In this document: positions 1 to 57,877 of the stretch, one piece after another
Layout: each line of letters begins with the position of its first letter
How positions within the stretch are numbered: position 1 is the stretch's first letter
Origin: Minisyncoccia bacterium
Lineage (GTDB): Bacteria > Patescibacteriota > Minisyncoccia > Phycocordibacterales > DATGWK01
Assembly: GCA_038259265.1 (NCBI GenBank)
Contig: JBBSOY010000002.1
Location: 1 to 57,877 of the forward strand
Length of the DNA stretch: 57,877 bases
Reading direction: 5' to 3'
Position numbers and translations under genes: made by a program
The notes under the pieces: generated by a model
The model's database searches: none
Seen by the model: only the letters and a program-made list of their open reading frames with translations
What the model was told of the DNA's origin: nothing

Positions 1-1200
1 AATGCAGAGGTTGTTCATGCCGATGTGTTTGCACCTCGAAGCTGTGCCGCTTTGTATTCGACTGACCTGCTTTCAGAAATGAAAGATCAGATCGATTCTC
101 GAATATCTGACTTTGCAACGTCTACGGGCCGGATGAAATTATTCTCGACTTCTGGAAATGATCTCGGCGGTTGGACACGTAATTCATCTGTGTGGACTGC
201 AGGAGGGGCACGATCGCTCGATTTTACAGGTGTTTCACCATGGAATTCTGATGGTTTTAACAGAAAAGCCGGAACCCTGGTTAGCCCGAAGCATATTGTT
301 TTTGCTAATCATTTTCCAATTCTGAACGGATCAACAATTATTTTCATAGATTCTGAAGGTACTGTGGTTTCGAGAACCCTCGTGGCGCAGTCGAGAGTTG
401 GAAATCGTGATATCCAGATGGGGATTTTGAATGAGCCGGTGCCGAGTTCGATCGCATTTTACCCGATACTTTCATTGGCGAATGTTGCTGAGTACTTTAG
501 CCAAACAATATATTTCAGTGATGATCCATCCCCGGTACCTCTAATCTTTTCCGATCAGGAGCAGAAAGCAATTATCGATAATCTCATACAAATTGGCGAC
601 CCCTCAACGTATCATCGACACAGTAATGCTCTTCCTCGATCACTTTTTTCTGAACCCATTGTGAACGGCGACTCAGGAAACCCAGGATTCTTTGTTGCAG
701 GAGATCAGTTGATACTTAATTTTACCCATCAATATTCTTCAGGTGGTACCGCGCACGGATCTTTTATTCCAGAAATGAATGCCGCAATGGCAGCACTTGG
801 TGGCCCGGAATATCAAGTTTCAACATTCGACCTCTCATGTTTTATATCTGGGGAAATTCACATGAAACCGCAAAGTTTTTTTGTTACAGATATTTCGCCA
901 ACAGGAACGGTGTTAGGGACGATAACTGCGGATAATGCATTCCCAAATACCGAGATGGCCTACTCAATTCTTTCTGGAAATAATCAGGGGGCATTTTCGA
1001 TAGGAACTTCGACCGGCACTATTATCTTGGAAAACCCAAGCGTTCTCGATGTTCAAGTACAACCAGTATTTACTCTCATGATACAGGCAAAAAGTATTCA
1101 AGCTCCCATAAACATGGCTGTTGCTACTGCAACAATTAGCGTAATACACGTAATCGCTCCGATCAATCCTCCTGCGCAACACAAGTATAAAATTTATTAA
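1..1200 (+). CDS. secreted trypsin-like serine peptidase with C-terminal cadherin-like repeat (5' end outside window)
   Basis: Frame 1 is open from nt 1. Triad-like motifs seen by eye: SPKHIVFANHF, NRDIQMGIL and VNGDSGNPGFF (GDSGxP type). The C-terminal ~100 aa (VTDISPTGTVLGTITADN...YSILSGNNQGAFSIGTSTGTIIL) look like a cadherin repeat. Confidence 0.5.
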   Translation, partial: NAEVVHADVFAPRSCAALYSTDLLSEMKDQIDSRISDFATSTGRMKLFSTSGNDLGGWTRNSSVWTAGGARSLDFTGVSPWNSDGFNRKAGTLVSPKHIVFANHFPILNGSTIIFIDSEGTVVSRTLVAQSRVGNRDIQMGILNEPVPSSIAFYPILSLANVAEYFSQTIYFSDDPSPVPLIFSDQEQKAIIDNLIQIGDPSTYHRHSNALPRSLFSEPIVNGDSGNPGFFVAGDQLILNFTHQYSSGGTAHGSFIPEMNAAMAALGGPEYQVSTFDLSCFISGEIHMKPQSFFVTDISPTGTVLGTITADNAFPNTEMAYSILSGNNQGAFSIGTSTGTIILENPSVLDVQVQPVFTLMIQAKSIQAPINMAVATATISVIHVIAPINPPAQHKYKIY

Positions 1201-1228
1201 TTTTTGGAATACATGTAAATATGTATGT

Positions 1229-1852
1229 ATGAAAACATACACCTGCCCAATGCATCCAGAGATCGTTTCCGATAAACCAGGTAAGTGCCCGAAGTGCGGC
1301 ATGGCTCTTGTTGAAAAGAGTTCAAGGCCCGCTATGCGTGTGCACAATGCAGGAGAAGATACAGGATTAGGAAAAATTACTTTCAAAAGCTACGTGCCGC
1401 TCATGGTTATCGTGGCCATGATTCTCGTTGTGGCGTATGTGGCGATGTGGGGAGATTCGTTTTCTTCTACCGCATTTATCCTGAATTTCATGACAGGTTT
1501 TTTCCTGGTCTTTGCAGGTTTTAAACTTATGAATCTTAGGGGTTTTGCTGAAGGGTATTCAACATACGATCTGCTCGCGAGCCGAGTACGAGCATATGGA
1601 TACGTGTATCCATTTATCGAACTCGCTTTTGGTCTCGGTATGCTCGCGGGCTTCCATCCTGTCTGGCTTCTGTGGACGGAGTTTGCAGTGATGATATTTA
1701 GCGGTGTCGGGGTGGTTATTAAATTAGCAAAAGGGGAAGAGTTCCAGTGTGCCTGCCTCGGAACATTTCTTAAGGTGCCGCTGACATATGTAACGCTCAT
1801 TGAAGATTTCGGCATGGCAGCATTGGCTTTGGCATTAATTGCTCTCACGTAA
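1229..1852 (+). CDS. heavy-metal-binding (Cys4 HMBD/YHS-like) domain fused to MauE/DoxX-like membrane protein
   Basis: The N-terminus YTCPMHPEIVSDKPGKCPKCGMALV is a Cys4 metal-binding motif. The rest is multi-TM with an EFQCACLG motif, as in MauE-type proteins. Confidence 0.6.
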   Translation: MKTYTCPMHPEIVSDKPGKCPKCGMALVEKSSRPAMRVHNAGEDTGLGKITFKSYVPLMVIVAMILVVAYVAMWGDSFSSTAFILNFMTGFFLVFAGFKLMNLRGFAEGYSTYDLLASRVRAYGYVYPFIELAFGLGMLAGFHPVWLLWTEFAVMIFSGVGVVIKLAKGEEFQCACLGTFLKVPLTYVTLIEDFGMAALALALIALT

Positions 1853-1857
1853 TTCAC

Positions 1858-2766
1858 ATGAAACATAAAACAGTCGTTGGAATAATCCTTGGAATAATTG
1901 TGTTAGTGCTTGTCGTCGTTGGAATTGTTTTTGTAGCACCAGGTCCAATTCAAAGTCATCGTTCATACCATATACAGCCTGACCCTTCTTCCGACCCTTC
2001 TTCTTTTGGTAAAACATATTCTGTACATACACCAAACGAATACTCATTTTCAATCGTCGATGACCAAGGTCGCACACTCAAAGATTTTGCCACTACGCAC
2101 ACGAAACAAATGCACGTTATCGTAGCGAGAAAAGATCTCAAATATTTTCAGCATATACATCCTGACTACGATACAACAACCGGCACCTTTACCCTCAAAG
2201 ACCTGACATTTCCAGCAGATGGCGAGTACCGAATTTTTGCTGACTTCGCCGCAAACGAGGGAATGATGGATGCAATGGGTATGCCTTTAGGGGTTACCAT
2301 TTCTGAAGATGTGGTTGCGGGAAACCTCGCAAATTATAAACCCGAAGCTCTGGGTTCTGAAGAAAAAACCAAAATGTTCGATGGATACCAAGTATCTTTG
2401 GCGACTGATGGTGCGCTCACAAGCGGTATGGAAAGCATGCTCATGTTTACGGTCACTCAAAATGGAAAAGCTGTAACAGATCTTGAACCATATCTTGGTG
2501 CCCTTGGTCACTCCGTTATCTTGCGAGAAGGTACGCTCGACTTTATTCATGCGCATCCAATTGAAGGCGTGGTTGAAGGCGTGACGGCAAAACAAAACGG
2601 TACCATCAGTTTTATGGTTAACTTTCCTGAATCAGGAAAGTACAAAGTTTTCACCCAATTCCAAAAAGACGGAAAAGTTTTCACGACGGACTTTGTGGTG
2701 TCGGTAGCACAGGGAGCACATGGTGACACGGGAGAGGGTGACGGCGTGCAGGGAATGGATCACTAA
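1858..2766 (+). CDS. membrane-anchored extracytoplasmic protein with duplicated HxHP motifs (putative metal binding)
   Basis: It has an N-terminal TM helix and two beta-rich halves, each with an H-x-H-P motif (FQHIHPDYD, FIHAHPIEG). It is Met/His rich and starts 5 nt after the HMBD-MauE gene. Confidence 0.45.
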   Translation: MKHKTVVGIILGIIVLVLVVVGIVFVAPGPIQSHRSYHIQPDPSSDPSSFGKTYSVHTPNEYSFSIVDDQGRTLKDFATTHTKQMHVIVARKDLKYFQHIHPDYDTTTGTFTLKDLTFPADGEYRIFADFAANEGMMDAMGMPLGVTISEDVVAGNLANYKPEALGSEEKTKMFDGYQVSLATDGALTSGMESMLMFTVTQNGKAVTDLEPYLGALGHSVILREGTLDFIHAHPIEGVVEGVTAKQNGTISFMVNFPESGKYKVFTQFQKDGKVFTTDFVVSVAQGAHGDTGEGDGVQGMDH

Positions 2767-2974
2767 ATATATTTCCCAGCCAAAGTATTCGTGTACAGGA
2801 TTTCTGTCTGACTGTATTCTTGAAGGACTAGCAACATAAAATCTAAAATAATAGTATGCAACCTGAAACAACTGTTCCAATTTCACCAATTCTCCCAACA
2901 CCTCCAACTCCGCCACAAAATAGAAAATCTTTTTTAGGTCTCTAGGTACCAGAACAGTACTCATTATAAGTATT

Positions 2975-4192
2975 GTGAGCATGATTATTGCTGCTCTGTA
3001 TGTTGGTACTGTTATTTTTGAATTTCATGATGTTAGTAACAAGATAGAGACAGAACTAAAAAGAGGTTTTGTGGATGAAAGCCAATTCATAGAATACGAA
3101 ACTCCGGAGTGGGCGATGTATGTACGTGCCGTGGGTAGTATTACCGGACTTCCATTAATCCTGCTTCTGAGCCCCTTTGGGGGGAGTGATGGGGCTTTCG
3201 TGATTGCCATACTCTTGGCCAGGTTTGATGTGCCTATTGTTTTTCTATTTTGGTTCCTTTTGTTGTGCGTGGTGAGCTACTCAGTTCGTTTATTTGGCAG
3301 TAAACAAAACACCTTTGCTGATCCGGGGTTACCTCAGGGGCACAGGACTTTGGGTATCAGTATAATTTTTGTTGCGTGTATCGTTGTCATCGCAGGATTA
3401 ACTATCGGAAAGTCTATGTACATTGCTGGCTCAAACAAAAAAGCATTTGAGAGCATCACACCTGCATACGATAACCCTGTTACTCTTTCATTGGTTAATC
3501 CTAATAATGGAAAAGAGGGGGACATAATAACCTTGCAAGGTTCAGGGTTTGCTAATAAACCACTTGTAGCTTGGCTGTATGACAAGCAGAATGACAAATA
3601 TGGATTTTTGTGGAAGGGTTTTCCTACAGATGACTCCCCAATATCTTTCCCTCTAAAGCAAACATTGTGTCCAACCGCGTTTGACCCTTGCGGGCAGTCA
3701 CTTCGGATATTCAATACGGGTGATTACTTTATAAAAGTGGGAGAGTTGGACGCAGTATTGCCGTTTCATGTAAATGAAGATGTTGTTATCTCAAATAAAA
3801 AATTAATTGATATAGAAAGTTTTAAAGAGGGTGTCGGCGGAATCAGTGGAAGATTTAAGGGGAATACTTTAACAGTCGATGCGGTAGAGGGTTCATACGT
3901 CTGGATATGGACACCAGTAAACACATCGGAATCTTTTAACTACGTAGAATTTGAGATAGCTTATGATTCAGTTAACAGTTTCTCATTTGGTGCTTTTATA
4001 GATAATAAACAAATCGGAAGTGTGTCTTCGGAGTTTGCTGCGGGTCAAAAGACTCAAAAATTCTCTGCAAAAATTGACGAAGTGTCAGCCGGAGCGTACG
4101 TCCTCTCTTTCCGTTTAGATTCAAATAATTGGAATAATCGTTTAGTGAGTAGTTCTATGACCCTGTCTGATGTCACGATCGGGAAGATATAA
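2975..4192 (+). CDS. multi-pass membrane protein with IPT/TIG-like Ig domain
   Basis: 405-aa ORF with N-terminal TM helices. LSLVNPNNGKEGDIITLQGSGF resembles an IPT/TIG fold start. The start is GTG 2975 or ATG 2981. Confidence 0.45.
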   Translation: MSMIIAALYVGTVIFEFHDVSNKIETELKRGFVDESQFIEYETPEWAMYVRAVGSITGLPLILLLSPFGGSDGAFVIAILLARFDVPIVFLFWFLLLCVVSYSVRLFGSKQNTFADPGLPQGHRTLGISIIFVACIVVIAGLTIGKSMYIAGSNKKAFESITPAYDNPVTLSLVNPNNGKEGDIITLQGSGFANKPLVAWLYDKQNDKYGFLWKGFPTDDSPISFPLKQTLCPTAFDPCGQSLRIFNTGDYFIKVGELDAVLPFHVNEDVVISNKKLIDIESFKEGVGGISGRFKGNTLTVDAVEGSYVWIWTPVNTSESFNYVEFEIAYDSVNSFSFGAFIDNKQIGSVSSEFAAGQKTQKFSAKIDEVSAGAYVLSFRLDSNNWNNRLVSSSMTLSDVTIGKI

Positions 4193-4364
4193 AATTAGGT
4201 GTCACACGCTATGCAACACTCAAAATCTCGGAATATTTGACGGGAAGATTTTTCCTTGTACTATGTGCACGGAAGGAATTTCTCTCCATAGGGGAGTCGT
4301 GATAAAAACATGTTGACACATGCACGATTGCAGAACCACAGTTCTAGCAGAGAAATATGTTTCA

Positions 4365-4712
4365 ATGAAAATTAAAGTGCATCTCAATTGCAACGTGGTC
4401 TGTGTAGATGGCAAAACCAAGATCTATCTCAGGTTCGAAGGGGTGATTGCTGCCCAAGCGCTTCCAAGAGAAGGAGAGTCGATTTGGATTGACGCTACTT
4501 ACTACCATATTTTCAAGGTCGAAGAGGTTGTTCACAATCTCGTGGGTGGCATACTGCGCCATTGTCTGAGCTGCGTTGAAGCTGATGAGGCGCTCATTCT
4601 TTCCACTGTGCTTCCGAAGATCACAGACGAAGAGGCGTGGATACGTGAAGTGCTCATCCCGTCTATGGAAAAATGTGGCTTCAAAAAAATCGAGGATGAT
4701 GTTTCGTTTTAG
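4365..4712 (+). CDS. hypothetical protein
   Basis: ORF 4320-4712; the internal ATG at 4365 (MKIKVHLN...) is the more plausible start. No recognisable motif. A terminator follows. Confidence 0.35.
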   Translation: MKIKVHLNCNVVCVDGKTKIYLRFEGVIAAQALPREGESIWIDATYYHIFKVEEVVHNLVGGILRHCLSCVEADEALILSTVLPKITDEEAWIREVLIPSMEKCGFKKIEDDVSF

Positions 4713-4754
4713 TAAGTGATGAGATACGTCATCCCTCGTGTCTCACATCTCGAG

Positions 4755-4789
4755 CCCCTACACGGAAGCGTGTCGGGGGTTTTTCTTTT
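4755..4789 (+). terminator. intrinsic terminator
   Basis: Hairpin CCCCTACACG-gaag-CGTGTCGGGG followed by TTTTTCTTTT. Confidence 0.6.
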
Positions 4790-4815
4790 GTAACCTTTAT
4801 GTTTACTATGTATGT

Positions 4816-5127
4816 ATGAATACTCTAATCCAGCGAAGTTTCATTAATGCCTTGGGCACCGTTGCGTACATCGCGCTCGTGGCGGCGATCATGCAAAATG
4901 CCGAACGATTTTTTGGGCAGACCGAAGACACGATTCTTGCGCCGATTGTTTTCCTGACGTTATTCGTTCTTTCTGCCGCTATTACTGGCAGCTTGGTAAT
5001 CGGTAAACCGATCCTCATGTATATCAACAATGAAAAAAGCCAGGCTGTCCGGCTTTTCGTGTACACCCTCGGGTGGTTGGCGCTGGCACTTGTGTTTTTG
5101 GTGATCGGCATGTTCGCGATACTGTAA
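4816..5127 (+). CDS. small 3-TM membrane protein
   Basis: The ORF track starts at 4738, but that stretch overlaps the terminator. ATG 4816 lies 6 nt after TACTAT. The product is hydrophobic. Confidence 0.5.
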   Translation: MNTLIQRSFINALGTVAYIALVAAIMQNAERFFGQTEDTILAPIVFLTLFVLSAAITGSLVIGKPILMYINNEKSQAVRLFVYTLGWLALALVFLVIGMFAIL

Positions 5128-5153
5128 TTGTGTGAAAAAATATCAACATCAAT

Positions 5154-6239
5154 GTGTCTCATTTCTCTGATCTAAAAAAATGGGTGGGGCGGCATGAGCG
5201 CAAACTTTCTTCGGTGGCACTTTTGTCGGGCTTCGTTGTCGACGCGCTGACGCTCCGTCGCATAGACAATCTCTACGAAAATTCTGTCTTCGCTTTTTAT
5301 TTTCTGGCGATCGGCCTTTCTATCGTCGCCATTAATTATATCGAAGCCGGGAAATATGAAAGAGAGTGGGTGGGTCGTCTGCATCCATTTCTCCTCATGC
5401 TCATTCAGTTTGCCTTTGGTGGTTTGTTTAGCGGCTTCTTCGTTTTTTATTATCGAAGCGGATCGCTTGTCTCAAGCTGGCCATTTTTCATAATTCTGCT
5501 CGTGCTGCTTTTTGGCAACGAAGGTTTGCGCAAGCAGTACGAACGCCTCATTTTGCAGGTCTCGCTTTTGTTTGTGGCACTTTTCTTTTTTACGATTTTT
5601 TCGGTGCCGGTCGTGCTCGGCCGGATGGGGCCAATTATTTTTAGTCTCAGCGGCGTCATTTCGCTCGCTTTGGTGGCTGGCTTTGTGTACATTCTCGGGC
5701 GCCTCGTGCCCGAACGGGTTCACAAAAATAAACGGTATATTGCGTTTTCAGTGCTTGCCACGTTCGCGGCCATCAATTTTTTGTATTTTGCAAAACTTAT
5801 TCCGCCCATTCCGCTTTCTTTAAAAAATGCTGGCGTCTACCAGACGATCCGCCATGTCGGGGGCGATTATATTGCCACCGAAGAAACGCAGTCATTTCTT
5901 TCGTCACTGCAGGTTTTTGAAAATATTCACGTTAAAAAAGGTGACTCGCTCAATGTGTACACGGCGGTATTTGCGCCAAACAATATTAACGTCACGATCG
6001 TGCACAATTGGAAACATTTTGACACCGAAGCGAACCGCTGGGTTTCGGTTAGTCGAATTCCATATTCTGTTATTGGCGGCACCGACCGCGGCTATCGCGG
6101 CTACACCACGAAGTCGAATCTTGCAGAAGGGAAATGGACCGTCAATGTCGAAACCGACCGCGAGCAAGTCATCGGCCGCGTCACGTTTGAAGTCGTGTAC
6201 AGCGACGATCCCGTCGAGCTGGTTGAGAAGGTTTTGTAG
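5154..6239 (+). CDS. DUF2914-like membrane protein
   Basis: N-terminal multi-TM region plus a C-terminal beta domain (WKHFDTEANRWVSVSRIPYSVIGGTDRGYRGYTTKSNLAEGKWTVNVETD), typical of DUF2914 proteins. Confidence 0.55.
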   Translation: MSHFSDLKKWVGRHERKLSSVALLSGFVVDALTLRRIDNLYENSVFAFYFLAIGLSIVAINYIEAGKYEREWVGRLHPFLLMLIQFAFGGLFSGFFVFYYRSGSLVSSWPFFIILLVLLFGNEGLRKQYERLILQVSLLFVALFFFTIFSVPVVLGRMGPIIFSLSGVISLALVAGFVYILGRLVPERVHKNKRYIAFSVLATFAAINFLYFAKLIPPIPLSLKNAGVYQTIRHVGGDYIATEETQSFLSSLQVFENIHVKKGDSLNVYTAVFAPNNINVTIVHNWKHFDTEANRWVSVSRIPYSVIGGTDRGYRGYTTKSNLAEGKWTVNVETDREQVIGRVTFEVVYSDDPVELVEKVL

Positions 6240-6263
6240 GCCCCGGAGCTTTTTCTAAGCCAG

Positions 6264-6317
6264 TTTACAATTACTTGACAATTGAATATAGATTGCTTTA
6301 CAATTGACTTTACAATG
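6264..6317 (+). promoter_or_regulatory. repeated TTTACAAT boxes and CAATTG palindromes (candidate operator/promoter)
   Basis: TTTACAATT at 6264 and 6297, TTTACAATG at 6309 (includes the ATG), TTGACAATTGA at 6275, and CAATTG twice. Confidence 0.4.
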
Positions 6318-7376
6318 ATATTAACAAAGGAAGGGATACTTGAATCGGCAAGGGAAAAGGGGCAGATCAAAACTAAAGATTTGTCTGGAGTGTTCGGCGT
6401 CTCAAGACAGTATGCAAGCATGCTCATTGCTCAGCTCGTAGAAGAGAAGCGTCTTATGAGAATCGGCTCAACGAGAAATGCTTTTTATGTATTACCAGAA
6501 TACGTACAAGCTCATCCAGAAGTTTTGCCACGCCGTTTTTTTAAGAGACTGAGCAATATTCATTTAGAGGAACACAAAATATTGGCGGAAATAGAGGAAA
6601 AGTTTCCACAGATTTCTGAATTAAAAGAACATATCAGAAATATTTTTACCTTTGGGTTTTCAGAAATGCTCAATAATGCTATCGAGCATTCTCAGTCAAA
6701 AAGTGTGACTGTTGAAATTTCAATACATGCCGATGAATTATGGTTTGTTGTAAATGACTCTGGAGTCGGGGTGTTTAGAAATGTTATGCAAAAGAAAAAA
6801 TTAAGATCAGAACTTGAGGCAATTCAAGATATCTTAAAAGGTAAAACAACTACAATTCCTAAATCTCACACCGGGCAGGGCATTTTCTTCACCTCAAAGG
6901 CAGCTGACATCTTTATTTTAGATAGTTTTGGTCAGCACCTGACAGTCAATAATAAAACTCATGATATTTCGGTGCGAAAAATTAGCGTGACTAAAAGAGG
7001 TACGCGAGTCATATTTAAAATTAATGCAAATTCGCATAAACATTTGAGTGATGTATTCAAGAAATACACAAACCTTGCGCATGAGGGAGACTATGGATTT
7101 GATAAAACTGAGATCCGAGTAAGGTTATATACTGCCGGCGGAGTAAATATTTCACGTTCACAAGCAAGGAGGATTCTTCATGGCCTAGAGAAGTTCAAAA
7201 TTATACTATTTGATTTTGATAAAGTCCCTATAATTGGCCAGGCTTTTGCTGATGAAATATACAGGGTTTTTCACAATAAGTATCCTGATATTGAATTACA
7301 GGAAGTTAATATGAATGAAGCTGTAACGTTCATGATTGAGCGCTCGAAAACGGATGCCTCACGATCTCAAAAGTAA
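6315..7376 (+). CDS. wHTH - histidine-kinase-like ATPase - STAS-like (DUF4325) protein
   Basis: The N-terminal GVSRQYASMLIAQLVEEKRL is HTH-like. FSEMLNNAIEHS resembles the N-box of GHKL ATPases. The C-terminal ILFDFDKVPIIGQAFADEIYRVF resembles DUF4325. The ATG at 6315 is preferred over TTG 6282. Confidence 0.55.
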   Translation: MILTKEGILESAREKGQIKTKDLSGVFGVSRQYASMLIAQLVEEKRLMRIGSTRNAFYVLPEYVQAHPEVLPRRFFKRLSNIHLEEHKILAEIEEKFPQISELKEHIRNIFTFGFSEMLNNAIEHSQSKSVTVEISIHADELWFVVNDSGVGVFRNVMQKKKLRSELEAIQDILKGKTTTIPKSHTGQGIFFTSKAADIFILDSFGQHLTVNNKTHDISVRKISVTKRGTRVIFKINANSHKHLSDVFKKYTNLAHEGDYGFDKTEIRVRLYTAGGVNISRSQARRILHGLEKFKIILFDFDKVPIIGQAFADEIYRVFHNKYPDIELQEVNMNEAVTFMIERSKTDASRSQK

Positions 7377-7394
7377 AAAATATCAATCACTGTA

Positions 7395-7769
7395 ATGGCG
7401 GTTACTTCTCTTATAAGTGCAAAAACGAAGCCGAAGTTTCTCTTTTTGCTCGACTGTTCGATTGAAGTTTCTGGTGAAAATGAAAAGGAGCTCATCGAAA
7501 GTCTTGCGGGTGCAAAAAGCAGAATGAAGGGCTTGGGAATTTGTATGTTACTTCGAACTCTGAATTCATATCATGTCGTTGGCTTTGTGCCGCTTTCATC
7601 TGATGAATGGCATGAGCACATGGTGCAGGCTATTTTACTCAAGAATAGTAAGGGTCAGCCTTTTGCTGATATTCGCTATATTGGCCACAGTTTGGAAAGA
7701 GGCTATGGTTCTCTTCGGATCAGCGACTATCTCGGAAAACCCACCCCGGATTTTATTTGTTATTTGTAA
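7395..7769 (+). CDS. hypothetical protein
   Basis: 124-aa ORF starting 18 nt after the preceding gene. No motif recognised. Confidence 0.4.
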   Translation: MAVTSLISAKTKPKFLFLLDCSIEVSGENEKELIESLAGAKSRMKGLGICMLLRTLNSYHVVGFVPLSSDEWHEHMVQAILLKNSKGQPFADIRYIGHSLERGYGSLRISDYLGKPTPDFICYL

Positions 7770-7777
7770 CACATTCA

Positions 7778-7944
7778 ATGGACTTAATTTCAAGAATAAA
7801 AGCCTTGGATCTGCCGGTGGGGCAATATATTGTCTTCGGTAGTTCGGTTATGGAAATGCACGGCATTCGCAAAGCTAAGGATATTGATGTGGTCGTCACT
7901 CAGGTTTTATATACAGAATTAAAAAACCGTGGTTGTCAATCGTC
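7778..7944 (+). pseudogene. N-terminal fragment of a nucleotidyltransferase-fold protein
   Basis: MDLISRIKALDLPVGQYIVFGSSVMEMHGIRKAKDIDVVV carries the GS...DxD NTase motif. The similarity ends after about 55 aa. The rest of the ORF (to 8092) is antisense to the pilin gene. Confidence 0.45.
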
Positions 7945-8823
7945 CTACTGCGTGACGTTAATTGTCATGGTGGTAAAGCCGGGGCCGCTGATGGTTACAG
8001 GAGCGGCAGACCACGAGCAACTTGAAGGAATCGTGCCATCGGCATTTTTTAAACAGCCGCTAAAAAACACCGCACTCAAAGTCGTCGGTTGATTAACTTG
8101 TCTTGTTTCAAAGCATGGACCCGTACCGCCTCCGCCGATCGTTACTGGATTTGCGAGCAGAGAAACAATGCATGTGCCAACATAACTTGCGTCGACCGCC
8201 ACACCGTTTCTTGTTGCGAGTACATTTAAGTACATACCTGTTGGATAATAAAAATAACTACCATTCGTTCTCGTGCCACGCTGTGTTAAGTTCTCCAGGT
8301 TTGCATAGAGCTGATATTGAGATCCGAAATTAACACTTCCAGATGTGTAGTCTGGACAATATATTTGCCAGCAATAGTAGTACATGGCAGATGGGGAGAC
8401 ATACACAAACCCAGCATACGAACTCGAACAACTGCTTGTACACGTGGCAGGGAGCGAGGACATATACGGAGCAAGGTCGGCCATGAATTGCGACCATCTT
8501 CCGTTGCTGTTGTCGTACGATGTTGCGATGCAGTCGGCCAAACTTGTTCCTGGTAACGAGCCGTCGCACGTACTTTGGAGAGTAGGCGAATGCCCCGTTT
8601 CTGCCATGTAGAGTTGGACAGCGTTGTGTATCTGCTGCACTTGAAGTTCTCTTGCTGCATCTCGGGCTTTTGCTCGAGCCGGATTGAGGGTTGCGAGGAC
8701 GATTGTTGCAAGGAGGCCAATGATGGAAATAACTACGAGCAATTCGATGATCGTAAATCCTTGTGCGCACTGTGCGCAATTCTTTTTACTTAAGCAATGA
8801 TGTAAACGTGTCACGACTGACAT
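7945..8823 (-). CDS. type IV pilin / pseudopilin with prepilin leader
   Basis: ...AQG|FTIIELLVVISIIGLLATIVLATLNPARAKARDA is a class III signal plus hydrophobic helix. The C-terminal part is Cys-rich. The start was chosen at ATG 8823; the ORF is open to 8886. Confidence 0.8.
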   Translation of the reverse strand: MSVVTRLHHCLSKKNCAQCAQGFTIIELLVVISIIGLLATIVLATLNPARAKARDAARELQVQQIHNAVQLYMAETGHSPTLQSTCDGSLPGTSLADCIATSYDNSNGRWSQFMADLAPYMSSLPATCTSSCSSSYAGFVYVSPSAMYYYCWQIYCPDYTSGSVNFGSQYQLYANLENLTQRGTRTNGSYFYYPTGMYLNVLATRNGVAVDASYVGTCIVSLLANPVTIGGGGTGPCFETRQVNQPTTLSAVFFSGCLKNADGTIPSSCSWSAAPVTISGPGFTTMTINVTQ

Positions 8824-8926
8824 TGTAACATCATCGGATAGTGAGCCGAGTACGTTTACATCCCGTACAAACTCGACAGGTAACAAAGACGTACGTGAAG
8901 GTCGGCAGTGTTGTATAGTTATATGT

Positions 8927-10042
8927 ATGAGAAAATTTTGTGGGCAGGCGTTTGCTTTTTTAATTTGCAGCGGTGTAGTGTTGGGAACCTTTTTTGGTCT
9001 CGTTTCGTCGGCCTCTGCCCATGAAGCCTACGTGCTTCCGGCCGATACGTTTTGGAACGGACTGCGTGGGCCGATGAGCGGGCATGCATTCGACGCTCTA
9101 AAAAACCCAGACAATATTCGGGTGACTGTGCTGATTGTGTTGTCGGTATGGATGTTGCTCGGACTCAATTTTCTTTTTCGGATGAGTGCGACAGGACAGA
9201 AGGTTCATGCTTTTTTTGAAAGATATTCGAAACTCGGTCCGCATTTTGTGCGCCTGACGATCGCTATCGCTTTTCTTTTTTCGGCGCTCGGCAGCAGTTT
9301 TCTCGGACCGGAGCTGCAAGGGAATCTTTTTCCATATTCGTTTCTTCTTCCGCCGATTCTTTTTGCTATCAGTATCATGATCGCCCTCGGCTTTCTGACC
9401 GAGCTCGCTGCGCTCGCAGGCATCGCCGTGTTCGCTGTCGGTTTTTTTGTGTACGGGCCGTATGTGTTCACCTACCTTAATTATGTTGGCGAGCTGATTG
9501 TTTTGCTTTTGTTTGGCTTGCGAGTATTTTCGCTCGACAGGTATCTCTTTGGCCCTCTCCGCCGTTTCCAGTCTTTTGAAAAATACGAAACAGTCATTGT
9601 CCGAACATTCTACGGTTTGGCGCTTATTTATGCTGCGATCACTGTTAAACTTCTTCATCCAGATCTTACAATGAGCGTGGTGACAACCTGGCACCTGACC
9701 AAGTTTCATTGGCTGTTTCCGAGCGATCCGCTGCTCGTCACTTTTGGTGCCGGTATCGTCGAAGCAGTCATTGGCCTCTTTATTATTTTTGGTTTTGAAA
9801 TGCGTTTGACGGTGCTCATCAGCCTTTTTTACATCACCTTGTCGCTCCTGTATTTCCGAGAATTAGTTTGGCCGCATGTGCTGCTATACGGAATTTCTTT
9901 CAATCTACTTGTTCAGCCGGAAGTTTTCACCCTCGACCATCTCTTTTTCAAAAAACATCTAAAGCACAAATCGTGGTGGAAGCGGCCATTTTCACCACAT
10001 ACAAAAGAGGGGAAAAGCGTCGGCACTCCATTGCCGCTGTAA
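8927..10042 (+). CDS. multi-pass membrane protein (DoxX-like?)
   Basis: 371 aa with a signal-like N-terminus and about 8 hydrophobic helices. Confidence 0.45.
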   Translation: MRKFCGQAFAFLICSGVVLGTFFGLVSSASAHEAYVLPADTFWNGLRGPMSGHAFDALKNPDNIRVTVLIVLSVWMLLGLNFLFRMSATGQKVHAFFERYSKLGPHFVRLTIAIAFLFSALGSSFLGPELQGNLFPYSFLLPPILFAISIMIALGFLTELAALAGIAVFAVGFFVYGPYVFTYLNYVGELIVLLLFGLRVFSLDRYLFGPLRRFQSFEKYETVIVRTFYGLALIYAAITVKLLHPDLTMSVVTTWHLTKFHWLFPSDPLLVTFGAGIVEAVIGLFIIFGFEMRLTVLISLFYITLSLLYFRELVWPHVLLYGISFNLLVQPEVFTLDHLFFKKHLKHKSWWKRPFSPHTKEGKSVGTPLPL

Positions 10043-10097
10043 GAAACGCCTCATGCACGCGTCCTTCTGGGGGTACAAATGTTCGTAATAATTTCAC

Positions 10098-10757
10098 ATG
10101 AATAAAAAAATCATTGGCGGTATTGTGGTGCTCGTGGCGTTGGTTGTCATTTTTGCGGTTTGGATTGGCAGTAAAAATAATTCAGTCGAATATCAGTCTT
10201 TGGTGAAGGAAAAAGACGCTGTGATGATTGCCGACCAAAAGCCAAACAGCGAAGAAACTGTTGTGCAGTATGCGAAGCTTTCGAAGCCTGGGTATATTGT
10301 TATTTATGGCCAAAATTCAAACGGTCAAAAAGGCGAAGTGCTCGGTGTGAGCGATTATTTGCCAGCTGGTGAATATACAAATGTTGTCGTGAAAAGAAGG
10401 AGTGGATCGGGTGGTTCGTCTTCGAATAAACAAAAAACAAATTCTCAAACTCAGACTCAAACCGAGTCTCAGATGGATGTAGAAAATGAAACCGTACTTG
10501 CTCAGATTGTTGAAGATGACGGTGACCAGGTGTTTACCGAAGACTCAGACGCGGTGGTTGTTGATGAGTCTGGTAATCCGGTTGAGTCCGATGCGACCCT
10601 AGATGAAAATGCAGAAACAATCGATACACAGGATGAATTTATCGCTGAGCTTGAGGATGAAGGATATACCGTAGATACTGATGCGGCGGATGATCTCGAT
10701 CTCGACCTCGCTGCGACTACTTCCGAATCAGTCAACACAACTCCAGAAAGTTTTTAG
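10098..10757 (+). CDS. membrane-anchored protein with highly acidic C-terminal tail
   Basis: N-terminal TM, a small beta domain (PGYIVIYGQNSNGQKGEVLGVSDYLPAGEY), then a D/E/T-rich tail. Confidence 0.5.
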   Translation: MNKKIIGGIVVLVALVVIFAVWIGSKNNSVEYQSLVKEKDAVMIADQKPNSEETVVQYAKLSKPGYIVIYGQNSNGQKGEVLGVSDYLPAGEYTNVVVKRRSGSGGSSSNKQKTNSQTQTQTESQMDVENETVLAQIVEDDGDQVFTEDSDAVVVDESGNPVESDATLDENAETIDTQDEFIAELEDEGYTVDTDAADDLDLDLAATTSESVNTTPESF

Positions 10758-10782
10758 GAATTTCCGAACATTTCCGAAACAG

Positions 10783-10824
10783 AAAACAAAACACCCAAGG
10801 CTTGCGCTTCGGGTGTTTTGTTTT
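10783..10824 (+). terminator. intrinsic terminator
   Basis: AAAACAAAACACCC...GGGTGTTTTGTTTT, a long stem with a U tract. Confidence 0.7.
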
Positions 10825-10880
10825 GAAACGACCGGCGTGGGTGTGTTAGACACTTTTCAATAGTCGTTTATCATAGAGAG

Positions 10881-11249
10881 ATGACCACTATTTTAATTAT
10901 TGAAGATGAGGCCGAGCTTTCGAATGCGCTCAAGGTTAAATTCGAGCGAGAAGATTTTGCGGTAAGTATTGCTGAAGACGGCGAAGATGGTTTGCGCATT
11001 GCGTTGGAAACCCATCCGGATCTGATCGTGCTCGATATAAATATGCCAAAAATGGACGGGCTCACCATGCTCAAACATCTCCGAAAAGACGAATGGGGCA
11101 GCAAAGTGCCGGTAATTCTCCTTACTAACAACGACAGTGTCGAAAAAATGGCCGATGCGGCGGAATTCGAGGCCCTCGAATACATTCTCAAGACAAAAAT
11201 AAAACTCGACGACCTTGTGTCGAATATAAAAAAAAGACTCCAAAAATAG
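10881..11249 (+). CDS. stand-alone response-regulator receiver domain (CheY-like)
   Basis: ILIIEDE...DLIVLDINMPKMDG...PVILLTN...K contains the conserved receiver acidic pocket and the Thr/Lys positions. Confidence 0.85.
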   Translation: MTTILIIEDEAELSNALKVKFEREDFAVSIAEDGEDGLRIALETHPDLIVLDINMPKMDGLTMLKHLRKDEWGSKVPVILLTNNDSVEKMADAAEFEALEYILKTKIKLDDLVSNIKKRLQK

Positions 11250-14125
11250 TGCGCTATAATCAGAGGATGCTATACATCAAAACACCATCTCGTCCTTTGA
11301 TATTTTTTGGCTTCGTCATTGCCTTTGTCGTGGCAGTTGGAGCTATGGTCGGAATTTTTTCGAACGAAGATTTGTCGCCGCCGCTCGTGTTTGGCCAGGG
11401 AATGGACGTAACCGGTCCTGCAGTGAGTATCGTGGCGCCACAACCAGGTCTTTCGGTGTTTGGCCCGCAGGTATTTCTTTCTGCGAACGCTACAGACGAC
11501 GTCGGTGTGGTCGGCGTTCAGTTTAAAAGCAATGGTGTAAATATTGGGAGCGAGGTACCGGCGCCGTTTAACATGAATTGGGATACGACTGGTTTGTCTG
11601 GTTCAAAATCAATTACCGCTGTTGCGCGCGACGCGGCCGGAAACATGACGACCTCGGCACCGGTTTCAGTAACCATTTCTTCTTCAGGGGCTACATATCT
11701 TTCTGCTGGTGGTGGGTTTGGCGGCAACACCGCAATACCAAGCCCAGTCGGCGACTCCGGCGCAGCGGGCTATGCAGCCAAAGCGATTGCTCGTTGGGAC
11801 GTTGTGCCGTTTCAAACTTTTCCAGATACGATAAATGTTGGTGTCGTTGCCTTTCATATTAATGGCATTAGTAAAGTTTCTTTTTCGGCAAACGGTGGCG
11901 CGTGGACGGACGTGACCGACATGAGTATCAATCCCGAAACCAATGTCGCTGAATACTGGACAACCCTCGACGCCTCGGATTTTTCAGACGGACTCGTTGA
12001 GGTTCGGGCAATAGTGTATCCAGTTGTCGGCACAACGCGCGTTTTGCAGGATGCAAGCGGTACTGATGTGGGAGACAAGTCTCTCATGTTGTATGCAAAC
12101 AGCAATGGTTTGCTTGCAAACACCGGCGAGTTTTTGTATGTGTCGGAAGCAGATGGTTCAGATACAACGGGTGCCGGCACATCCGGCAATCCATTTCAGT
12201 CGATCGCAAAAGCACTTGCAACATTTAATGGGGCAGTGGGCAGTTGTGATGGCGGAACAATTTATTTTAAAGCGGGGACTTATGTTTATCCTGACACAGG
12301 GAGCTATCCTGGACTTGGCGGCAATTGCGCTTCGGTCCGATGGCTGACGCTTGAAAATGCACCTGGCACGGCCGAGTCGGATGTGGTTTTTATTCCGCCA
12401 ACTGTTGCGCAGGGTGGAATTTTGGAAGGTAAAATTCACGTGAAAAACGTCACGCTCTTCAATGAAACAAACGATATTATTTTTGCCGAACGTTCAAGTC
12501 CTTATGGCAACATGATCTGGTTGGATTCAGTGCAGAGATACGGAACGGGTTTTGATATGGCGCCAGTGACGACCGCGAGTCCAACAAGTTTTGAAATAAT
12601 TTGGGAGACTGGTACGCAAATTCATGATACTGATTCAGCACTCGGCGACTCGCACATTGTGGCTCGCAACGTTTCGGCGTACAACATCGGTGGTGATTTT
12701 AGTAATTCAAAAAGACTGAGTGCAAATATTTCGGTCGACCATATGCGTTTTACCGGCGGTGTTCATCCGGACGTGGTGCAGGTGCCGATCGGTGCGATTG
12801 AAAATATGATTATTTTTGGTTTGCGCGCGACGGACGTCGCGGCGCAGGGTTTGAACATCGGCGACGGTGGGCAGCCTATGTCGAACGTTGCTGTCGTGAA
12901 CGCATTGCTCGAAAAGGTGCCAGGCGATTTTCAGAATTCATTTTCTGGTGGTGGTATTACGACCGACCATTATCTTTTGTGGCACATCACTCATATAAAC
13001 TACGAATGGCGTTTTGACGGTCGGTCTGGACATACGAATTTGAGTATTCGAAACAACGTTATGCTTGCGACCCCCGAACTCGAGCTCAGCGAATTCGTAA
13101 ATCCAGTCGTCGACAACAATCATTTTATTCTACCCACAACCGCGCGCGGCACCAACTACACGAGCGGTGATCCGTTGTATATCGACGAAGATGCAAAAGA
13201 TTATCGGCCAGCAGATGGTTCGCCGCTTTTGAATCGCATTACGGGTTTAAATCGCGTGGTGACATTTGATCTTGCAGGAAAACCTGTGTACGTTGGCGGG
13301 GCGATCGGCGCGCTGCAAACGCCGTCGACTTTGCCCGACACGACCGCGCCTGGAATTTCTTCGGTTTCAGCCTCGGTTTCCCAAACGGGTGCCACTGTCA
13401 CTTGGACGACTAATGAAGTCGCAGACAGTCAGGTGGAATATGGGTCAAGTGCATCGTATGGTTCAGAGACAAATCTCGATAGCACTCTCACAACATCTCA
13501 TTCGGTTTCAATTTCTGGTTTGTCTGCCGACCATACATATCATTATCGTGTAACCTCAAGCGATGCCGACCAAAATTCTTCGACTTCCGGCGACTTTACA
13601 TTTACAACGGATCGGTCTTCATCGACTGGCGGTAGTCGCGGCGGCGGTGGTGGCAGTCGGGGTGGAGGAGGAAGCAGTGGCGGAAACAGTACAACGACTC
13701 CGCCATACGTTCCTCCGTTTGTTCCTGGTGATACGCAGCCAACCCGAATTCCTGTTTTCACTCGCGACCTTTCTTTTGGAATGTCGGGCTCGGACATAAG
13801 TACCCTTCAAAGAATTCTTATTTCTCTAGGTTTTTTGCAACCTGGTGCAACAGGTGGAAATTTCCAAACATTGACCCGAGCTGCGTTGATGGCGTATCAG
13901 CAATCGCAGGGAATTCTGCCAGCGAGTGGTTTGTTTGGTCCGCTCACACGGGCGGCTATTGAGCGCAGTGCGCCATCTCTTGCATTTACAATTGTGCCTG
14001 GCACTGCGCCAGGTGGTTTGCCAGGAATTTCTTCGCCACCAAACGCTTCACTTTCAGAACTTTTGGTGCAGCTTTTGCAGCAATTAGTGGTTCTCCTTCA
14101 AAGACAAAGAGAGTTGCAAAGATAA
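11249..14125 (+). CDS. giant surface protein: Ig-like + right-handed beta-helix + FN3 + Gly-rich linker + PG-binding domain
   Basis: N-terminal TM and Ig-like VSIVAPQPG...ANATDDVGVVGVQF. The central region looks like a pectate-lyase-style beta-helix. FN3 is TVTWTTNEVADSQVEYG...HTYHYRV. The linker is GGSRGGGGGSRGGGGSSGG. The C-terminal LQRILISLGFL...LTRAALMAYQ resembles PG_binding_1. An alternative start is ATG 11267. Confidence 0.6.
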   Translation: MRYNQRMLYIKTPSRPLIFFGFVIAFVVAVGAMVGIFSNEDLSPPLVFGQGMDVTGPAVSIVAPQPGLSVFGPQVFLSANATDDVGVVGVQFKSNGVNIGSEVPAPFNMNWDTTGLSGSKSITAVARDAAGNMTTSAPVSVTISSSGATYLSAGGGFGGNTAIPSPVGDSGAAGYAAKAIARWDVVPFQTFPDTINVGVVAFHINGISKVSFSANGGAWTDVTDMSINPETNVAEYWTTLDASDFSDGLVEVRAIVYPVVGTTRVLQDASGTDVGDKSLMLYANSNGLLANTGEFLYVSEADGSDTTGAGTSGNPFQSIAKALATFNGAVGSCDGGTIYFKAGTYVYPDTGSYPGLGGNCASVRWLTLENAPGTAESDVVFIPPTVAQGGILEGKIHVKNVTLFNETNDIIFAERSSPYGNMIWLDSVQRYGTGFDMAPVTTASPTSFEIIWETGTQIHDTDSALGDSHIVARNVSAYNIGGDFSNSKRLSANISVDHMRFTGGVHPDVVQVPIGAIENMIIFGLRATDVAAQGLNIGDGGQPMSNVAVVNALLEKVPGDFQNSFSGGGITTDHYLLWHITHINYEWRFDGRSGHTNLSIRNNVMLATPELELSEFVNPVVDNNHFILPTTARGTNYTSGDPLYIDEDAKDYRPADGSPLLNRITGLNRVVTFDLAGKPVYVGGAIGALQTPSTLPDTTAPGISSVSASVSQTGATVTWTTNEVADSQVEYGSSASYGSETNLDSTLTTSHSVSISGLSADHTYHYRVTSSDADQNSSTSGDFTFTTDRSSSTGGSRGGGGGSRGGGGSSGGNSTTTPPYVPPFVPGDTQPTRIPVFTRDLSFGMSGSDISTLQRILISLGFLQPGATGGNFQTLTRAALMAYQQSQGILPASGLFGPLTRAAIERSAPSLAFTIVPGTAPGGLPGISSPPNASLSELLVQLLQQLVVLLQRQRELQR

Positions 14126-14148
14126 AATGATGAAGGAATCTGACTCTC

Positions 14149-14185
14149 AAAACTCCACGGAACTGTGTTCTGTGGAGTTTTCTTT
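14149..14185. terminator. bidirectional intrinsic terminator between convergent genes
   Basis: AAAACTCCACGGAAC-tgt-GTTCTGTGGAGTTTT. Confidence 0.7.
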
Positions 14186-14219
14186 TGTGCTAGTTGAGTA
14201 CCAGTTGAGTGCCAGAATT

Positions 14220-15992
14220 TTACAAATCCTCCTTTTCGATTTTGCTGATCTCGAGCTGGAGATATTTTTCAGTTGATTTGATGTTCTCAGCAAAGGTGCG
14301 GAGGATTCTGGCTTCTTCGCGGGTCAAACGTCGTCGACTTTTGGCTTTTTCGAGCGCTTCGATATGTTCGTTCATATCGTTTTGCAGCATGCTCATGGCT
14401 TCATGAATGGTGCCGTGAGTTTTTTTGAGGTCCTTTCTGATTGTTGCTCTGAGTTTTCTGAACTTGTGGAAGCCGATGTAGAAAATGAAGCCGAGACAGA
14501 AGAGTAGGGCGAGGATCGGCAGAGCAATGGAGAGTCCTCGGATGACCGTGCCGCCGATTCTAAACAAAAGCGATTCGTTTACTGAAATATAAATTTTTGC
14601 CGAAGCGGCATCATGTTGTGTTTGGTTTGGGTCAAATGTTTCGGCCCAGACTGCGACTTGGCCGATATGCTGAACTTCTTCGCTTGTGAAGACGAACGCT
14701 CCGTCTGAGCCGGTGTCGACAATGTATCTTTTTTCTTTTTGGTCCTGTTCTTTCACCCAGATCACGACGCTTGATTTTGGAGCGATTGCAGAACCAGAAA
14801 TAGTGAATCGTTCGCCGCGAGTTATGGATTCAGGATGTCGGGTAATTTTTGGTGCGGAATTTTTGGGAAAGGTAACTGGCAATGTGATTTGCTTTGTGTT
14901 GCCGGCTTCGTCGGCGGCCACGATTGCGAGGATTCGGTAGCCTTCCGGTGCGGAGACAAATGTGTATTGGGCATTACCGTCAGGGTCGATTTTTGTCACG
15001 TCGATTGGCAAGATGCCGTCGCCTGTGATGATGAACTTTGCAATCCGAGAGGTCGCGTCGTTCGCTGAAAGAGAGAGCATGACGGCACCTTGGTCGTTGA
15101 GCGATGCAGATGCTGAAACTATTTCAGGTGCGTTCGTGTCGATTTTTATTTTTCGATGCGTGATCGGTCCCCAGCCCAAAGAATTTTTGAATCGAATGTG
15201 CAGATACGAAATGCCGTTTTCTAAATCATCAAGCGTTTTTGAAGAAATGGCGGGTGAGTATACGATTGTGGGTTCAGAAGTGGTCTGGTCGTCTAAAAGA
15301 ATTTCAACAGCTGTAGTGCCGCTCGGAAGTGACCAGCGGAAAGTCGAGGATCGTTTTGAATACCAGGTTTCGGCATGTGGTGTTTCGACCGAAGAAACAA
15401 CTGGCGCGGATGGCAATGTGTTTGCGGGTGTTGGTGCGGGAACGAGAACAGGCTCCGGAACAGGAACGAGCACCGGTGTGTTTGGGGTAATTGAAATGGT
15501 GGCGCCTGCTTGGCCGGTTTGGTTGGTGCCGACATTGGTGCCGAGGCCGTCATTGGCGCGAATGGCGGTGGATTGGTAGGTGAGCGGTGCGACCCCAGAT
15601 TTTTTTGCGAGCAAAGAAATGCTTAGAACTTTTCCTGTTGAGCCCGAATACCCAGGGTTTGGAACACCGCCACTAAAACTAATACGACCGTCAGAAAATG
15701 TCGGCTGTTCAACCCACAGACTAAAAATCGATCCGGCATTGTTTACCGACTGAATCGCAAAAAGATCCGAAGGTGCCGAGATTATACCCTCGGCGCTGTT
15801 GATCGCTACGCCGCCAGAATTTATATAGACCGTTGCGGTGATGACATCGCCCACTTGGACGGTCGGAGTGTTGGTTGTGATATAAAAATTTGCCGCTTCA
15901 CTCGCTCGGGCAAAAGAAAAAAAAGAAATGGCCAAAAAAACAAGTGATAAGCATGCGGGTAAGAAAATATTTTTTTGATTTTTCACCATCAT
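14220..15992 (-). CDS. cohesin-domain surface protein with C-terminal TM anchor and cytoplasmic coiled-coil tail
   Basis: Signal peptide, then VQVGDVITATVYINSGGVAINSAEGIISAPSDLFAIQSVNNAGSIFSLWVEQPTFS...GKVLSISLLAKKSG (CPR-type cohesin module). Ig-like repeats follow, then a TM helix (LSIALPILALLFCLGFIFYIGF) and a charged tail. Confidence 0.65.
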   Translation of the reverse strand: MMVKNQKNIFLPACLSLVFLAISFFSFARASEAANFYITTNTPTVQVGDVITATVYINSGGVAINSAEGIISAPSDLFAIQSVNNAGSIFSLWVEQPTFSDGRISFSGGVPNPGYSGSTGKVLSISLLAKKSGVAPLTYQSTAIRANDGLGTNVGTNQTGQAGATISITPNTPVLVPVPEPVLVPAPTPANTLPSAPVVSSVETPHAETWYSKRSSTFRWSLPSGTTAVEILLDDQTTSEPTIVYSPAISSKTLDDLENGISYLHIRFKNSLGWGPITHRKIKIDTNAPEIVSASASLNDQGAVMLSLSANDATSRIAKFIITGDGILPIDVTKIDPDGNAQYTFVSAPEGYRILAIVAADEAGNTKQITLPVTFPKNSAPKITRHPESITRGERFTISGSAIAPKSSVVIWVKEQDQKEKRYIVDTGSDGAFVFTSEEVQHIGQVAVWAETFDPNQTQHDAASAKIYISVNESLLFRIGGTVIRGLSIALPILALLFCLGFIFYIGFHKFRKLRATIRKDLKKTHGTIHEAMSMLQNDMNEHIEALEKAKSRRRLTREEARILRTFAENIKSTEKYLQLEISKIEKEDL

Positions 15993-15998
15993 CGTTTT

Positions 15999-16961
15999 CT
16001 ATTTTTTTCTAAAATATTTTTTCACACATACGACGACTGCCACAAGAATGAGGATCAGGACGAGGCAGATTTTCAGTATGTGGGTAGGGAGTTCAGTATG
16101 CGGTGTGGCTGCGCGCTTTGTGTTGACGGATATCGTTCGGACATTGCCGGCATTGTCGATTGCACGAATGGTCAGTGTGCCCGAAAGTGTTTGGTCTTGT
16201 AGTACATACGGGCTGCCAGCGCGGACGGGTGCACTGTCATTTTCAGAAACTTCGTAGCGGTTCACACCAGACTCAGCGTCGGTTGCCAAAAAACTTGCGA
16301 AATATTTTCCGTCAAATGTTTGGGCATCCTGGCCAATTGTGATTTCAAAAATTGCCGGCGGAGTTTTGTCGCTGATGATGAGCTGAGCAAGGTCGTTTTG
16401 GGTTTGAGCCCCGGCTGTTTCTATAAAAATGGTCGACGCGCTGCCCAAAACAATTTCCTTTGTTCCGGCGCCATCATTTTTAAATGCTGAAACGTTTTGA
16501 AAACTGACCGCGATGGCTTCGTCGGTTGTCGGTGTAAGGGCAATTGAAAAAACTTTAATTTTTGGTCCTGAGATGCCCGACGTCGAACCGCCCGTAAAAG
16601 AAATAGTGTTGTCTATAAAAGATGGTTTGTTGGGCCAGAGGGTGAAGGGGGAACCAGCGGTGCTGAGCGCTGCGATATCGTAGTTTCCATCAAGAATAAT
16701 TTTTCCCTCAACGGCATTTATCTCCTCGCCTTCGGTATTTAAAAATATATCAACTATCGCTGTGTCGCCGACATGAATTGTAGTGGCAGGCTTGAGACTG
16801 ATCTCTATTGCCTGTGCCAATGCTGGCGCAATGACAATGCCCGCAAAGACGACAAAAATAAAAATTGCTGTACACGCTGCATACATTGTAGTGCGCGCAA
16901 AACTAAAACTGCTTGCGAGAGTATTTTTTTTGGAAAAAATATTGTTCATAGGAATGTTCAT
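15999..16961 (-). CDS. cohesin-domain surface protein with C-terminal TM anchor
   Basis: IHVGDTAIVDIFLNTEGEEINAVEGKIILDGNYDIAALSTAGSPFTLWPNKPSF...KIKVFSIALTP is paralogous to the neighbouring cohesin module. The C-terminal TM is ILKICLVLILILVAVVVCV. The start is ambiguous (16997, 16961 or 16949). Confidence 0.6.
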   Translation of the reverse strand: MNIPMNNIFSKKNTLASSFSFARTTMYAACTAIFIFVVFAGIVIAPALAQAIEISLKPATTIHVGDTAIVDIFLNTEGEEINAVEGKIILDGNYDIAALSTAGSPFTLWPNKPSFIDNTISFTGGSTSGISGPKIKVFSIALTPTTDEAIAVSFQNVSAFKNDGAGTKEIVLGSASTIFIETAGAQTQNDLAQLIISDKTPPAIFEITIGQDAQTFDGKYFASFLATDAESGVNRYEVSENDSAPVRAGSPYVLQDQTLSGTLTIRAIDNAGNVRTISVNTKRAATPHTELPTHILKICLVLILILVAVVVCVKKYFRKK

Positions 16962-16969
16962 TTTTTGTA

Positions 16970-19177
16970 TTATAGCGCCCGCCCGGCTGTGCCCCATTGT
17001 GAAAGCAGGATTGAAAAGTCTACGGCGTCGACAGCATTGTCGCGGTTAATGTCGACGCAAGGATTCGCTGGTGTAATGATTGTTCGCCAGTATGAAAGTA
17101 AGATCGAAAAATCAATCGAGTTTACGAAATTGTCGTGGTTAAAATCGGCACCACGACAGACGCCTGGTGTTGGTCGTGGGGGACTTCCGCCACCTCCGCC
17201 GCCGCTGCTTGGTGGTGTTGGAGGTGTGACAGTGTCGCCGGTTACGGTGAATGTTCGTGACGAACCGGATTGTTCAGTGCCAAAATATACGACGAGTTTG
17301 AAATAGTACGAACCTGCTTCGTTGACCGTTGCGGTGAGGTTTGTGTTCCAGTCTTCACCTGGATTAATAAACTTAGCGCCGGTCGCATGATATGCGTCGT
17401 CGCCACCGCCGCAGCGATTGTTGAGATCGTCTACAACACACCATTCGTACTGATATTCATAGCCCGCCAAGCCTTCGTTTGTGATCGTAACATTTGCGCT
17501 GATGTCAGAAATAGAAGATGCGGTGACGCTGTTGATGATGACTTGGGCAGGGGAACCCGCAACCAGCCAGTAATCATTATTTGTAATAATTTTTCCGCTT
17601 TCAACCTGCGTGCTTGCAACTGTTTCCCACACACCTTGCGAAGCGGCCGAAGCAACAGAATATGTATATTCGTACAAACCGATGCCAACATGTGTCATCG
17701 AAACGGCAGAAACAGTCATATTCCGCTCGGCGTCATAGAGCGTGACGGTTGGCGCCGCGAATGGGTCGGTCGCCTCGCTCGCAGAATTCAAAACCTGCAC
17801 TCGGGCGCGATATGTTTTTCCTGCTTGGACTGAAGAATAGTCTGACATGGTCACGAACCACTGCGCATTTTGGGTTTCAAGCGAAGCGCGAGATGAAATC
17901 GTGGTGTCGATATTGTCGGCGAGTAATTTTCCGACCGAGCCAACTGACGTGAGCGAAGAGGTGAGTGAGTTCCATACATCGGCGGCGCTTAGATTATTTC
18001 CGTAGTCGGTCAGGGCTCGAGTTCCATTGGACCACACTGCCAGAGCTGCGGCATCGGCAACACTCGATGTTGCATAGTCGGTAAGTGTTCGGGTCGCCGC
18101 GCTCCAAATGTCGATTGCGGTCAGACTGCTCGTGCCGCGGGTAGAAATCTGAGCATCAATGTTGTCGGTCAGAAGTCTGCCGATGCTGCCGGCAGTAGAA
18201 AGTTCTGCCGATGCCCGGTTCCAGACTTCGTCCGCAATACTCGTGGGTGTTGCTCCGGCAGATGTAGTGATAGCAGCAGCGAGGGAAGAAGAGGCAGAGC
18301 TGACGACAGAATTTGTATTGTTATTTACGCTTGCTGTTCCTGCAGAGATTGCTGCAGCCAAAGACGTGGAAGCCGTCTGAACACTGTCTTGAATATCCGA
18401 AACTGTCGCAAGTGAGCCCGAGCTCAATGTGCCGCTGGTGAGCGTACGGCTTGCTGCTGCCCAGACATCGGTCGCTGAAATATTGTTCAAACTTGTAATG
18501 AGAGACTGGTTGGTAAGGATTTGTGAAGAAAGGCTCGAACTTGCGGCGCCAATAACAGCATTTATTGTGTTGGTGCTTGCGGCAACAGCAGCAGCGAGCG
18601 ACGACGAAGCACTTTGGACGCTCGTCTGAACGGTTGTTTGGACATCTGCCACCGTGGCAAGCGAACCGGAGTCAAGGTCGCCGCTTGTGAGCCGACGAGT
18701 CGCGGCGCCCCATACGCCCGATACTGTGTCGGCAACAAGTGTGCCGAAAGAGCTAAGTGTTCGCGAGGTGTTGCTCCACACCGCCGAAGCAATCGAGCTC
18801 GTCGAAGAAATTGTGTTTCCAACCGAAAAACTTTTGTCGACTTTTATGAGATCGCCCGTGGGAGTGCTGCCGCAGACCATGTGTGCTGGCCAAACGCCGT
18901 TGGCTGCATCAGCGTCTAGGGCTACATCGTAATAATGCCAACCGGTTGCTTCGGACGTCATGGATTGCGCATTGACGATCGTTGTGCCTGTCGGGTCAAA
19001 AACGCTCATGGTGCAGGGTGTGGTGGTTGCAGTGTAGTCGTCGTCATAGACGAATTCGCCTAGTCGAATGGTGTCGCCAGGCGCAGCAGTGTCGTATGCA
19101 GCGTGTGCGGTGGTTGCAGAAAAAACAATACAAAAAACAAAAAAAAGAAATCCGATTGTGTGTGCCCGGCTCATCAA
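16970..19177 (-). CDS. secreted repeat protein with C-terminal dockerin module
   Basis: Signal peptide, then repeated [VI]W-x4-5-R-x-L-T motifs and beta-sandwich regions. A PPTPPSSGGGGGGSPPRPTP linker precedes the duplicated Ca-binding loops DFNHDNFVNSIDFSILLSYW / DINRDNAVDAVDFSILLSQW (dockerin type). Confidence 0.7.
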   Translation of the reverse strand: MMSRAHTIGFLFFVFCIVFSATTAHAAYDTAAPGDTIRLGEFVYDDDYTATTTPCTMSVFDPTGTTIVNAQSMTSEATGWHYYDVALDADAANGVWPAHMVCGSTPTGDLIKVDKSFSVGNTISSTSSIASAVWSNTSRTLSSFGTLVADTVSGVWGAATRRLTSGDLDSGSLATVADVQTTVQTSVQSASSSLAAAVAASTNTINAVIGAASSSLSSQILTNQSLITSLNNISATDVWAAASRTLTSGTLSSGSLATVSDIQDSVQTASTSLAAAISAGTASVNNNTNSVVSSASSSLAAAITTSAGATPTSIADEVWNRASAELSTAGSIGRLLTDNIDAQISTRGTSSLTAIDIWSAATRTLTDYATSSVADAAALAVWSNGTRALTDYGNNLSAADVWNSLTSSLTSVGSVGKLLADNIDTTISSRASLETQNAQWFVTMSDYSSVQAGKTYRARVQVLNSASEATDPFAAPTVTLYDAERNMTVSAVSMTHVGIGLYEYTYSVASAASQGVWETVASTQVESGKIITNNDYWLVAGSPAQVIINSVTASSISDISANVTITNEGLAGYEYQYEWCVVDDLNNRCGGGDDAYHATGAKFINPGEDWNTNLTATVNEAGSYYFKLVVYFGTEQSGSSRTFTVTGDTVTPPTPPSSGGGGGGSPPRPTPGVCRGADFNHDNFVNSIDFSILLSYWRTIITPANPCVDINRDNAVDAVDFSILLSQWGTAGRAL

Positions 19178-19263
19178 GATATTTATTAAATTTTATTTCA
19201 TATATGGAGTGAAGTAAAGGGAAATTCTGGTTCAAACCTTGGCAATTAACATGATGTTTTGAA

Positions 19264-20115
19264 ATGTGTTGTGGTAAAATTATGGGCAATCCGGTGAAGT
19301 ACAAAATGTTTTCTTTGTTGCCGCATACGCATTCATTTAAGCTGGCTTCAGCGCATGTTTCGCGCAAGAAAAAAAGGCCTGTTACGAAGCTACTGCCCAA
19401 ATTAAAAACAAAATCGAAAGTTCAGGCAAAGACCACAGTAGTAAAAACCTCGGTAAAAGCAAAAGACTATATCGCGCTCGCGGCCAGTGTGTCTGCCCTG
19501 TCTGTCCAAAAAAATAAACAAAAAATTGCCACGGTTGAAACTACGGCCGAAAAAGTGAAGACGACCGAGAGCGCCGATGCGCAACATGTCGAGCGGATGA
19601 TCAAAGACGTCGGCGATTTTGACAAGCGTTTTTTACTCAAAATGCTTGGTGGGGCAGGAGTTGGTTTGGTGGCAGCAAGTTTGTTTCCTAAAAAAGCCGA
19701 TGCGCTTGTGGTGGGGAGTACTCCGACATCAAGCGTGGTCGGGGTAAAGGATAGTTCAAATATTCGCATTAGCCCGGCGACAGAAGAAAGTCTGCTTTCG
19801 CTTATTTCGGGACAAGGAGTAACAAAACTCACCACTTCTCTTTCGGTTTCGGGAACCATTCATACTCCGGCTTCAGGAAAAAAAATTCGTGTCTACAGCA
19901 ATCGTTTTTCTTTAACCGCCGATGCTGCTTCGGTTTCTTTTCGTTTTACGGCAGTCGGCACGGATCATGAAAAATATATTTCACCAAAAACTGGCGGACT
20001 CTATGGTGCTAACAATCATCCGAATTTTGTCGAAGGCGGCGTCGACGAGGTGTTATACTGTGTCATAACAGGCACGACAACAGTTCAGATAAATATTGAT
20101 TATTTAGAAATCTGA
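19264..20115 (+). CDS. hypothetical protein with internal Tat-like signal/TM (DFDKRFLLKMLGGAGVGLVAASLFPKKADA) and small beta domain
   Basis: 283-aa ORF. The Lys-rich first ~110 aa may not be translated; an alternative start at ATG 19597 puts the KR-F-L-L-K motif at the N-terminus. Confidence 0.5.
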   Translation: MCCGKIMGNPVKYKMFSLLPHTHSFKLASAHVSRKKKRPVTKLLPKLKTKSKVQAKTTVVKTSVKAKDYIALAASVSALSVQKNKQKIATVETTAEKVKTTESADAQHVERMIKDVGDFDKRFLLKMLGGAGVGLVAASLFPKKADALVVGSTPTSSVVGVKDSSNIRISPATEESLLSLISGQGVTKLTTSLSVSGTIHTPASGKKIRVYSNRFSLTADAASVSFRFTAVGTDHEKYISPKTGGLYGANNHPNFVEGGVDEVLYCVITGTTTVQINIDYLEI

Positions 20116-20139
20116 TTTAATTTTTTTATTTCTATTATT

Positions 20140-22263
20140 ATGGCCAAAAAGGCAGTTGAGCATACATTTACAGGGCAGACAGTGACGTACACAAGTTACG
20201 ACGCTACAAAAACTATGCTTGGCGACTTGATTTTGCAAAAGACTGGCCCGCTCGCCACCGACAAATTTGCAGGACCTTTTCCGATCACTCTTGCGCGCCC
20301 GATGGAAGCCTCGACCGCTATAGCGTCCCAGTATCCGCATGTAATCCCTTGGAGTGACACTATTGATTGGATTTTTATGGCCGAGCTTTCAACGGCGGGT
20401 GCCACGCGTCGAGTCATTAAATATGAATATAACAAGCTCACTCAGTCTATGGCATGGAGTGGTTTTATTTTGCTGACCCTGCCCACTGCCACGGCCCACA
20501 CAATTCGTGGTCTTCGTGTGGTGCCGCATTTGTATACCACTGGCACAGTTGCTGTTTCAGATGTAGACGTGACTGGTACGGGCACCGCGTGGCAGACCGC
20601 TCGATACGCTGCTGGTGCAAGAATTGGTTTCGGCACGACCGACCCAACCGTGGTTGCAACCTGGTACTACATTACGACCATCAACAGCAATACGTCGATC
20701 ACTTTGCAGGGTTCGGCACCCACGTTTTCTGCTGGTACCGATTTTGTGATCGAGGAATTGCGTGTGTATGTTTCAACTACCAATGCCACGACGGCAAACG
20801 GGGGATTGTTTGTAGCAAAAGGGATAAATGCCGACGATTTTGCGGCTGCAGGTACGACTGTCGCTGCCGCTACAACTACAGATAATTTAAAAGCGGTGTA
20901 TTGGCTCGCCGACGCATCTACGGTTTTAAATATTCAAGCCGGCGGGTTAACTATTAGCGATACCTATTCAGACACGAGTCATTATATGTATGTTATTAAT
21001 GCAGACACCACGACCACGATGCGCATATATAAATACGACGGCCGAGCCGCACTCTCGGGCCTTTCGTCGGGCAAATCTACTTCAGCATTCCTGCTCCGAA
21101 CGGGCCAACAATCAGTGACAGGTACCATTAGCCAAACAAACGCTGGTCGTATTGCAACCACAAGCCATGGTCCGGGCGCTGGTGTTTCGTGTTTGTACAC
21201 CGTTACAACTACGCGTATTTTGCGAATCATTGAGGCGGGTATTACCGACGCAAATACGACATATGTAACCGACGCCATGTCCGAAATCCCGACCGGCTCC
21301 GCCAATACATTTGCCATTAATTCAGCGATTTCTTCGATCGAATATACAAGTCTTATCGACCGCTTTGTGGTAACGACCGGTGCCAGTCAGCGTAATTACG
21401 TCACAAAGTACGACACCTCCTCGGTGGCGTTTGACCATGTCATGTTTTCGGATAATAAGCAGCTCAATCACACTCTTTCAGACGATGGTTTGACACCCTT
21501 TCCAACAACAACATCTGCAGGTTTTTCTGTGTGGGTCGAAGGTGGAAGAGGGTATTTTGCTCGAACCGGAACAACCTCAATTATTAATCAACTCTATGTC
21601 GTTCCGATCGGCGCTCAGTGGGATTATGCGCTCACAACAAACAATCGGCTTATTACACCTGAGCTCAGTACGGTTGGAGCGAGCAGATTTTATCGGGTCT
21701 ATGTAAACTCTGAACGAAATCTCGGCTCAGACAATCTCGGTTTGCCGCCAGAACCGTTTCGGGTGTATTACCGCACAAGCGGCATTGTGGACGATTCCGG
21801 TGCTTGGACATTACTGAGTAGTGTCGGCGATCTTTCGAGTATCACTGCTGTCGACAGTATTCAGTTCATGATCGAATTTCGAATTTTTGGCACAACAGCG
21901 ATTCCCGCACGAATTTACGGCCTGACTTTTATTTATGAAGACGATGCGACGGATTCGCACTATCAGCCATCGGTTGGCAATTCAAGTATCGCCGACAAAC
22001 AATTTGCCTGGAGATTTTCTTCGGCTTTTGGCGACACGGTCCCGCCACTGCGAGTGCGTTTGTACGACGCCGTCAACAACAATTTGCTTGTCGATGACAC
22101 AAGTGACAGCCCAACAGGTACTTGGGAAAAATCCATAGACGACGGCGAGAATTGGATCGCATACGATACAGATGATCGTGCAAACAGTACGACGTACATT
22201 CGCTACACGCCGGCAAGTCTTGGAAACGACATAAAAGTTCGAGCACTTTTGACGCAAAATTAA
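20140..22263 (+). CDS. large Thr/Ser/Ala-rich hypothetical protein, no signal peptide
   Basis: 707-aa uninterrupted ORF starting 24 nt after the preceding gene. No motif recognised; composition suggests an all-beta fold. Confidence 0.6.
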   Translation: MAKKAVEHTFTGQTVTYTSYDATKTMLGDLILQKTGPLATDKFAGPFPITLARPMEASTAIASQYPHVIPWSDTIDWIFMAELSTAGATRRVIKYEYNKLTQSMAWSGFILLTLPTATAHTIRGLRVVPHLYTTGTVAVSDVDVTGTGTAWQTARYAAGARIGFGTTDPTVVATWYYITTINSNTSITLQGSAPTFSAGTDFVIEELRVYVSTTNATTANGGLFVAKGINADDFAAAGTTVAAATTTDNLKAVYWLADASTVLNIQAGGLTISDTYSDTSHYMYVINADTTTTMRIYKYDGRAALSGLSSGKSTSAFLLRTGQQSVTGTISQTNAGRIATTSHGPGAGVSCLYTVTTTRILRIIEAGITDANTTYVTDAMSEIPTGSANTFAINSAISSIEYTSLIDRFVVTTGASQRNYVTKYDTSSVAFDHVMFSDNKQLNHTLSDDGLTPFPTTTSAGFSVWVEGGRGYFARTGTTSIINQLYVVPIGAQWDYALTTNNRLITPELSTVGASRFYRVYVNSERNLGSDNLGLPPEPFRVYYRTSGIVDDSGAWTLLSSVGDLSSITAVDSIQFMIEFRIFGTTAIPARIYGLTFIYEDDATDSHYQPSVGNSSIADKQFAWRFSSAFGDTVPPLRVRLYDAVNNNLLVDDTSDSPTGTWEKSIDDGENWIAYDTDDRANSTTYIRYTPASLGNDIKVRALLTQN

Positions 22264-22302
22264 ACAACGTAGTGCATTATTTTTTATAAAATTTTTACAC
22301 CC

Positions 22303-23049
22303 ATGATACGCGTACAAAATGGTCAGTCGGTAAAGGATAATATGGACTACGTCGTTGTGGTACCAACAGGTGACTACGAACCCGTCGATCTTTTGCAGTG
22401 TGCACGAAAGGGTGAAAACGGGGAAGTGACTTGCATGTTTCAGACACAGTGTGTGGTGTATGGAAATATGGTGTATCAACAGGACGTGCCATTGACCGCA
22501 GCTCAGGTGCGGGCGCTCGAAAACGGTACGCCGATAGACGAAGTCATAAACAACAAGATGCTTATGGTGACTGTTGGTGTGATTGCGGGCGATATCGTGG
22601 GTACCGATGGGGTGCTTGTGGAAGCTCAGATCGATGCTGTTCCTGATACTGATATTTTGCCCGAAGACGAGCTTGACCAGGAACCAGATGACGAGCCAGA
22701 CGAGGAACCAAAACAAAACTCAAATCCCAACCCCAAAGAGTCTGAAGACCAAATAACACCAGTAGATATTTCTCCAGACCTGGTTGATCCGCCGCTTGTG
22801 CCTCTCGACGCCACCACAACCTCGGATATCTCCATCGACACGTCAACGACCACTGCAGAAATCATCGATGAGGCGCTACAAGAAAAAATTATTGATTCGG
22901 TTACACCAACCTCCGCGTCAACATCCTCAACCACAGACGGAGTTCTGTTGAATATGAAAAAAATAAAAACCAATGTTGCAAAAGCGGTGGTCAAGTCCGG
23001 TAAAAAAATTGCAATGAAGAAAATTCAAAATATTCGCCGCAAAGCCTAA
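22303..23049 (+). CDS. hypothetical acidic protein with basic C-terminal tail
   Basis: 248 aa with a D/E/P/T-rich centre and a Lys-rich end (KKIKTNVAKAVVKSGKKIAMKKIQNIRRKA). Confidence 0.5.
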   Translation: MIRVQNGQSVKDNMDYVVVVPTGDYEPVDLLQCARKGENGEVTCMFQTQCVVYGNMVYQQDVPLTAAQVRALENGTPIDEVINNKMLMVTVGVIAGDIVGTDGVLVEAQIDAVPDTDILPEDELDQEPDDEPDEEPKQNSNPNPKESEDQITPVDISPDLVDPPLVPLDATTTSDISIDTSTTTAEIIDEALQEKIIDSVTPTSASTSSTTDGVLLNMKKIKTNVAKAVVKSGKKIAMKKIQNIRRKA

Positions 23050-23063
23050 TCCTCACCATTCGT

Positions 23064-23237
23064 ATGGCACTTACAGATATTAATTTTCAAGCAGGGGACG
23101 GGGAAGTTTTTTTATTTGAATTGCTGCCGGGAACGCTCAACTCACCCAATGATATTGTCATAAAAAATAGCGACACATATCCGGTAACCGAAGTCGAGGG
23201 CACAGACGGGTCGAATATTTTCATTATGTCCGAATAA
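23064..23237 (+). CDS. small hypothetical protein (57 aa)
   Basis: Hand-translated ORF (MALTDINFQAGDGEVFLFELLPG...) that fills the gap between the acidic protein gene and tatC. It is below the ORF-track size cutoff. Confidence 0.3.
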   Translation: MALTDINFQAGDGEVFLFELLPGTLNSPNDIVIKNSDTYPVTEVEGTDGSNIFIMSE

Positions 23238-23250
23238 TTCAGTTACTGTC

Positions 23251-23976
23251 GTGTCGAATTTTACCGAAAACGTAAAAAAATACCTTCCATATCTTGAAGA
23301 TCTGCGGCGGCGCCTGTATCGGCTCGTTATTCTGTTTGTTGTGGTGTTTGTTGCCGGTTTTTTGTCGTCAGGTTTTTTTCTCGGTACATTCGTGTCGTAT
23401 TTCGATATTCCAAATGTGCTGATCGCCACAACGTCACCGTTTCAGTTTGCCAATATTGCGATGGACGTCGGATTTTTCTTTGCGATTATTATCACTCTGC
23501 CCATGCTCATGTGTCAGTTGTTTCTTTTTGTTGCGCCTGCGCTTACAAGGAAAGAAAAAAACAGCCTGCTTTTTTCTGTGCCGGTTAGTCTCGTTCTTTT
23601 TTTGGGTGGTTTTGCCTACGGATTTTTTGTCCTCCATTATTCCTTCGGCCTTTTGGCTAAACTTAATGAAAGTCTCGGCATTAGAAACATCTGGGACATT
23701 GGCTCTTTTTTGTCTCAGTTGTTCATCACATCTTCGCTTTTGGGTATCGTCTTTCAATTTCCGATCGTTCTCACCTTTCTCTTCAAAATGGGTCTGTTAA
23801 GCGTCGATTTTTTGCGCCAAAAACGCCGGTTGGCCTATTTTTTAGTGTTTGTCCTTGTTTCTTTACTTCCCCCAACCGATGGCCTATCATTATTGGCAAT
23901 GGGGTTGCCGTTAGTCGTTTTATACGAAGTCACCATATTAATAAATCGTAATACAAAAAAAATATGTTTGGATTAG
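23251..23976 (+). CDS. tatC: Sec-independent protein translocase TatC
   Basis: 241 aa with 6 TM helices and typical TatC N-terminal and C-terminal regions (HLEDLRRRL-like, LLPPTDGLS). GTG start. Confidence 0.8.
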   Translation: MSNFTENVKKYLPYLEDLRRRLYRLVILFVVVFVAGFLSSGFFLGTFVSYFDIPNVLIATTSPFQFANIAMDVGFFFAIIITLPMLMCQLFLFVAPALTRKEKNSLLFSVPVSLVLFLGGFAYGFFVLHYSFGLLAKLNESLGIRNIWDIGSFLSQLFITSSLLGIVFQFPIVLTFLFKMGLLSVDFLRQKRRLAYFLVFVLVSLLPPTDGLSLLAMGLPLVVLYEVTILINRNTKKICLD

Positions 23977-24134
23977 GAACCAGAGAGCTCATCATCATTG
24001 CTGTTATCGCCATCCTTTTGTTTGGTTCGAAAAAGATTCCGGAACTTTCAAAGAGTGTTGTCGAAGCCATCCGCCACATGCGAGGAGCTTTCAAAGACGA
24101 AGACAAGACCGCCGAAAGCAAGAAGGGAAAATAA
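23964..24134 (+). CDS. tatA: Sec-independent translocase TatA/E
   Basis: Hand-translated 56 aa: MFGLGTRELIIIAVIAILLFGSKKIPELSKSVVEAIRHMRGAFKDE. This is a TM helix followed by FG-x-KK-(I/L)PEL and an amphipathic helix. It overlaps the tatC end by 13 nt. Confidence 0.85.
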   Translation: MFGLGTRELIIIAVIAILLFGSKKIPELSKSVVEAIRHMRGAFKDEDKTAESKKGK

Positions 24135-24197
24135 GACTGTTTATAAAAACGCTGACTTAAAAGTCTGCGTTTTTCGTTTGCGCCGCACCATGTTTCT

Positions 24198-24368
24198 ATG
24201 AATCCAAAAACACAATTTTTAATTGTCTTGTTTCTCGTTGGGGTTGTGGCATCCATCGCATTGTACGCATTAAAAAATGATGTCGGTGCGCCAACGCGAG
24301 TTACGGTGCCCGATTCATTTGAATTACCGTTAACGACTTCAACTGTACAGATACGATATACAAAATAA
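24198..24368 (+). CDS. small single-TM protein (56 aa)
   Basis: Hand-translated MNPKTQFLIVLFLVGVVASIALYAL... No homology recognised. Confidence 0.3.
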   Translation: MNPKTQFLIVLFLVGVVASIALYALKNDVGAPTRVTVPDSFELPLTTSTVQIRYTK

Positions 24369-24439
24369 AATTGTCAAAAAAACCATGAATACATTTACCT
24401 CACAGAAATTGGGCTAAATCGAATTCTATAACACCCTTT

Positions 24440-25315
24440 TTATTTCAGATGAAGAAATTTTGCAGAAAATAGGCGCTTCGAATACAGCCGCGTAATGATT
24501 GCACTCAAAAAGAAAATCTGAGACATGTAGTTTACCCACACGATGAGCAGGACGAGTGCCGAAGCGCCGCCGAAAGCGTTGAAAGCTTTTGAAGATCCAA
24601 GGTACAGGCCGAGGACGTATTTGCCAACACTAAAAAGAACGCTCGTAATCGCTCCACCAAGGAGCGCCGATTTCCAATCGAGACGTTTTGTCGGCAGAAA
24701 TTTATACAGCAGAGCAAAAAAGAAGGCGATTATTCCAAATGAAACGAGTAGTTCGACACTTCTAAAAAGCACGACGACACCAGGAAGAATACCGTGAGCC
24801 ATATCTGAAAGAAAAGAAATGAAAGTGCTGGCAATAAGTGAAGCGAGCAGCAGAAAACCAACTGAAAGTACCATGCCAAAAGACAGGAGCTTTTGACGAA
24901 TCGTTCGCCAAAAACCTTCTTTGCCTTTGTTCGGCAGATTTTCGAAAATGGTGTTGAGCGCCGTCTGTAATTGCGTAAAAATACCCGTCGCGCCGACTAA
25001 AATAACGATAAATCCAAAAAAAATAAAAGCAATGCTTGCTTCGTTTGGAATTTTTGCATTCACGAGCGCTTCAATAAAAGCCGCGCCATTTTGGCCGAAA
25101 GTCGCCTGAAACTGGCTGATGATGGCGCGCTCTGTTTCCATTTTGTCCAAGACGAGCGAAGCAATGCTAATCGAAATCACAAGCAGGGGAGCAATCGAAA
25201 AAATTGTATAGTACGCAACCGCAGCGCCAAAAGTGCTCGTTTTGGAGTCACTCCAGATGGCGCCAATTTTTCGCACCTCTTTTAATCCAGCGCCGCCGAT
25301 TTTTTTAAATGTCAT
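24440..25315 (-). CDS. YihY/BrkB family membrane protein
   Basis: FGAAVAYYTIFSIAPLLVISISIA and the overall 6-TM layout are typical of the YihY family. Confidence 0.75.
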   Translation of the reverse strand: MTFKKIGGAGLKEVRKIGAIWSDSKTSTFGAAVAYYTIFSIAPLLVISISIASLVLDKMETERAIISQFQATFGQNGAAFIEALVNAKIPNEASIAFIFFGFIVILVGATGIFTQLQTALNTIFENLPNKGKEGFWRTIRQKLLSFGMVLSVGFLLLASLIASTFISFLSDMAHGILPGVVVLFRSVELLVSFGIIAFFFALLYKFLPTKRLDWKSALLGGAITSVLFSVGKYVLGLYLGSSKAFNAFGGASALVLLIVWVNYMSQIFFLSAIITRLYSKRLFSAKFLHLK

Positions 25316-25429
25316 ACGACCACTGTATCGCGAGTAGAAAAAATTTCAAAACCTGTGCACGTTGGCTCCATATCGCGCTAAAATGTGCGCTATACTGGTG
25401 GTATACATTACAATTTTTAAATCAGTACC

Positions 25430-26401
25430 ATGTACCTAAAAGAAATTAAATATCTCGGTTTTGCGTTCCTAGCTTCATTTATTGTTTTTGTTTCTGGCTT
25501 CGCGCCGTCTGCAGTAGCGCAAGCTCAAGTTGGAGCAATCACTCCTTGCACATTTTCTCAAAATCTTGAAGTTGGCGTTGTGAGCGAAGAAGTGCGCTGC
25601 CTTCAGAAATATTTGAATGAAAATAGTTTTAAAATTGCTGACTCCGGCGTAGGTTCTTTGGGAAGCGAAACCACCATGTTTGGCGGTCTCACAAAAGAGG
25701 CGGTAAAACGATGGCAGGGTGCAAACGGGGTGACTCCAACAGGAACATTTGGCCCGCTTTCTCAGGAAGCGTACTTGAAAAGTATTGCGGCGCTTTTGAC
25801 CGCTCAGGTTTCAAGTATGACTCCAGCTATGAATGTTATGACGTCCGTATCGAGCGCCGATGCCACGGTGTCGCTTGCTCCTGCGCAAACTGAAAAAACG
25901 AAACTTGAAAAGGAGGCACGAAAGGCAATTCTTGATGCACGTAATCTGTATGAAAAAGCAAAAGACGATGTCGATGATGCTGATGACAATGATATTGATA
26001 TTGACGATGCGAATGACGACATCGACGACGCCGAAGAAGATTTGATCAAAGCGCTCTATGAATTCATTGATGAAGACTACAGTCGAGCGATCACCCATGC
26101 CAAAGATGTGAGTGAATCAATGAAAAATATTTTGGATGACTTGCATGGTGACGATGGCGACGCCGAGAATGCAATTGATGATGCAAAAGATGCGATCGAC
26201 AATGCTAAAGATGAAATTGAAGATGCATATAACGACGGTGACCGTGTCGACCGTGCCCGAGAGTTGCTTGACGACGCCGAAGACAAACTTAATGATGCCG
26301 AAGACGCATTCGACGACGAAGATTTCGACGAAGCAGAGGATTTAGCAAATGACGCCGAGGACCTTGCGGACGATGCAATAGATGCAATCGGTCAGCGCTA
26401 G
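25430..26401 (+). CDS. secreted PG-binding-domain protein with long poly-acidic helical tail
   Basis: Signal peptide, then CLQKYLNENSF...LTKEAVKRWQGANGVTPTGTFGP (PG_binding_1-like). About 170 aa of D/E/A repeats follow. Confidence 0.6.
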   Translation: MYLKEIKYLGFAFLASFIVFVSGFAPSAVAQAQVGAITPCTFSQNLEVGVVSEEVRCLQKYLNENSFKIADSGVGSLGSETTMFGGLTKEAVKRWQGANGVTPTGTFGPLSQEAYLKSIAALLTAQVSSMTPAMNVMTSVSSADATVSLAPAQTEKTKLEKEARKAILDARNLYEKAKDDVDDADDNDIDIDDANDDIDDAEEDLIKALYEFIDEDYSRAITHAKDVSESMKNILDDLHGDDGDAENAIDDAKDAIDNAKDEIEDAYNDGDRVDRARELLDDAEDKLNDAEDAFDDEDFDEAEDLANDAEDLADDAIDAIGQR

Positions 26402-26431
26402 TTTCAAAAATTTACTCCTAAAATAAAAAAA

Positions 26432-26554
26432 GTGAAAAAAGAAATAAAAAGATTTTCGGGCGACCAACAGCAGCGCATGCGAGCGGCACCGCGAATGCAA
26501 AGCATGCCAAAGAATGCCGGCATCAAACGCCAGAAAAAAGGCAGAAGTCGCTAG
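26432..26554 (+). CDS. possible very basic 40-aa peptide
   Basis: GTG-start ORF VKKEIKRFSGDQQQRMRAAPRMQSMPKNAGIKRQKKGRSR, followed by a terminator. No SD and no homology recognised. Confidence 0.15.
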   Translation: MKKEIKRFSGDQQQRMRAAPRMQSMPKNAGIKRQKKGRSR

Positions 26555-26597
26555 TCAGTGCTCGCTGTTCCACGACGAGCTAATAAAAGTAAAAACT

Positions 26598-26621
26598 CCG
26601 CGCAGCTCGTGCGGGGTTTTT
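26598..26621 (+). terminator. intrinsic terminator
   Basis: CCGCGCA-gctcg-TGCGGGG followed by TTTTT. Confidence 0.5.
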
Positions 26622-26695
26622 GTGCCCGTACCGTTTTAACAGCGTTGTCAGTCTGCTATACTCTATAGGTAATAACTTAACCAAGTTTAATATTT

Positions 26696-28534
26696 ATGAC
26701 ATTCCTACTTATTTCGTTCATCGCTGGGGTGCTCACGGTTTTAGCGCCGTGCATTTTGCCGTTGCTGCCAGTCGTGGTTGGCTCGTCGGCTTCTGGTCGA
26801 AGTAAGGCAACCCCATACATTATTGTGGCCTCGCTTGGTGTGTCCATCATTCTTTTTACTTTCTTGTTGAAAGTGTCATCACTTTTCATTACGGTACCGC
26901 CGGAAGTCTGGACCTACATTTCTGGCGGCATCCTAGTGCTTTTCGGCATCACCCTTGTCTTTCCGAATTTATGGGACACCGTGCCTGGAATGAACAAGCT
27001 GTCGATTGGTTCAAACAAGGTGCTCGGAAAAGGTTTTAAGAAAAAAAGTTTTTGGGGCGACGTGATTGTCGGCGCAGCACTCGGGCCGATTTTCTCTGCC
27101 TGTTCGCCAACGTATTTTGTTATTCTGGCGAGCGTGCTGCCAGCCAGTTTTTTTCTCGGCACGGTGTATCTTTTAACCTACACGATCGGTTTGAGTCTCG
27201 TGCTCTTGCTCATCGCCATTTTGGGTGAACGTTTTGCCAATCGTCTGACCGGTCTTTCAAATCCTGATTCTTGGTTTAAACGAGGGCTCGGCGTATTTTT
27301 TGTGCTCCTTGGAATTTTGATTATTTCTGGTTACGAAAAGAAACTCGAAGTCGGAATTTTAAATGCTGGATTTTTTGACATCACAAAGATCGAGCAAAAA
27401 CTTTTGGAAAAAGCCGACCCAGTATCTCCGGTAGAGAATTCAAATGAAAATAGTTTTGAACAAAATGAGAATGCAACGACAAGTGCAACCACCACTACCG
27501 CTACCACTTCAGAACAGAGTTCGATCACGAATATCGCTAAAAACATTGTGAAAAAAATCGCTCCAAAAAATCCGTATAAAGAAATAGTAAATCCGTCGGG
27601 GTTTGTGAACACCAATGATCAGCCGATTAAGATCGCAGATTATGTCGGCAAAAAAGTTATTTTGCTCGATATCCTGACGTACTCATGTATTAATTGCCAG
27701 CGTACGTTTCCATATGTCACCGCATGGTACGACAAATACAAAGACGATGGCCTGATCGTTATCGGCATCCATACGCCCGAGTTTGCTTTTGAAAAAGATA
27801 AGAAAAACGTGGAGGAAGCGATGGCGCGTTTCGGTATTACGTTCCCGGTCGTGCTCGACAATGACTACGGAACCTGGAATGCCTACGGCAATCGCTACTG
27901 GCCTCGAAAATACCTCATCGACATCAACGGCAGCATTGTGTACGACCATATTGGTGAAGGAGGTTACGAAGAAACCGAGCAGAAAATCCGAGAGCTTCTG
28001 GCCGAACGGTCGCAGGTTTTGGGCGAACAGATGAAAGACAATGGTGCGCTTGCAGCAACAGCGATCCCAAAAGTTGCCGTGACTTCGCAAAGTCCGGAAA
28101 CGTACCTTGGCTCTGCGCGAAATCAGAACTTTGGCAACGGTCAGTCTGGCAAAAGCGGGGAACAAACCTTCACGTTCCCGTCTACTTTTGAACCAAACAA
28201 GCTCTATCTCGATGGTACCTGGAATATCGTGCCGGAAAGTGCGACGGGGGTCGAAGATGCGAAGGTTGGCTATCGCTACAAAGCGAGCGATGTCTACCTG
28301 GTAATGAGTTCGCTCGCATCTGCTGGTACAGATATCGAGGTGTGGCAAGATGGAAAACTTTTGACCGGCTCGAATGCAGCCGGAGCTGGCGCGGATGTGA
28401 ATGCTTCCGGAATCGTTCATGTGAAGGAAAGTCGTTTGTACACACTGATCCACAATGCTGCGCCCGGCGAACATGTGCTCGAGCTTCGGGTGAAAGGTTC
28501 TGACGCCGTGCTTTACGCATTTACATTCGGATAA
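26696..28534 (+). CDS. DipZ-like fusion: CcdA/DsbD membrane electron transporter + thioredoxin-like (CxxC) + C-terminal beta-sandwich
   Basis: LAPCILPLLP is the CcdA motif. YSCINCQRTFP...WPRKYLID is the redoxin fold with CINC. The C-terminal LYLDGTWNIVPES...YRYKASDVYLVMS resembles the DipZ C-terminal domain. Confidence 0.75.
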   Translation: MTFLLISFIAGVLTVLAPCILPLLPVVVGSSASGRSKATPYIIVASLGVSIILFTFLLKVSSLFITVPPEVWTYISGGILVLFGITLVFPNLWDTVPGMNKLSIGSNKVLGKGFKKKSFWGDVIVGAALGPIFSACSPTYFVILASVLPASFFLGTVYLLTYTIGLSLVLLLIAILGERFANRLTGLSNPDSWFKRGLGVFFVLLGILIISGYEKKLEVGILNAGFFDITKIEQKLLEKADPVSPVENSNENSFEQNENATTSATTTTATTSEQSSITNIAKNIVKKIAPKNPYKEIVNPSGFVNTNDQPIKIADYVGKKVILLDILTYSCINCQRTFPYVTAWYDKYKDDGLIVIGIHTPEFAFEKDKKNVEEAMARFGITFPVVLDNDYGTWNAYGNRYWPRKYLIDINGSIVYDHIGEGGYEETEQKIRELLAERSQVLGEQMKDNGALAATAIPKVAVTSQSPETYLGSARNQNFGNGQSGKSGEQTFTFPSTFEPNKLYLDGTWNIVPESATGVEDAKVGYRYKASDVYLVMSSLASAGTDIEVWQDGKLLTGSNAAGAGADVNASGIVHVKESRLYTLIHNAAPGEHVLELRVKGSDAVLYAFTFG

Positions 28535-28605
28535 CAATCGGTTTCGGGTTTGTATTTGTTGTGGTAGATTCGGGAACATTCTCCAGTGTGGTAAAATTTT
28601 GAGCT

Positions 28606-29523
28606 ATGAATAATACCCTGCTGCAACTTTTAGCCACCAAACCCGGCCGCGATTACGAATTGCTCGACTCGGGCGGTAGCGAAAAGCTCGAACGTTTCGG
28701 TACGGTTGTTTTGCGCCGCCCAGATCCGCAGGCGCTTTGGAATAAAAATCTGCCGTTAGAAATGTGGGACAAAGCCGCCGCTACTTTTGTGCATTCTGGC
28801 CGGTCCGGTACTTGGAAAAAATCCGCGGTACTGGCCGACGCTCCGCTCGCCGAAATCTGGCCAATCGAACTCGCAGGCCTGACGTTCGGCATTTCGCTTT
28901 CGGCCTTCAAACACACAGGCATTTTTCCGGAACAATCTGAAAATTGGAATTGGATTCAGGAAACTGTCGAGCATGCAGTCCAAGCAAAACGACCCGTCAA
29001 TGTTCTCAACCTTTTTGGCTACACTGGCGGCGCGACTTTGGCTGCTGCAAAGGCTGGCGCCACAGTGTGCCACGTGGACGGCTCGAAAGTTTCGGTCGCT
29101 AAAGCTCGCGACAATGCAAAACGTTCCGGCCTCGACTCCAAGCCGATCCGTTGGATCATCGATGATGCGATGGCGTTTGTGAAAAGGGAAGCACGGCGCG
29201 GCAGCTGCTACGACGCGATTGTCATGGACCCGCCGGCATATGGTCATGGTCCGAAAAAAGAACTTTGGCAGATCGAATCCGATTTACCGCTTCTCATTGT
29301 TGAATGTCAAAAAATCCTTTCAAAAAATCCGCTGTTTGTGCTGGTAAACGGCTACGCATCTGGGTATTCTGCGGTCGCCTATAAAAACAATATTATCGAT
29401 TTGATCGGCGACCTCAATGCTAAAAAAGGGGACATCGAATGTGGTGAACTCGCTCTCGAAGCAAAAACTGAACGCCTTTTGCCCGCGGGTATTTTTGCTC
29501 GATGGCGATCTCGCGGTTTTTAG
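28606..29523 (+). CDS. class I SAM-dependent (rRNA-type) methyltransferase
   Basis: VLNLFGYTGGATLAAAKAGA...VDGS...IVMDPPAYG contains SAM motif I and the DPPxxG catalytic motif. Confidence 0.7.
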   Translation: MNNTLLQLLATKPGRDYELLDSGGSEKLERFGTVVLRRPDPQALWNKNLPLEMWDKAAATFVHSGRSGTWKKSAVLADAPLAEIWPIELAGLTFGISLSAFKHTGIFPEQSENWNWIQETVEHAVQAKRPVNVLNLFGYTGGATLAAAKAGATVCHVDGSKVSVAKARDNAKRSGLDSKPIRWIIDDAMAFVKREARRGSCYDAIVMDPPAYGHGPKKELWQIESDLPLLIVECQKILSKNPLFVLVNGYASGYSAVAYKNNIIDLIGDLNAKKGDIECGELALEAKTERLLPAGIFARWRSRGF

Positions 29524-29560
29524 ATTTCTATGATTTTACGGTTTAGCGTATGATGACCGT

Positions 29561-30082
29561 ATGAAGCTCAAGCAAATTTTTATCTTTTTTGCTCTCGTGA
29601 TGGTTATTTTTGTCGCGACGATTGCAATTTTTGTGTATAAAACATTTTCACCGAGCCGCGACGCGAGCCAGCCTCCGCAGTCTGTTTCCAATCCATACGG
29701 CGATCCAGGTTCTCAGTCGAATCTGCCGCCACCCGCTGCTTCCACAACGTCACCCTCCATTCCTTCTCAAGCAGACGGCCATACTGCCATCGACGACTGC
29801 ATTGCTCTCAAGTCGAGCGAGGCCCAGGGCAAACAATACGAACGCGGATCACTGCTCGTGAGTTTCAAAGACGGTGTCACTTTCAGCGCCGCGGTTTCCG
29901 ATATGAAAGCCCTGGAACTCGCCCCGGATATTTCCGAAAGTTCAAAAAATAATTTCTCGGAGTATCATTGGCTTTCGGTCGGGGTACCACGCGGAGAAGA
30001 GTTTAAATGGCAGTGTTTGATCGACACCGAAAGTACGGTAAAACGGGCGAACCTGAATACGACATTCGACCTTCGTCAGTAG
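29561..30082 (+). CDS. membrane-anchored hypothetical protein
   Basis: N-terminal TM, a Pro/Ser-rich linker and a small C-terminal domain. Confidence 0.45.
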   Translation: MKLKQIFIFFALVMVIFVATIAIFVYKTFSPSRDASQPPQSVSNPYGDPGSQSNLPPPAASTTSPSIPSQADGHTAIDDCIALKSSEAQGKQYERGSLLVSFKDGVTFSAAVSDMKALELAPDISESSKNNFSEYHWLSVGVPRGEEFKWQCLIDTESTVKRANLNTTFDLRQ

Positions 30083-30217
30083 CCGTAAGCCGGTTGAAGA
30101 ATTCGGATGGGTGATATTTGAATGCCGTCGCGTGAATGCGGCGCGTGTCGCCATCGGAAAAGTGGTGATACACTGTCTGAGGTATTAATCGCAATTATTT
30201 ATTAATAAAATACACAT

Positions 30218-31009
30218 ATGTTCAACACTCCCGAAGGAAATAAACTTATCAGATACGGTTCGATGGTGCTCATTGTGCTTGCGGTTTTTCTTGGTGTTCA
30301 GATTATCGTTTCACTCATGTCGCTTTCACATGCGGATCAGTACGAAATGAAAAATTCGATCAGCGTCAGCGGAAAGGGCGAAGTCAGCATTATTCCTGAC
30401 GTTGCAACATTCACATTCGGCGCTCAAGAAACGGCAAAAACCGTGGCCGATGCTCAGAAAAAAGTTACTGAAAAAATCGACAGCGCACTTACAATCGTCA
30501 AAGATTCAGGTGTTGAAGAAAAAGATATCAAAACTACAAGCTACAATATTTACCCTCATTACGTATACACTCAGGGAATCTGTACGCAGTTCCGATGTAA
30601 CCCAGGCACACAGACCATCGACGGCTACGAAGTCAGCCAGATGATCGAAGTAAAAGTGCGCGATACAGATAAGGCTGGAACACTTTTGGGTGATTTGGGC
30701 TCAGTCTCTGTTACAAATCTCAGCGGACTCACCTTTACTGTCGACAATCCTGAAGAACGACAAGCAGAAGCGCGAGCAAAAGCCATTGCTGCTGCCAAAC
30801 AAAAAGCTGAAACATTGGCCGACGACCTCGGTGTCGATTTGGGCGACGTGATCAGTTTTTACGATGAATCCAATGTGCCTCAGCCGTATTACGCTGCGGC
30901 TGCAAAGGACAGTATGATGATGGAACAATCGGCTCCGTCGGTTCAGATCCCTATGGGCGAAGGCATGGTTGTTTCAAATGTTTCTATTACGTACGAAATT
31001 CACAACTAG
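30218..31009 (+). CDS. SIMPL (DUF541) domain protein
   Basis: N-terminal TM, then ISVSGKGEVSIIPDVATFTFG...Y...GY.VSQ and a C-terminal VSNVSITYEI, as in SIMPL proteins. Confidence 0.65.
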   Translation: MFNTPEGNKLIRYGSMVLIVLAVFLGVQIIVSLMSLSHADQYEMKNSISVSGKGEVSIIPDVATFTFGAQETAKTVADAQKKVTEKIDSALTIVKDSGVEEKDIKTTSYNIYPHYVYTQGICTQFRCNPGTQTIDGYEVSQMIEVKVRDTDKAGTLLGDLGSVSVTNLSGLTFTVDNPEERQAEARAKAIAAAKQKAETLADDLGVDLGDVISFYDESNVPQPYYAAAAKDSMMMEQSAPSVQIPMGEGMVVSNVSITYEIHN

Positions 31010-31070
31010 TAAAAAATAGTTCGAAAGAATTCGAGAGGAAATAAAATAGATACGCAGCAGATAGTGCATA

Positions 31071-31097
31071 AAAATCCGGTCTCAAGGCCGGGTTTTT
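31071..31097 (+). terminator. intrinsic terminator
   Basis: CCGGTC-tcaa-GGCCGG followed by GTTTTT. Confidence 0.45.
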
Positions 31098-31184
31098 GCG
31101 TACCGGTCCATTTGACAGCTTCACTGAGAAAGGTATTATATAGACATTACGCCGCAGGGCGTTTTTTGTTATAATAAAAAATAT

Positions 31185-31364
31185 ATGAAAGTCGCTGAAT
31201 ATCTCAAAGAAACAAAAGCCGAAATGAAGCATGTGAGCTGGCCCACCCGTCCGCAGGCCATCGCCTTTACCGCAATCGTTATCGCTGTGTCCTTGGTCGT
31301 AGCCGCATATCTTGGTTTGCTCGACTACATTTACACCTACATTATTTCTCATTTTTTGATTTAA
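31185..31364 (+). CDS. secE: preprotein translocase subunit SecE
   Basis: Hand-translated 59 aa: MKVAEYLKETKAEMKHVSWPTRPQAIAFTAIVIAVSLVVAAYLGLLD. It lies immediately upstream of nusG. An extended -10 (TGTTATAAT) sits at 31167-31175. Confidence 0.85.
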   Translation: MKVAEYLKETKAEMKHVSWPTRPQAIAFTAIVIAVSLVVAAYLGLLDYIYTYIISHFLI

Positions 31365-31367
31365 CCC

Positions 31368-31913
31368 ATGTCAAAACAAAAAATCCAGGAAGGACGCAAT
31401 TGGTATGCGATCCACACATATGCCGGCTATGAAAACGCAGTGATGCGAAATCTCAAACAGCGCATCGAGTCGCTCGGTATGGAGGGAAAAATTTTCAATG
31501 TCATTGTGCCGACCGAAAAAAAGATCAAGGTCAAAGGCGGGAAGCGTGTTGTCGAAGAAGAAAAAATTTACCCGGGCTACATTTTGGTTGATATGTCGGT
31601 GACAGACGATTCCTGGTACGTCGTTCGAAATACGCCTCGCGTGACCGGCTTTGTTGGGTCTGGTGTCTATCCAGTGCCCCTCAGTGCCCCTGAAGTCGAT
31701 GTATTGTTTGCCCGAATGAATACCGATTCAGCTCGACATATCATCGATCTTTCTGTCGGAGACGCGATTAAAATTTCTGACGGTCCATTTAAAGAGCTCG
31801 AAGGCAAGGTGAGCGAAGTCGACAGCGAACGAGGCAAGGTCAAGGTGCTTGTGGCCATGTTCGGCCGCGAAACACCCGTCGAGCTCGACTTCTTGCAAGT
31901 CAAGAAGATTTAA
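31368..31913 (+). CDS. nusG: transcription termination/antitermination factor NusG
   Basis: WYAIHTYAGYENAV... forms the NGN domain. The C-terminal KOW is GDAIKISDGPFKELEGKV. Confidence 0.9.
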   Translation: MSKQKIQEGRNWYAIHTYAGYENAVMRNLKQRIESLGMEGKIFNVIVPTEKKIKVKGGKRVVEEEKIYPGYILVDMSVTDDSWYVVRNTPRVTGFVGSGVYPVPLSAPEVDVLFARMNTDSARHIIDLSVGDAIKISDGPFKELEGKVSEVDSERGKVKVLVAMFGRETPVELDFLQVKKI

Positions 31914-31980
31914 GGTATCGTAACGACACTCAAAAAAGTAGTAAATAAACTCAAAAATCAAAAGCTCATAAAATACACGT

Positions 31981-32406
31981 ATGGCAAAAAAAGTCGTTAA
32001 AGAATTAAAAATGATCATCGCCGGCGGAAAAGCCGTCCCTGGTCAGCAACTCGGCCCCGTTCTCGGTGCTGCTGGTATCAACATCGGCGAATTCGTGAAG
32101 CGTTTTAACGCTGAAACCCAGACTCGTGTCGGCGAACTCGTTCCAACCGTTGTACAGGTATACGACGACCGAACCTACAAAATGGTCTACAAGACCGAAC
32201 CTGCAAGCCAGATGATTTTGAAGGCGATCGGTGGCGAAAAGGGTTCCGCGACTCCAAACACGAAAAAGGTTGGCAAAATCACCAAAGCTGCTATCAAAAC
32301 TATTGCTGAAAAGAAAATGCCTGACTTGAATGCGCATGACATCAACGGCGCCATTAAAATCGTCGAAGGTACCGCTCGTTCTATGGGTGTTGAGGTGAAG
32401 GGCTAA
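31981..32406 (+). CDS. rplK: 50S ribosomal protein L11
   Basis: KMIIAGGKAVPGQQLGPVLGAAGINIGEFVKRFN is the canonical uL11 N-terminus. Confidence 0.95.
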   Translation: MAKKVVKELKMIIAGGKAVPGQQLGPVLGAAGINIGEFVKRFNAETQTRVGELVPTVVQVYDDRTYKMVYKTEPASQMILKAIGGEKGSATPNTKKVGKITKAAIKTIAEKKMPDLNAHDINGAIKIVEGTARSMGVEVKG

Positions 32407-32410
32407 CATT

Positions 32411-32488
32411 AAAAAAACCACATCGTATATTTTCTCCGAGGCAGCCCAACCCGCAAGCCTCTCCGAAAACATACGATGTGGTTTTTTT
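32411..32488. terminator. long A7/T7-flanked hairpin (bidirectional terminator)
   Basis: A7-CCACATCGTATATTTTC ... GAAAACATACGATGTGG-T7, with 16 of 17 positions paired and an inner GAGGC/GCCTC stem. Confidence 0.7.
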
Positions 32489-32535
32489 GTTTAGGCTGCT
32501 GGGGTACAATGATGAACATCTAAATACTGAATGAT

Positions 32536-33654
32536 ATGAAATCCGCCCTCGCCCTCACTCCAAATCAAAAAGGCGCTCTTCCGCACCAGACAATTTTAAA
32601 AATGATTGAAGCCGGTTTTATTGTCGGCGCGGAGGCCAAAAATGTTCGGCCGGCGTCGCTCGACGTTTCGGTTTCCAGCGAAATTTATAAAGTCGAAGGC
32701 ATTTTTCAGCCGCGTGTTGGCGAAACCGTGCGCGATGTTCTGAAGCAAATTAAAAAAGTAAAATATTCGCTTGATAAACCGCTCATGCGGGATCAAATGT
32801 ATATTGCACGTTTGAACGAAACGCTTGATCTGCCAAAAACGGTCTATGCATTTTGCAATCCAAAATCGACGAGCGGGCGTGTTGATTTGCATGTGCGACT
32901 TCTTGCAGACGGCGTGCCGCGGTACGACATGGTTGCGCCCGCTGGCTACAAAGGCGAGCTGTGGATCGCCATCATGCCGAAAACTTTTCCTGTAAAACTT
33001 TTCGAAGGCATTAGCTTAAATCAACTTCGTTTTTTCAATGCTGACACGCGTTTGAACGAGCTTGAAATCGAGCTTGCGATGCGTCAGTTTAATTTGATCT
33101 GGAGCGCTCAGAAAGAAAAAGCTTATACATATGATGATCTAAAAATTAAAGACGGCGACGGTTCAGTCATTTTGACGATCGATCTTGAAGGTGACGTTTT
33201 AGGATACGAAAGTATTGAGGCGACCGCTGCCCTTGATCTTTCAAAGATTGCCCATTTCGATTCTAAAAAATTCTTCAAACCGGTGAAGCTTAAAAACGGT
33301 TATCTCTATTTGGAAAAAGGGAAGTTTTATATTCTTTCGACGAACGAAGCGGTGCGAGTGCCTCCGAGCTTGGCCTGTGAAATGGTTTCCATGGATGACC
33401 GCAGCGGCGAATTTCGTTCTCATTATGCGGGGTTTATCGACCCGGGATGGGGTTGGGGCGAAAAAGGCGAGGGTAAGGGTCGTCAGCTGACGCTCGAAGT
33501 TCGTCCGTTCGAGGATCTCATTATTCGGCATGGTCAGCCTATCGGAAAAATTCGTTTCGAAAAAATGACTGAAATTCCCGAGCTCGTCTACGATGCGACA
33601 TCTTCAAATTATATTAAACAAGTCGGTCCGAAATTAGCGAAGCATTTTAAGTAG
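32536..33654 (+). CDS. dcd: long-form 2'-deoxycytidine 5'-triphosphate deaminase-like protein
   Basis: 372 aa. The N-terminus ...GALPHQTILKMIEAGFIVGA and overall length fit the ~370-aa DCD family. The context (dut, thyX, tmk) supports the call. Confidence 0.55.
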   Translation: MKSALALTPNQKGALPHQTILKMIEAGFIVGAEAKNVRPASLDVSVSSEIYKVEGIFQPRVGETVRDVLKQIKKVKYSLDKPLMRDQMYIARLNETLDLPKTVYAFCNPKSTSGRVDLHVRLLADGVPRYDMVAPAGYKGELWIAIMPKTFPVKLFEGISLNQLRFFNADTRLNELEIELAMRQFNLIWSAQKEKAYTYDDLKIKDGDGSVILTIDLEGDVLGYESIEATAALDLSKIAHFDSKKFFKPVKLKNGYLYLEKGKFYILSTNEAVRVPPSLACEMVSMDDRSGEFRSHYAGFIDPGWGWGEKGEGKGRQLTLEVRPFEDLIIRHGQPIGKIRFEKMTEIPELVYDATSSNYIKQVGPKLAKHFK

Positions 33655-33716
33655 CGGACACATTCCTCCGTGGGTTGAAACAAGAATTTTGATGTAACTG
33701 TGTTGCACGAAATACG

Positions 33717-33745
33717 TTGACAAATAGGTATTTTAGGTGTATACT
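33717..33745 (+). promoter_or_regulatory. sigma70-type promoter of cassette 1
   Basis: TTGACA, a 17-nt spacer, then TATACT. Confidence 0.6.
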
Positions 33746-33779
33746 GGTTAAGTAGTTCTTTGATACCGATTTGCGAGTT

Positions 33780-33827
33780 GGTCATAGCGAAAAGCGGCTT
33801 ACAAATAGGCCTCTCCTCGCTATGACC
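33780..33827 (+). repeat. perfect 11-bp inverted repeat in the cassette-1 leader
   Basis: GGTCATAGCGA, 26 nt, then TCGCTATGACC. Absent from the shorter leader of cassette 2. Confidence 0.7.
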
Positions 33828-33885
33828 ATACCGGCCAATAGTGCCTCCTCGGCGTAGAGGGAAATCAAAATGAAAGGATGACACC

Positions 33886-34305
33886 ATGACACAGATCATG
33901 ACTGCAGCAGAAATCACTGACGGCCAAATCGAAAACGCCGTCAACAAACTCCGCGACGCGATGCGCAAGCATCGTTCCGAGATCACCTCGGATGTCGCCC
34001 AACAGGTTCTCGGGGTCGAGAACCTCGGAATGTTGATGTTCACTCCCTTCCGCGAACGCGCTGAAGCGGTCTCGAACCTCATCGTCCGCAAGGCCACAGT
34101 GAATCGCAGCCGCTTTCCGCAAGAGGCGCTCGAAGCCACTGGTCGCGCGCAGTACACGGACCGCAAGGTCGTGGACGCGATGCCGAAAGGTGAGGGCAAC
34201 GAAGCCGAGGTTGTGTTCTTCAAACCCGACCTCTCGAAGCGCAACGGTTTCATCTCCGATAACGACCTCGAAAAGGAGTTCGATCTCCGTCGCCGCCGTG
34301 AATGA
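33886..34305 (+). CDS. cassette 1, upstream ORF (139 aa, unknown family, GC3-rich)
   Basis: AAAGGA SD 8-10 nt upstream. Paralogous to 41586-41990 (shared ...QQVL..., ...QYT..VV..MP.GEG.E..VVFFKP...GF). Ends at TGA 34303-34305. Confidence 0.6.
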   Translation: MTQIMTAAEITDGQIENAVNKLRDAMRKHRSEITSDVAQQVLGVENLGMLMFTPFRERAEAVSNLIVRKATVNRSRFPQEALEATGRAQYTDRKVVDAMPKGEGNEAEVVFFKPDLSKRNGFISDNDLEKEFDLRRRRE

Positions 34306-34477
34306 AGCCGATCCCGCCTTCGCTGATGAGAAGCCCCACGGCACTCATTGGAAAGATGCCAAGGGCAACTGGTGCTACGCCACGTTCAACCGTTGGGACG
34401 ACAAGCGCGGGGTGTACGTCGACCGCAGCGGCCTCGGCTGGATCGACGGCCGGTGGTTCGCCGGTGTTCGCAAGTAG
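34298..34477 (+). CDS. cassette 1, Trp-rich C-terminal module encoded in the +1 frame
   Basis: ...NEADPAFADEKPHGTHWKDAKGNWCYATFNRWDDKRGVYVDRSGLGWIDGRWFAGVRK is conserved with copy 2, and the differences are synonymous in this frame. The only candidate start is GTG 34298, which lacks an SD. The frame is open from 34190. Confidence 0.5.
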   Translation: MNEADPAFADEKPHGTHWKDAKGNWCYATFNRWDDKRGVYVDRSGLGWIDGRWFAGVRK

Positions 34478-34538
34478 TTCTCAACACTAAGCCACTTAGG
34501 ACTCCGGTCCTTAGAAATGTCCTTCATACTTAGTCCTT

Positions 34539-34575
34539 AGCCCTGTTCCGATTCGTCGGAGCGGGGCTAATTTTT
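34539..34575. terminator. intrinsic terminator (shared with convergent thyX)
   Basis: AGCCCTGTTCCGA-ttcg-TCGGAGCGGGGCT followed by AATTTTT. Confidence 0.7.
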
Positions 34576-35956
34576 ATTTCTGCACAATATCGTGTTCGCC
34601 GCGCTTGATGTCGAAACGGTCTGGGTCGCTGTCGAGATGAATGATGAGGCCCTGATTTTTAAATGTCGTGCCAATCGTATGTGCCATTTGAATCGCGCGT
34701 TTGCGAAGAGTCGTGTGAACGAAACGAGTTGAGCGAAGTTCGGCCAAATAGACAAGCGAATGAAGGGCACCAGTAATTCGGTTTGGCAGTTTGTAACCCA
34801 TCGGGATGTAGTACTGCAACTCTTCTTTTGAAACAGTTGAACCGTCGGATTTTTTAGATTTTTTGAGGCTCTCAATTTTCTTTTTTTGATCAGCGATAAA
34901 AGCAATAGCTTCGCCTCGAAATTTTTCTGGCAGTTCATTTAAATACCATTCTTCAAAACCGTGGCTCATGACAATGAGTGGCATGCGCTGGTTCACTGCT
35001 CGATGACGCTGAATGTCTCGAAAAGAACCGAAGTCGAGAAGAAATTCAAACTGCAGAGTGCCGCATTCGGCGAGTTCTTTTGGGAGCTCGGTTTTTGCTT
35101 TTCGTTCGAGCAAATGGTTTTTATATGTGGCAAGAGTTTTTGTATCGATATCGTTTCGGCTTACTTGGAAATCAACCGCAGCATCGTTGGTGTGATAATA
35201 CAAATCGTTCATCCAATTTTTATTGAAATTTTCAGTCGTTTCAAAACGGGGGTGGCCGAAAGAACTTGGATAGGCTTTTTTGAGCGCGGTTTCAATGACA
35301 TCGGCAACCTGACGAACTTCGGCGAGGGGATGATGTCGCAAACGCATGAGATGGTCCGCTGCCTGACGGAAGTTTGCATGCCAAGCAAGGTTGGTCGAAG
35401 CGCCCGACGGCAAAAAGCCGCGCATGATGTCGAAGGCGCGGGCCTTGATTGCTTTGAGGTAAATTTTTTCGTCCTCATTTTCGCTTCGAGGAAAACGAAT
35501 CTGAAGGTCGGCAATTAAAATTTCGAGGCCGCGCAAATAAAAAGCTCGCCATGATTCCAAAACTTCCGCAGACTCGGCCATGCCGATGGGATCAATAAAC
35601 GCCTGCTTGGCGAAGTCGATGTACCGGGTTGAGGCTTCCTGACCAGAATACAGAGGGAAATCCTGAATGGCCTTGGCGACAAGCATCGAAACACCTTCAA
35701 CAAAAATCGTACCGGTGCCGCAATCGCCAATCGACTTATGTCCGTAGCCCACATAAAAATTGGCCATGAAATTGTCCGAGCCTTTTGCGGCTAAAACTTT
35801 CAAATGACTTTTGATACCGCCGATCGAGCGGGAATGAAGGGCCTGTAGCATCGCCTCGGATTCTGGGCCAATCTGAGCGCCCGTATTTAAAATGAAGACA
35901 AAACCGCCGTTTGGAAGAGGAATTTCGGTGTGAACGATCGATTCGATGTTGCTCAT
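34574..35956 (-). CDS. thyX: long-form FAD-dependent thymidylate synthase (ThyX-like, fused pseudo-dimer)
   Basis: 460 aa. The first half has a ...SGQEASTRYIDF segment (resembling S-x-x-Q-x-S-Q-R-Y). The second half has FRDIQRHRAVNQR (RHR motif). It is flanked by glyA, tmk and dut. Confidence 0.55.
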   Translation of the reverse strand: MSNIESIVHTEIPLPNGGFVFILNTGAQIGPESEAMLQALHSRSIGGIKSHLKVLAAKGSDNFMANFYVGYGHKSIGDCGTGTIFVEGVSMLVAKAIQDFPLYSGQEASTRYIDFAKQAFIDPIGMAESAEVLESWRAFYLRGLEILIADLQIRFPRSENEDEKIYLKAIKARAFDIMRGFLPSGASTNLAWHANFRQAADHLMRLRHHPLAEVRQVADVIETALKKAYPSSFGHPRFETTENFNKNWMNDLYYHTNDAAVDFQVSRNDIDTKTLATYKNHLLERKAKTELPKELAECGTLQFEFLLDFGSFRDIQRHRAVNQRMPLIVMSHGFEEWYLNELPEKFRGEAIAFIADQKKKIESLKKSKKSDGSTVSKEELQYYIPMGYKLPNRITGALHSLVYLAELRSTRFVHTTLRKRAIQMAHTIGTTFKNQGLIIHLDSDPDRFDIKRGEHDIVQK

Positions 35957-36113
35957 TTTTTGTCTGATTTATGTACGAAGTTACACTAATGATCGCGGTT
36001 TGCGGATTGTGTGGTGTGACTTGGTATTGGTTTGTAAATGAAGTGGCTTTATTCTACTATAAGCTAGAAAATAAAGACTAAGCAAAAAACCTATCCCGAA
36101 TAATCTATCCTGA

Positions 36114-37310
36114 ATGAAAGCCATGAAAGCCATGAAAGACACTGAAATTTCCAAACTTATCAAAACCGAGCAGGCTCGTCAGAAAAAAGTCATCAATCTG
36201 ATCGCTTCGGAAAATTATGTTTCGGCGGACGTGCTTTCGGCGCTTGGTTCCGAACTCACGAACAAATATGCCGAAGGATATCCGGCGCATCGTTACTATG
36301 GCGGCAATGAAATTTCAGACAAAATCGAAATGCTTTGCCAAAAGCGAGCCCTTAAACTTTTTGGATTGAATGCAAAAGAATGGCATGTAAACGTTCAGGC
36401 ACTTTCTGGGTCGCCCGCAAATCTCGCGGTGTATGTCGCTTTGGTTTCGCCGCACGGAAAAATCATGGGCATGTCGCTCGACCAAGGCGGGCATTTGACC
36501 CACGGCCACAAAGTTTCAGCGACTGGTAAATTTTGGAATCAGATTCCGTATGGTGTGGACCGCAACACTGAAGTCCTCGATTACGAAGAAGTAAAAAAGA
36601 TTGCGCTTGAACATAAGCCAAATATTATCGTCGCTGGTTTCACTGCGTATCCTCGTGAAGTTGATTTTAAAAAGTTCCGGGAAATCGCCGATGCGTGCGG
36701 GGCATTTTTAATGGTCGACATGTCGCACGTGGCTGGGCTTGTAGCTGGTGGGGTATACCAGAGTCCCTTTGCATACGCAGATATTGTGACCACAACCGTG
36801 CACAAAACATTGCGGGGTCCACGAAGCGCCCTTATTTTTGCTCGAAAAGACGCTCGCGAGCTCGACCGAAAAATCGACAAAGCTGTTTTCCCCGGTCTTC
36901 AGGGCGGTCCTCATTTAAATCAAATTGCTGCCGTTGCGGTTGCTCTTAAAGAAGCGGCAACTCCAGCTTTCAAAAAATATGCGAAACAAGTTGTGAAAAA
37001 TGCCCAGGCGATGGCTGGTGAATTGCAGCGGCTTGGTTGGAAAATTATTTCCGGCGGCACGGATACGCACTTGATCCTTATGGATACCTGGATGAAAGAT
37101 AAGGGGCTGCCTGGCAAAGATGCGAGCGATCGTTTGGAGAAAGCGGGGATTATTGTGAATAAAAATACGATTCCATACGAAACTCGTTCGCCGTTTGATC
37201 CTTCCGGAATTCGCCTCGGCACCGCCGCAGAAACGACTCGCGGCCGCAAAGAAAAAGACATGATCGCTATTGCCAGAAAAATCGACGCAGTGTTACGAAA
37301 AAATAAATAA
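36114..37310 (+). CDS. glyA: serine hydroxymethyltransferase
   Basis: LIASENYVS...YAEGYP..RYYGG...HLTHGH...TTTVHKTLRGPR are canonical SHMT motifs including the PLP lysine. Three in-frame ATGs lie at 36114, 36123 and 36132. Confidence 0.95.
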   Translation: MKAMKAMKDTEISKLIKTEQARQKKVINLIASENYVSADVLSALGSELTNKYAEGYPAHRYYGGNEISDKIEMLCQKRALKLFGLNAKEWHVNVQALSGSPANLAVYVALVSPHGKIMGMSLDQGGHLTHGHKVSATGKFWNQIPYGVDRNTEVLDYEEVKKIALEHKPNIIVAGFTAYPREVDFKKFREIADACGAFLMVDMSHVAGLVAGGVYQSPFAYADIVTTTVHKTLRGPRSALIFARKDARELDRKIDKAVFPGLQGGPHLNQIAAVAVALKEAATPAFKKYAKQVVKNAQAMAGELQRLGWKIISGGTDTHLILMDTWMKDKGLPGKDASDRLEKAGIIVNKNTIPYETRSPFDPSGIRLGTAAETTRGRKEKDMIAIARKIDAVLRKNK

Positions 37311-37360
37311 TGAAAAATCGCATATACAATTAAGTCCACTACCATTTAAATAAAATAAGA

Positions 37361-38116
37361 ATGCCTGAAAAAAAATCTTCAACATCTGTAACATCAATCG
37401 TTTCGAAAAATGCGAGCAAGCCTAAAAAAGGAAAACTGATCGTCATCGACGGTATCGATGGTTCGGGAAAGGCGACTCAGGTTCGGCTGCTAGCGGAGCG
37501 GCTCAAAAAAGCCGGGGTGAAAATTAAAACCATTGATTTTCCTCGATATGGCGAAAATTTTTTCGGTACGCTTATTGGCGAATATTTGACCGGTGTGTAC
37601 GGAGATTTTATTGCTATGGATCCGCGTGTAGCTTCGGTTTTGTATGCGGGTGATCGCTTCGAGTCGAGCAAAAAAATTCGCCAGTGGTTGGATGACGGCT
37701 ATACCGTTCTTGCTGATCGTTATGTGAGTGCCAACCAAATTCATCAGGGTGGAAAAATTGATGATCCAAAACAAAGAAAAGATTTTTTGACTTGGCTCGA
37801 TCGCATGGAACATTCGGTTTTCGGAATCCCTCGACCAGATCTCGTTATCTACCTCGACGTGCCGTTTGAAGTCAGCAAAGAATGGTTGCAGGGCAAAATT
37901 GCTCAGCGCAAGAAATCATATTTGAAAGGAAAAAAAGACATTGCCGAAGACAACTTATTGCATCTTGAAAACTCTCGAAATGGCGCGCTCTATATGGCAA
38001 AAAACTATAAAAACTGGACGAAAATTGCCTGCTGTGACGGCATGGTCTGCATGCTGCCCGAACAGGTCCACGAAGAAGTTTTCAAAATTGTGAAAGGGAA
38101 GCTGAAAATCAAATAG
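37361..38116 (+). CDS. tmk: dTMP kinase
   Basis: LIVIDGIDGSGKATQ is the P-loop and ADRY is the DRY/H motif. It has an N-terminal ~25-aa Ser/Lys extension. Confidence 0.85.
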   Translation: MPEKKSSTSVTSIVSKNASKPKKGKLIVIDGIDGSGKATQVRLLAERLKKAGVKIKTIDFPRYGENFFGTLIGEYLTGVYGDFIAMDPRVASVLYAGDRFESSKKIRQWLDDGYTVLADRYVSANQIHQGGKIDDPKQRKDFLTWLDRMEHSVFGIPRPDLVIYLDVPFEVSKEWLQGKIAQRKKSYLKGKKDIAEDNLLHLENSRNGALYMAKNYKNWTKIACCDGMVCMLPEQVHEEVFKIVKGKLKIK

Positions 38117-38158
38117 TTGGCCGACCCCATAGTTCTCAAAGTTCAGTATAATTTACGT

Positions 38159-38587
38159 ATGTCTCTCACACTCAAAATCATCCGACTCGATAAAGATCTG
38201 CCAATGCCAACGTACTCATATCCTGGCGATGCAGCGTTTGATCTGACTGCAAGCGAAAAAATAACGCTTTTACCTGGCGAACGAGTGCAGATAAAAACGG
38301 GTTTAAAAATGGAAATTCCAGAGGGGTTTGTTGGCTTCATCTGGGATAAAAGTGGGCTGTCGCATAAATCTGGCCTCAAAACGCTCGGTGGCGTGGTTGA
38401 TTCTGGTTACAGAGGTGAAGTCATGGTTGGTATTATCAATCTTTCAAAAGATTCGTATATTTTCGAAAGGGGCAATAAGGTGGCTCAAATGTGTATTCAG
38501 AAAAAGGAAGTGGTAAATATCGTTGAAGTTGATGAAATTTCGGATACGGTACGTGGCTCGGGAGGATTTGGAAGCACCGGAAAATAG
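38159..38587 (+). CDS. dut: dUTP diphosphatase
   Basis: YPGDAAFDL, GVVDSGYRGE and the C-terminal RGSGGFGSTG are dUTPase motifs 1, 3 and 5. The start is taken at ATG 38159. Confidence 0.9.
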   Translation: MSLTLKIIRLDKDLPMPTYSYPGDAAFDLTASEKITLLPGERVQIKTGLKMEIPEGFVGFIWDKSGLSHKSGLKTLGGVVDSGYRGEVMVGIINLSKDSYIFERGNKVAQMCIQKKEVVNIVEVDEISDTVRGSGGFGSTGK

Positions 38588-38604
38588 GGGATAATATACA
38601 GAAG

Positions 38605-40353
38605 ATGAAAAATATCCGAGAAATAATTGCAGATGAGTTCAAAAAAATCGGCCTGGAAGTTTTGCCGGCTGATTTGGATTTGCCTAAAAATCTCGCAAAT
38701 GGCGATTTTTCTATTTTTATAAAAGATACAGCTGTCGATCCTTTAAAACTGCCGCTCGAAAAGATTTCAGGAGCAGAGACTCAATCGAACGAGCAAGCGC
38801 ATGAATACATTCAGTCAATTGAAGTTGCTGGTCGCTTTTTAAATATTCGTTTATCACCAAAATTTTTTGCAGATGTACTCAAAGAAAATCTTGCGTCCGG
38901 AGCGGCTGGGGTTGGATTTGGCCGAAATCAAAATCTCGCTGGCCAAAAAATTCTTATTGAATACACTGACCCGAATCCGTTTAAAGAACTCCATATCGGC
39001 CACATGATGAGCAATACGATTGGTGAATCGCTCTCGAGAATCATCGAATGGAATGGTGCGGATATTGTGCGTGCGTGTTATCAGGGCGATGTTGGGCCGC
39101 ATATTGCTAAGGCGATCTGGGGCATACAAAAGCTGGCGGCTGAACGACCAGCTGAAGAAAAAACCTTGGCTGAAAAAAGTGCTTTCATTGGCAACTCGTA
39201 TGTTGCTGGTTCTGCTGCGTATGAAGACGATTCAGAATCAAAAAAAGAAATCGATGTCATCAACAAAGCGATCTATGAAAAAACGGATTCGGAAATAAAC
39301 GACCTCTATACGTGGGGCAGAAAAGTCAGCCTCGATCGTTTTGAAGAAATTTACAAAAAGCTCGGCACCAAATTCGACTATTATTTTTTCGAAAGCGAAA
39401 CGGCGCCGCTCGGACTTTTTATTGTTGATGAACTTTTGGGTAAGGGAATTTTGGAAAAGAGCGACGGTGCGATTGTGTTTAAGGGTGAAAACTATGGTTT
39501 GCATACTCGAGTCTTTGTAAATTCCCAAGGCTTGCCGACCTACGAGACAAAAGAGCTCGGCCTCACGAAAATGAAGTTTGATCGGATCAATCCAGATCAG
39601 TCTATTGTCATTACCGGCAACGAACAAACTGATTATTATAAAGTCATCGTTAAAATTCTCGAATTCTACGACCATCGAGCAGGGAATCGCACGCGTCACA
39701 TTGGTCACGGCATGCTTCGTTTTGCTGAAGGAAAAATGTCGTCTCGAAAAGGCAACGTCGTGACCGGCGAATCGCTCATTGCTGATGTTGAAAAACGGGT
39801 TGCGGAAAAAATTCAGGAAAGAGATTTTTCTGCAGAAGACAAAGCTACAATCGCCGAAATTGTCGCTATTGCTGCCATTAAATATTCAATCCTCAAGCAA
39901 GCACCCGGCCGCGACATTATTTTTGATTTTGAAAAGTCACTTTCTTTTGAAGGTGACTCTGGTCCGTACCTTCAGTACACCCACGCTCGTATCTGCTCGA
40001 TCCTCCGAAAAGCCGAAGAAGAGGGAATTGTGGCGTCTGTTGGTGGTGTTATTGAAGATTCACAAAATGCCCCGAACTCTGCAAGTTTCGTCGAAGAGCC
40101 TGGCGAACTTGAGCATTTACTTATCCGAATGCCAGACGTTGTTGAACGAGCTCAAAAAGAATTAGCGCCACAGCTCATCGTGACGTACGTTACCCAGCTT
40201 GCTTCAGCTTTCAATTCGTACTACGCAAACAACACGATCCTCTGTGACGACAAAGATATTTCTGCGTACCGTGTCGCCCTTGCTTCAGCTGTGAAAAATG
40301 CTCTTGCGAGTGGTCTCTATCTCCTCGGCATCAAAGCGCCGCAGCGAATGTAG
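38605..40353 (+). CDS. argS: arginine--tRNA ligase
   Basis: PNPFKELHIGHM (HIGH) and a C-terminal ...YLLGIKAPQRM ending. 582 aa. Confidence 0.9.
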   Translation: MKNIREIIADEFKKIGLEVLPADLDLPKNLANGDFSIFIKDTAVDPLKLPLEKISGAETQSNEQAHEYIQSIEVAGRFLNIRLSPKFFADVLKENLASGAAGVGFGRNQNLAGQKILIEYTDPNPFKELHIGHMMSNTIGESLSRIIEWNGADIVRACYQGDVGPHIAKAIWGIQKLAAERPAEEKTLAEKSAFIGNSYVAGSAAYEDDSESKKEIDVINKAIYEKTDSEINDLYTWGRKVSLDRFEEIYKKLGTKFDYYFFESETAPLGLFIVDELLGKGILEKSDGAIVFKGENYGLHTRVFVNSQGLPTYETKELGLTKMKFDRINPDQSIVITGNEQTDYYKVIVKILEFYDHRAGNRTRHIGHGMLRFAEGKMSSRKGNVVTGESLIADVEKRVAEKIQERDFSAEDKATIAEIVAIAAIKYSILKQAPGRDIIFDFEKSLSFEGDSGPYLQYTHARICSILRKAEEEGIVASVGGVIEDSQNAPNSASFVEEPGELEHLLIRMPDVVERAQKELAPQLIVTYVTQLASAFNSYYANNTILCDDKDISAYRVALASAVKNALASGLYLLGIKAPQRM

Positions 40354-40467
40354 AATTTCACTAAAATATGAACGTTATTCACCCAATGCCAGAAGAACAA
40401 GTTATTCCATTTTGTATTTGAGGAAAACTTTATTTTTTCATGAATTGTGCTTCAGTACTTTTTATTG

Positions 40468-40998
40468 ATGTCAAAAAAAGAAGTTGTTGAAGGCACCGTT
40501 AATCCAGAAATTATTAAGGAAAAGATTTATATCGTTCGTGGTAAAAAAGTAATGGTTGATCGCGATTTAGCAATATTATACGAAGTTCCTACAAAGGCAC
40601 TTAATCAGGCAGTCAAAAGAAATTTAAAAAGATTTCCACCAGATTTCATGTTCAGATTGACCACTGAGGAAGAAGAATATGTGCGGTCACAATTTGTGAC
40701 CGCACATGCGAATAAAAACAGAGCCCGGGTTTCTGCCTTTACCGAACAAGGCATTGCTATGCTTTCAAGTGTACTTAAGAGCGAAAGGGCCATCGCTGTA
40801 AATATTCAGATCATAAGAATTTTCACCAAGATTCGGGAGATGGTCGATGCGTATAAAGAATTGCGAGAAAAAGTCGAAGAAATGGAGAAAAATAATGAGA
40901 CAAATTTCTCAGAGATATTCAGGATAATTCGCCACCTGATTCATGAAGAAAACACGCAAAATGATATAATTGGATTTAATACCAAAAATAATAATTAA
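40468..40998 (+). CDS. ORF6N (KilA-N-related) DNA-binding domain protein
   Basis: KIYIVRGKKVMVDRDLAILYEVPTKALNQAVKRNLKRFPPDFMFRLT...AFTEQGIAMLSSVLKSERA is the typical ORF6N signature. Confidence 0.8.
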   Translation: MSKKEVVEGTVNPEIIKEKIYIVRGKKVMVDRDLAILYEVPTKALNQAVKRNLKRFPPDFMFRLTTEEEEYVRSQFVTAHANKNRARVSAFTEQGIAMLSSVLKSERAIAVNIQIIRIFTKIREMVDAYKELREKVEEMEKNNETNFSEIFRIIRHLIHEENTQNDIIGFNTKNNN

Positions 40999-41001
40999 TC
41001 T

Positions 41002-41478
41002 ATGCGACACGCTACAAATTGTTTTCTCATCGATGACGAAAAAGGCACGATTCTGCTTTCGATGAAAAAGCGCGGTTTAGGGGTGGGAAAATGGAATGGA
41101 GCGGGTGGCAAAGTAGCTGAAGGTGAGACTGCACTCAAAACCGCGGCCAGGGAAGTGAAAGAAGAAATCGGCGTGGCGGTCAAAGCTGATGATTTGGAAA
41201 AAGTTGCCGAAATTATCTACACCAATCCCGATCCGAACTGGGGTATGAGCGTCGACGTTTTTATTGCCCGCAACTGGCGTGGCACACCGGAAGAAAGCGA
41301 AGAAATGAAACCCGAATGGTTTGAGCTTGAAGAAGTTCCGTATGGCCAAGCCTGGCCTGACCTCGTTCACTGGCTGCCGCGGCTGCTCGTTGGCGAAAAA
41401 CTCAAGGCAAATTTTGTATACAAAGAAGACGGCGAATTGCTCGATACGTTCGAGGTCGCAGTCGTGGATGGGTTCTAA
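41002..41478 (+). CDS. NUDIX hydrolase (MutT-like)
   Basis: Nudix box GGKVAEGETALKTAAREVKEEIGV. It starts 3 nt after the ORF6N stop. Confidence 0.8.
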   Translation: MRHATNCFLIDDEKGTILLSMKKRGLGVGKWNGAGGKVAEGETALKTAAREVKEEIGVAVKADDLEKVAEIIYTNPDPNWGMSVDVFIARNWRGTPEESEEMKPEWFELEEVPYGQAWPDLVHWLPRLLVGEKLKANFVYKEDGELLDTFEVAVVDGF

Positions 41479-41481
41479 CTA

Positions 41482-41510
41482 TTGACTTTTTATATAAAAT
41501 AAAGTTTAAT
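41482..41510 (+). promoter_or_regulatory. sigma70-type promoter of cassette 2
   Basis: TTGACT, a 17-nt spacer, then TTTAAT (or TAATAT at 19 nt). Confidence 0.45.
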
Positions 41511-41585
41511 ATACAAAGAATTCTTTGACCGCGAACTGTTCGTGGTTTTAGTAATCAGTGTTTTTTTCAAAAGGAGGATGACGCA

Positions 41586-41990
41586 ATGGTATCAAAAACC
41601 AGGACCCCATCAGAATGTATTAGCGCAGGACAGATTGGTCAGATCCAGGATCGGATCGGTACCGCTCTCCGAATGAGCGGTCTCCATAACGATCAGGTTC
41701 AACAAGTTCTCCAGACAAAGGGCCGAGGAGACCGGATGATCGAAGATATGATCACTGTGGTCCGCAAGTTCGTTGAGGCAAGGGCGAGCGAGATCGTCCG
41801 TCGGGTCAAGGTGGATCGCACTCTTCAACCCAAGGAGATGCTCGACGCTCTCGGTCGGAAACAGTACACCAATAAGGACGTGGTCAATACCATGCCCCGA
41901 GGCGAAGGTGAGGAAGTCGATGTCGTCTTCTTTAAGCCCGAGCCGGAGGAGTACACTCGGCCTGGCTTCATGAGCGGAACCGGATCATGA
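41586..41990 (+). CDS. cassette 2, upstream ORF (134 aa, paralogue of 33886-34305)
   Basis: Strong SD AAGGAGG. Conserved blocks shared with copy 1. Ends at TGA 41988-41990. Confidence 0.6.
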   Translation: MVSKTRTPSECISAGQIGQIQDRIGTALRMSGLHNDQVQQVLQTKGRGDRMIEDMITVVRKFVEARASEIVRRVKVDRTLQPKEMLDALGRKQYTNKDVVNTMPRGEGEEVDVVFFKPEPEEYTRPGFMSGTGS

Positions 41991-42219
41991 CAAAGCCCTC
42001 GAGCGCCGTAGCCTCAAGCCCGACCCCTATGCCCAAGCCCAGGCTAACAAGGAAGATCCTGCTTTCGCAGATGAGCGCCCCAACTGCAGTCAATGGAAGG
42101 ATGGTGACTCCTACCGCTTCGCCACGTTCAACCGTTGGCGCGGCAAGCGCGAGGTGAACGTCAACCGCGACGACTACGACTGGAGCGACGGCTGGTGGTT
42201 GTCCGGTGTTCCCAAGTAG
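41974..42219 (+). CDS. cassette 2, linker plus Trp-rich C-terminal module in the +1 frame (no start codon)
   Basis: AEPDHDKALERRSLKPDPYAQAQANKEDPAFADERPNCSQWKDGDSYRFATFNRWRGKREVNVNRDDYDWSDGWWLSGVPK. There is no ATG, GTG or TTG anywhere before the conserved block. The frame opens right after a TGA at 41971. Confidence 0.5.
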   Translation, partial: AEPDHDKALERRSLKPDPYAQAQANKEDPAFADERPNCSQWKDGDSYRFATFNRWRGKREVNVNRDDYDWSDGWWLSGVPK

Positions 42220-42311
42220 TTCTTGGGACTTTGTCACTGAGGTCTTTTGGACCCTTTGTTCTTAGTCCTTCGGCGATTTTCGCCACACGTATTCCAAACG
42301 TAAACAATGGA

Positions 42312-42337
42312 AGCCTCGATTTCGGTCGGGGCTTTTT
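42312..42337 (+). terminator. intrinsic terminator of cassette 2
   Basis: AGCCTCGA-tttcgg-TCGGGGCT followed by TTTTT. Confidence 0.6.
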
Positions 42338-42361
42338 CTTTGTCTGCTTTCTACCGCTCTT

Positions 42362-42390
42362 TTGCCAAAGTGCTTCAAAAACTGTACTAT
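42362..42390 (+). promoter_or_regulatory. candidate ileS promoter
   Basis: TTGCCA, a 17-nt spacer, then TACTAT, 11 nt before ATG 42402. Confidence 0.5.
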
Positions 42391-42401
42391 TCGAGCTACT
42401 T

Positions 42402-45400
42402 ATGGCTGATATCCATACTAAAACTCCTACAAAAAGCCCCGTCGCTTTGGCAGAAGAACAGGTCTTGGCCTTTTGGCGCGAGAAAAATGTGTTTCAAAAG
42501 ACGCTCGACAAAGCGGCGCCGAACGGCAACTATGTTTTTTATGACGGTCCGCCGTTTGCGACTGGTTTGCCGCATTACGGCCACATTTTAATTAGCGCAA
42601 TCAAAGACGCTGTGCCGCGTTACCAAACGATGTGCGGCAAGCATGTTGAACGCCGCTGGGGTTGGGATTGTCATGGTTTGCCGATCGAAAATATTGTTGA
42701 AAAAGATCTGAAAGTTTCTGGCAAAAAAGAAATCGAAGCGCTCGACATCGATGTCTTCAACGAATACGCTCGCAGCCGCGTGCTCGACTTCGCCGATCAT
42801 TGGAAAACGACAATCGAACGCATCGGCCGCTGGGTTGACTATGATGGTGGCTATAAAACGATGGACAACACATTCATCGAATCCGTCTGGTGGGGGCTCA
42901 AAAATATTTGGGATAAAAATTTAATTTACGAAGGCACGAAAGTTTTGCCGTATTGCCCACGCTGCGAAACGCCAATTTCTAATTCGGAAATTGCTATGGA
43001 TGGATCGTACAAAGACATCACTGACATTTCGGTTTATGTAAAACTCGCGCTCGTCGATGAACCGAAAACTTTTCTAATTGTTTGGACGACAACGCCTTGG
43101 ACTTTGCCTGGCAACACTGCTGCGGCCGTAAACGCCGAGCTCGACTACGTTCTCGTAAAATCGGGCGACGAATATTTTATTGTCGCAAAAGACAAGACAA
43201 GTATTTTTAAAGAAAAGTTTGAGATTGTCGAAGAAATGAAGGGAAGTGAGCTTGTCGGTAAAAAGTTCAAGCCGCCGTTTGATTATTTTGAAAACAAGCC
43301 GCTGCCGGGAAAAGAAAACGAAACGAATCGCGAAAATGCCTGGAAGGTATACGCCGCGCCGTACGTTACTGCCGAAGCCGGTTCCGGTATCGTTCATTTG
43401 GCGCCTGCGTACGGCGAAGAAGACATGGCGCTCGCTCGCCAGTTCAACATTCCGTTCATTCGTCACGTCGGTTCGGATGGAAAATTTACGACAGACGTTA
43501 CAGACTTTGTTGGTCTTAAGGCAAAACCAAAAGAAGATCATCAGTCGTCTGATGTGCAGATAATCAAAAACCTCGCGGCTCGTGGTGTGCTTTTTGCAAA
43601 AGAAAAAATTATCCATTCATATCCACATTGTTACCGCTGCGAAACACCGCTTTTCTATTTCGCAATTCCTGCGTGGTTTATCAAAATCCAGGACGTCAAA
43701 AAGGAACTCATAAAAAATAACGAAGACATTACCTGGATTCCTGAGCATTTGAAGCATGGCCGTTTTGGCAAAACCATGGAAGGTGCGCCGGACTGGAATA
43801 TTTCTCGCAATCGTTACTGGGCATCGCCCTTGCCGTTTTGGAAGTGTGACCATTGCGCCGAAACCCTTTGCATTAGCTCGCTCGAGGATATTAAAAAACA
43901 TGCACCAGCTCGAAACACCTATGTGGTCATGCGTCATGGCGAAGCGGAGCACAACCTGACCGACACGGTGAGTTGTCTCGTCACCGACAAAAATGGTTTG
44001 ACCGAAAAGGGTAGAAAAGAAGTGACCGAATCAGCGAAAAAACTCGCAGCAAATCAGGTGGCTGAAGGCGAGGCTTCGTCGAAAGAAAAAGTCAGTTTTA
44101 TTTATGCATCAGATTTAGTCCGAGCAAAAGAAACGGCGGAAATTGTTGCTGCTGAGCTTGGTTTGTCTTCGGACAAAATCGTCTACCTTCCAGATCTCGG
44201 CGAACTTCGGGCAGGAATTTACAACGGCAAAACCTGGACGGAATATCGAAAGTCGTTTGCGAAACCTGAAGATCGTTTTGAAAAAGCACCCGAGGGCGGC
44301 GAAACACTCACCGACATGCGTAACCGCGTTGTAAAAACGCTTTACGATATCGAGCAAAAACATGCCGGCGAAAACATTCTCATCATCAGTCACGGCGAAA
44401 ATATTTTCTTTTTGGAGAATGCCACAGGCGGCGCTTCGAAACAGGATCTGATTTATTCATTTATTCATAAATCAGAATTCCTCGGTACTGGCCAGTCTCG
44501 GCCGCTTGATTTCGCTCCAATTCCGCACAATAAAAATTTCGAACTCGATTTTCATCGACCGTATATCGATGAAATAGTTTTTGCGTGCCAGGGAGCGGGA
44601 GGAAATTCTGGCAGTGGGGCAGGGTCGGGCAAATGCGGAGGCACCATGCGACGTATCCCCGAAGTCGTCGACTGTTGGCTTGAATCTGCTTCCATGCCAT
44701 TTGCTCAAAACCATTATCCGTTCGAACACAAAGAACGATTTGAGAAAAACTTTCCGGCGGATTTTGTAGCCGAATATATTTCCCAGACTCGAACCTGGTT
44801 TTATTATATGCATGCAATTTCGACCATCCTTTTCCAAAAAGCACCATTCAAACATGTGCTGACCACGGGCATCATTGTCGCGGAAGATGGGGAAAAAATG
44901 TCGAAGTCGAAAGGTAATTTCCCCGACCCTCAGCGTTTGTTCGACAAATATGGCGTTGATGCGCTCCGTTTTTACATGCTCAGTTCGCCGCTTGTGAAAT
45001 CTGAAGATCTGAGCTTCACTGAAAAAGGCGTCGACGAAGTCTATAAAAAAATAATCCTCCGCCTCAAAAATACGCTGACTTTTTACGAAACGTATCGCGG
45101 CGAGAGTCGCAAGACAGAAGATCGACTCGTTTCAAAGCATGTGCTCGATCGCTGGATCATCGAACGCATGAACCAGGTGATTTCTGAAGTGACCACCAAC
45201 ATGGAAGCCTATGTGCTCGATCGTGCGCTTTTTGAAATTGACGGGTTTATCGAAGATCTGTCCGTGTGGTTTTTGCGTCGTTCGCGAGAGCGTCTCAAAA
45301 GCGAAAACGAAATCGAACGCAACGAAGCACTCGATACATTTTATTGCGTGCTCGTAGATTTGGCGAAAATTATGGCGCCTTTTACGCCTTTTTTGGCCGA

Positions 45401-46001
45401 ACAGCTATACGCAGCGCTCGATGCTCATGCGGACGGTGGCACAGAAAGTGTTCATTTGGAAGAATGGCCGGATTCGCGCCTTACGCCGGTTGAAGACGTC
45501 GTTATTTTGTCTGACATGATGGAAACTCGTCGCATCGTCAGTCTTGCGCTCGAAGCTCGTGCGAAAGCGAAAATAAAAGTCCGTCAGCCGCTTGCGAAAC
45601 TTGTGGTGAAAACGACGACCCTCGAAAACAAACAAGAATATCTCGATTTAATTCGCGACGAAGTGAACGTCAAAGAAATCGAATTTGATACAGAAATTGT
45701 CGACGAAGTCGTGCTCGATACCGACATCACTCCAGCTTTGCAGGAAGAGGGAAATGTCCGCGAGCTCGTTCGAGCGATGCAGGATCAACGAAAGAAAGCA
45801 GGTTTGAAGGCCGGCGACCAGGCCGAAATTTCTGTTCGAGCAAACGAAATGGGTAAAACATTTATTTTAAAATTTGAATCAGAACTTAAAAAATCCGCAC
45901 TTCTTTCGAACATTATTTTCACCGAAGAAAAACATGTCGAAACCGACGAAACTATTTCAATCGAAGGTATGGAATTTGTGTTTAGAATTAACGGGAATTA
46001 A
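42402..46001 (+). CDS. ileS: isoleucine--tRNA ligase with inserted histidine-phosphatase domain
   Basis: PPFATGLPHYGHIL (HIGH), KMSKS, DWNISRNRYW, DFHRPYIDE and CGGTMRRIPEVVDCW. The start is at MADIHTK (42402); the ORF-track extension back to 42135 overlaps cassette 2. See the finding for the insertion. Confidence 0.9.
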   Translation: MADIHTKTPTKSPVALAEEQVLAFWREKNVFQKTLDKAAPNGNYVFYDGPPFATGLPHYGHILISAIKDAVPRYQTMCGKHVERRWGWDCHGLPIENIVEKDLKVSGKKEIEALDIDVFNEYARSRVLDFADHWKTTIERIGRWVDYDGGYKTMDNTFIESVWWGLKNIWDKNLIYEGTKVLPYCPRCETPISNSEIAMDGSYKDITDISVYVKLALVDEPKTFLIVWTTTPWTLPGNTAAAVNAELDYVLVKSGDEYFIVAKDKTSIFKEKFEIVEEMKGSELVGKKFKPPFDYFENKPLPGKENETNRENAWKVYAAPYVTAEAGSGIVHLAPAYGEEDMALARQFNIPFIRHVGSDGKFTTDVTDFVGLKAKPKEDHQSSDVQIIKNLAARGVLFAKEKIIHSYPHCYRCETPLFYFAIPAWFIKIQDVKKELIKNNEDITWIPEHLKHGRFGKTMEGAPDWNISRNRYWASPLPFWKCDHCAETLCISSLEDIKKHAPARNTYVVMRHGEAEHNLTDTVSCLVTDKNGLTEKGRKEVTESAKKLAANQVAEGEASSKEKVSFIYASDLVRAKETAEIVAAELGLSSDKIVYLPDLGELRAGIYNGKTWTEYRKSFAKPEDRFEKAPEGGETLTDMRNRVVKTLYDIEQKHAGENILIISHGENIFFLENATGGASKQDLIYSFIHKSEFLGTGQSRPLDFAPIPHNKNFELDFHRPYIDEIVFACQGAGGNSGSGAGSGKCGGTMRRIPEVVDCWLESASMPFAQNHYPFEHKERFEKNFPADFVAEYISQTRTWFYYMHAISTILFQKAPFKHVLTTGIIVAEDGEKMSKSKGNFPDPQRLFDKYGVDALRFYMLSSPLVKSEDLSFTEKGVDEVYKKIILRLKNTLTFYETYRGESRKTEDRLVSKHVLDRWIIERMNQVISEVTTNMEAYVLDRALFEIDGFIEDLSVWFLRRSRERLKSENEIERNEALDTFYCVLVDLAKIMAPFTPFLAEQLYAALDAHADGGTESVHLEEWPDSRLTPVEDVVILSDMMETRRIVSLALEARAKAKIKVRQPLAKLVVKTTTLENKQEYLDLIRDEVNVKEIEFDTEIVDEVVLDTDITPALQEEGNVRELVRAMQDQRKKAGLKAGDQAEISVRANEMGKTFILKFESELKKSALLSNIIFTEEKHVETDETISIEGMEFVFRINGN

Positions 46002-46016
46002 TCGAACGAACCACTC

Positions 46017-46595
46017 ATGAAAAAAAGAGCACTTATCGTACATGGTTGGGGCGGTACTCCACAGGAAGGGTGGTTTCCTTGGCTTAAGAATGAATTAGAA
46101 AAAAATGGTTTTGAGGTAACTGTGCCGGCCATGCCCGAAACAAATGCACCAAGAATTTCTAACTGGGTACCAGCTTTGTCTGACGCTGTTGGCATGCCTG
46201 ATGCGCAAACTTTTTTAATTGGTCACAGTATGGGCTGTCAGACAATCGTTCGGTATATTGAATCCTTGCCGAACGGAGTAGTGGTGGGAGGTGCAGTTTT
46301 TGTTGCGGGTTTTCTTAAAAAATTGACAGGCCTGACCGCTGAAGAAAAAGAAACTGGTGACCACTGGATGAATTCAAAGATCGATCTTCAAAAGGTTAAG
46401 ACCCATCTTCTAAACAGCGTTGCTATTTTTTCAGACAATGATGAGTTTGTGCCGCTTGAAAATCGCGACGAATTTGAAAATATTTTTGGCTCGAAAATAA
46501 TTATAGAAAAAAACAAAGGTCATTTTAGTGGAAGTGACGATGTAACTGAGCTGCCATCTGCTCTTGATGCGGTGCTTTCGATGTCTAATTCATAA
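46017..46595 (+). CDS. alpha/beta serine hydrolase (YdeN/RBBP9-like)
   Basis: LIVHGWGG...LIGHSMGC (GxSxG nucleophile elbow)...GHF. 192 aa. Confidence 0.65.
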   Translation: MKKRALIVHGWGGTPQEGWFPWLKNELEKNGFEVTVPAMPETNAPRISNWVPALSDAVGMPDAQTFLIGHSMGCQTIVRYIESLPNGVVVGGAVFVAGFLKKLTGLTAEEKETGDHWMNSKIDLQKVKTHLLNSVAIFSDNDEFVPLENRDEFENIFGSKIIIEKNKGHFSGSDDVTELPSALDAVLSMSNS

Positions 46596-46603
46596 TAGTT
46601 TCC

Positions 46604-47269
46604 GTGCACTATCACGTTTACAACACCGAAGGTCTGATCCTCGGCGGCGCGCCCTCGGGGGAGTCGAGTCGGTACATGTATGTGTTTACAAAAGATCTCG
46701 GGCTTGTGGGGGCACATGCGCAAAACACCCGGCATGTGACGTCGAAACTTCGCTATGCACTCGATGCACCGTCGCGTTCGCACATGTCGCTCATTCGTGG
46801 CAAAAACATGTGGCGCATCAAAAGTGCAATGCCAGACAAACGCTACGCGGCAATTTTTCGCACACATCAAGAAAAATATCTGCTCTGTGTTCGGACATTT
46901 TCATTGCTTAAAAAATTGCTCGCCGGCGAAGAAGCGAATCCGGAGCTTTTTGATCTCATTAATAATTTTCTTGAGTTTTTGGAGCAGACAAAAGAATACG
47001 AAATTCTGCCCGACGGTCAGCCGGATGAATTCGATGAATTTTTTGGTGAAAAAGGAAAAAATGAACTTGCTCTCGAGGGGCTCAAAAATCTCGAAGCGAT
47101 TTTGCTTTTGCGAATTTTGAACCTCCTGGGATATGTTCCAGTGAACGAATTAACCGTGCAATTTGCTCAGGGGTCAGAATGGAATTCGGAAATTGCCGCC
47201 GCCATGGGGTCGCGACGCAAAGAGGCGATTGCTATCATCAACGAATCCCTCCGAGCGTCACATTTGTGA
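46604..47269 (+). CDS. recO: DNA repair protein RecO (probable)
   Basis: The size and the N-terminal OB-like segment (TEGLILGGAPSGESSRYMYVFTKDLGLV) fit RecO. GTG start. Confidence 0.45.
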   Translation: MHYHVYNTEGLILGGAPSGESSRYMYVFTKDLGLVGAHAQNTRHVTSKLRYALDAPSRSHMSLIRGKNMWRIKSAMPDKRYAAIFRTHQEKYLLCVRTFSLLKKLLAGEEANPELFDLINNFLEFLEQTKEYEILPDGQPDEFDEFFGEKGKNELALEGLKNLEAILLLRILNLLGYVPVNELTVQFAQGSEWNSEIAAAMGSRRKEAIAIINESLRASHL

Positions 47270-47309
47270 TGAACTCGGACGCTCAAAATGCCGTGTTATA
47301 CTTTTTCAA

Positions 47310-49253
47310 ATGGCTTTTAATCCGCTGAATCCGAAAGAAGAAAAAATAAACGACCTTGAGCGTGATCTGTATTCGCGCGATGCTCAGGAAATCACCACCA
47401 AACAGCGTCCTGCTCTTTCGCCGCATGAAAAAATGAGCCAGTATGGCTGGAAGCAAGATGAAAAGCCTGTTGCAGAAGTCGCCGAAGAAACTCATCAGGT
47501 CGAAAAGGGTTCGATTATCACCAAAATTTTTCTGGCGTCGGTGGTGTTTTTTGTCGTGGCTGCCGGAATTGCCGCGTACATTATCCTCGGCGGCTTCAAT
47601 GTTATTTCTTCGAAGAACGTCGACATTTCTGTTCGTGGGCTCATTTCAGTGGCCGCGGGCGAGGACATTTCGCTCGATATCATCGTCAAAAACAATAACA
47701 ATGCGGCACTCGAATCGGGTACGATGTATGTGCAGTATCCAGAAGGGGCTCGCATGGCCGATGATGTAACTCGCGAACTAATTCGTGATCAAATTCCATT
47801 TGAAGGTGTGCCTGCCGGTGGAACAATCACAAAAACGGTCCATGCTGTTTTGTTTGGCCAAAAAGACAGTGTTCAGCAAATAAAAATTTCAACTGACTAC
47901 AAAGCAGTCGGTTCGAATGCGACCTTTTCAAAAGAAAAAACCTACGAAATCACCATCAAATCGTCACCGATACTCATGACGGTCGACGTGCCGAAAGAAG
48001 TAAATTCCGGTCAGGAAATTGCTATCACAATCGACGTTGCTTCGAATTCGAACACGATCGTTCGCAACTTGCTTGTGAAGGCAGAATATCCGTTTGGTTT
48101 TAATTTCATTTCTTCGAGCCCCGACGCATCGTTTGATAAAAACATTTGGCGTATCGGCGATTTTAATCCAAAAGAAAAGCGCACCATAGTCATCCGTGGT
48201 CGCATCGACGGCCAAAATGAAGAAGAGAGAACTTTTCGTTTTACAACCGGCACCGCCAAAGAAAACGACGAAAAAGTTTTGGCTGTTGACTACGTGTCTG
48301 TTCAGGAGCCGCTTTTCATAAAAAAACCATTCATCGGCCTCAAGCTCGTGCTCGGTGGCAACGATTCGAGCGAGTCGGTTGTTTCAGCGGGTGAAAAAAT
48401 TCAGGGTACGCTCTACTGGACCAACAACTTGCCGATCACCATAAACGATGCCCAAATCGACGTCACTCTTTCTGGCGCTGGTCTCGATCGCGCCCAGGTC
48501 CAGCCTGGTGTCGGTGGTTTCTTCCGTTCGGTCGATAATACAATTCATTGGGATAAAAATTCTCTGCCGGATTTACAAAGCCTCGAACCGGGCGAAAGTG
48601 GCATAGTGAGTTTTACATTTGGTTCGCGCGCAGCTTCCCAGGATCTATTGGCCCAAGGTCGGGACCTCAATATTTCAGTCGAGGCCGCCGCCAAGGGTAC
48701 TCGTGTCCAGGGCAACGTGCCGCAAGAAGTGCGTTCGACTGCGTCTGGGTTAGCAAAAATCGGTACGAGTCTTGTCATAAACGGTCGTGCACTCTATTCA
48801 ATCGGGCCATTTGAAAATACGGGGCCGATGCCGCCACGAGTCGAAAGAAAGACAACGTACACTGTCGCGCTCAATCTTTCAAATGCCTTCAACGATGTTT
48901 CAAATATTATTTTGACGACCGAATTGCCGCCGTACGTTCGATGGACAGGAAAAATTAGTCCGGCATCTGAACAACTTCAGTATAATGATTCGACCCGGAC
49001 GGTTACGTGGACCATTCCGGATTTGCGCGCAGGAGTGGGTTACATTTCACCTTCAAAGGAAGCCCACTTTCAAATCGAGCTTGAGCCGAGCTTGAACCAG
49101 GAAGGTTCGACACCCGACCTCACCACCGATCTTCGGGTCAGCGGCCGGGATCAGTTTACGGGTCTGACCGTTAGTTCAAACAAGCCTTCGCTGAACACTC
49201 GGTTGACCACCGACCCAACGTATCGCACTGGCAATGAAAAGATTTCCCGATAG
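47310..49253 (+). CDS. membrane-anchored protein with repeated beta-sandwich (CARDB/DUF11-like) domains
   Basis: A TM helix near aa 70, then several ~100-aa beta-rich repeats. The start was chosen at ATG 47310, 7 nt after TGTTATACT. Confidence 0.5.
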   Translation: MAFNPLNPKEEKINDLERDLYSRDAQEITTKQRPALSPHEKMSQYGWKQDEKPVAEVAEETHQVEKGSIITKIFLASVVFFVVAAGIAAYIILGGFNVISSKNVDISVRGLISVAAGEDISLDIIVKNNNNAALESGTMYVQYPEGARMADDVTRELIRDQIPFEGVPAGGTITKTVHAVLFGQKDSVQQIKISTDYKAVGSNATFSKEKTYEITIKSSPILMTVDVPKEVNSGQEIAITIDVASNSNTIVRNLLVKAEYPFGFNFISSSPDASFDKNIWRIGDFNPKEKRTIVIRGRIDGQNEEERTFRFTTGTAKENDEKVLAVDYVSVQEPLFIKKPFIGLKLVLGGNDSSESVVSAGEKIQGTLYWTNNLPITINDAQIDVTLSGAGLDRAQVQPGVGGFFRSVDNTIHWDKNSLPDLQSLEPGESGIVSFTFGSRAASQDLLAQGRDLNISVEAAAKGTRVQGNVPQEVRSTASGLAKIGTSLVINGRALYSIGPFENTGPMPPRVERKTTYTVALNLSNAFNDVSNIILTTELPPYVRWTGKISPASEQLQYNDSTRTVTWTIPDLRAGVGYISPSKEAHFQIELEPSLNQEGSTPDLTTDLRVSGRDQFTGLTVSSNKPSLNTRLTTDPTYRTGNEKISR

Positions 49254-49278
49254 CAAATTCATACATATTTAAAACATA

Positions 49279-50679
49279 ATGAAACATTCAGAAAAGAAAA
49301 ACGCTGACCAAGAAAATGGCAGCATGGAACATATTATTTCGCTCGCCAAGCGTCGCGGTTTTATTTTTCCTGGTTCAGACATTTATGGCGGCCTTTCCGG
49401 CACGTGGGATTGGGGACCGCTCGGCGTGGCTCTTAAAAACAACATTAAAAAGCTCTGGTGGAGCCGGTTTGTCGAAGCGCGAGACGACATGTTTGGCGTC
49501 GATGCGGCTATTTTAATGAATCAAAAAGTATGGAATGCCACTGGCCATGTTGCCAACTTTTCAGATCCGCTCGTCGAATGCACAAAATGTAAAAAGCGTT
49601 TTCGGGCTGATCAGCTCGGCTCGGGTGACGCTGATGTAAAAAGCGATGCAGCTGGCAGTGGTGGGAAAAAATGTCCGGACTGCGGTGGTGCCTTGAGCGA
49701 GCCGAAGCAATTCAACATGATGTTCAAAACGAACATAGGTGCAGCGCAGGATGATGCGTCCGTTGTGTATCTTCGCCCTGAAACCGCTCAGGGTATGTTT
49801 GTGAATTTTAAAAACATTCTCGACTCGCTGCATCCAAAATTACCGTTTGGCATGGCTCAGATCGGCAAAGCATTTCGAAACGAAATTGCGCCGCGTGATT
49901 TTATTTTCCGTACTCGCGAATTCGAGCAAATGGAAATCGAATATTTTGTGCACGAAAAAAATTGGTCGGAGCAGTTTGAAATCTGGCGAAAGGAAATGCA
50001 TGCATGGATGCTGAGCCTCGGCCTTGATGCGGCAAAAATCCACGAACTCGACGTGCCAGCGGAAGATTTGGCACATTATTCAAAAAAGACCATTGATTTT
50101 GAATACGAATTTCCTTTTGGCAAAAAAGAGCTCTATGGTTTGGCTTACCGAACTGATTTTGATTTGAAAAACCACAGTGAAGCAAGCCGTGTCGATCTTT
50201 CGTATTTTGATGAAGAAACAAAAGAGCGTTTTGTGCCGCATGTCATCGAACCAACCTTCGGCCTCGACCGAACCGTGCTCGCAGTGCTTTGTGAAGCCTA
50301 TTGCGAAGATGCGATGGGTTCGGAGGTTGCTTCTGGTGAAAAAGCCGAGAAAACTGAAACCCGCGTATTCTTAAAATTGCCAGCGCACCTTGCGCCGGTC
50401 AAAGTCGCTGTCTTTCCTCTGCTTAAAAATAAACCGGCGCTTGTTGAAAAAGCCCGTGAGGTTTTTGCTGAAATCCGTAAAGTTGCACCGAATGCGATTT
50501 TTGACGACAACGGCAACATTGGCAAACGCTATCGCCGCCAAGACGAAATCGGTACACCATTTTGTGTGACCATCGACTTCGATACTATTGAAAAAGACGG
50601 CACGGTCACGCTGCGTGACCGTGACACCGGCAGCCAGAAACGCATTGAAATTTCAAAGCTCATCTCTGAAATTTCCTAA
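49279..50679 (+). CDS. glyQS: glycine--tRNA ligase (class II, dimeric type)
   Basis: KRRGFIFPGSDIYGG..GTWDWGPLG, FRNEI.PR..IFRTREFEQME and the C-terminal anticodon-binding region. Confidence 0.9.
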   Translation: MKHSEKKNADQENGSMEHIISLAKRRGFIFPGSDIYGGLSGTWDWGPLGVALKNNIKKLWWSRFVEARDDMFGVDAAILMNQKVWNATGHVANFSDPLVECTKCKKRFRADQLGSGDADVKSDAAGSGGKKCPDCGGALSEPKQFNMMFKTNIGAAQDDASVVYLRPETAQGMFVNFKNILDSLHPKLPFGMAQIGKAFRNEIAPRDFIFRTREFEQMEIEYFVHEKNWSEQFEIWRKEMHAWMLSLGLDAAKIHELDVPAEDLAHYSKKTIDFEYEFPFGKKELYGLAYRTDFDLKNHSEASRVDLSYFDEETKERFVPHVIEPTFGLDRTVLAVLCEAYCEDAMGSEVASGEKAEKTETRVFLKLPAHLAPVKVAVFPLLKNKPALVEKAREVFAEIRKVAPNAIFDDNGNIGKRYRRQDEIGTPFCVTIDFDTIEKDGTVTLRDRDTGSQKRIEISKLISEIS

Positions 50680-50742
50680 GATTTCTAATGGTACGCTCCT
50701 CAATGATTTCACAAGCAGGTAATTCCTGTTACACTTGCCGAC

Positions 50743-52023
50743 ATGAATTTCAAAAAACTGACCAATAAAAACGGCCTCCGTATTATTACCGTGCCGATGA
50801 AAGATACGCCGACAGCGACGGTGCTCGTGCTTGTCGAAGCCGGCTCAAAATACGAAACAAAAGACATCAATGGCTTGTCGCATTTTCTTGAACACATGTG
50901 TTTTAAAGGCACAGTTAACCGGCCGAAAGCCGCCGACATTAGTCGCGAACTAGACGCGCTCGGTGCGTACTGCAATGCGTTTACCTCGCAGGAATTCACT
51001 GGGTATTATGCTAAGGCGACGCCGAAAAAATTGCCCCAACTCATCGACATCCTCGCCGACATGTATCTCAATCCGATTTTTGAACCGCAGGAAATCGAAA
51101 AAGAAAAAGGCGTGATCGTCGAAGAAATAAATATGTACGAAGATTTGCCGTATCGGCAGGTACAGGAAGTGTTTTTGGAATTACTGTATGGGGATCAGCC
51201 CGCTGGCTGGGATGTTGCTGGACCGCGCGAAAACGTTCGAGCGATGACTCGCGACCACTTTGTGAAATATCGAAACGAACACTATGTGGCCAAGGGTACG
51301 ATTGTGGTAGTCGCTGGAAGAATACAAGAAGCGGCAGTTCGAAAACAAATCCAGAAGGCTTTTGAAAAAATCAGCACCAACAAAAAACACGACAAGTTGC
51401 CGGTTAAAGAATCACAGTCGGCGCCGGCGCTGAAAATTAAAGAAAAGAAGACCGACCAGATGCATCTTACGCTCGGTGTTCGAGGTTTTGATGTTACCGA
51501 CAAGCGTATTCCTGCGACACGCGTGCTGGCCACAGCGCTCGGTGGCAATATGAGCTCTCGTTTGTACAGCCGCCTTCGTGACCAGATGGGTGTTTGCTAC
51601 TATGTTCGAGCCGGTTCCGACGAACTCACCGACCACGGCACATTCACGATTTCTTCGGGTGTCGACAAAAACCGCCTCATTGAATCGGTGTCTGCGATCC
51701 TCGAAGAATGCAAGCGATTTGTCGACGAACCAATGTCCCACGCTGAACTTCAGAAAACAAAAGACTCGATGACGGGTACGATGATGCTTGGCCTCGAATC
51801 CTCAGACCAGGTCGCTGAATATGTGGCGATGCAAGAAATTCTCAAAAAGGAAATCAAAAAACCAGACGAGATCGTCCGAAAAATTGAAAAGGTAACTGCT
51901 GCCGAGGTTCAAAAAGTCGCTCGGGAATTATTCCAAAATAAACATCTCAACCTCGCGGTCGTGGGTGACGTAAAAGACGCCGCCGCGCTCAAAAAAGCTC
52001 TTTCTTTCGATTCAGCAAAATAG
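50743..52023 (+). CDS. M16 family (pitrilysin-like) zinc peptidase
   Basis: Inverted zinc motif HFLEHMCFKGT (HxxEH). Confidence 0.8.
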   Translation: MNFKKLTNKNGLRIITVPMKDTPTATVLVLVEAGSKYETKDINGLSHFLEHMCFKGTVNRPKAADISRELDALGAYCNAFTSQEFTGYYAKATPKKLPQLIDILADMYLNPIFEPQEIEKEKGVIVEEINMYEDLPYRQVQEVFLELLYGDQPAGWDVAGPRENVRAMTRDHFVKYRNEHYVAKGTIVVVAGRIQEAAVRKQIQKAFEKISTNKKHDKLPVKESQSAPALKIKEKKTDQMHLTLGVRGFDVTDKRIPATRVLATALGGNMSSRLYSRLRDQMGVCYYVRAGSDELTDHGTFTISSGVDKNRLIESVSAILEECKRFVDEPMSHAELQKTKDSMTGTMMLGLESSDQVAEYVAMQEILKKEIKKPDEIVRKIEKVTAAEVQKVARELFQNKHLNLAVVGDVKDAAALKKALSFDSAK

Positions 52024-52058
52024 CTTTTAAAATCAGTCGCAGGTGGTATCATGAGGGC

Positions 52059-53138
52059 ATGGAAGGCCCCTTTACGCATTCTAAAATCTCAATCGGCACT
52101 GGGACGATTATTAAAGTTGTGCTCGTACTCCTTTTTGTTTGGCTGGCTTTTTTCCTTCGAGACGTGGTTATGGTGGTCATTACGTCGGTTGTTATTGCCT
52201 CGGCCATCGAGCCGATTACCAAATGGTTTATGGAGCGAAGGCTGCCTCGTACTGTTGCGGTTTTAACAATCTACGCTGCCGCCGTTGCTCTTTTTGCGGG
52301 CTCCTTTTATTTCCTCATTATTCCGCTGTTTGGAGATTTTCAGGCATTCATGTCGGCTTTGCCAGAATACACGGGTTCGCTCACGACGGTGCCTATAGTC
52401 CAAAATGCCAGTAGCGGTCTTGGTACGTCTGTCACAGGTATCATCAGCAACCTGCCTATTTCCGAATTTGTGCTCAAGATCAATAATTCCATTTCAGCGC
52501 TTTCTCAAAATGCCTTCACGACCGCGAGCGTGGTGTTGGGCGGCGTTTTGAATTTCGCACTTATCCTCGTATTGTCTTTTTATCTTTCTGTACAGGCCGG
52601 CGGCGTCAGCAACTTTTTAAAAATAATTAGCCCTTCGACCCATCGAAAATATATTGTCGGCCTCTGGGCGCGTTCGGAGCAAAAGATCGGTCTCTGGCTT
52701 CAGGGGCAATTGCTGCTTGGTATTATTGTTGGAATAATCACGTACCTCGGTTTGGTTTTGATGGGCGTTAAACATGCGCTCATTCTCGCATTCATTGCCG
52801 GGGTTTTCGAACTCATTCCGCTGTTTGGCCCAATCCTTGCTTCGATCCCAGCTATCATTTTCTCTTTTGTGAGCGGCGGCTTTACAGCTTCTTTTTTGGT
52901 GGCAGCGTTTTACCTCATTGTGCAGCAGTTTGAAAGCCAGCTCATTTATCCGCTTGTTGTCAAAAAGGTCATTGGTGTGCCGCCGATCATTTCAATCTTG
53001 GCTTTGGTCATTGGCGCTAAACTCGCCGGCTTTTTGGGTTTGCTCGTAGCGGTGCCGATCGTCACAATTCTTATGGAATTTTTCCATGATGTTGAACGCG
53101 AGCGCATTGCCGAAGAGGATTCTGAAAAGATTGCCTAA
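52059..53138 (+). CDS. AI-2E family transporter (PerM-like)
   Basis: 359 aa with about 8 TM helices and the typical ...FELIPLFGPILASIPA... segment. Confidence 0.7.
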   Translation: MEGPFTHSKISIGTGTIIKVVLVLLFVWLAFFLRDVVMVVITSVVIASAIEPITKWFMERRLPRTVAVLTIYAAAVALFAGSFYFLIIPLFGDFQAFMSALPEYTGSLTTVPIVQNASSGLGTSVTGIISNLPISEFVLKINNSISALSQNAFTTASVVLGGVLNFALILVLSFYLSVQAGGVSNFLKIISPSTHRKYIVGLWARSEQKIGLWLQGQLLLGIIVGIITYLGLVLMGVKHALILAFIAGVFELIPLFGPILASIPAIIFSFVSGGFTASFLVAAFYLIVQQFESQLIYPLVVKKVIGVPPIISILALVIGAKLAGFLGLLVAVPIVTILMEFFHDVERERIAEEDSEKIA

Positions 53139-53178
53139 ATAATGATGCCCGCGTAAACTTAACGCGTAATAAACGCAC

Positions 53179-54675
53179 TTGAAACCTTTCTACATCACGA
53201 CAACTTTACCGTACGTTAATTCCGACCCACATGTAGGTTTCGGTATGGAAATAATTCGGGCAGACATTGTTGCTCGATACAAGAAACGTTCCGGTTTCGA
53301 AGTTTTTTTCAATACAGGGACAGACGAACACGGCATAAAAATTTATCGAAAAGCTGTCGAAAACACAAAAACTCCGCAGAAATATGTCGACGAATACGCG
53401 GCAAAATTTAAAAACTTGCTTCCTGTACTTGGGGTAGGAATAGGCGAGGGGGCTGTGCCCGTTCATTTCATCCGCACGACCGATGCACAGCATGTCGCAG
53501 CGGCGCAGGAGTTTTGGCGCCGCTGCGACACAGCCGGCGACATTTACAAGAAAAATTATAAGGTCAAATATTGCGTCGGCTGTGAGCTCGAAAAAACCGA
53601 GTCCGAACTGGTCGACGGCCGTTGCCCGATCCACCCGAGCCAAGAGCTTGAAAGTATCGAAGAAGAAAATTATTTTTTTGCTTTTTCAAAATACCAACAA
53701 CGCTTGCTCGATCTATACGCTGCCACTCCAGATTTTGTAGTACCAGCGTCACGTCTTGGTGAAATCAAAGCGTTTGTCGAACGCGGACTCGAGGACTTTA
53801 GTATCTCGCGTCTTGCTTCCAAAATGCCTTGGGGTGTGCCAGTTCCTGGCGACGAAAAACAGGTCATGTATGTGTGGTTCGATGCGCTCGTGAGTTATAT
53901 TTCGACTCTTGGCTGGCCTACGGTTGCTGGCGATTTTGAAAAATTCTGGGTCGAGTCTGGCGGCGTCGTGCAGTATTGTGGCAAGGACAATCTTCGTCAG
54001 CAGTCGGCGATGTGGCAAGGCATGCTTATGTCGGCAGGGCAGCATTCGCCAGAACTTATTGCCTCGCGACAGATCATCATCAACGGTTTCATTACGTCGG
54101 GTGGTAAAAAAATGTCGAAAAGCGAAGGCAATGTCATTGATCCCATCACCGTTGTGAACGAATATGGCGCCGAAGCCTTTCGGTATTACGTCGCGCGTGA
54201 ACTTCATCCGTTCGAAGACAGCGATTTCACCATGGAAAAATTCAAGAACGCCTACAATTCACATCTGGCAAACGGCCTCGGCAACCTCGTGAGCCGCATC
54301 ATGAAAATGTCTTCAACGAATCTCTCTCATGATACATCTAATTCATCCATCAGCACCTCTTTGTTTGAAATGTCTGAAATGCAATTTCCAGTCGAATACA
54401 GAAAAGCGCTCGATTCGTACGACATCCAGGCCGCGGCAAACATTGTGTGGTCCCACGTTGGCGCGCTCGATGCGACGATTCAGGAAACTGCCCCTTTTAA
54501 ACTCGTAAAAACCGACAAAGCCGCCGGACTAAAAATTATCGAAGATTTAGTTGTGCGACTTTTTGCGATTGCCCATATGCTTCAGCCGATCATGCCCGAA
54601 ACTGCTGCAAAAATAATTGCATTGATACAGGCAAACGCCGCTCCCGAGGCGCCTCTTTTTCAAAGAAAAGACTAA
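53179..54675 (+). CDS. metG: methionine--tRNA ligase
   Basis: TTTLPYVNSDPHVGF (HIGH-type), Zn knuckle CVGCE...CPIH, and KMSKS. TTG start per the ORF track. Confidence 0.9.
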   Translation: MKPFYITTTLPYVNSDPHVGFGMEIIRADIVARYKKRSGFEVFFNTGTDEHGIKIYRKAVENTKTPQKYVDEYAAKFKNLLPVLGVGIGEGAVPVHFIRTTDAQHVAAAQEFWRRCDTAGDIYKKNYKVKYCVGCELEKTESELVDGRCPIHPSQELESIEEENYFFAFSKYQQRLLDLYAATPDFVVPASRLGEIKAFVERGLEDFSISRLASKMPWGVPVPGDEKQVMYVWFDALVSYISTLGWPTVAGDFEKFWVESGGVVQYCGKDNLRQQSAMWQGMLMSAGQHSPELIASRQIIINGFITSGGKKMSKSEGNVIDPITVVNEYGAEAFRYYVARELHPFEDSDFTMEKFKNAYNSHLANGLGNLVSRIMKMSSTNLSHDTSNSSISTSLFEMSEMQFPVEYRKALDSYDIQAAANIVWSHVGALDATIQETAPFKLVKTDKAAGLKIIEDLVVRLFAIAHMLQPIMPETAAKIIALIQANAAPEAPLFQRKD

Positions 54676-54694
54676 CTCAACCACTCGCAACTTC

Positions 54695-55522
54695 ATGTCT
54701 GAATACGAATACATCGACATTCATTCGCATCTCAATTTTGAACAATTCGACACCGATCGGGAGGCGATTATCGCGCGCTTGAAAGAAGAAAATATTGCCA
54801 CGATCACTGTCGGCACCACAGTCGCTGATTCAAAAAAATCCATTGAGCTTGCGGAAAAACACGATCATCTTTTTGCGACAGTCGGCATTCATCCAACACA
54901 CGACTGGAACGATATTGAATTTGCAGAGTTAAACCAGCTCGCCGCTCACCCAAAAGTTGTGGCGATCGGGGAGTGCGGTCTCGATTTTTTTAGGCTTCCA
55001 AAAGAAGCAACGGCGCAGTCTGATCCTGAATTACTTCAGCAAATCAAATTCAATCAAGGTCAGGCGTTTGCTCGACATATCGAAATCGCACTCACGCACA
55101 ACAAGCCGCTTATGGTTCATTGTCGCGCCGCATACGAAGAGGCGATCACTATTTTGAATGCGTTCAGAACCGATCACGCTTTGGGCGACCGTTTGCGGGG
55201 CAACATGCATTTTTTTGCTGGCAGTCCTGAAATCGCTAAAAAATATCTTGCTCTCGGCTTCACGCTTTCGTTCGATGGGCCGATTACGTTTGCCCGAGAC
55301 TACGACGAAGTCATTAAAAACACGCCCCTTAGCTCTCTCATGTCTGAAACCGATGCGCCTTTTGCGGCGCCGGTGCCGTTTCGAGGCAAGCGAAATGAGC
55401 CAGGATACGTGAAAGAGGTTGTTCGGTCGATCGCTGCTATTCGTGGCGAGGACCTTGAAACCGTTAAAACAAGCCTCGTTTCTACGGCAATGCGATTTTT
55501 TGCCCTAAAACCCAAGGTTTAA
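54695..55522 (+). CDS. tatD: TatD family metal-dependent hydrolase
   Basis: IDIHSHL...AIGECGLDF...MVHCR...SETDAPF are TatD motifs. Confidence 0.85.
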   Translation: MSEYEYIDIHSHLNFEQFDTDREAIIARLKEENIATITVGTTVADSKKSIELAEKHDHLFATVGIHPTHDWNDIEFAELNQLAAHPKVVAIGECGLDFFRLPKEATAQSDPELLQQIKFNQGQAFARHIEIALTHNKPLMVHCRAAYEEAITILNAFRTDHALGDRLRGNMHFFAGSPEIAKKYLALGFTLSFDGPITFARDYDEVIKNTPLSSLMSETDAPFAAPVPFRGKRNEPGYVKEVVRSIAAIRGEDLETVKTSLVSTAMRFFALKPKV

Positions 55523-55698
55523 GCCGGATATTGCAAAGGGATGGGGGGTATGGTAGTCTGTCAAAACCTAAGGAAACGGCTGCTTGAAACCGCCTTGGCG
55601 AATCTTAAGCCTTTCTTAATTATTTTTTTAACACTAAACTGTACGCTATAGCAGATGTTCGTATGAAAACCACAGAACACAAAGAAACAGGTGAAAAA

Positions 55699-56148
55699 AT
55701 GGATATCTACGAGATGTCGTATTTAATCCTGCCAACCGTGCCGGAAAACAGCGTGACCGAAGAAGTAACCGCTATTCGTGGTTTGCTCGATGCCGCTGGC
55801 GCTTCAGTTATTTCTGAAGATTTTCCAAAGCTTCGTGACTTGGCCTATACGATGGAAAAATCTATCGAAACCAAGAATCAGAAATACAAAGAAGCCTATT
55901 TCGGCTGGATCAAGTTTGAATTGCCTGTGGCTCAGATTGCGGACATCAAAACTGGAATCGAAAAAAGAGCGAATGTGCTTCGTCATTTGATCATCAAAAC
56001 TGTCCGCGAAAACACCATGTACCGAGCACCCGAAGAAGAAGAGGAAAAAACCGAAGGTGCAGAAGCCTCTGCGCCAGAAGCAGTTCCTGCGGAAGGTGAG
56101 GTAAAAAAGGGAATCGACAGCAGTATTGATGCGCTTGTGGCAAACTAG
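55699..56148 (+). CDS. rpsF: 30S ribosomal protein S6
   Basis: The start MDIYEMSYLILP... and the position in the rpsF-ssb-rpsR arrangement support the call. It has an acidic C-terminal tail. The ORF is open from 55663. Confidence 0.8.
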   Translation: MDIYEMSYLILPTVPENSVTEEVTAIRGLLDAAGASVISEDFPKLRDLAYTMEKSIETKNQKYKEAYFGWIKFELPVAQIADIKTGIEKRANVLRHLIIKTVRENTMYRAPEEEEEKTEGAEASAPEAVPAEGEVKKGIDSSIDALVAN

Positions 56149-56202
56149 GCGTTATCAGCTCGGGGAAAGGACACTGTTTCAAATAAACCACAATAATAAA
56201 TT

Positions 56203-56703
56203 ATGTACCTCAATAAAGCATTTGTTATAGGAAATTTGACACGAGATCCAGAATTGAAATCACTCCCTTCAGGTATTCAGGTATCAAGCTTCAGTGTCGC
56301 CACTAACCGCACCTGGACCGACAAAAACGGTGCCAAACAAGAAAATGCCGACTTCCACAACATCGTGGTTTTCGGCAAGCAGGCGGAAAACGTCGGCAAA
56401 TACCTTAAAAAAGGCAGCTCGGTGCTTGTCGAAGGTCGCATGCAGACCCGTTCTTGGGATGCCGCTAACGGCGAGAAAAAGTACCGCACCGAAATCATTG
56501 CCGACCGAGTCCAGTTTGGACCTCGAAAAGACGGTGCTGGTGGGGCTTCAGCGGGTGCTGGCTCAGCTGGCGGCTCCACGAGTGGTGGCGGCAGCTATGC
56601 TGGCAAAGGTGCCAAGCCTGCCGGAAAAATTGACAACGTGGAGTCAATTGATACCATTGAGTACCCATCGGAGGACATTAACCCAGAAGACATACCATTT
56701 TAA
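56203..56703 (+). CDS. ssb: single-stranded DNA-binding protein
   Basis: MYLNKAFVIGNLTRDPEL...TNRTW... forms the OB fold. A Gly-rich linker is followed by the acidic tip DIPF. Confidence 0.9.
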   Translation: MYLNKAFVIGNLTRDPELKSLPSGIQVSSFSVATNRTWTDKNGAKQENADFHNIVVFGKQAENVGKYLKKGSSVLVEGRMQTRSWDAANGEKKYRTEIIADRVQFGPRKDGAGGASAGAGSAGGSTSGGGSYAGKGAKPAGKIDNVESIDTIEYPSEDINPEDIPF

Positions 56704-56722
56704 AGAAATCTAACAATAATCT

Positions 56723-56923
56723 ATGAAGCAGTGTTTTTTCACCCAAAATAATATCAAATACGTCGACTATAAGGATGTCGATATTTTGAAGAAATTCCTC
56801 AACCCTCACGGACGCGTTTTGTCTCGCAAGAAGACCGGAGTAAGCTCAAAACATCAGCGCCAGTTGGCTCTCGCCATCAAACGAGCTCGTTTCATTGGCC
56901 TCTTGCCATTCGTCTCGAGATAA
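56723..56923 (+). CDS. rpsR: 30S ribosomal protein S18
   Basis: YVDYKDVDILKKFL...GRVLSRKKTGVSSKHQRQLALAIKRARFIGLLPF. Confidence 0.9.
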   Translation: MKQCFFTQNNIKYVDYKDVDILKKFLNPHGRVLSRKKTGVSSKHQRQLALAIKRARFIGLLPFVSR

Positions 56924-56952
56924 ATTCTCAAAAATCAATTCGATTCCAAAAC

Positions 56953-56985
56953 AAAAAACTCCCACCAGACGGCGGGAGTTTTTTG
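56953..56985. terminator. bidirectional intrinsic terminator between rpsR and efp
   Basis: AAAAAACTCCCACC-agac-GGCGGGAGTTTTTT. Confidence 0.7.
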
Positions 56986-57010
56986 TTGCCCGTCTTCTTG
57001 ATTTCCAAGG

Positions 57011-57574
57011 CTACGAGAGTCGATCCGTATATTCGCCCGTATCAGTATTGATTCGCAAAATGTCGCCTTCTTTGACGAACATTGGGACGTTGATTGTGGC
57101 ACCGGTTTCGACGGTGACGAGCTTGTTTCCGCCCTTTTGGGTGTCGCCTTTGACCGCAGGATGCGCCTCGGTGACCTTGAGCTCAACTTTGATCGGCATT
57201 TTGATGCCGATAATCTGATCGTCGAACTCGAGTGCTGACACGACAGAGTTTTGCTTCAAAAACTTCATGCCCGGGCCGAGAACCTGTTCTTTAAGCGTAA
57301 AGCGCTTGCTTGGGTCGCTCTCTTCACAGAACCAAAATTCACCCTTGTTCTGGTACAAATATTTAATATCGCGAGAAGTCATGTCCGCTTCCTCAACTTT
57401 TTCAGAAACGTGGAAAGAGACTTCCTTGATGCCACCGGTAATGAGGTTTCGCATTTTTACGGCGTTTACTGGTTTTCGCTGCTGCTTTCGAAACACGTGC
57501 GAGGTCAGAACTTCGAACGGTTCGCCTTCGTACACAATGAATTTCTTTTCGGTGATTTCGTTATATTCCAACAT
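57011..57574 (-). CDS. efp: elongation factor P
   Basis: MLEYNEITEKKFIVYEGEPFEV...KPVNAVKMRNLITGG...VETGATINVPMFV. The start is at ATG 57574 (187 aa); the upstream ORF extension is unlikely to be translated. Confidence 0.9.
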   Translation of the reverse strand: MLEYNEITEKKFIVYEGEPFEVLTSHVFRKQQRKPVNAVKMRNLITGGIKEVSFHVSEKVEEADMTSRDIKYLYQNKGEFWFCEESDPSKRFTLKEQVLGPGMKFLKQNSVVSALEFDDQIIGIKMPIKVELKVTEAHPAVKGDTQKGGNKLVTVETGATINVPMFVKEGDILRINTDTGEYTDRLS

Positions 57575-57768
57575 AGTTTTGAGAGTATAAAGGAATATTG
57601 AGCTTCCGACAAGCCATAAAAGCAGAACCTGCTCTTCGAAATGAGCGCGATAAATCCTGCTGGATTTATCGCTACTCTCGGCGCCACGCGCCTGCGGAAA
57701 CGCATTTCTCAAAGCATCTTCTGCTTTTATGTTTTGTTATCTTCAAACCTTAAATCTCAAATTTTGTT

Positions 57769-57877
57769 TTATTCATCACTTGCCGAACCCTCGCTTTCAC
57801 CATCGTCTTCGGCGGCCTCTTTTGAAGGTTTCGCATCGTCGGCCATTTTTTTCATGATTTCTTTTAAAATTTCGTTG
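57769..57877 (-). CDS. 3' end of a gene whose start lies outside the window (acidic C-terminus ...NEILKEIMKKMADDAKPSKEAAEDDGESEGSASDE)
   Basis: The frame is open to the window edge on the minus strand, with a TAA stop at 57769-57771. Identity was not determined; it could be a chaperone tail. Confidence 0.3.
   Translation of the reverse strand, partial: NEILKEIMKKMADDAKPSKEAAEDDGESEGSASDE

Follow-up and report, generated by a model that had tools for sequence, protein, structure and literature searches.

A probable target gene of a diversity-generating retroelement, its reading frame broken by a deletion, between dcd and thyX of a Minisyncoccia bacterium

The DNA described here comes from a Minisyncoccia bacterium (GCA_038259265.1, contig JBBSOY010000002.1, positions 1-57,877 of the forward strand), and the window, which means the whole stretch that was analysed, is this entire contig of 57,877 nt. 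Between dcd (PF22769, PF22569) and thyX (PF02511), both of them confirmed by Pfam, lies a discrete and compositionally distinct unit, as an earlier note made from the sequence alone had proposed, and we call it cassette 1. Its features are listed below, in which VR1 is the variable region of the gene and TR is the template repeat of diversity-generating retroelements (DGRs).

33717-33745, + strand: promoter-like site of the Sigma-70 type, TTGACA-17-TATACT, with 11/12 consensus matches
33779-33828, + strand: leader hairpin whose 23-nt arms, 83% complementary, contain the perfect 11-bp core GGTCATAGCGA/TCGCTATGACC
33873-33888, + strand: Shine-Dalgarno sequence AAAGGA (33873-33878) and start codon ATG at 33886
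33886-34305, + strand: truncated reading frame of 139 aa, ending at TGA 34303-34305
34281-34290, + strand: deletion junction, where a single CGATCTCCGT is left and relatives carry two CGATCT(G/C)CGT copies 29 nt apart
34283-34477, + strand: ancestral C-terminal 64 codons plus TAG, out of frame (+1)
34373-34473, + strand: VR1, homologous to the family TR; the hypervariable columns of the protein alignment are confined to it
34486-34534, + strand: nested stem-loop directly 3' of VR1, with outer arms ACTAAGC/ACTTAGT and inner GGAC-TCCG-GTCC at 34499-34510
34537-34580, + strand: intrinsic terminator, a hairpin (34537-34570) followed by a T-run

The near-consensus promoter, the Shine-Dalgarno sequence and the cassette's own terminator, all of which the earlier note had claimed, could be located at these positions, and the perfect 11-bp inverted repeat that it had seen in the leader turned out to be the core of a still wider hairpin. 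The leader (139 nt) folds with -49.9 kcal/mol, which corresponds to z = -4.9 against shuffles. The hairpin is specific to the window and missing from the shorter leaders of the relative loci L001 and L004; an Rfam search around the cassette gave no match for it, only a miRNA hit at chance level, and Rfam at gathering thresholds found nothing in the whole window. In the DNA alignment, homology to relatives starts about 25 nt 5' of the ATG of cassette 1 and extends beyond the stop codon. The promoter is regarded as locus-specific, because relatives show no conservation upstream. Downstream, the base pairs of the nested stem-loop are kept in relatives through two-sided changes, and the terminator travels with the gene in most relatives, its stem showing covariation. 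The GC-rich third codon positions noticed before are also real: the cassette has a GC content of 0.58-0.65 and a GC3 of 0.73-0.81, unlike the neighbouring dcd, thyX and glyA, whose GC3 is 0.46-0.49. Besides, a 10-nt repeat, AAGTAGTTCT, is present at 33750 within the leader and again at 34472, by the stop codon. We considered it as an element boundary and rejected it as a probable chance match, with about 0.4 such pairs expected per 900 nt and no conservation in L001 or L004.

The earlier note had read the frames of the cassette correctly. The 139-aa ORF stops at TGA 34303, and the +1 frame, which is open from 34190 to TAG 34475-34477, continues the protein with ...ISVAAVNEADPAFADEKPHGTHWKD...RWFAGVRK. 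The note had taken this tail as coding, and it is indeed a genuine, ancestrally coding part of the same protein, which is conserved in homologues; the synonymous differences between cassette 1 (copy 1) and a second copy in the window (ccc/cct, gcc/gct, gct/gca, aaa/aag) are present as described. We searched homologues with the conceptual fusion of both parts and obtained 582 proteins. Almost all of the best 120 of these are 202-221 aa long (mostly about 206 aa), with 98-100% of the fusion covered in one frame, and almost all of the 22 genomic loci of relatives read through in a single frame. Compared with them, the 139-aa ORF represents residues 1-135 of a protein of about 206 aa, followed by RRRE and the stop codon.

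The DNA alignment with L001 and L004 locates the cause of the break. Relatives read GAGTT-CGATCTGCGTGGCCTCAAGCCCGCTGACC-CGATCTCCGTCGCC at this place, while the window reads GAGTT-CGATCTCCGTCGCC. The lost 29 nt consist of one 10-nt direct repeat, CGATCT(G/C)CGT, and the spacer between its two copies, and the undeleted sequence for this site is ...CGATCTGCGTGGCCTCAAGCCCGCTGACCCGATCTCCGT... With the loss of 29 nt all downstream sequence is shifted to +1. As in pseudogenes that arose by slipped-strand deletion, exactly one repeat unit and the intervening sequence are gone. In the protein alignment the conceptual fusion lacks about 10 residues (...R-GLKPADP-ISVAAVNEADP...), four of which (L, P, D, P) stand in columns that are at least 90% conserved. 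A one-base miscount in the cgtcgccgccgtg run, which had been considered, is thus not the reason, as the break sits elsewhere and is this deletion between direct repeats. Outside the deletion, 3 of 108 conserved columns are changed in copy 1, which equals the family median, and this copy carries a W-to-R replacement within the near-invariant WW that was caused by a non-adenine change.

The second copy (41586-42219) is 44% identical to copy 1, and it also continues in the +1 frame, here after TGA 41988-41990. Its parts are as follows.

41586-41990, + strand: truncated reading frame of copy 2, 134 aa
41972-41978, + strand: frame break of copy 2, AGC GGA ACC where relatives read GFMS-D/E...
41974-42219, + strand: C-terminal part of copy 2 in the +1 frame, including its variable region VR2 (42115-42215) and the TAG stop

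At this break the homologues align as two HSPs in different frames that meet at residue 130, and the removal of one G restores GFMSEPDHDKALERR, so the break is probably a 1-nt insertion of one extra G. The nearest relatives of copy 2 are intact proteins of 209-211 aa, namely P0121 (74% identity), P0122 (67-68%) and P0123 (66%). Its C-terminal motif is WWLSGVPK in place of the conserved WWFAGVRK, and it has 6 changes in conserved columns, which is inside the family range (the family median of 3 being the same as cited for copy 1). Because both copies show few changes at conserved columns outside the indels, any inactivation must have been recent; this test of relaxed selection, in which both copies fall in the family range, is informative only as to recency.

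The earlier note did not recognise the protein family, and searches of Pfam, PHROGs and NCBIfam gave no family for the two conceptual fusions or for the intact homologues. The genomic context of the relatives now identifies it as a DGR variable protein. The alignment of intact relatives shows strong conservation along the protein, broken by some dozen columns dispersed over the final 35 residues, where a fixed C-terminal scaffold, ATFxRWxDxRxVxVxRxxxGWxDxWWFAGVRK, can be read. For instance, locus L001 contains the target gene (10001-10633), a 101-nt repeat of its 3' end that represents the TR (11021-11121), a divergent gene for a protein of 146 aa, and a reverse transcriptase (RT) of the RVT_1 family. 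The 146-aa protein is Avd, with 44 bits to PF22296 bAvd (cutoff 40); it also matches NF033474 DivGenRetAVD with E = 2e-18, under the curated cutoff of that model. The same set of target, TR, Avd and RT exists in L007-L010, L014, L017, L021, L023 and L028, the last also with a bAvd gene, which makes at least 10 distinct relatives in all. Five further loci (L004, L006, L011, L015 and L018) have a target but, for several kilobases around it, neither TR nor RT, and are accordingly regarded as remote targets. The RTs of L001, L007, L010 and L028 carry the motifs LGNLTSQ and YADD, and (I/V/L)GxxxSQ in motif 4 is a hallmark of DGR RTs (PMC3521204).

The pattern of substitutions agrees with this. In L028 all 10 differences between TR and VR (10/10) are at TR adenines, and across thirteen VRs of the family, which include VR1 of the window and those of eleven relatives, there are 10-20 differences at A versus 0-3 at non-A. 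The TR adenines stand mostly in AAC and GAC codons. It is this adenine-specific difference between TR and VR, together with the TR-Avd-RT set in relatives, that makes the family a DGR variable protein. It means that hundreds of "hypothetical proteins" of Patescibacteria with no match in Pfam, NCBIfam or PHROGs are DGR variable proteins, and an unannotated family receives a name.

According to the titles of their records, the relatives belong to Patescibacteria/CPR, such as Paceibacterota, Taylorbacteria and Zambryskibacteria. The DGRs of CPR form a dedicated clade, and their targets are typically free of recognisable domains (PMC8144416). The present family is like these Patescibacteria-restricted "clade 2" DGRs (Roux et al. 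2021, PMC8144416) in having both RT-adjacent and remote targets, and in the absence of transmembrane and Pfam domains from the targets, which is also reported for those of CPR. As in the DGR prototype of Bordetella phage BPP-1 (Mtd/TR/Avd/Brt), the VR occupies the 3' end of the target ORF, and the relatives have Avd, an RT with the motifs (I/V/L)GxxxSQ and YxDD, and a TR that differs from the VR at adenines only. The order is different, being avd-TR-brt in BPP-1, whereas in the relatives here the TR lies between target and Avd, and Avd is divergent from the RT. A conserved hairpin after the VR is found here too, as in DGRs; according to work cited in PMC3521204, a hairpin or cruciform 3' of the VR serves target recognition in a subset of DGRs, and by analogy the nested stem-loop at 34486-34534 may have had such a role. 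A phage origin was also considered and dropped, as tblastn found no relatives in INPHARED phages and there were none among the IMG/VR contigs.

For the two variable regions of the window, the comparison had to be made with heterologous TRs, none being in the window itself. Of the 14 positions at which VR1 differs from the TR of L007, 13 are adenines in the TR, which has 28 A in its 101 nt (Fisher p = 5e-8), and VR2 has 10 of 14 differences at adenines of a relative's TR (p = 3e-4). The TR sequence of the family resembles TTCAACCGTTGGAACGACAAGCGCAAGGTGAACGTCAACCGC. Both VR1 and VR2 were diversified in the past. They share one non-adenine scaffold, so that a single TR could have served both, and one lost TR presumably did.

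The window is unlike known DGRs in that it holds targets only, both of them frame-broken, with no TR, Avd or RT. A scan of the 57,877 nt that tolerated adenine mismatches gave no TR; there is no ORF of more than 200 aa with YxDD in the window and no tblastn match with the RT of relatives, nor any tblastn match with their Avd. Another DGR core may exist elsewhere in the genome, beyond the contig of the window. The place from which a core is missing can be seen by comparison with L028, which is syntenic with the window at 36-48 kb (glyA-dUTPase-argS-NUDIX-target-[TR-Avd-RT]-ileS-hydrolase-recO). Homology between the two covers the target and its 3' UTR through the terminator (about 42341) and resumes at ileS, with one short stretch in between.

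42346-42403, + strand: 58-nt stretch from the terminator of copy 2 to ileS, where L028 has about 1.8 kb of spacer, TR, Avd and RT

This stretch contains the collinear spacer motifs CTTCAAAAA and TATTCGAG. Aligned with the spacer of L001 it scores 42, while shuffles score 24.8 +/- 3.8 and 0 of 300 reach it; with the spacer of L028 the similarity is weaker, and 11 of 300 shuffles reach the score. The 58-nt stretch is therefore probably a remnant of the spacer. From parsimony and this weak remnant we infer that TR-Avd-RT was lost here and not gained in L028.

Taken together, cassette 1 is very probably the gene for a DGR variable protein of a family restricted to Patescibacteria/CPR, a target whose frame was broken by a deletion and whose DGR core was lost, so a recently inactivated gene and not a recoding device. 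An intact system of this kind consists of a gene for about 206 aa with the last 100 nt or so as VR, a near-identical TR about 450 nt downstream, then a divergently oriented Avd gene and the reverse transcriptase. Reverse transcription of the TR RNA misincorporates nucleotides opposite adenines, the resulting cDNA takes the place of the VR, and some dozen codons, which in the TR are mostly AAC or GAC, are thereby rewritten on a fixed scaffold. In copy 1, the loss of 29 nt between two 10-nt direct repeats would have put the VR-bearing C-terminus out of frame, while copy 2 would have suffered an independent break, probably by a 1-nt insertion. The parsimonious reading is that the lineage deleted the DGR core and the two targets were inactivated afterwards. 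If so, the window offers an example of DGR decay, in which the core has disappeared from a syntenic position and each of the two orphaned targets was inactivated independently, and it bears on the frequency with which streamlined symbiont genomes silence or lose such hypermutation systems.

Among the other explanations, an artefact of assembly or consensus, by which both genes would be intact targets of about 206 aa and the gap and the extra G would come from assembly or polishing of a heterogeneous population, is improbable but has several observations on its side. Targets of DGRs are polymorphic loci which can confuse assemblers, and both tails are open and conserved within the normal range of the family, which would fit very recent inactivation as well. 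The deletion allele of copy 1 is also unique, as its protein cluster has one member from one contig, and a search for the junction (exact and degenerate) gave 0 hits in JGI metagenome contigs, a weak negative given that this collection does not include the contig of the window itself. Yet the indels are outside the VRs, at least 83 nt upstream in the case of VR1, and a loss such as that of 29 nt between 10-nt repeats is what replication slippage typically produces, whereas errors of short-read assembly do not. Elsewhere in the window long genes are intact, such as ORFs of 958, 735, 707 and about 1200 aa, and the loss of TR-Avd-RT at the syntenic site is an independent sign of decay. The deletion in copy 1 is probably biological.

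A prfB-like programmed +1 ribosomal frameshift at UGA (GAA UGA A in copy 1 and UCA UGA C in copy 2), yielding a full-length protein, would make the frame change a recoding signal. The resemblance to prfB (RF2) is that the zero-frame ORFs of both copies end at UGA, both copies shift to +1 and conserved sequence goes on in the downstream frame. It does not go further than that. The two breaks are non-homologous, at residue ~135 in one copy and ~130 in the other, in different contexts (...CGC CGU GAA UGA A and ...GGA UCA UGA C) that contain no slip site of the CUU-U type and no GGAGG-like element upstream. Neither site is broken in any of the aligned homologues or genomic loci; the split is not common to the homologues, since nearly all of the 120 listed for copy 1, and the closest ones of copy 2, are single ORFs of about 206-211 aa. 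A shifted product of copy 1 would still be without about 10 residues, four of them highly conserved, and would not be collinear with the family protein, for the break here coincides with the 29-nt deletion, again unlike prfB, and the shift site is not conserved. With no aligned homologue showing either break and no slippery site or SD-like stimulator, frameshifting is rejected, its probability being close to nil.

The same evidence disposes of a two-gene arrangement, hardly any chance being left to it, in which the tail would be translated by coupling from GTG 34297, a +1-frame codon that does overlap the TGA (GTGAATGA) but is an internal Val inherited from the ancestor, found in all homologues within ...AAVNEA..., and has no Shine-Dalgarno sequence ahead of it, while the tail frame of copy 2 has no ATG, GTG or TTG until deep inside the VR and the homologues, searched with both copies, are uninterrupted ORFs and never encode two genes. 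The apparent recoding signal is in this way removed as a false lead, and what remains is a gene of a known kind that carries a deletion.

Two further properties, the unmatched predicted fold and the conservation of synonymous sites, raise questions about the family as a whole and not about the window in particular. For the intact homologue P0002, AlphaFold2 gave a confident model (pLDDT 88.5, pTM 0.81) with a helical N-terminus and, in the C-terminal part, the order strand-helix-helix-4 strands, with the VR over the last three strands. The predicted order of elements is one that we take to resemble a minimal C-type lectin fold. Foldseek gave no hit for the model at E <= 0.001 in PDB or BFVD, including the C-type-lectin variable proteins of DGRs, and a profile search of PDB sequences gave nothing relevant. 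That this family of about 206 aa might be a CPR-specific DGR variable protein with the VR on a scaffold other than a recognisable C-type lectin fold is a tentative idea that we consider unlikely; if true, such a scaffold would add to the structures by which DGRs are known to accommodate massive variation.

As to composition, the GC-richness of cassette 1 had been taken as a possible sign of foreign origin, a view that did not survive the comparison of hosts. The GC3 of the target gene is 0.73-0.75 in every host examined (hosts of 42-46% GC), while Avd and RT of the same element are host-like with 0.38-0.43; being family-wide, the high GC3 does not point to a recent foreign source of the gene in this genome. 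High GC3 combined with low synonymous divergence could come from selection or constraint at the nucleotide level, or from separate lateral exchange of the target and TR as a module. The low divergence is seen at four-fold degenerate sites, which differ by 0.10-0.39 between genomes in the target genes and by 0.16-0.29 among L001, L007 and L010. In the RTs of these three loci the same class of sites differs by 0.60-0.70, and divergence at the target sites is 3-6 times lower than at such sites in the adjacent RT.

In the diversity-generating retroelement (DGR) loci of relatives, a spacer of about 250-300 nt is kept between the terminator of the target gene, which encodes the variable protein, and the template repeat (TR), for example at L001:10740-11020 and at L028:8760-9005, the latter in the relative syntenic with window 36-48 kb. 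The spacer contains conserved motifs such as GGCAGTAGG(C/T)GAATATGC and GAGTATTCGAGG, and a bidirectional terminator, common to TR and avd (accessory variability determinant), directly follows the TR. Judged from these sequences, the conserved non-coding part of the TR RNA appears to lie 5' of the TR in the relatives, whereas the spacer of the prototype DGR of Bordetella phage BPP-1 lies 3' of it. One locus, L017, carries two tandem target genes (116-685 and 1099-1716) upstream of a single TR (2074-2165) and the reverse transcriptase (RT) gene, and the product of the first, P0090 in the protein alignment, has an extended and aberrant C-terminus.

In the window, the 58-nt intergenic segment before ileS (42346-42403) retains the motifs CTTCAAAAA, TATTCGAG and AGCTACTT of the DGR spacer, and by its sequence it looks like a remnant of the spacer located before the TR in relatives.

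The GC content at third codon positions of the target gene is 0.73-0.75 in every host, including both window copies (33886-34477 and 41586-42219), L001:10001-10633 and L004:10001-10621, while it is 0.38-0.43 in avd and RT of the same elements. Divergence at four-fold sites between genomes is 0.10-0.39 for target genes, compared with 0.60-0.70 for the RTs (L001, L007 and L010).

In the intact DGR of L001, avd and RT are transcribed divergently, and between them, within the 5' end of avd, there is a perfect (TGAC)x13 tetranucleotide array (L001:11496-11547) that is translated into SVSQ repeats in Avd. Slippage in this array would change the frame of Avd, and therefore the array could be an on/off switch for DGR activity. 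In L001 and L002, two assemblies of one contig, Avd is called at 146 and 145 aa and RT at 316 and 336 aa, respectively.

The ileS product of L028 has a histidine-phosphatase domain (His_Phos_1) inserted between the tRNA-synt_1 segments of isoleucyl-tRNA synthetase; the insert was read in L028, and window ileS (42404-46001) is the counterpart of the L028 gene by tblastx collinearity. Between argS and a NUDIX gene, the window encodes an ORF6N-domain protein (PF10543; 40447-40998), a family frequent in phages and mobile elements, and a Fic-domain gene occupies this place in L028. The product of thyX (34574-35956, reverse strand) is unusually long (460 aa), with two stretches matching Thy1. At the start of glyA (36114-36147), a 9-nt tandem repeat, ATGAAAGCC x3.7, encodes the peptide MKAMKAMK.

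Follow-up and report, generated by a model that had tools for sequence, protein, structure and literature searches.

RESULTS

Two paralogous DGR target genes are interrupted by different lesions

We conclude that two paralogous genes in the window (the whole 57,877-nt stretch of DNA that was analyzed) are variable-protein targets of the diversity-generating retroelements (DGRs; systems in which a mutagenic reverse transcriptase rewrites the end of a gene) of Patescibacteria, approximately 206 to 210 amino acids long, and that both were probably inactivated by independent, ordinary indels that left null alleles or young pseudogenes. We call the two genes copy 1 and copy 2, and all features located below are on the + strand. 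Three-frame translation bore out the claim of an earlier note that both paralogues are interrupted and continue in the +1 frame. The zero-frame open reading frame (ORF) of copy 1 (33886 to 34305) encodes 139 amino acids and stops at TGA; it comprises family residues 1 to 132 followed by out-of-frame residues and matches HMM positions 1 to 136. The +1-frame remainder of copy 1 (34283 to 34477; ISVAAVNEADPAFADE...WFAGVRK) covers HMM positions 143 to 207 and ends with TAG at 34475 to 34477. The zero-frame ORF of copy 2 (41586 to 41990) encodes 134 amino acids that match HMM positions 2 to 125 and also stops at TGA. Its +1-frame remainder (41974 to 42219; AEPDHDKALERR...WWLSGVPK), in which no start codon precedes V190, covers HMM positions 128 to 207 and ends with TAG at 42217 to 42219. 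Conceptual joining of the frames gave copy 1 and copy 2 proteins with 41% identity along the full length (E = 2e-45).

The lesion in copy 1 was located by alignment with L001, an orthologue with 94% nucleotide identity that lies in a different genomic context. Relative to L001, copy 1 carries a 29-nt deletion flanked by imperfect 10-nt direct repeats (CGATCTsCGT). L001 reads CGATCTGCGT GGCCTCAAGCCCGCTGACC CGATCTCCGT at the matching site, and the surviving repeat in copy 1, CGATCTCCGT (34281 to 34290), forms the deletion junction at 34281/34282 (GAG TTC | G | ATC TCC GTC). The absence of approximately 10 codons noted earlier is thus accounted for: ten conserved codons are gone, the lost segment encodes DLRGLKPADP, and five of the missing columns (R, G, L, D, and P) are conserved at 87 to 97%. 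The junction lies approximately 7 to 19 nt upstream of the interval 34288 to 34300 in which the change had been placed, and the zero-frame "DLR" that was aligned in that note is encoded by the surviving repeat copy. Copy 2 had been predicted to change frame near 41976, and alignment with L002 and L003 indicated a 1-nt insertion exactly there (GG at 41976 to 41977 versus a single G in the orthologues), which gives the +1 frame. The two lesions, a microhomology deletion in one copy and a 1-nt insertion in the other, are independent.

The resemblance between the two interruptions has simple sources. Both remainders are in the +1 frame because −29 and +1 each amount to +1 modulo 3, and the products are similar in length (139 and 134 amino acids) because an out-of-frame TGA follows within 4 to 7 codons. 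The chance that both copies shift in the same direction is approximately 1/2, and the chance that the lesions fall within approximately 8 aligned codons of a gene of approximately 206 codons is approximately 0.08. The coincidence of position and direction is post hoc and carries little weight. More striking is that both window copies are broken, versus 0 of approximately 86 other copies that are split in this segment.

The family is uninterrupted in other genomes

The earlier note held that intact single-frame genes in related genomes, together with relaxed constraint, would favor simple pseudogenization, and such intact genes were found. A total of 83 loci in other Patescibacteria hold approximately 86 homologous copies of the gene, all of them single-frame across the interrupted segment. 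Three of the 200 listed protein hits end at that segment: the two window products and P0197, which is missing the C-terminal part altogether. Most of the remaining listed hits are approximately 200 to 216 amino acids long with 96 to 100% coverage. The 139-amino-acid product of copy 1 is 84 to 86% identical to intact 206-amino-acid orthologues. Six short family members (P0155, P0160, P0178, P0186, P0192, and P0195) lack the N-terminal helices but retain the variable domain at the C terminus, which marks that domain as the family's conserved core. HMM matches stop inside the variable region in four other species representatives, one of which is L017/P0097, where a frame change was read from the protein sequence. 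More than 600 clusters belong to the family, for which Pfam and NCBIfam have no model. "Unrecognised family," as the copies had been described, is nonetheless wrong in kind, as these are DGR variable-protein genes.

A structure model of the full-length protein predicted one compact fold (pLDDT 92.9, pTM 0.83), and a model of the C-terminal 128 amino acids was of similar confidence (pLDDT 92.2). The interrupted segment forms helix-strand-helix in the full-length model (pLDDT 93) and contains the residues conserved at 87 to 97%, and thus it is not a loose interdomain linker, contrary to the placement in the earlier note. Foldseek searches of the PDB and BFVD gave no match at an E value of ≤1e-3, with query-normalized TM-scores of ≤0.24 among the matches listed, and a profile search of PDB sequences returned nothing relevant. 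These searches yielded no C-type lectin match. The modeled order of elements (a strand, two helices, and four strands) would be compatible with a minimal lectin-like fold.

The copies carry adenine-type variable regions

Avd and/or reverse transcriptase genes lie directly downstream of the target in approximately 45 of 80 homologous loci, and the approximately 35 others are intact homologues that are also without an adjacent cassette. A downstream template repeat was present at 43 homologous loci, in most of which Avd and reverse transcriptase genes come after the repeat, and 642 of 668 mismatches (96%) at these loci fall at template adenines. L003 is the locus syntenic to the window (SHMT-dUTPase-ArgRS-NUDIX-target-IleRS); there, a template repeat, Avd, and an RVT_1 reverse transcriptase come after the target, and template adenines account for all 10 of the repeat mismatches.

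Variable regions of the same type were found in both window copies by comparison with template repeats from other loci. The variable region of copy 1, VR1 (34373 to 34473), aligned over 101 nt to the L006 and L009 template repeats. Relative to the L006 template, which comes from another species, 13 of 14 VR1 mismatches are at adenines and one is at a T (TGG to CGG, resulting in W190R), and the last 23 nt of VR1 match that template exactly. The variable region of copy 2, VR2 (42116 to 42215), aligned over 100 nt to the same heterologous template with 10 of 13 mismatches at adenines, and all three nonadenine mismatches lie in its last 17 nt. Homing needs a variable region whose invariant 3′ end is identical to the template. 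The window (57,877 nt) gave no other match to the L003 reverse transcriptase and Avd in tblastn searches or to VR1 and VR2 in blastn searches. Moreover, the interval between copy 2 and IleRS (42220 to 42402), which corresponds to the position of the cassette in L003, does not hold one. This absence of the cassette applies to the 58-kb window.

The copies have a GC content of 57 to 60%, versus 46% for the window, and the 94%-identical orthologue L001 lies in another genomic context. Horizontal acquisition of the copies, as the earlier note proposed, is plausible on these grounds.

Age of the lesions and state of the expression signals

The copy 1 remainder contains 28 nonvariable codons, in which no nonsynonymous change was found relative to eight of nine orthologues and one relative to L008, versus 2 to 11 synonymous changes relative to the nine. 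The lesion in copy 1 appears to be very recent, and it is too recent for visible decay; the damage to this copy comprises the five lost conserved columns and W190R. Downstream of the frameshift in copy 2, rare residues occupy 6 of 34 conserved columns (e.g., L134H, F205L, A206S, and R209P), versus 0 of 28 upstream (Fisher P = 0.03). The copy 2 lesion is likely somewhat older than that of copy 1.

Signals for expression are present around both genes, in keeping with the earlier suggestion of parallel pseudogenes with intact signals, which the intact orthologues, the ordinary nature of the indels, and the rare residues downstream of the copy 2 frameshift also support. A consensus scan identified a promoter-like site upstream of copy 1 (33717 to 33745; TTGACA-17-TATACT, 11 of 12 matches) that is also kept in the orthologous loci L007 and L010. 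The 5′ leader of copy 1 holds a predicted long, conserved hairpin (33779 to 33828; GGTCATAGCGA...TCGCTATGACC): RNAalifold analysis of eight orthologous leaders gave 20 pairs, a few of which show compensatory changes, and no Rfam family matched. A terminator-like hairpin of 15 pairs followed by a T run lies downstream of copy 1 (34537 to 34570). The interval between copy 2 and IleRS is a conserved 3′ untranslated stretch with a terminator-like hairpin (42309 to 42336) followed by approximately 65 nt to the IleRS start. SD-like motifs, read by eye, precede the start codons of both copies.

DISCUSSION

How the copies may have been lost

In intact relatives, the template repeat is approximately 330 to 400 nt downstream of the gene. 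The Avd/reverse-transcriptase pair copies it, making errors at adenines, and the error-bearing product overwrites the last ~100 nt of the gene. In copy 1, 29 nt were lost between the imperfect repeats, apparently by slipped-strand or microhomology-mediated deletion, and in copy 2 one G was gained. The truncated products are without the variable C-terminal domain, the conserved core of the family, and therefore the copies would be null alleles or young pseudogenes. With no cassette in the 58-kb window, the likely shared cause is that the diversification system was lost, or is no longer selected, in the lineage, although approximately 35 of 80 intact homologues also have no cassette adjacent.

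Some observations sit less easily with pseudogenes. The near absence of nonsynonymous change in the copy 1 remainder fits a recent lesion and would also fit continued selection. Both +1 frames are open, and the promoter-like and terminator-like signals are intact. The copy 1 deletion was seen in one assembly, with Logan contig L085 ending just short of the junction. Finally, two lesions within approximately eight aligned codons in one genome are a mild coincidence.

An assembly artifact or minor-variant allele, in which the population is mostly intact and the assembler took a rare path, mainly at copy 1, is unlikely. DGR target loci are heterogeneous in populations, which would favor such an error, and the matches that stop in the variable region in four species representatives could themselves be assembly effects. 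L085 (from SRR24807092) stops at 34262, 19 nt before the copy 1 junction, and a 30-mer across that junction matched nothing in the JGI metagenome collection. The Logan assembly, however, breaks every 3 to 5 kb, so that the break near copy 1 is nonspecific. Moreover, the extra G of copy 2 is also present in Logan contig L004, an independent assembly of SRR24807092 that is 99.98% identical without gaps over 4,899 nt and encodes the 134-amino-acid product identically. Both lesions lie outside the hypervariable part, and a 29-nt deletion between 10-nt repeats, shorter than assembler k-mers, would be typical of replication slippage. A general indel error is unlikely because the rest of the window looks intact, with densely packed long ORFs and no broken genes.

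Two further alternatives take the interruptions to be functional. That the 139- and 134-amino-acid fragments were favored, either as short proteins or through a beneficial switch-off of the variable protein, is quite unlikely. Switching off could pay, for example, if a phage or host exploits the variable protein; the copies are cut at nearly equal aligned positions, versus none of approximately 86 others; expression signals are kept; and the N-terminal dN/dS relative to orthologues is 0.16 to 0.30, a value that mostly reflects history before the lesions. The six natural short members, however, show the opposite arrangement, dropping the N-terminal helices and keeping the C-terminal domain. There is no family of short forms, P0197 being the sole other listed hit that ends near the segment, and a cut inside the modeled helix-strand-helix would leave fragments without half the core of the compact fold. 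Programmed +1 frameshifting or other recoding that makes a full-length and a short protein, as in prfB or dnaX, is highly improbable, even though both copies require +1, both downstream frames are open and encode a conserved domain, and the two frames of copy 2 overlap by only 17 nt, ending at TGA. Orthologues are uninterrupted and the interruption is conserved in none, and the "site" in copy 1 is a deletion that also takes ten conserved codons. The codons at the stops are CGU GAA UGA (copy 1) and GGA UCA UGA (copy 2), and neither P-site codon (GAA or UCA) can re-pair after a +1 shift. The nearest SD-like elements, at 34273 and 41945, are 26 and 40 nt upstream, and none is at the spacing of approximately 3 nt. 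Neither frame-change site has an in-phase slippery heptamer or a homopolymer of ≥5 nt, the sole heptamer (AAACCCG at 34222) being out of phase and upstream of the copy 1 junction. No sequence is common to both sites, and a dnaX-type shift is −1 and restores neither frame. With no shared motif, slippery sequence, or conserved frameshift, the earlier proposal of recoding or a selected short/long isoform pair is not supported. A very improbable combination is that, instead of neutral decay, selection led both copies convergently to shed or switch off the variable domain at the same structural boundary, with or without low +1 read-through; if true, a lineage without the retroelement would retain just the N-terminal halves of former targets, and low-level read-through could still supply some full-length protein.

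The reading of the two DGR targets as inactivated by ordinary indels removes a candidate recoding site and allows two easily misannotated ORFs to be labeled disrupted DGR target genes. It also offers a small case study of the fate of DGR targets without an adjacent cassette, in which adenine-type variable regions are kept while nonadenine changes and frameshifts start to gather. The confident predicted fold without a solved-structure match may bear on the question of a link between DGR diversification and the C-type lectin fold.

Comparison with known systems

Like prfB (+1) and dnaX (−1), the copies have a short upstream product terminated by a stop codon and a downstream frame for the remaining part of the protein. 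Unlike those genes, the window sites are without a shift-prone codon, an SD at the right spacing, or a slippery heptamer, and their orthologues are uninterrupted.

Several targets served by one template repeat, away from the reverse transcriptase gene, characterize the TvpA system of Treponema denticola, and TvpA has a solved C-type lectin fold. The window copies share with it the plurality of targets with one template repeat and the distance from a reverse transcriptase gene. They differ in that no C-type lectin match was found for the family fold and that the template compared here is heterologous (L006). Remote targets of the Treponema DGR have been described (Wu et al. 2018, PMC5758913).

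Among the closest known systems are the DGR targets of Patescibacteria/CPR (clade 2; Roux et al. 2021, PMC8144416; Wu et al. 2018, PMC5758913), and CPR targets are usually without recognizable conserved domains (same references). Like them, the window proteins are small and cellular, with no recognizable transmembrane or other domain; the variable region is the last ~100 nt of the gene, with adenine-specific mismatches; and relatives have the template repeat, Avd, and reverse transcriptase directly downstream. Unlike them, the window copies are without a cassette within 58 kb and are frameshifted upstream of the variable region, the two targets fit one template type, and searches with the predicted fold gave no C-type lectin match.

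In inactivated DGRs, reverse transcriptase genes are cut by a frameshift, nonsense mutation, or insertion element while the repeats are intact (Schillinger et al. 2012, PMC3521204). In the window, by contrast, the targets rather than the reverse transcriptase are broken, and the cassette is missing, not merely mutated. In both cases, ordinary mutation has recently disabled a DGR component while the repeats still look intact, and nonadenine changes in the variable region may point to inactivity.

Two interrupted paralogs and their family

Three-frame translation resolved copy 1, the first interrupted gene, into a 139-aa zero-frame ORF ending in TGA (33886-34305, plus strand) and a homologous continuation in the +1 frame that runs from 34283 to a TAG at 34477. 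Copy 2 was likewise resolved into a 134-aa zero-frame ORF ending in TGA (41586-41990, plus strand) and a +1-frame continuation from 41974 to a TAG at 42219. Joined conceptually, the two proteins shared 41% identity from end to end (E value of 2e-45), and a family HMM matched these four gene pieces in the window and no others, which indicates that the paralogy and both interruptions are real, as the earlier note had proposed from the sequence. The G+C content was 59.6% for the copy 1 gene (33886-34477) and 56.8% for the copy 2 gene (41586-42219), compared to 46.2% for the window. Moreover, the copy 1 orthologue in L001, its closest orthologous locus, is 94% identical in nucleotides yet has quite different neighbours, a DNA ligase gene on one side and gatC on the other. 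Together with the raised G+C content, this location suggests that the target gene is mobile, passing from one locus or genome to another.

The joined proteins matched no family in Pfam or NCBIfam. At an E value of ≤1e-3, however, the two joined queries had 629 and 80 homologous protein clusters; members among the 200 matches listed were mostly ~200 to 216 aa long with 96 to 100% coverage of the queries, and source names placed them in Paceibacterota/Parcubacteria, i.e., Patescibacteria. Locus L003 shares the gene order of the copy 2 neighbourhood (SHMT, dUTPase, ArgRS, NUDIX, target, and IleRS) and encodes, between target and IleRS, a 60-aa antisense ORF, a bAvd gene, and an RVT_1 reverse transcriptase. 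The antisense ORF is not a true gene but an artefact of the repeated target 3′ end. Ten positions, all of them adenines in the repeat, distinguish that repeat (11006-11103) from the gene end (10529-10626). In about half of 80 species-representative loci, a repeat-like copy lay 330 to 400 nt past the target, with a minus-strand Avd gene and then a plus-strand reverse transcriptase gene beyond it, and 642 of the 668 mismatches in 43 repeat pairs (96%) fell at template adenines. The adenine-specific mismatches and the downstream Avd and reverse transcriptase genes identify the family as variable-protein genes of diversity-generating retroelements (DGRs), and thus a family that the earlier note had called unrecognised is of a known kind. 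In five loci of the group (L035, L042, L051, L065, and L083), tblastn reverse-transcriptase matches downstream of intact targets covered only ~100 codons, which suggests that decayed cassettes, the units of template repeat, Avd, and reverse transcriptase, are common there.

Variable regions and absence of a cassette

The template repeat of L006 (TGCTACGCCACGTTCAACCGTTGGAACGACAAG...), a homologous locus from another species, was compared with the variable regions of both window copies. VR1 of copy 1 (34373-34473, plus strand) gave a 101-nt alignment to the L006/L009 repeat with 13 mismatches at adenines and 1 at T, and VR2 of copy 2 (42116-42215, plus strand) gave a 100-nt alignment to the same copy-1-type template with 10 adenine and 3 non-adenine mismatches. 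The fit of VR2 to the template of its syntenic orthologue L003 was far worse (19 non-adenine mismatches). Since VR1 and VR2 both fit the L006-type template, a single template of this type appears to have generated both and to have served two targets whose gene bodies are only 41% identical.

Searching the 57,877-nt window for a reverse transcriptase, Avd, or a third copy of the repeat gave no match, and therefore the cognate template and reverse transcriptase of a DGR target are not found within it. In the compared interval of L003 (10631-12542), a complete cassette of ~1.75 kb lies between the target terminator and IleRS; the window counterpart (42220-42402) contains only the conserved 3′ untranslated stretch, a terminator-like hairpin, and ~65 nt before IleRS. 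The cassette is thus a clean presence/absence difference at the same site. Copy 1 orthologues in L006, L007, L009, L010, and L012 have a cassette directly downstream, a position occupied in the window by a convergent thyX gene. We conclude that, judged by repeat structure, the window copies belong with DGR targets and would work like them.

Elements flanking the copies were also located. Upstream of copy 1 (within 33717-33885, plus strand) lies a promoter-like site that matches at 11 of 12 positions and would give a leader of ~140 nt. Within this leader, a long hairpin (33779-33828, plus strand) is kept in L005, L006, L007, L009, L010, and L013 with a few compensatory changes; an Rfam scan of the whole window, including this hairpin, gave nothing at gathering scores. 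Short G+C-rich hairpins with 4-nt loops follow VR1 (34509-34522, AGGAC-TCCG-GTCCT) and VR2 (42241-42253, GGTC-TTTT-GGACC), each ~25 to 35 nt past the variable region in the 3′ stretch conserved with L003. Guo and colleagues reportedly found in 2011 that a hairpin is required for target recognition in the Bordetella phage DGR, which the short hairpins may recall by analogy. Near copy 2, ArgRS and NUDIX are separated by an ORF6N-domain gene in the window (40447-40998) and by a small ORF plus a Fic-domain gene in L003 (8762-9365), which makes this a variable cargo position adjoining the DGR target. The IleRS gene (42403-46001) has a His_Phos_1 (histidine-phosphatase) domain inserted mid-synthetase, as does the IleRS of L003 (1217 aa).

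Nature of the lesions

Alignment of copy 1 to L001, whose gene encodes the intact orthologue P0002 (206 aa; 94% nucleotide identity), revealed a single indel, a 29-nt gap in the window. The deleted stretch is flanked in L001 by CGATCTGCGT and CGATCTCCGT, and one copy of the direct repeat remains in the window at 34281-34290, a probable signature of slippage or microhomology-mediated deletion. The junction reads GAG TTC (34279-81), G (34282), and then ATC TCC GTC, a few nucleotides upstream of the 34288-34300 interval that the earlier note had favoured; the zero-frame "D L R" match to the other copy noted there is a product of the surviving repeat. Copy 2 contains one additional G at 41976/41977 relative to L003 (66% amino acid identity) and the homologous locus L002 (74%). 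The shared +1 direction and near-equal products are observed as described, but −29 and +1 are both congruent to +1 modulo 3, such that the shared direction is a one-in-two coincidence, and product sizes are similar because out-of-frame TGAs come within 4 to 7 codons. DGR homing was rejected as the origin because the lesions lie ~90 to 140 nt upstream of the start of template homology.

In an AlphaFold2 model of P0002 (pLDDT of 92.9 and pTM of 0.83), the interrupted segment is predicted to form a helix (125-134), a strand (137-139), and a helix (142-151) and not the loose interdomain linker supposed earlier. Models of P0002 (206 aa) and the short family member P0178 (128 aa) had pLDDT of 92 to 93 and pTM of 0.83 to 0.84, and Foldseek recovered a C-type lectin fold for neither, solved DGR variable proteins included. 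Foldseek searches of the full length and the C-terminal domain against PDB, and against BFVD, gave no match at an E value of ≤1e-3, and a PDB sequence-profile search gave chance matches only. The fold may be a strongly diverged version of the lectin one, or DGR diversification may use another scaffold here.

Mutation, recoding, truncation, or artefact

All of the ~86 other gene copies (83 loci) cross the interrupted segment in one frame. HMM matches end inside the variable region in four copies (L014, L017a, L028, and L031), one of which, L017a (P0097), has a frame change as read from the protein sequence, and P0197 (locus L087) has wholly lost the C-terminal part. P0197 breaks off immediately past the conserved DPYA motif, and none of the frames beyond it encodes a variable domain. 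Broken copies elsewhere are thus sporadic (at most ~5%) and at differing places, a pattern of mutation and not of a programmed site. Programmed recoding, which the earlier note had raised while naming intact single-frame relatives as evidence against it, is not borne out: the frame overlaps of both copies are without an in-phase slippery heptamer, a homopolymer of at least 5, or an SD-like element at prfB spacing, and the codons preceding the stops (GAA and UCA) are unable to re-pair in the +1 frame. We consider recoding very improbable and the least likely of three alternatives. Independent starts for the downstream modules were also rejected on reading both +1 frames; copy 2 has no ATG, GTG, or TTG before V190, and the sole candidate in copy 1 is a GTG at 34298, 20 nt from the nearest GGAG. 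Selection for a truncated product ranks second and is itself doubtful. Short members occur naturally (P0155, P0160, P0178, P0186, P0192, and P0195), but what they lack is the three helices at the N terminus, and they retain the C-terminal variable domain, whereas the window fragments lose it and would thereby be left without the conserved core of the family.

The likeliest of the three alternatives, though still unlikely, is an assembly artefact or minor-variant allele, chiefly for copy 1. Logan contig L085 from run SRR24807092 matches window 31044-34262 and ends 19 nt before the copy 1 junction, the next Logan contig found begins at ~34957, neither the 135-aa nor the 139-aa version of its truncated product was found among protein records, and a 30-mer across the junction had no match in the JGI metagenome collection. 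The break near copy 1 is not diagnostic, however, as that assembly is fragmented every 3 to 5 kb. Moreover, Logan contig L004 of the same run matches window 39898-44796 with one mismatch and zero gaps and encodes the exact 134-aa product of copy 2. Long ORFs are dense across the window with short gaps between them, making general indel noise unlikely.

Damage beyond the frameshifts was found in both copies. Among the ten codons missing from copy 1 are those for R, G, L, D, and P residues that are 87 to 97% conserved, and its one non-adenine change relative to the template is W190R at a 97%-conserved Trp. In copy 2, 6 of 34 conserved columns downstream of the shift, and 0 of 28 upstream, carry a residue that no more than 1 of 76 relatives shares (Fisher P = 0.03). 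Three of the six, F205L, A206S, and R209P, are the non-adenine changes at the normally invariant 3′ end of VR2, which template homing should normally remove. Rate comparisons, proposed earlier as a check, were less decisive. The N-terminal part of copy 1 had a dN/dS of 0.16 to 0.30 against nine orthologues, the 28 post-shift nonvariable codons had 0 nonsynonymous changes in 8 of 9 comparisons and one in L008 (synonymous, 2 to 11), and the variable region had a dN/dS above 1, as expected of a DGR target. The near absence of nonsynonymous change after the shift points to a deletion younger than the split of copy 1 from L001, and because the lesion postdates that split, dN/dS is compatible with either recent decay or continued use. 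For copy 2, window-specific to L002-specific replacements were 6:1 downstream and 11:5 upstream, which is suggestive only. We conclude that both paralogous DGR targets were most probably inactivated by mutations of an ordinary kind that arose independently, in a stretch without an adjoining cassette. That both window copies are broken, compared to so few elsewhere, suggests a shared cause, which would most simply be relaxed selection on the whole diversification system.

Comparison with known DGRs

The target family of the window copies matches DGR clade 2, which is restricted to Patescibacteria (Roux et al. 2021, PMC8144416). DGR targets that are nonadjacent and remote have been described (Wu et al. 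2018, PMC5758913). In inactivated DGRs reported previously, it was the reverse transcriptase gene that carried frameshifts (Schillinger et al. 2012, PMC3521204), whereas here it is the targets. The DGR literature examined contained no description of frameshifted targets beside a missing cassette. In mechanism, the case is unremarkable.

Follow-up and report, generated by a model that had tools for sequence, protein, structure and literature searches.

Two paralogous genes, here called cassettes 1 and 2, lie in the 57.9-kb stretch of DNA that we analysed (the window, by which the whole stretch is meant) and are very likely recently inactivated, orphaned or remote target genes of a diversity-generating retroelement (DGR), that is, young pseudogenes rather than genes expressed by programmed frameshifting. 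This reading brings together the membership of both cassettes in a single protein family, the DGR context of the locus orthologous to cassette 2, an adenine-specific pattern of differences between the two cassettes, a frame lesion in each of them and the recurrence, in a second assembly, of the extra G that interrupts cassette 2.

In a DGR, an RT-Avd complex copies the RNA of a template repeat (TR) into cDNA, inserting nucleotides at random opposite adenines, and this cDNA replaces the variable region (VR) of a target gene. The intact relatives of the cassettes would each produce a protein of about 210 aa from one ORF, the last ~33 codons of which, rich in Trp, would be the VR, periodically overwritten by cDNA from a nearby TR by means of RT and Avd. 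The features on which the analysis is based are given below, all on the forward (+) strand; P0001 to P0003 are members of the protein family and L001 is the contig that carries the orthologous locus.

41482 to 41510, +: promoter-like site of cassette 2, TTGACT-17 nt-TTTAAT (TTGACT at 41482-41487), aligned to the L001 promoter
41570 to 41578, +: strong Shine-Dalgarno (SD) sequence of cassette 2, AAAGGAGGA, 7 nt 5' of the ATG
41586 to 41990, +: N-terminal fragment of cassette 2, a 134-aa ORF with an ATG start and a TGA stop at 41988-41990
41974 to 42219, +: C-terminal part of cassette 2 in the +1 frame, stop-free, 81 codons plus TAG at 42217-42219
41976 to 41977, +: the single extra G that breaks cassette 2, from a comparison with P0001, P0002, P0003 and L001 DNA
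42118 to 42216, +: VR of cassette 2, from a BLASTN match to the L001 TR and an alignment with 11 template repeats
42220 to 42275, +: conserved 3' flank of cassette 2, an imperfect inverted repeat directly past the end of the TR/VR homology
42309 to 42345 (42309 to 42336 in one listing), +: intrinsic terminator of cassette 2, conserved in L001
33717 to 33745, +: promoter of cassette 1, TTGACA-17 nt-TATACT, with 11/12 consensus matches
33779 to 33828, +: 5'-UTR hairpin of cassette 1, common to seven relatives
33886 to 34477, +: cassette 1 (the paralogue) as a whole, with a two-frame layout like that of cassette 2
33886 to 34305, +: N-terminal fragment of cassette 1, a 139-aa ORF
34280 to 34281, +: point in cassette 1 at which 29 nt are missing by comparison with the gene of the closest relative
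34282 to 34477, +: C-terminal part of cassette 1 in the +1 frame, including the VR at 34376-34474

Two interrupted members of one protein family

Cassette 2 had originally been described from its sequence as a 134-aa ORF followed by 81 codons in the +1 frame, and the coordinates 41586-41990 and 41974-42219 confirm this layout. Residues 1-130 of the ORF match residues 1-130 of the family, and its final four codons and TGA are an out-of-frame read-through. The +1 frame begins directly after a TGA at 41971-41973, and its first ATG, GTG or TTG is a GTG at about 42150, which already lies within the conserved C-terminal block, so that this module cannot initiate by itself, as had been proposed; the list of ORFs of at least 30 aa gives none for this frame. 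When P0001, the closest intact relative, was compared with cassette 2 by tblastn, its residues 1-130 matched 41586-41975 and its residues 133-210 matched 41983-42216 in the next frame, with a joint E of 4e-83, far beyond chance. The idea that the two frames make up one protein is borne out by this match over both frames as well as by the continuous homologues.

Joining the two frames of cassette 2 gives a 210-aa protein, for which a database search returned 94 cluster matches, the best of them continuous proteins of 209-211 aa with 66-73% identity and 100% query cover, from named sources among the Moranbacteria, Paceibacteria, Yonath-, Kaiser- and Komeilibacteria. A profile search that covered 1.84 billion cluster representatives found 1,477 clusters at 50% identity, 1,145 of them at E <=1e-10, and nearly all of the top hits (the best 150 listed) cover the entire profile in about 200-215 aa. 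Searches of Pfam, NCBIfam and PHROGs with the fragments and the joined proteins gave nothing significant, and an HMM comparison against PDB sequences left the family unmatched. Judged by these sequence matches, the ~210-aa proteins form a large, unannotated family of the Patescibacteria (CPR). The homologous loci inspected in other genomes, about 30 in number, are all single-frame, and only the two copies in the window are split.

Cassette 1 had been predicted to be a copy of the same unit with roughly 40-50% identity, and this is confirmed for 33886-34477, where amino-acid identity with cassette 2 before the variable region is 42%. P0001 matches it in tblastn with residues 4-136 and 151-210 in consecutive frames. 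Homology searches of the 57.9-kb window found no third paralogue, and no protein identical to that of the cassette 1 ORF was on record. The frame break of cassette 1 does not lie at the place equivalent to that of cassette 2; in the protein alignment about 10 codons separate the two.

The regulatory signals around cassette 2 had also been predicted, and they held up well. The TTGACT promoter has a TTTAAT 17 nt downstream and is aligned with CTATTGACA-17-TATAAT (TTGACA-17-TATAAT) at the orthologous locus in L001; a consensus promoter scan did not call the site in cassette 2, where the -10 hexamer is without A at position 2. The conserved motif around the start is likewise real, the context AGGAG(A/G)ATGACGCCATG being kept across the family loci, and so is the contrast between the strong SD sequence and the host genes, given that an SD-like match of at least 4 nt upstream of the first start is lacking in 42 of the window's 45 large ORFs. 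At the 3' end, AAGTAGTTCT is found at the stop codon of both cassettes and a terminator follows cassette 2 from 42309, in agreement with the conserved 3' UTR start and terminator that had been described.

The g near 41976, which the original prediction had singled out as the critical base, proved to be so. At this point cassette 2 reads AGC GGA ACC GGA TCA TGA, and the family motif is GFMS-D/E-x-D-x-x-K-A-L-(E/D)-R-R. With one G removed at 41976/41977 the reading becomes AGC GAA CCG GAT CAT GAC AAA GCC CTC GAG CGC CGT (S-EPDHDKALERR), which restores the family frame as GFMS-EPDHDKALERRSLKPDPYAQ and runs in line with P0001 to P0003 and the DNA of L001; the extra G puts the C-terminal third of cassette 2 out of frame. 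The lesion in cassette 1 is of another kind, a clean deletion of 29 nt, CGTTCTGCGTGGCTTCAAGCCCGCTGACC, after GAGTT, relative to the P0080 gene of its closest relative (L032), with flanks otherwise nearly identical to L032 and a CG microhomology at the junction. It takes out VLRGFKPADP, including the near-invariant L143, D146 and P147, and appears as a 26-nt gap when cassette 1 is aligned with cassette 2.

A 4.9-kb contig of the independent Logan assembly (L031, run SRR24807092) encodes the exact 134-aa product and carries the extra G; it matches the window from 39898 to 43990, that is, over 4,093 nt, with one substitution (42745, in ileS), no gaps and an identical VR, although this run may be the window's own source read set. 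The database search gave no intact allele of cassette 2, the only sequence above 90% identity being P0004, a 134-aa fragment, and scans of metagenome contigs for the exact junctions (with and without the extra G, and for the deletion of cassette 1) gave no match. The neighbouring genes are full length: argS encodes 582 aa in the window as it does in L001, and the NUDIX, DCD and ThyX genes are intact, as is ileS. Measured against intact relatives, the two cassettes show what marks a recent pseudogene, a lesion of the frame, in the form of the extra G, which recurs in the Logan assembly, and of the 29-nt deletion. Their function has probably been lost through these lesions, because the structure model consists of a single domain and near-invariant residues are deleted in cassette 1. 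Since each gene has one lesion and is otherwise open, inactivation would be recent; the intact promoter, SD, start and open frame in both cassettes fit very recent inactivation, and some novel way of expressing the genes would be equally compatible with them.

Diversity-generating retroelements at the orthologous loci

The orthologue of cassette 2, P0003, has 66% identity to it and occupies the identical position between the NUDIX gene and ileS. It is encoded on L001, a contig of 74.7 kb whose synteny with the window is seen from blastn blocks comprising NusG-L11, SHMT, ArgRS, NUDIX, the orthologue, IleRS and ProRS. The order in L001 is ArgRS-Fic-NUDIX-P0003-TR-Avd(-)-RT(+)-IleRS. The TR, at 11006-11103, and the 3' end of the P0003 gene (the VR, 10529-10626) align over 98 nt with 10 mismatches, all 10 of which are at TR adenines, and the Avd protein matches the NCBIfam model for DGR Avd (NF033474) with an E of 5.7e-17. 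Because the mismatches are all at template adenines, P0003 is a DGR target, and the P0003-TR-Avd-RT arrangement is that of a textbook DGR. The Trp-rich C-terminal module is the VR, and the copy downstream of it the TR. Of the cassette unit as it was first conceived, the second copy and the conserved leader, SD and 3' flank stand; what had been missed is its nature as a DGR target, visible from the VR, TR, Avd and RT at the orthologue.

The same arrangement recurs in other genomes. In a genome survey with a profile built from 8 family sequences, a homologous RT was found within 6 kb at 12 of the 28 loci, the order gene-TR-Avd(-)-RT(+) directly downstream at 10 of the 28 and a template repeat at 11, the remaining loci having no RT inside 6 kb. 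Mismatches fell at TR adenines in 8/8, 9/9, 10/10, 12/12, 15/15, 16/16, 17/17, 18/18, 14/15 and 18/19 cases per locus, and a locus in a Kaiserbacteria genome (L033) likewise has the layout gene-TR-Avd-RT. One of the loci with no RT within 6 kb, L013, bears a GAG-AGC signature peculiar to the TR of L014, which lies 20 kb off on the same contig; the presence of this template-specific signature implies that remote copies of the family, at least L013, are written in trans. Non-adjacent DGR targets are known (PMC5758913), and L013 agrees with this.

In the window itself, 13 of the 26 template-adenine positions differ between the VRs of cassettes 1 and 2, against 5 of the 76 others (Fisher p = 4.5e-6); the template-adenine positions were taken from the family TR consensus, since the contig does not carry the TR of this genome. 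The differences fall in the first two positions of AAC-type codons. At the non-adenine positions of the VR the two cassettes have 93% DNA identity, against 56.9% in the remainder of the gene (p = 3.5e-11). Since the differences are confined mainly to adenines and identity elsewhere is this high, a single common template appears to have written both VRs; the near-identical C-terminal DNA of the paralogues is accounted for by their being DGR target VRs, and target nature would also explain the conserved 3' flank.

No homologue of RT or Avd was found in the 57.9-kb window (tblastn, best E 0.87), nor any third VR/TR-like copy. The terminator of cassette 2 is 65 nt from ileS, whereas at this place in the relative TR-Avd-RT takes up ~1.8 kb, and the TR-Avd-RT module appears to have been lost from this site rather than never having been there. 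A DGR elsewhere in the genome, beyond the 57.9-kb contig, may still be acting on both VRs. The lesions are ~140 nt (cassette 2) and ~95 nt (cassette 1) 5' of the VR, which places them outside the stretch replaced by homing, so that homing could not have repaired the cassettes. We propose a history in which a single TR would have written both paralogues, the TR-Avd-RT module would have been lost from the NUDIX-ileS site or be located elsewhere, and the targets would have been broken independently, one by the extra G and the other by the 29-nt deletion, leaving both to decay.

The homology between TR and VR stops between GCAA and G-TAG, and the imperfect inverted repeat of the 3' flank, which the family as a whole conserves, has outer arms GGACT/AGTCC and an inner hairpin at 42241-42253, GGTCTTTTGGACC. 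Pairing was found in 65% of cells versus 62% after shuffling, and 2 of 500 shuffles reached the score for covariation. RNAalifold returned the outer helix alone; the three-tier hairpin was drawn by hand and has modest support. Phage DGRs need an inverted repeat at the end of the TR/VR homology for homing (Guo et al. 2011, PMC3240598), and by analogy the 3' flank may be a candidate target-recognition stem-loop serving in homing.

The original prediction also implied a mobile cassette bounded by ends of its own. We rejected this, since cassette 2 is at the same NUDIX-ileS position as its orthologue P0003, and the promoter, the leader, the end of the VR homology, the stem-loop and the terminator account for the flanks that the copies share. 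A scan of the window for tRNA and tmRNA found none, and there is thus no obvious integration site.

Alternative explanations for the split frames

Access to the C-terminal frame through a frame change in the 17-nt overlap 41974-41990 was implicit in the original prediction, and programmed +1 recoding there, by ribosomal frameshifting or transcriptional slippage, would yield a full-length protein. The C-terminal frame of cassette 2 is indeed startless and open for 81 codons, a +1 shift is needed in both paralogues, and promoter and SD are strong. However, recoding is unsupported on every testable criterion and we consider it extremely improbable. Homologues in all other genomes examined are continuous, and a split conserved at the same site was seen neither at the ~30 loci nor in the best hits, nearly all of the 150 profile hits listed being likewise unsplit. 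The shift points are not homologous, that of cassette 2 falling after GFMS and that of cassette 1 ~10 codons further on, and the shifted product of cassette 1 would still be defective, with 29 nt of conserved coding sequence gone. Moreover, AGC GGA ACC GGA TCA TGA C contains no slippery or shift motif; the overlap reads GCGGAACCGGATCATGA, with no run longer than 2, and within 41974-41990 there is no X XXY YYZ motif, CUU UGA C site or A/T run.

It could also be argued that the extra G is a sequencing or assembly artefact and cassette 2 really an intact 210-aa DGR target, given that a 1-nt indel is the commonest type of consensus error, that the remainder of the cassette is undamaged and that populations are polymorphic in the target regions of DGRs, which are difficult to assemble. 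This is very unlikely in view of the Logan assembly, which has the same G and is gapless over 4,093 nt, of the site itself, which is a GG dinucleotide and no homopolymer, of the absence of an intact allele from the database search, in which the P0004 fragment was the sole match above 90%, and of the full-length large genes nearby; a 29-nt deletion, such as the paralogue has, is besides atypical of error. The GG dinucleotide, not being a simple-sequence repeat, equally argues against reversible on/off switching, in which the consensus would represent the OFF state and part of the population would be intact. A hypervariable, putatively ligand-binding family could profit from such switching, and the regulatory signals are intact, but the deletion in cassette 1 is irreversible and two assemblies agree, so that we give this explanation very little credence. 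Just as little weight falls on the idea that the 134- and 139-aa fragments are functional truncated proteins with a role of their own, the VR part being dispensable. Promoter, SD and start codon are kept in both fragments and both are cut at about the same third of the protein; yet strands 69-116 and 166-209 are predicted to lie together in a single compact domain (the 155-aa core has a pTM of 0.86), half of which would be lost by a cut at ~130, and such an architecture was not seen among the hits of the joined protein or the best 150 profile hits. Recent inactivation of DGR targets remains the explanation that we favour.

Predicted fold, mRNA leader and relation to known systems

AlphaFold2 models of the family have a pLDDT of 89.7 and a pTM of 0.70 at full length, and of 92.6 and 0.86 for a 155-aa core. 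When two confident models were compared by Foldseek with the PDB, the best E was 0.11-0.19 with TM <=0.22, and BFVD likewise gave no match with an E under 0.1; in these comparisons the predicted fold matches none of the solved DGR variable proteins of the C-type lectin class. A C-type lectin fold bearing the VR, which is typical of such proteins and not strictly defining, was not recognised in the models. Roux et al. (PMC8144416) expected the uncharacterised VR domains of CPR to be new C-Lec variants; according to the models, the present fold is at least unrecognisable as a C-Lec variant.

In the 5' leader, a hairpin of ~50 nt was observed at many family loci, including cassette 1, with 22 pairs, 14 of which show compensatory changes. 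A search of the whole window against Rfam at gathering thresholds gave no match. One might tentatively go on to regard the family as a non-C-type-lectin DGR scaffold expressed from a hairpin leader with a strong SD, and the window as its decayed end state, but we think this broader view somewhat doubtful. As regards expression, it concerns strong SD leaders within genomes that are otherwise without SD; as regards the end state, it concerns a template and RT lost at a syntenic site where both targets are decaying.

In its main consequence the analysis is deflationary, as there is no new recoding signal: one additional nucleotide broke one target and a 29-nt deletion the other. What the locus documents is the decay of a DGR, with TR, Avd and RT absent at the syntenic site and the targets inactivated independently, together with two paralogous targets of one CPR genome that appear to have been written by a single template. 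The large unannotated family of CPR targets to which they belong, has a confident predicted fold that is not recognisable as a C-type lectin and a covarying hairpin in the mRNA leader, and both would merit study of structure and function.

Among known systems, the +1 frameshifting of prfB (RF2) is alike in that the protein continues in the +1 frame after a short 0-frame ORF that stops at TGA; it differs in that here there is no CUU UGA C, the split is not conserved in homologues and the paralogue is broken elsewhere. Mtd of BPP-1 (Guo et al. 2011, PMC3240598) has its VR in the very last part of the ORF, at the 3' end, as is the case here, and in both systems the TR/VR homology ends at the stop and an inverted repeat follows a few to ~30 nt downstream. 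Unlike in BPP-1, the stems are of 4-6 bp, not GC-rich and without a GRNA tetraloop, with modest covariation support, and the predicted fold is unmatched by Mtd or the other solved DGR variable proteins.

There is also a close likeness to the DGRs of CPR bacteria (clade 2, Roux et al. 2021, PMC8144416; Wu et al. 2018, PMC5758913). DGRs are abundant in these bacteria, and targets without recognisable domains have been reported (PMC8144416). The orthologous loci have, like them, RT, Avd and a ~98-nt TR, as well as a C-terminal VR with adenine-only mismatches, and the target is, as in those systems, a small protein without a recognisable domain, non-adjacent targets occurring too. The window differs from them in having no RT, Avd or TR, in that both target copies are disrupted in frame, and in that its genome has two paralogous targets from one template. 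The locus is, in sum, a new and degenerate case of the known CPR DGR targets.

Leader and flanking sequences of the target genes

The leader of cassette 1, one of the window's two frame-disrupted paralogous target genes of diversity-generating retroelements (DGRs), contains the following element:

33779-33828: long 5'-UTR hairpin of the cassette 1 leader, with conserved arms AGC-GAAAG / CTTTCTC-GCT

Equivalents of this hairpin were found upstream of the family gene at the related loci L003, L004, L005, L009, L018 and L021 and at L033, from a Kaiserbacteria genome. Among sequences picked by eye, 14 of the 22 predicted pairs show compensatory double changes, and the consensus energy is -35.7 kcal/mol. 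The cassette 1 hairpin matched no Rfam family; the same place in the leaders of cassette 2, the syntenic contig L001 and the family locus L002 holds just a short hairpin. The long hairpin is a candidate for an RNA that regulates DGR target genes of CPR bacteria in cis.

Short motifs recur around these genes. The 10-mer AAGTAGTTCT occurs twice at cassette 1, at the start of the leader directly past the -10 box (33750-33759) and across the stop codon and 3' flank (34472-34481). A related AGTTCTTTGA motif opens the leader of cassette 2 (41521-41530, ATTCTTTGAC), as well as those of L033, L003, L015, L021, L022 and L032, the closest relative of cassette 1. Motifs of the CTTNG type are found repeatedly among the 3' flanks.

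Contrast with host genes, and other genes of the window

Host genes are essentially devoid of Shine-Dalgarno sequences, given that 42 of the 45 large ORFs in the whole window lack a match of at least 4 nt, whereas the target genes (33886-34477 and 41586-42219) are preceded by AAAGGAGGA or AAAGGA. Their GC content (0.57-0.60) is also 10-14 points higher than that of the contig (0.46), and in relatives the offset has the same direction, at about 5 to 23 points (for instance, 0.63 versus 0.40 at L014).

Isoleucyl-tRNA synthetase (ileS; window 42403-46001, L001 12543-16196) bears an inserted histidine-phosphatase domain: in the L001 orthologue two tRNA-synt_1 segments flank PF00300, and the window protein contains the motif VVMRHGEAEHN. 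In the interval from L11 to SHMT, the two syntenic contigs rely on different thymidylate pathways: the window (32536-35956) carries dCTP deaminase, cassette 1 and ThyX, whereas L001 (1869-5214) carries DHFR, a CTP-transferase-like gene, dCMP deaminase, HIT and ThyA. At 7395-7769 lies a small ORF with a match to PF24387, a family of archaeo-eukaryotic primase-like proteins (E 6.8e-13); it may be part of a mobile element or phage remnant.

Predicted fold and duplicated targets

AlphaFold2 models of the family of P0001, the closest intact relative of cassette 2, and P0042, another intact member, were confident (m0fec668ecbb1 and m7eebeaac054f; pLDDT 89.7 and 92.6, pTM 0.70 and 0.86). Foldseek searches of both models against PDB and BFVD returned nothing significant and sequence-profile comparison of the family with solved structures gave no match; judged from models and profiles, therefore, the scaffold of the variable region is not recognisable as a C-type lectin fold.

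Two target copies are also present in other genomes. At L010 they lie on the same strand about 1.3 kb apart (2062-2667 and 3976-4584). On contig DATDWN010000015.1, L013 is located about 20 kb from the L014 DGR and bears the specific signature of its template repeat, a sequence pattern that indicates trans targeting.

Follow-up and report, generated by a model that had tools for sequence, protein, structure and literature searches.

The ileS locus

The window, by which we mean the whole 57,877-nucleotide stretch of DNA that was analysed, contains an ileS gene (42402..46001) predicted to encode a type 2 isoleucyl-tRNA synthetase (IleRS) 1199 aa long with a nested phosphatase domain. All features described here are on the + strand. 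The open reading frame is continuous from an ATG at 42402 to a stop at 46001, and the mechanically called ORF extends upstream to a TTG at 42135. Two further genes anchor the locus. Upstream is argS (38605..40353), which encodes an arginyl-tRNA synthetase with the Pfam domains tRNA-synt_1d and DALR_1, and downstream is recO (46604..47269), which encodes a protein with RecO_N and RecO_C.

The whole protein scored 824.7 bits with the TIGR00392 ileS model (cut-off 621.4), the match being split into two stretches on either side of the insert, and the top matches in a sequence search of the PDB were IleRS2 structures. The class I HIGH signature is present as HYGH (aa 58-61; 42573..42584), with H58 and H61 at least 90% conserved among the 120 best homologues described below, and the KMSKS signature (aa 832-836; 44895..44909) is likewise at least 90% conserved. 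In the CP1 editing-site motif WTTTPW (aa 228-233; 43083..43100), residues W228, T229, T230, T231 and W233 are invariant in these homologues, and aa 202-409 align with two isolated IleRS editing domains, 1wk8 and 1ue0. Pfam also recognized an Anticodon_1 domain (aa 916-1065) and the type 2 C-terminal DUF5915 (aa 1103-1192), together spanning 45147..45977. The AlphaFold model of the full-length protein had a pLDDT of 90 and a pTM of 0.85. Comparison of this model with the PDB using Foldseek returned synthetase matches only, with target-normalised TM-scores of 0.82 to 8c9d and 0.91 to 1ile. These results show that the protein is a type 2 IleRS with intact synthetase and editing motifs, and its sequence predicts that it aminoacylates tRNA-Ile with isoleucine.

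The end of CP2 and the start of CP3 are marked by DWNISRNRYW (aa 464-473) and the first Cys knuckle, CDHC (aa 482-485; together 43791..43862), whose C482 and C485 occur in 78 and 76 of the 120 homologues, respectively. CP3 resumes at DFHRPYID (aa 716-723; 44547..44570), which aligns to ELHKPYVD of the Priestia IleRS2 structure 8c8u and contains the invariant residues D716, H718 and D723. The second Cys knuckle (aa 728-747; 44583..44642) contains the Gly/Ser-rich loop ACQGAGGNSGSGAGSGKCGG, which is predicted to be disordered (pLDDT below 50 at aa 734-741). The original prediction had pointed to this loop as an expansion of the knuckle. The expansion is real but idiosyncratic: the usual form is CxCGG, the long loop occurs in only three of the 120 homologues (P0102, P0103, P0109), and shorter expansions occur in three more.

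A histidine phosphatase domain is nested within the IleRS catalytic domain

Alignment with 8c8u paired residues 18-502 of the window protein with 14-479 of the reference and residues 714-1159 with 485-915. This left aa 503-713 unmatched, approximately 211 residues where the reference has approximately 5. The stretch from 43911 to 44540 is in frame 0, is free of stops, and encodes RNTYVVMRHGEAEHN...PHNKNF, corresponding to aa 504-713 of the 1199-aa ORF. The inserted segment (aa 488-715; 43863..44546), absent from 8c8u, comprises a short leader helix, a histidine-phosphatase core, and a return linker. It is about 210-228 residues long in the window protein and 203-232 aa long among the 120 homologues, has a pLDDT of 88-97 in the full-length model, and has the same GC content as its flanks (0.46-0.50). 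Pfam placed the His_Phos_1 (PF00300) core at aa 508-668 (43923..44405), nested inside the PF00133 match, with E 1.4e-26 and 93.8 bits in the whole protein and E 1.8e-28 and 100 bits when the insert was searched by itself, compared with a gathering score of 21.7 bits. When modelled alone, the insert formed an independent alpha/beta domain with a pLDDT of 90.9. The best match to this model in the PDB was PhoE (1H2E; E 2.7e-13, TM 0.73), followed by more than 250 matches to members of the superfamily.

The residues of the phosphatase pocket are conserved among the 120 homologues. The RHG motif (R511, H512, G513; 43932..43940) lies in YVVMRHGEAEHN (aa 507-518) and includes H512, the predicted phospho-acceptor; R511 and H512 are found in all 120 sequences and G513 in 115. 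The second phosphate-pocket arginine, R574 (44121..44123), in SDLVRAKETA within SDLVRAKETAEIV (aa 570-582), and the second pocket histidine, H664 (44391..44393), in ILIISHGENI (aa 659-668), are both present in 120/120. The predicted proton donor, E601 (44202..44204), is Glu in 119 sequences and Asp in one. E634 and R642 are also invariant, and N518 occurs in 118/120. The insert additionally contains LTEKGRKE at aa 533-540 and GGETLTDMRNRV at aa 632-643. The cap region, from the proton donor to the GGE motif, is short (aa 602-632). A low-complexity surface loop around AEGEAS (aa 555-560; 44064..44081) is unconserved and has a pLDDT below 50. The return linker (aa 671-715; 44412..44546) contains a helix (680-688) and a strand (699-702), and its F704, P708, H709 and N710 are at least 90% conserved. 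Mean column conservation across the 120 homologues was 0.49 for the insert versus 0.73 and 0.61 for the two synthetase halves. The inserts have, as a mean, a net charge of -5 and a pI of 5.9; this acidic character does not favor direct RNA binding by the domain itself.

These data confirm that the insert is a complete histidine phosphatase branch 1 domain, in frame, within the IleRS catalytic domain. They also show a fully conserved phosphatase pocket, and the models predict an independently folding domain of the PhoE-like small-phosphatase type. The original prediction had quoted five motifs from this region, had stated that the spacing at this site of IleRS is normally short, and had read the region as an in-frame domain insertion rather than a terminal fusion. 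The motifs and the Gly/Ser loop are all in the translation where it had placed them, the stated spacing was correct, and the continuous frame agrees with an internal insertion. It had also proposed a profile search, which could have gone against it and instead recovered the phosphatase family, and a structural prediction, which returned a separately folding domain. Its label of "PGAM-type" was right as to the superfamily but not as to the type, with the models for cofactor-dependent phosphoglycerate mutase (dPGM) scoring far below their cut-offs.

None of the NCBIfam models with a defined substrate (CobC, dPGM, PspA, SixA, GpmB) came near its cut-off for the insert. Scores for dPGM/PGAM proper were 41-45 bits versus 225 for dPGM_arch, 23.9 versus 81.7 for pgm_1, 36-40 versus 316 for PRK01295, and 33-38 versus 261 for GpmB. 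The alpha-ribazole phosphatase CobC scored 58-63 bits (cut-off 162.9), SixA 31-33 bits (74.5), and the phosphoserine phosphatase PspA 38-43 bits (350). An intein or homing element was also rejected: there was no Hint or homing-endonuclease Pfam match, the fold is that of a phosphatase, the composition resembles the flanks, and the conserved H709-N710 is followed by Lys rather than a Cys, Ser or Thr nucleophile. A search of the insert for defence systems with PADLOC gave no match.

The insert is widespread among related IleRSs

PF00300 was present in all of the 120 best homologues, which are 50-74% identical to the window protein and come from Parcubacteria/Paceibacteria. Among genomes in GTDB, 28 species genomes bear the insert, with IleRS identity down to approximately 37%; these include Zambryski-, Colwell-, Harrison- and Brennerbacteria, Paceibacteria, and others. 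A word-indexed search with the insert only had returned nothing but free-standing phosphatases, as though the insert were unique to this genome, and had missed even the window's own protein. Both a full-length search and an exhaustive HMMER search, however, found insert-bearing homologues and showed that it is not. On one contig (L041) ileS is broken by frameshifts, and the protein P0011 is a fragment of a frameshifted, insert-bearing ileS.

The solved IleRS structures show no histidine-phosphatase insert, and we found no description of a synthetase with such a domain in the literature that is openly searchable in full text. The original prediction had suggested a survey of ileS in related CPR genomes and knew of no described synthetase with an internal domain of this kind. 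The survey recovered the insert broadly, and the second statement stands for solved structures and searchable papers; however, the architecture is common to every one of the 120 best homologues, and automatic Pfam tables already flag the phosphatase domain in these IleRSs. NCBI names many of these proteins, and of the ValRSs described below, no more precisely than "class I tRNA ligase family protein" or even "hypothetical protein". With such uninformative labels, an organism's IleRS or ValRS could be overlooked in metabolic reconstructions from its genome.

Free-standing relatives lie between argS and ileS

The best free-standing matches to the insert that had enough flanking sequence were three proteins (P0003, P0004, P0005). 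Each is encoded directly 3' of argS and 5' of an ileS that has no insert (about 977-995 aa), followed by recO and a DUF11-like gene. A tblastn search of these loci with the window protein divided the query into three parts: aa 505-692 fell on the separate gene; aa 18-501 and aa 718-1157 both fell on a contiguous ileS. The order argS - x - ileS - recO is common to the window and to the loci L001-L025 and L034-L040, and the order of argS, phosphatase and ileS persists despite other genes inserted between them. In a rough neighbor-joining (NJ) tree, which carries no support values, these free-standing proteins group with the IleRS inserts. Two other free-standing matches (P0002, P0009) are on contigs too short to reach ileS, and ileS was not near the gene for a weaker one (P0041).

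That the phosphatase is separate in some genomes and fused in others within the same gene order argues for a functional link with IleRS. We infer that the domain arose from a phosphatase gene of which other Paceibacteria retain a separate version between argS and ileS. Where the phosphatase is free-standing, the product of the adjacent ileS shares only about 36% identity with the window enzyme, so the fused and separate states are deeply diverged and the direction of the event is one that we infer.

Genes encoding Fic-domain proteins adjoin the free-standing phosphatase in two lineages, and these look like variable cargo. At two loci (L034, L035) a 56-aa ORF separates the phosphatase gene from the Fic gene; we suspect that it encodes a Fic partner.

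Histidine phosphatase domains recur in ValRS and at other sites

Additional His_Phos domains were found at other sites of IleRS (P0306, P0308), and one IleRS relative (P0340) contains His_Phos and GNAT domains together. We also examined a ValRS set consisting of the query P0261 and 119 relatives, from sources named as Gracilibacteria/Peregrinibacteria. Seventy-one of these 120 sequences hold one to four His_Phos copies, mostly at the site equivalent to CP3, between WxISRQ and DxWFxS. The catalytic set is kept in every complete additional copy that was examined; the fourth copy of P0261 is cut off at the end of the protein. At the three insert-less valS loci examined no adjacent phosphatase gene was present (0/3), which limits the argument from neighboring versus fused genes to ileS. 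Other domains occurring in frame in CPR synthetases are GNAT, a REP-type tyrosine transposase, PF04480, and an HU-like domain.

The His_Phos insertion has apparently arisen repeatedly in related synthetases, IleRS and ValRS, of different CPR lineages. The presence of the same domain family at several surface loops of IleRS and ValRS suggests that tethering to the synthetase outweighs precise geometry.

Discussion

The reading towards which we lean, somewhat beyond an even chance, is that this protein is a bifunctional housekeeping IleRS in which an active phosphatase, derived from a gene adjacent to ileS and nested in CP3, does work tied to the synthetase. The definition of CP3 and its variability among IleRSs have been described (PMC7191050). 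In the window protein this variable zinc-knuckle connector, which runs from CP2 to the second half of the Rossmann fold, hosts the nested phosphatase. The type 2 IleRS that serves as the housekeeping enzyme of this Parcubacteria/Paceibacteria (CPR) bacterium would thereby be bifunctional. Judging from its conserved pocket, the insert would be an active phosphomonoesterase using the standard two-step mechanism of the superfamily. In this mechanism H512 would take the phosphoryl group, which would be held in place by R511, R574, H664 and N518, with E601 as the acid/base. Fusion would ensure a one-to-one stoichiometry and proximity to a ligand bound or released by the synthetase.

A possible but less probable account is that the domain has hitch-hiked, an ordinary phosphatase gene beside ileS having been captured in a permissive loop and acting on a soluble substrate unrelated to aminoacylation. 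Such an enzyme might be a broad-specificity sugar-phosphate, phosphoserine or nucleotide phosphatase, kept by drift and co-expression in very small genomes. In fold and sequence the insert is nearest to generic small phosphatases (PhoE, GpgP, PspA, CobC) and matches no specific family, and no other part of IleRS is as variable and permissive as CP3. The occurrence of the domain in several unrelated loops, and in two to four copies, means that no precise geometry is required and also fits an uncoupled fusion, and the unrelated in-frame domains of CPR synthetases suggest a general tolerance of insertions. Against this, the domain family is tied independently to two class Ia paralogues, each in a different CPR class, and to ileS both as a neighbor and as an insert, which together exceed what a single accident would yield; the order of argS, phosphatase and ileS also survives the insertion of other genes.

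If, as we prefer, the work of the phosphatase is tied to the synthetase, our guess, and a hesitant one, is that its substrates are phosphomonoesters carried by nucleotides or by the acceptor end of tRNA, such as a 2'/3'-terminal phosphate that prevents charging. The original prediction had put forward adenylate or ApnA turnover among other possible roles. A speculative extension, to which we give a low probability, is that a phosphatase tethered to class Ia synthetases strips a blocking phosphate from a ligand bound to the synthetase, constituting a new step of tRNA charging in CPR bacteria. The most intriguing candidate ligand would then be a 2'/3'-phosphorylated or pyrophosphorylated CCA end of tRNA. 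Repair or detoxification would be coupled to aminoacylation, and the repeated insertions, in IleRS of Paceibacteria and in ValRS of Gracilibacteria/Peregrinibacteria, would represent selection for that coupling.

We consider it improbable that the domain is a regulatory phosphoprotein phosphatase, dephosphorylating the synthetase or a translation factor to counter, for example, inhibition by a toxin kinase. SixA, PGAM5 and Sts-1 are phosphatases of the same superfamily that act on proteins, and in this superfamily a short cap leaves an open pocket that accepts macromolecules. The short cap in the model of the insert suggests a pocket that may be open and fit for macromolecular substrates, and the Fic-domain genes beside the free-standing phosphatase in two lineages are also consistent with this idea. 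However, the SixA model scores less than half of its cut-off, no conserved kinase partner was present in the neighborhoods examined, the Fic genes resemble variable cargo, and we know of no established phosphorylation of bacterial IleRS or ValRS.

Still less probable is a non-catalytic module that has lost its chemistry and would act as a structural spacer, provide a surface for oligomerisation, or regulate the synthetase by sensing phosphate or binding a ligand. Pseudo-enzymes are common in the histidine phosphatase superfamily, and the insert has diverged more quickly than the body of the synthetase. The five pocket residues and N518 are nevertheless invariant or nearly so across the 120 sequences and in every complete extra copy examined; selection is thus focused on the catalytic pocket, and pure binding would not need E601. 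That the insert is an artefact or a selfish element (an assembly chimera, a frameshifted gene pair or an intein-like mobile insertion) is scarcely credible: CPR genes are known to contain inteins and introns and the gene on L041 is frameshifted, but the same continuous architecture recurs in over 120 clusters, drawn from assemblies and sources that are independent of one another, and in the 28 genome records, and the insert has a phosphatase fold and flank-like composition with neither a Hint or endonuclease match nor a nucleophile after H709-N710.

Aminoacyl-tRNA synthetases are among the best-studied enzymes, and the eukaryotic ones are known for extra domains at their termini. It is unusual for a bacterial housekeeping synthetase to hold, within its catalytic domain, a second enzyme that is complete and, from its sequence, seemingly active. 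The architecture is conserved across a major uncultivated lineage of ultra-small bacteria, with parallel evolution in IleRS and ValRS. The pairing of argS, phosphatase and ileS, with the phosphatase either separate or as an insert, provides a concrete evolutionary route and opens a testable question about translation in CPR bacteria. The CP3 loop is also a natural permissive site for engineered domain insertion in class Ia synthetases.

Comparison with known systems

The window protein is closest to the type 2 IleRSs of Priestia megaterium (8c8u/8c9d) and Thermus thermophilus (1ILE), with a sequence E value of 2e-218 and the TM-scores given above. It shares with them HIGH, KMSKS, the CP1 editing domain, the CP core zinc knuckle, CP2, the CP3 Cys knuckles, the anticodon-binding domain and the DUF5915 C-terminus. 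Unlike these solved enzymes, its CP3 holds an enzyme domain of approximately 210 residues, and its second knuckle has a predicted disordered Gly/Ser loop.

The insert has the same fold as PhoE (YhfR) of Geobacillus stearothermophilus (1H2E/1EBB), to which it is 27% identical. Like PhoE, it has the same pocket residues, is approximately 200 aa long, and is without the C-terminal tail of dPGM. PhoE is free-standing, whereas the window domain lies within another enzyme and has a return linker of approximately 45 aa. The free-standing Paceibacteria phosphatases P0003, P0004 and P0005 (e.g. from a Candidatus Staskawiczbacteria MAG) are 34-39% identical to the insert and share with it NKYY(I/V)xRHGEA, LTEKG, SxLxRxxxTAEIV, DxRLRE and KNILIISHE. 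They are separate genes encoding 189-221 aa and are strongly basic (pI about 9.2), in contrast to the acidic inserts.

Two curated families are precedents for parts of this architecture. NCBIfam NF040702 (ileS_w_GNAT) describes an IleRS with an extra enzyme domain, which in that case is GNAT; the window protein is not a member, scoring 314 bits against a cut-off of 1999 and having no acetyltransferase Pfam match. Among the NCBIfam phosphatase models, the insert scores best with that of the bifunctional Rv2228c-type RNase H/acid phosphatase (NF005567, PRK07238; E 2e-20). This protein, too, has a CobC/PhoE-like phosphatase fused to a nucleic-acid enzyme, but there the fusion is end-to-end and the partner is different; the insert is outside this family as well (70-73 bits versus a cut-off of 326).

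The ValRSs with His_Phos_1 (e.g. P0378, P0381, P0261), which likewise have no description in the searchable literature, contain domains of the same family that retain all of the catalytic residues, mostly at the homologous CP3 position. They differ in the synthetase and lineage and in having one to four tandem or dispersed copies, and in the rough NJ tree, again without support values, their domains are apart from the IleRS CP3 inserts.

Results

An ORF scan of the window revealed a single long open reading frame on the + strand, from a TTG at 42135 to a stop at 46001. Homologues and the database gene call place the start of ileS at the ATG at 42402 (MADIHTK...), which gives a protein 1199 aa long; the stretch upstream to the TTG is a mechanical extension that is probably not translated. 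The protein matches Pfam tRNA-synt_1 (E 1e-123), Anticodon_1, and DUF5915, as well as the NCBIfam ileS model TIGR00392 (824.7 bits vs a cut-off of 621.4), the latter match being split in two stretches. Its nearest solved structures are type 2 isoleucyl-tRNA synthetases (IleRS), namely those of Priestia megaterium (8c8u, E 2e-218), yeast, Candida, and Thermus, and it contains the HYGH, KMSKS, and editing (WTTTPW) motifs, all conserved among homologues. The gene order in the window, argS ... ileS ... recO - DUF11-like gene, is common to relatives. Neither a second ileS nor a further histidine-phosphatase gene was found within the window. We take the protein to be the housekeeping IleRS, single-copy status being judged within the window only. 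Many relatives with the insert described below are labeled by NCBI merely as "class I tRNA ligase family protein".

The original prediction was that a PGAM-type histidine phosphatase domain is inserted in frame into this synthetase at 43911-44540. This segment translates without stops into aa 504-713 of the continuous ORF, and the five phosphatase motifs and the Gly/Ser loop reported there are all at the positions given. Alignment with 8c8u pairs residues 18-502 with 14-479 and residues 714-1159 with 485-915, and approximately 211 residues replace approximately five residues of 8c8u at the insertion site. The spacing of 20-30 aa given as normal between the knuckle and HRPY is right because 8c8u has only these approximately five residues at the site. 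By the IleRS domain scheme (PMC7191050) the insertion site is in the CP3 subdomain. The insert (aa 488-715, window 43863-44546) is flanked by both Cys pairs of the CP3 knuckle, C482/C485 before and C729/C745 after, and has a GC content of 0.46-0.50, equal to its flanks.

Profile searches gave a strong match to His_Phos_1 (PF00300, gathering threshold 21.7 bits) on aa 508-668, with an E value of 1.4e-26 in the full protein and 1.8e-28 with the insert alone. When modeled alone the insert folds confidently (pLDDT 90.9). The full-length AlphaFold2 model made with 120 homologues had a pLDDT of 90 and a pTM of 0.85, with values of 88-97 across the insert except in one surface loop (aa 555-560). The best PDB match of the insert-alone model was the broad-specificity phosphatase PhoE (1H2E; E 2.7e-13, TM 0.73, 27% identity), followed by small PGM-like phosphatases, TIGAR, GpgP, PspA, and CobC. 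Every substrate-defined NCBIfam model scored far under its cut-off, and the characterized subfamilies were rejected. Because PhoE is closest in the PDB and the NCBIfam scores are under their cut-offs, a phosphoglycerate mutase identity was also rejected. Thus, the predicted membership in the histidine phosphatase superfamily holds and the PGAM label does not; the insert is a PhoE-like branch 1 member outside every characterized subfamily.

The insert is found beyond this genome. PF00300 was found in all 120 listed homologous clusters from the full-length search (50-74% identical, 1022-1292 aa), with source names that include Parcubacteria, Zambryski-, Taylor-, Nomura-, Vogel-, and Pacebacteria/Paceibacterota. 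Scanning the GTDB species genomes for a sequence pattern gave 28 ileS loci with the insert, including Colwell-, Harrison-, and Brennerbacteria, where IleRS identity is approximately 37%. An exhaustive HMMER search with the insert returned 4577 matches at E <= 1e-3 and 378 at E <= 1e-10, and the majority of the best 150 were complete or fragmentary IleRS with the domain at approximately aa 480-710. When queried with the 228-aa insert, a word-indexed protein search yielded neither an insert-bearing IleRS nor the protein encoded in the window; hundreds came from the full-length query and from exhaustive HMMER. Negatives from this search tool are unreliable when the query is a sub-domain.

Across the 120 listed homologues the insert has a stable length (203-232 aa) and a mean column conservation of 0.49; the corresponding values for the synthetase are 0.73 and 0.61 in its two halves. 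Eight of its residues are invariant (R511, H512, G537, S570, R574, E634, R642, H664) and three are nearly so (E601 in 119, N518 in 118, and G513 in 115 of the 120). In this superfamily, these positions form the phosphate pocket and provide both the phospho-acceptor His and the proton donor. Their conservation in an otherwise variable insert indicates that catalytic function has probably been maintained by selection. These data establish an intact type 2 IleRS with a nested domain that has a confident fold and a conserved pocket, and they establish that this architecture is conserved across a lineage.

The knuckle cysteines C482, C485, C729, and C745 (window 43845-43856 and 44586-44636) are kept in only approximately 77 of the 120 homologues. 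Because all four positions are substituted in approximately one-third, zinc binding at the knuckle is dispensable, although the knuckle frames the insert. The Gly/Ser loop, predicted by AlphaFold2 to be disordered, occurs in the window protein and two relatives only, with shorter expansions in three more of the 120; we regard it as a low-complexity expansion without particular significance.

The free-standing proteins most similar to the insert are 189-221 aa long and 32-39% identical. Flanking sequence was sufficient for three of these proteins, P0003, P0004, and P0005 from Paceibacteria (seven contigs), and in each the phosphatase gene is directly 3' of argS. It is also 5' of ileS on every contig reaching far enough (L034, L035, L037, L039, L040), and the complete copies of ileS beside it encode approximately 977-995 aa without the insert. 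On L034, L037, L039, and L040, ileS is followed by recO and then a DUF11-like gene, the same order as in the window. On L037, argS, the phosphatase gene, and ileS are spaced by 2-3 bases; elsewhere, the phosphatase gene and ileS are separated by a Fic gene or a PaaX_M-like gene. With tblastn of the window IleRS against these loci, aa 505-692 matched the separate phosphatase gene and aa 18-501 and 718-1157 matched one contiguous ileS. The gene order is the same whether the domain is a separate gene or fused. The free-standing proteins have extended motifs in common with the insert consensus, and a rough neighbor-joining tree without support values places them in a cluster with the IleRS inserts; the insert-less ileS beside them is only approximately 36% identical to the window enzyme. 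We infer that the CP3 loop took up a neighboring phosphatase gene in the ancestor of the insert-bearing lineage. The inserted domains of the 120 homologues are acidic, with a net charge of -5 on average and a pI of 5.9, whereas the ileS-adjacent free-standing forms (P0002-P0006, P0009) are strongly basic (mean +13, pI 9.2). The basic form could be one that must find its partner by charge, and partner or RNA binding may be involved; the contrast could equally be mere genome composition.

The interval from argS (window 38605-40353), or from the phosphatase gene, to ileS carries cargo that differs by lineage (window 40447-41990; L034, L035, L039, L040, L047) and looks like an integration hot spot. 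In the window it encodes an ORF6N-domain protein (40447-40998, +; strong match to the PADLOC candidate defense family PDC-S05, E 2.4e-55), a NUDIX hydrolase (41002-41478, +; weak match to PDC-S07, E 4.5e-12), and a 134-aa ORF without known function; at other loci the cargo is Fic/RhuM proteins, a PaaX_M-like protein, or an RHH protein. GC content reaches 0.56-0.59 at 41650-42250 compared to approximately 0.45 around it; both the leader 5' of ileS and the 134-aa ORF (its 3' part) fall in this stretch, as does the mechanical extension to the TTG at 42135. Other synthetases in the window are a class II enzyme (tRNA-synt_2b plus HGTP_anticodon, 49279-50679) and a further class I enzyme (53179-54675), whose KMSKS region (54067-54255) weakly matches IleRS aa 817-881 in tblastn.

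The same domain occurs at other sites in IleRS. In P0306 (1419 aa), a second His_Phos_1 separates the catalytic core from the anticodon-binding domain. In P0308 (1087 aa, truncated), one copy directly follows the second CP3 knuckle, another follows the HYPF(E/A)N loop, and the beginning of a third is at the start of the anticodon-binding domain. These extra copies imply that insertion occurred several times independently. Valyl-tRNA synthetases (ValRS) from MAGs named Gracilibacteria and Peregrinibacteria also carry the domain, with one to four copies in 71 of 120 sequences (P0261 and 119 relatives; P0261, P0372-P0489). Most copies begin approximately 26 residues past WxISRQ and ahead of DxWFxS, homologous to the CP3 site in the window, and a minority are ahead of WxISRQ. 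Every complete copy examined has the full catalytic set. P0261 has four copies, the fourth cut off by the protein end; in the rough tree these cluster together, suggesting that they may have arisen by internal duplication, and are placed apart from the IleRS CP3 inserts. No phosphatase gene adjoined insert-less valS at the three loci examined. These sequences establish an independent association of the domain family with ValRS.

Other foreign domains were seen in CPR synthetases. P0340 (1066 aa, a JGI "isoleucyl-tRNA synthetase") has three extra in-frame domains. The editing domain contains a tyrosine transposase domain of the REP-associated or IS200-like kind (aa ~326-472; NF047646, 81 bits vs a cut-off of 80), CP3 contains a His_Phos, and the HFPFEN loop is followed by a GNAT domain. 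The protein stops before KMSKS and may be a truncated, chimeric, or pseudo-synthetase. Precomputed Pfam lists place PF04480 in ValRS P0395 and P0430 and PF00216 (HU-like DNA-binding) in ValRS P0404. Judging from such sequences, CPR class Ia synthetases seem to accept in-frame insertion of whole domains unusually readily.

Discussion

We propose that the insert would be an active phosphomonoesterase acting via phospho-H512, with a function linked to that of the synthetase. The link is argued from repeated association: the domain accompanies two class Ia enzymes that are paralogues, and it accompanies ileS both as a neighbor and as an insert. The varied insertion loops and copy numbers suggest that tethering and stoichiometry matter rather than precise channeling. 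We weakly favor a nucleotide or tRNA-end phosphomonoester as the putative substrate. The main rival explanation is that a housekeeping phosphatase has hitch-hiked in the gene, mechanistically uncoupled from the synthetase. The phosphatase fold is generic, CP3 is a permissive site, and unrelated domains (GNAT, REP-type transposase, PF04480, HU) also occur inside CPR synthetases, all of which fit a hitch-hiker.

Interest in the architecture is raised by the intact catalytic pocket, the evidence for a functional link from neighboring versus fused genes, and the parallel evolution in ValRS. In full-text literature outside subscription journals, searches turned up no account of a synthetase that contains a histidine-phosphatase domain; the domain pair is already recorded in automatic Pfam tables. 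NCBIfam holds a curated precedent, an IleRS with a GNAT domain, and we rate the present finding as belonging with the synthetases that carry accessory domains rather than as categorically new.
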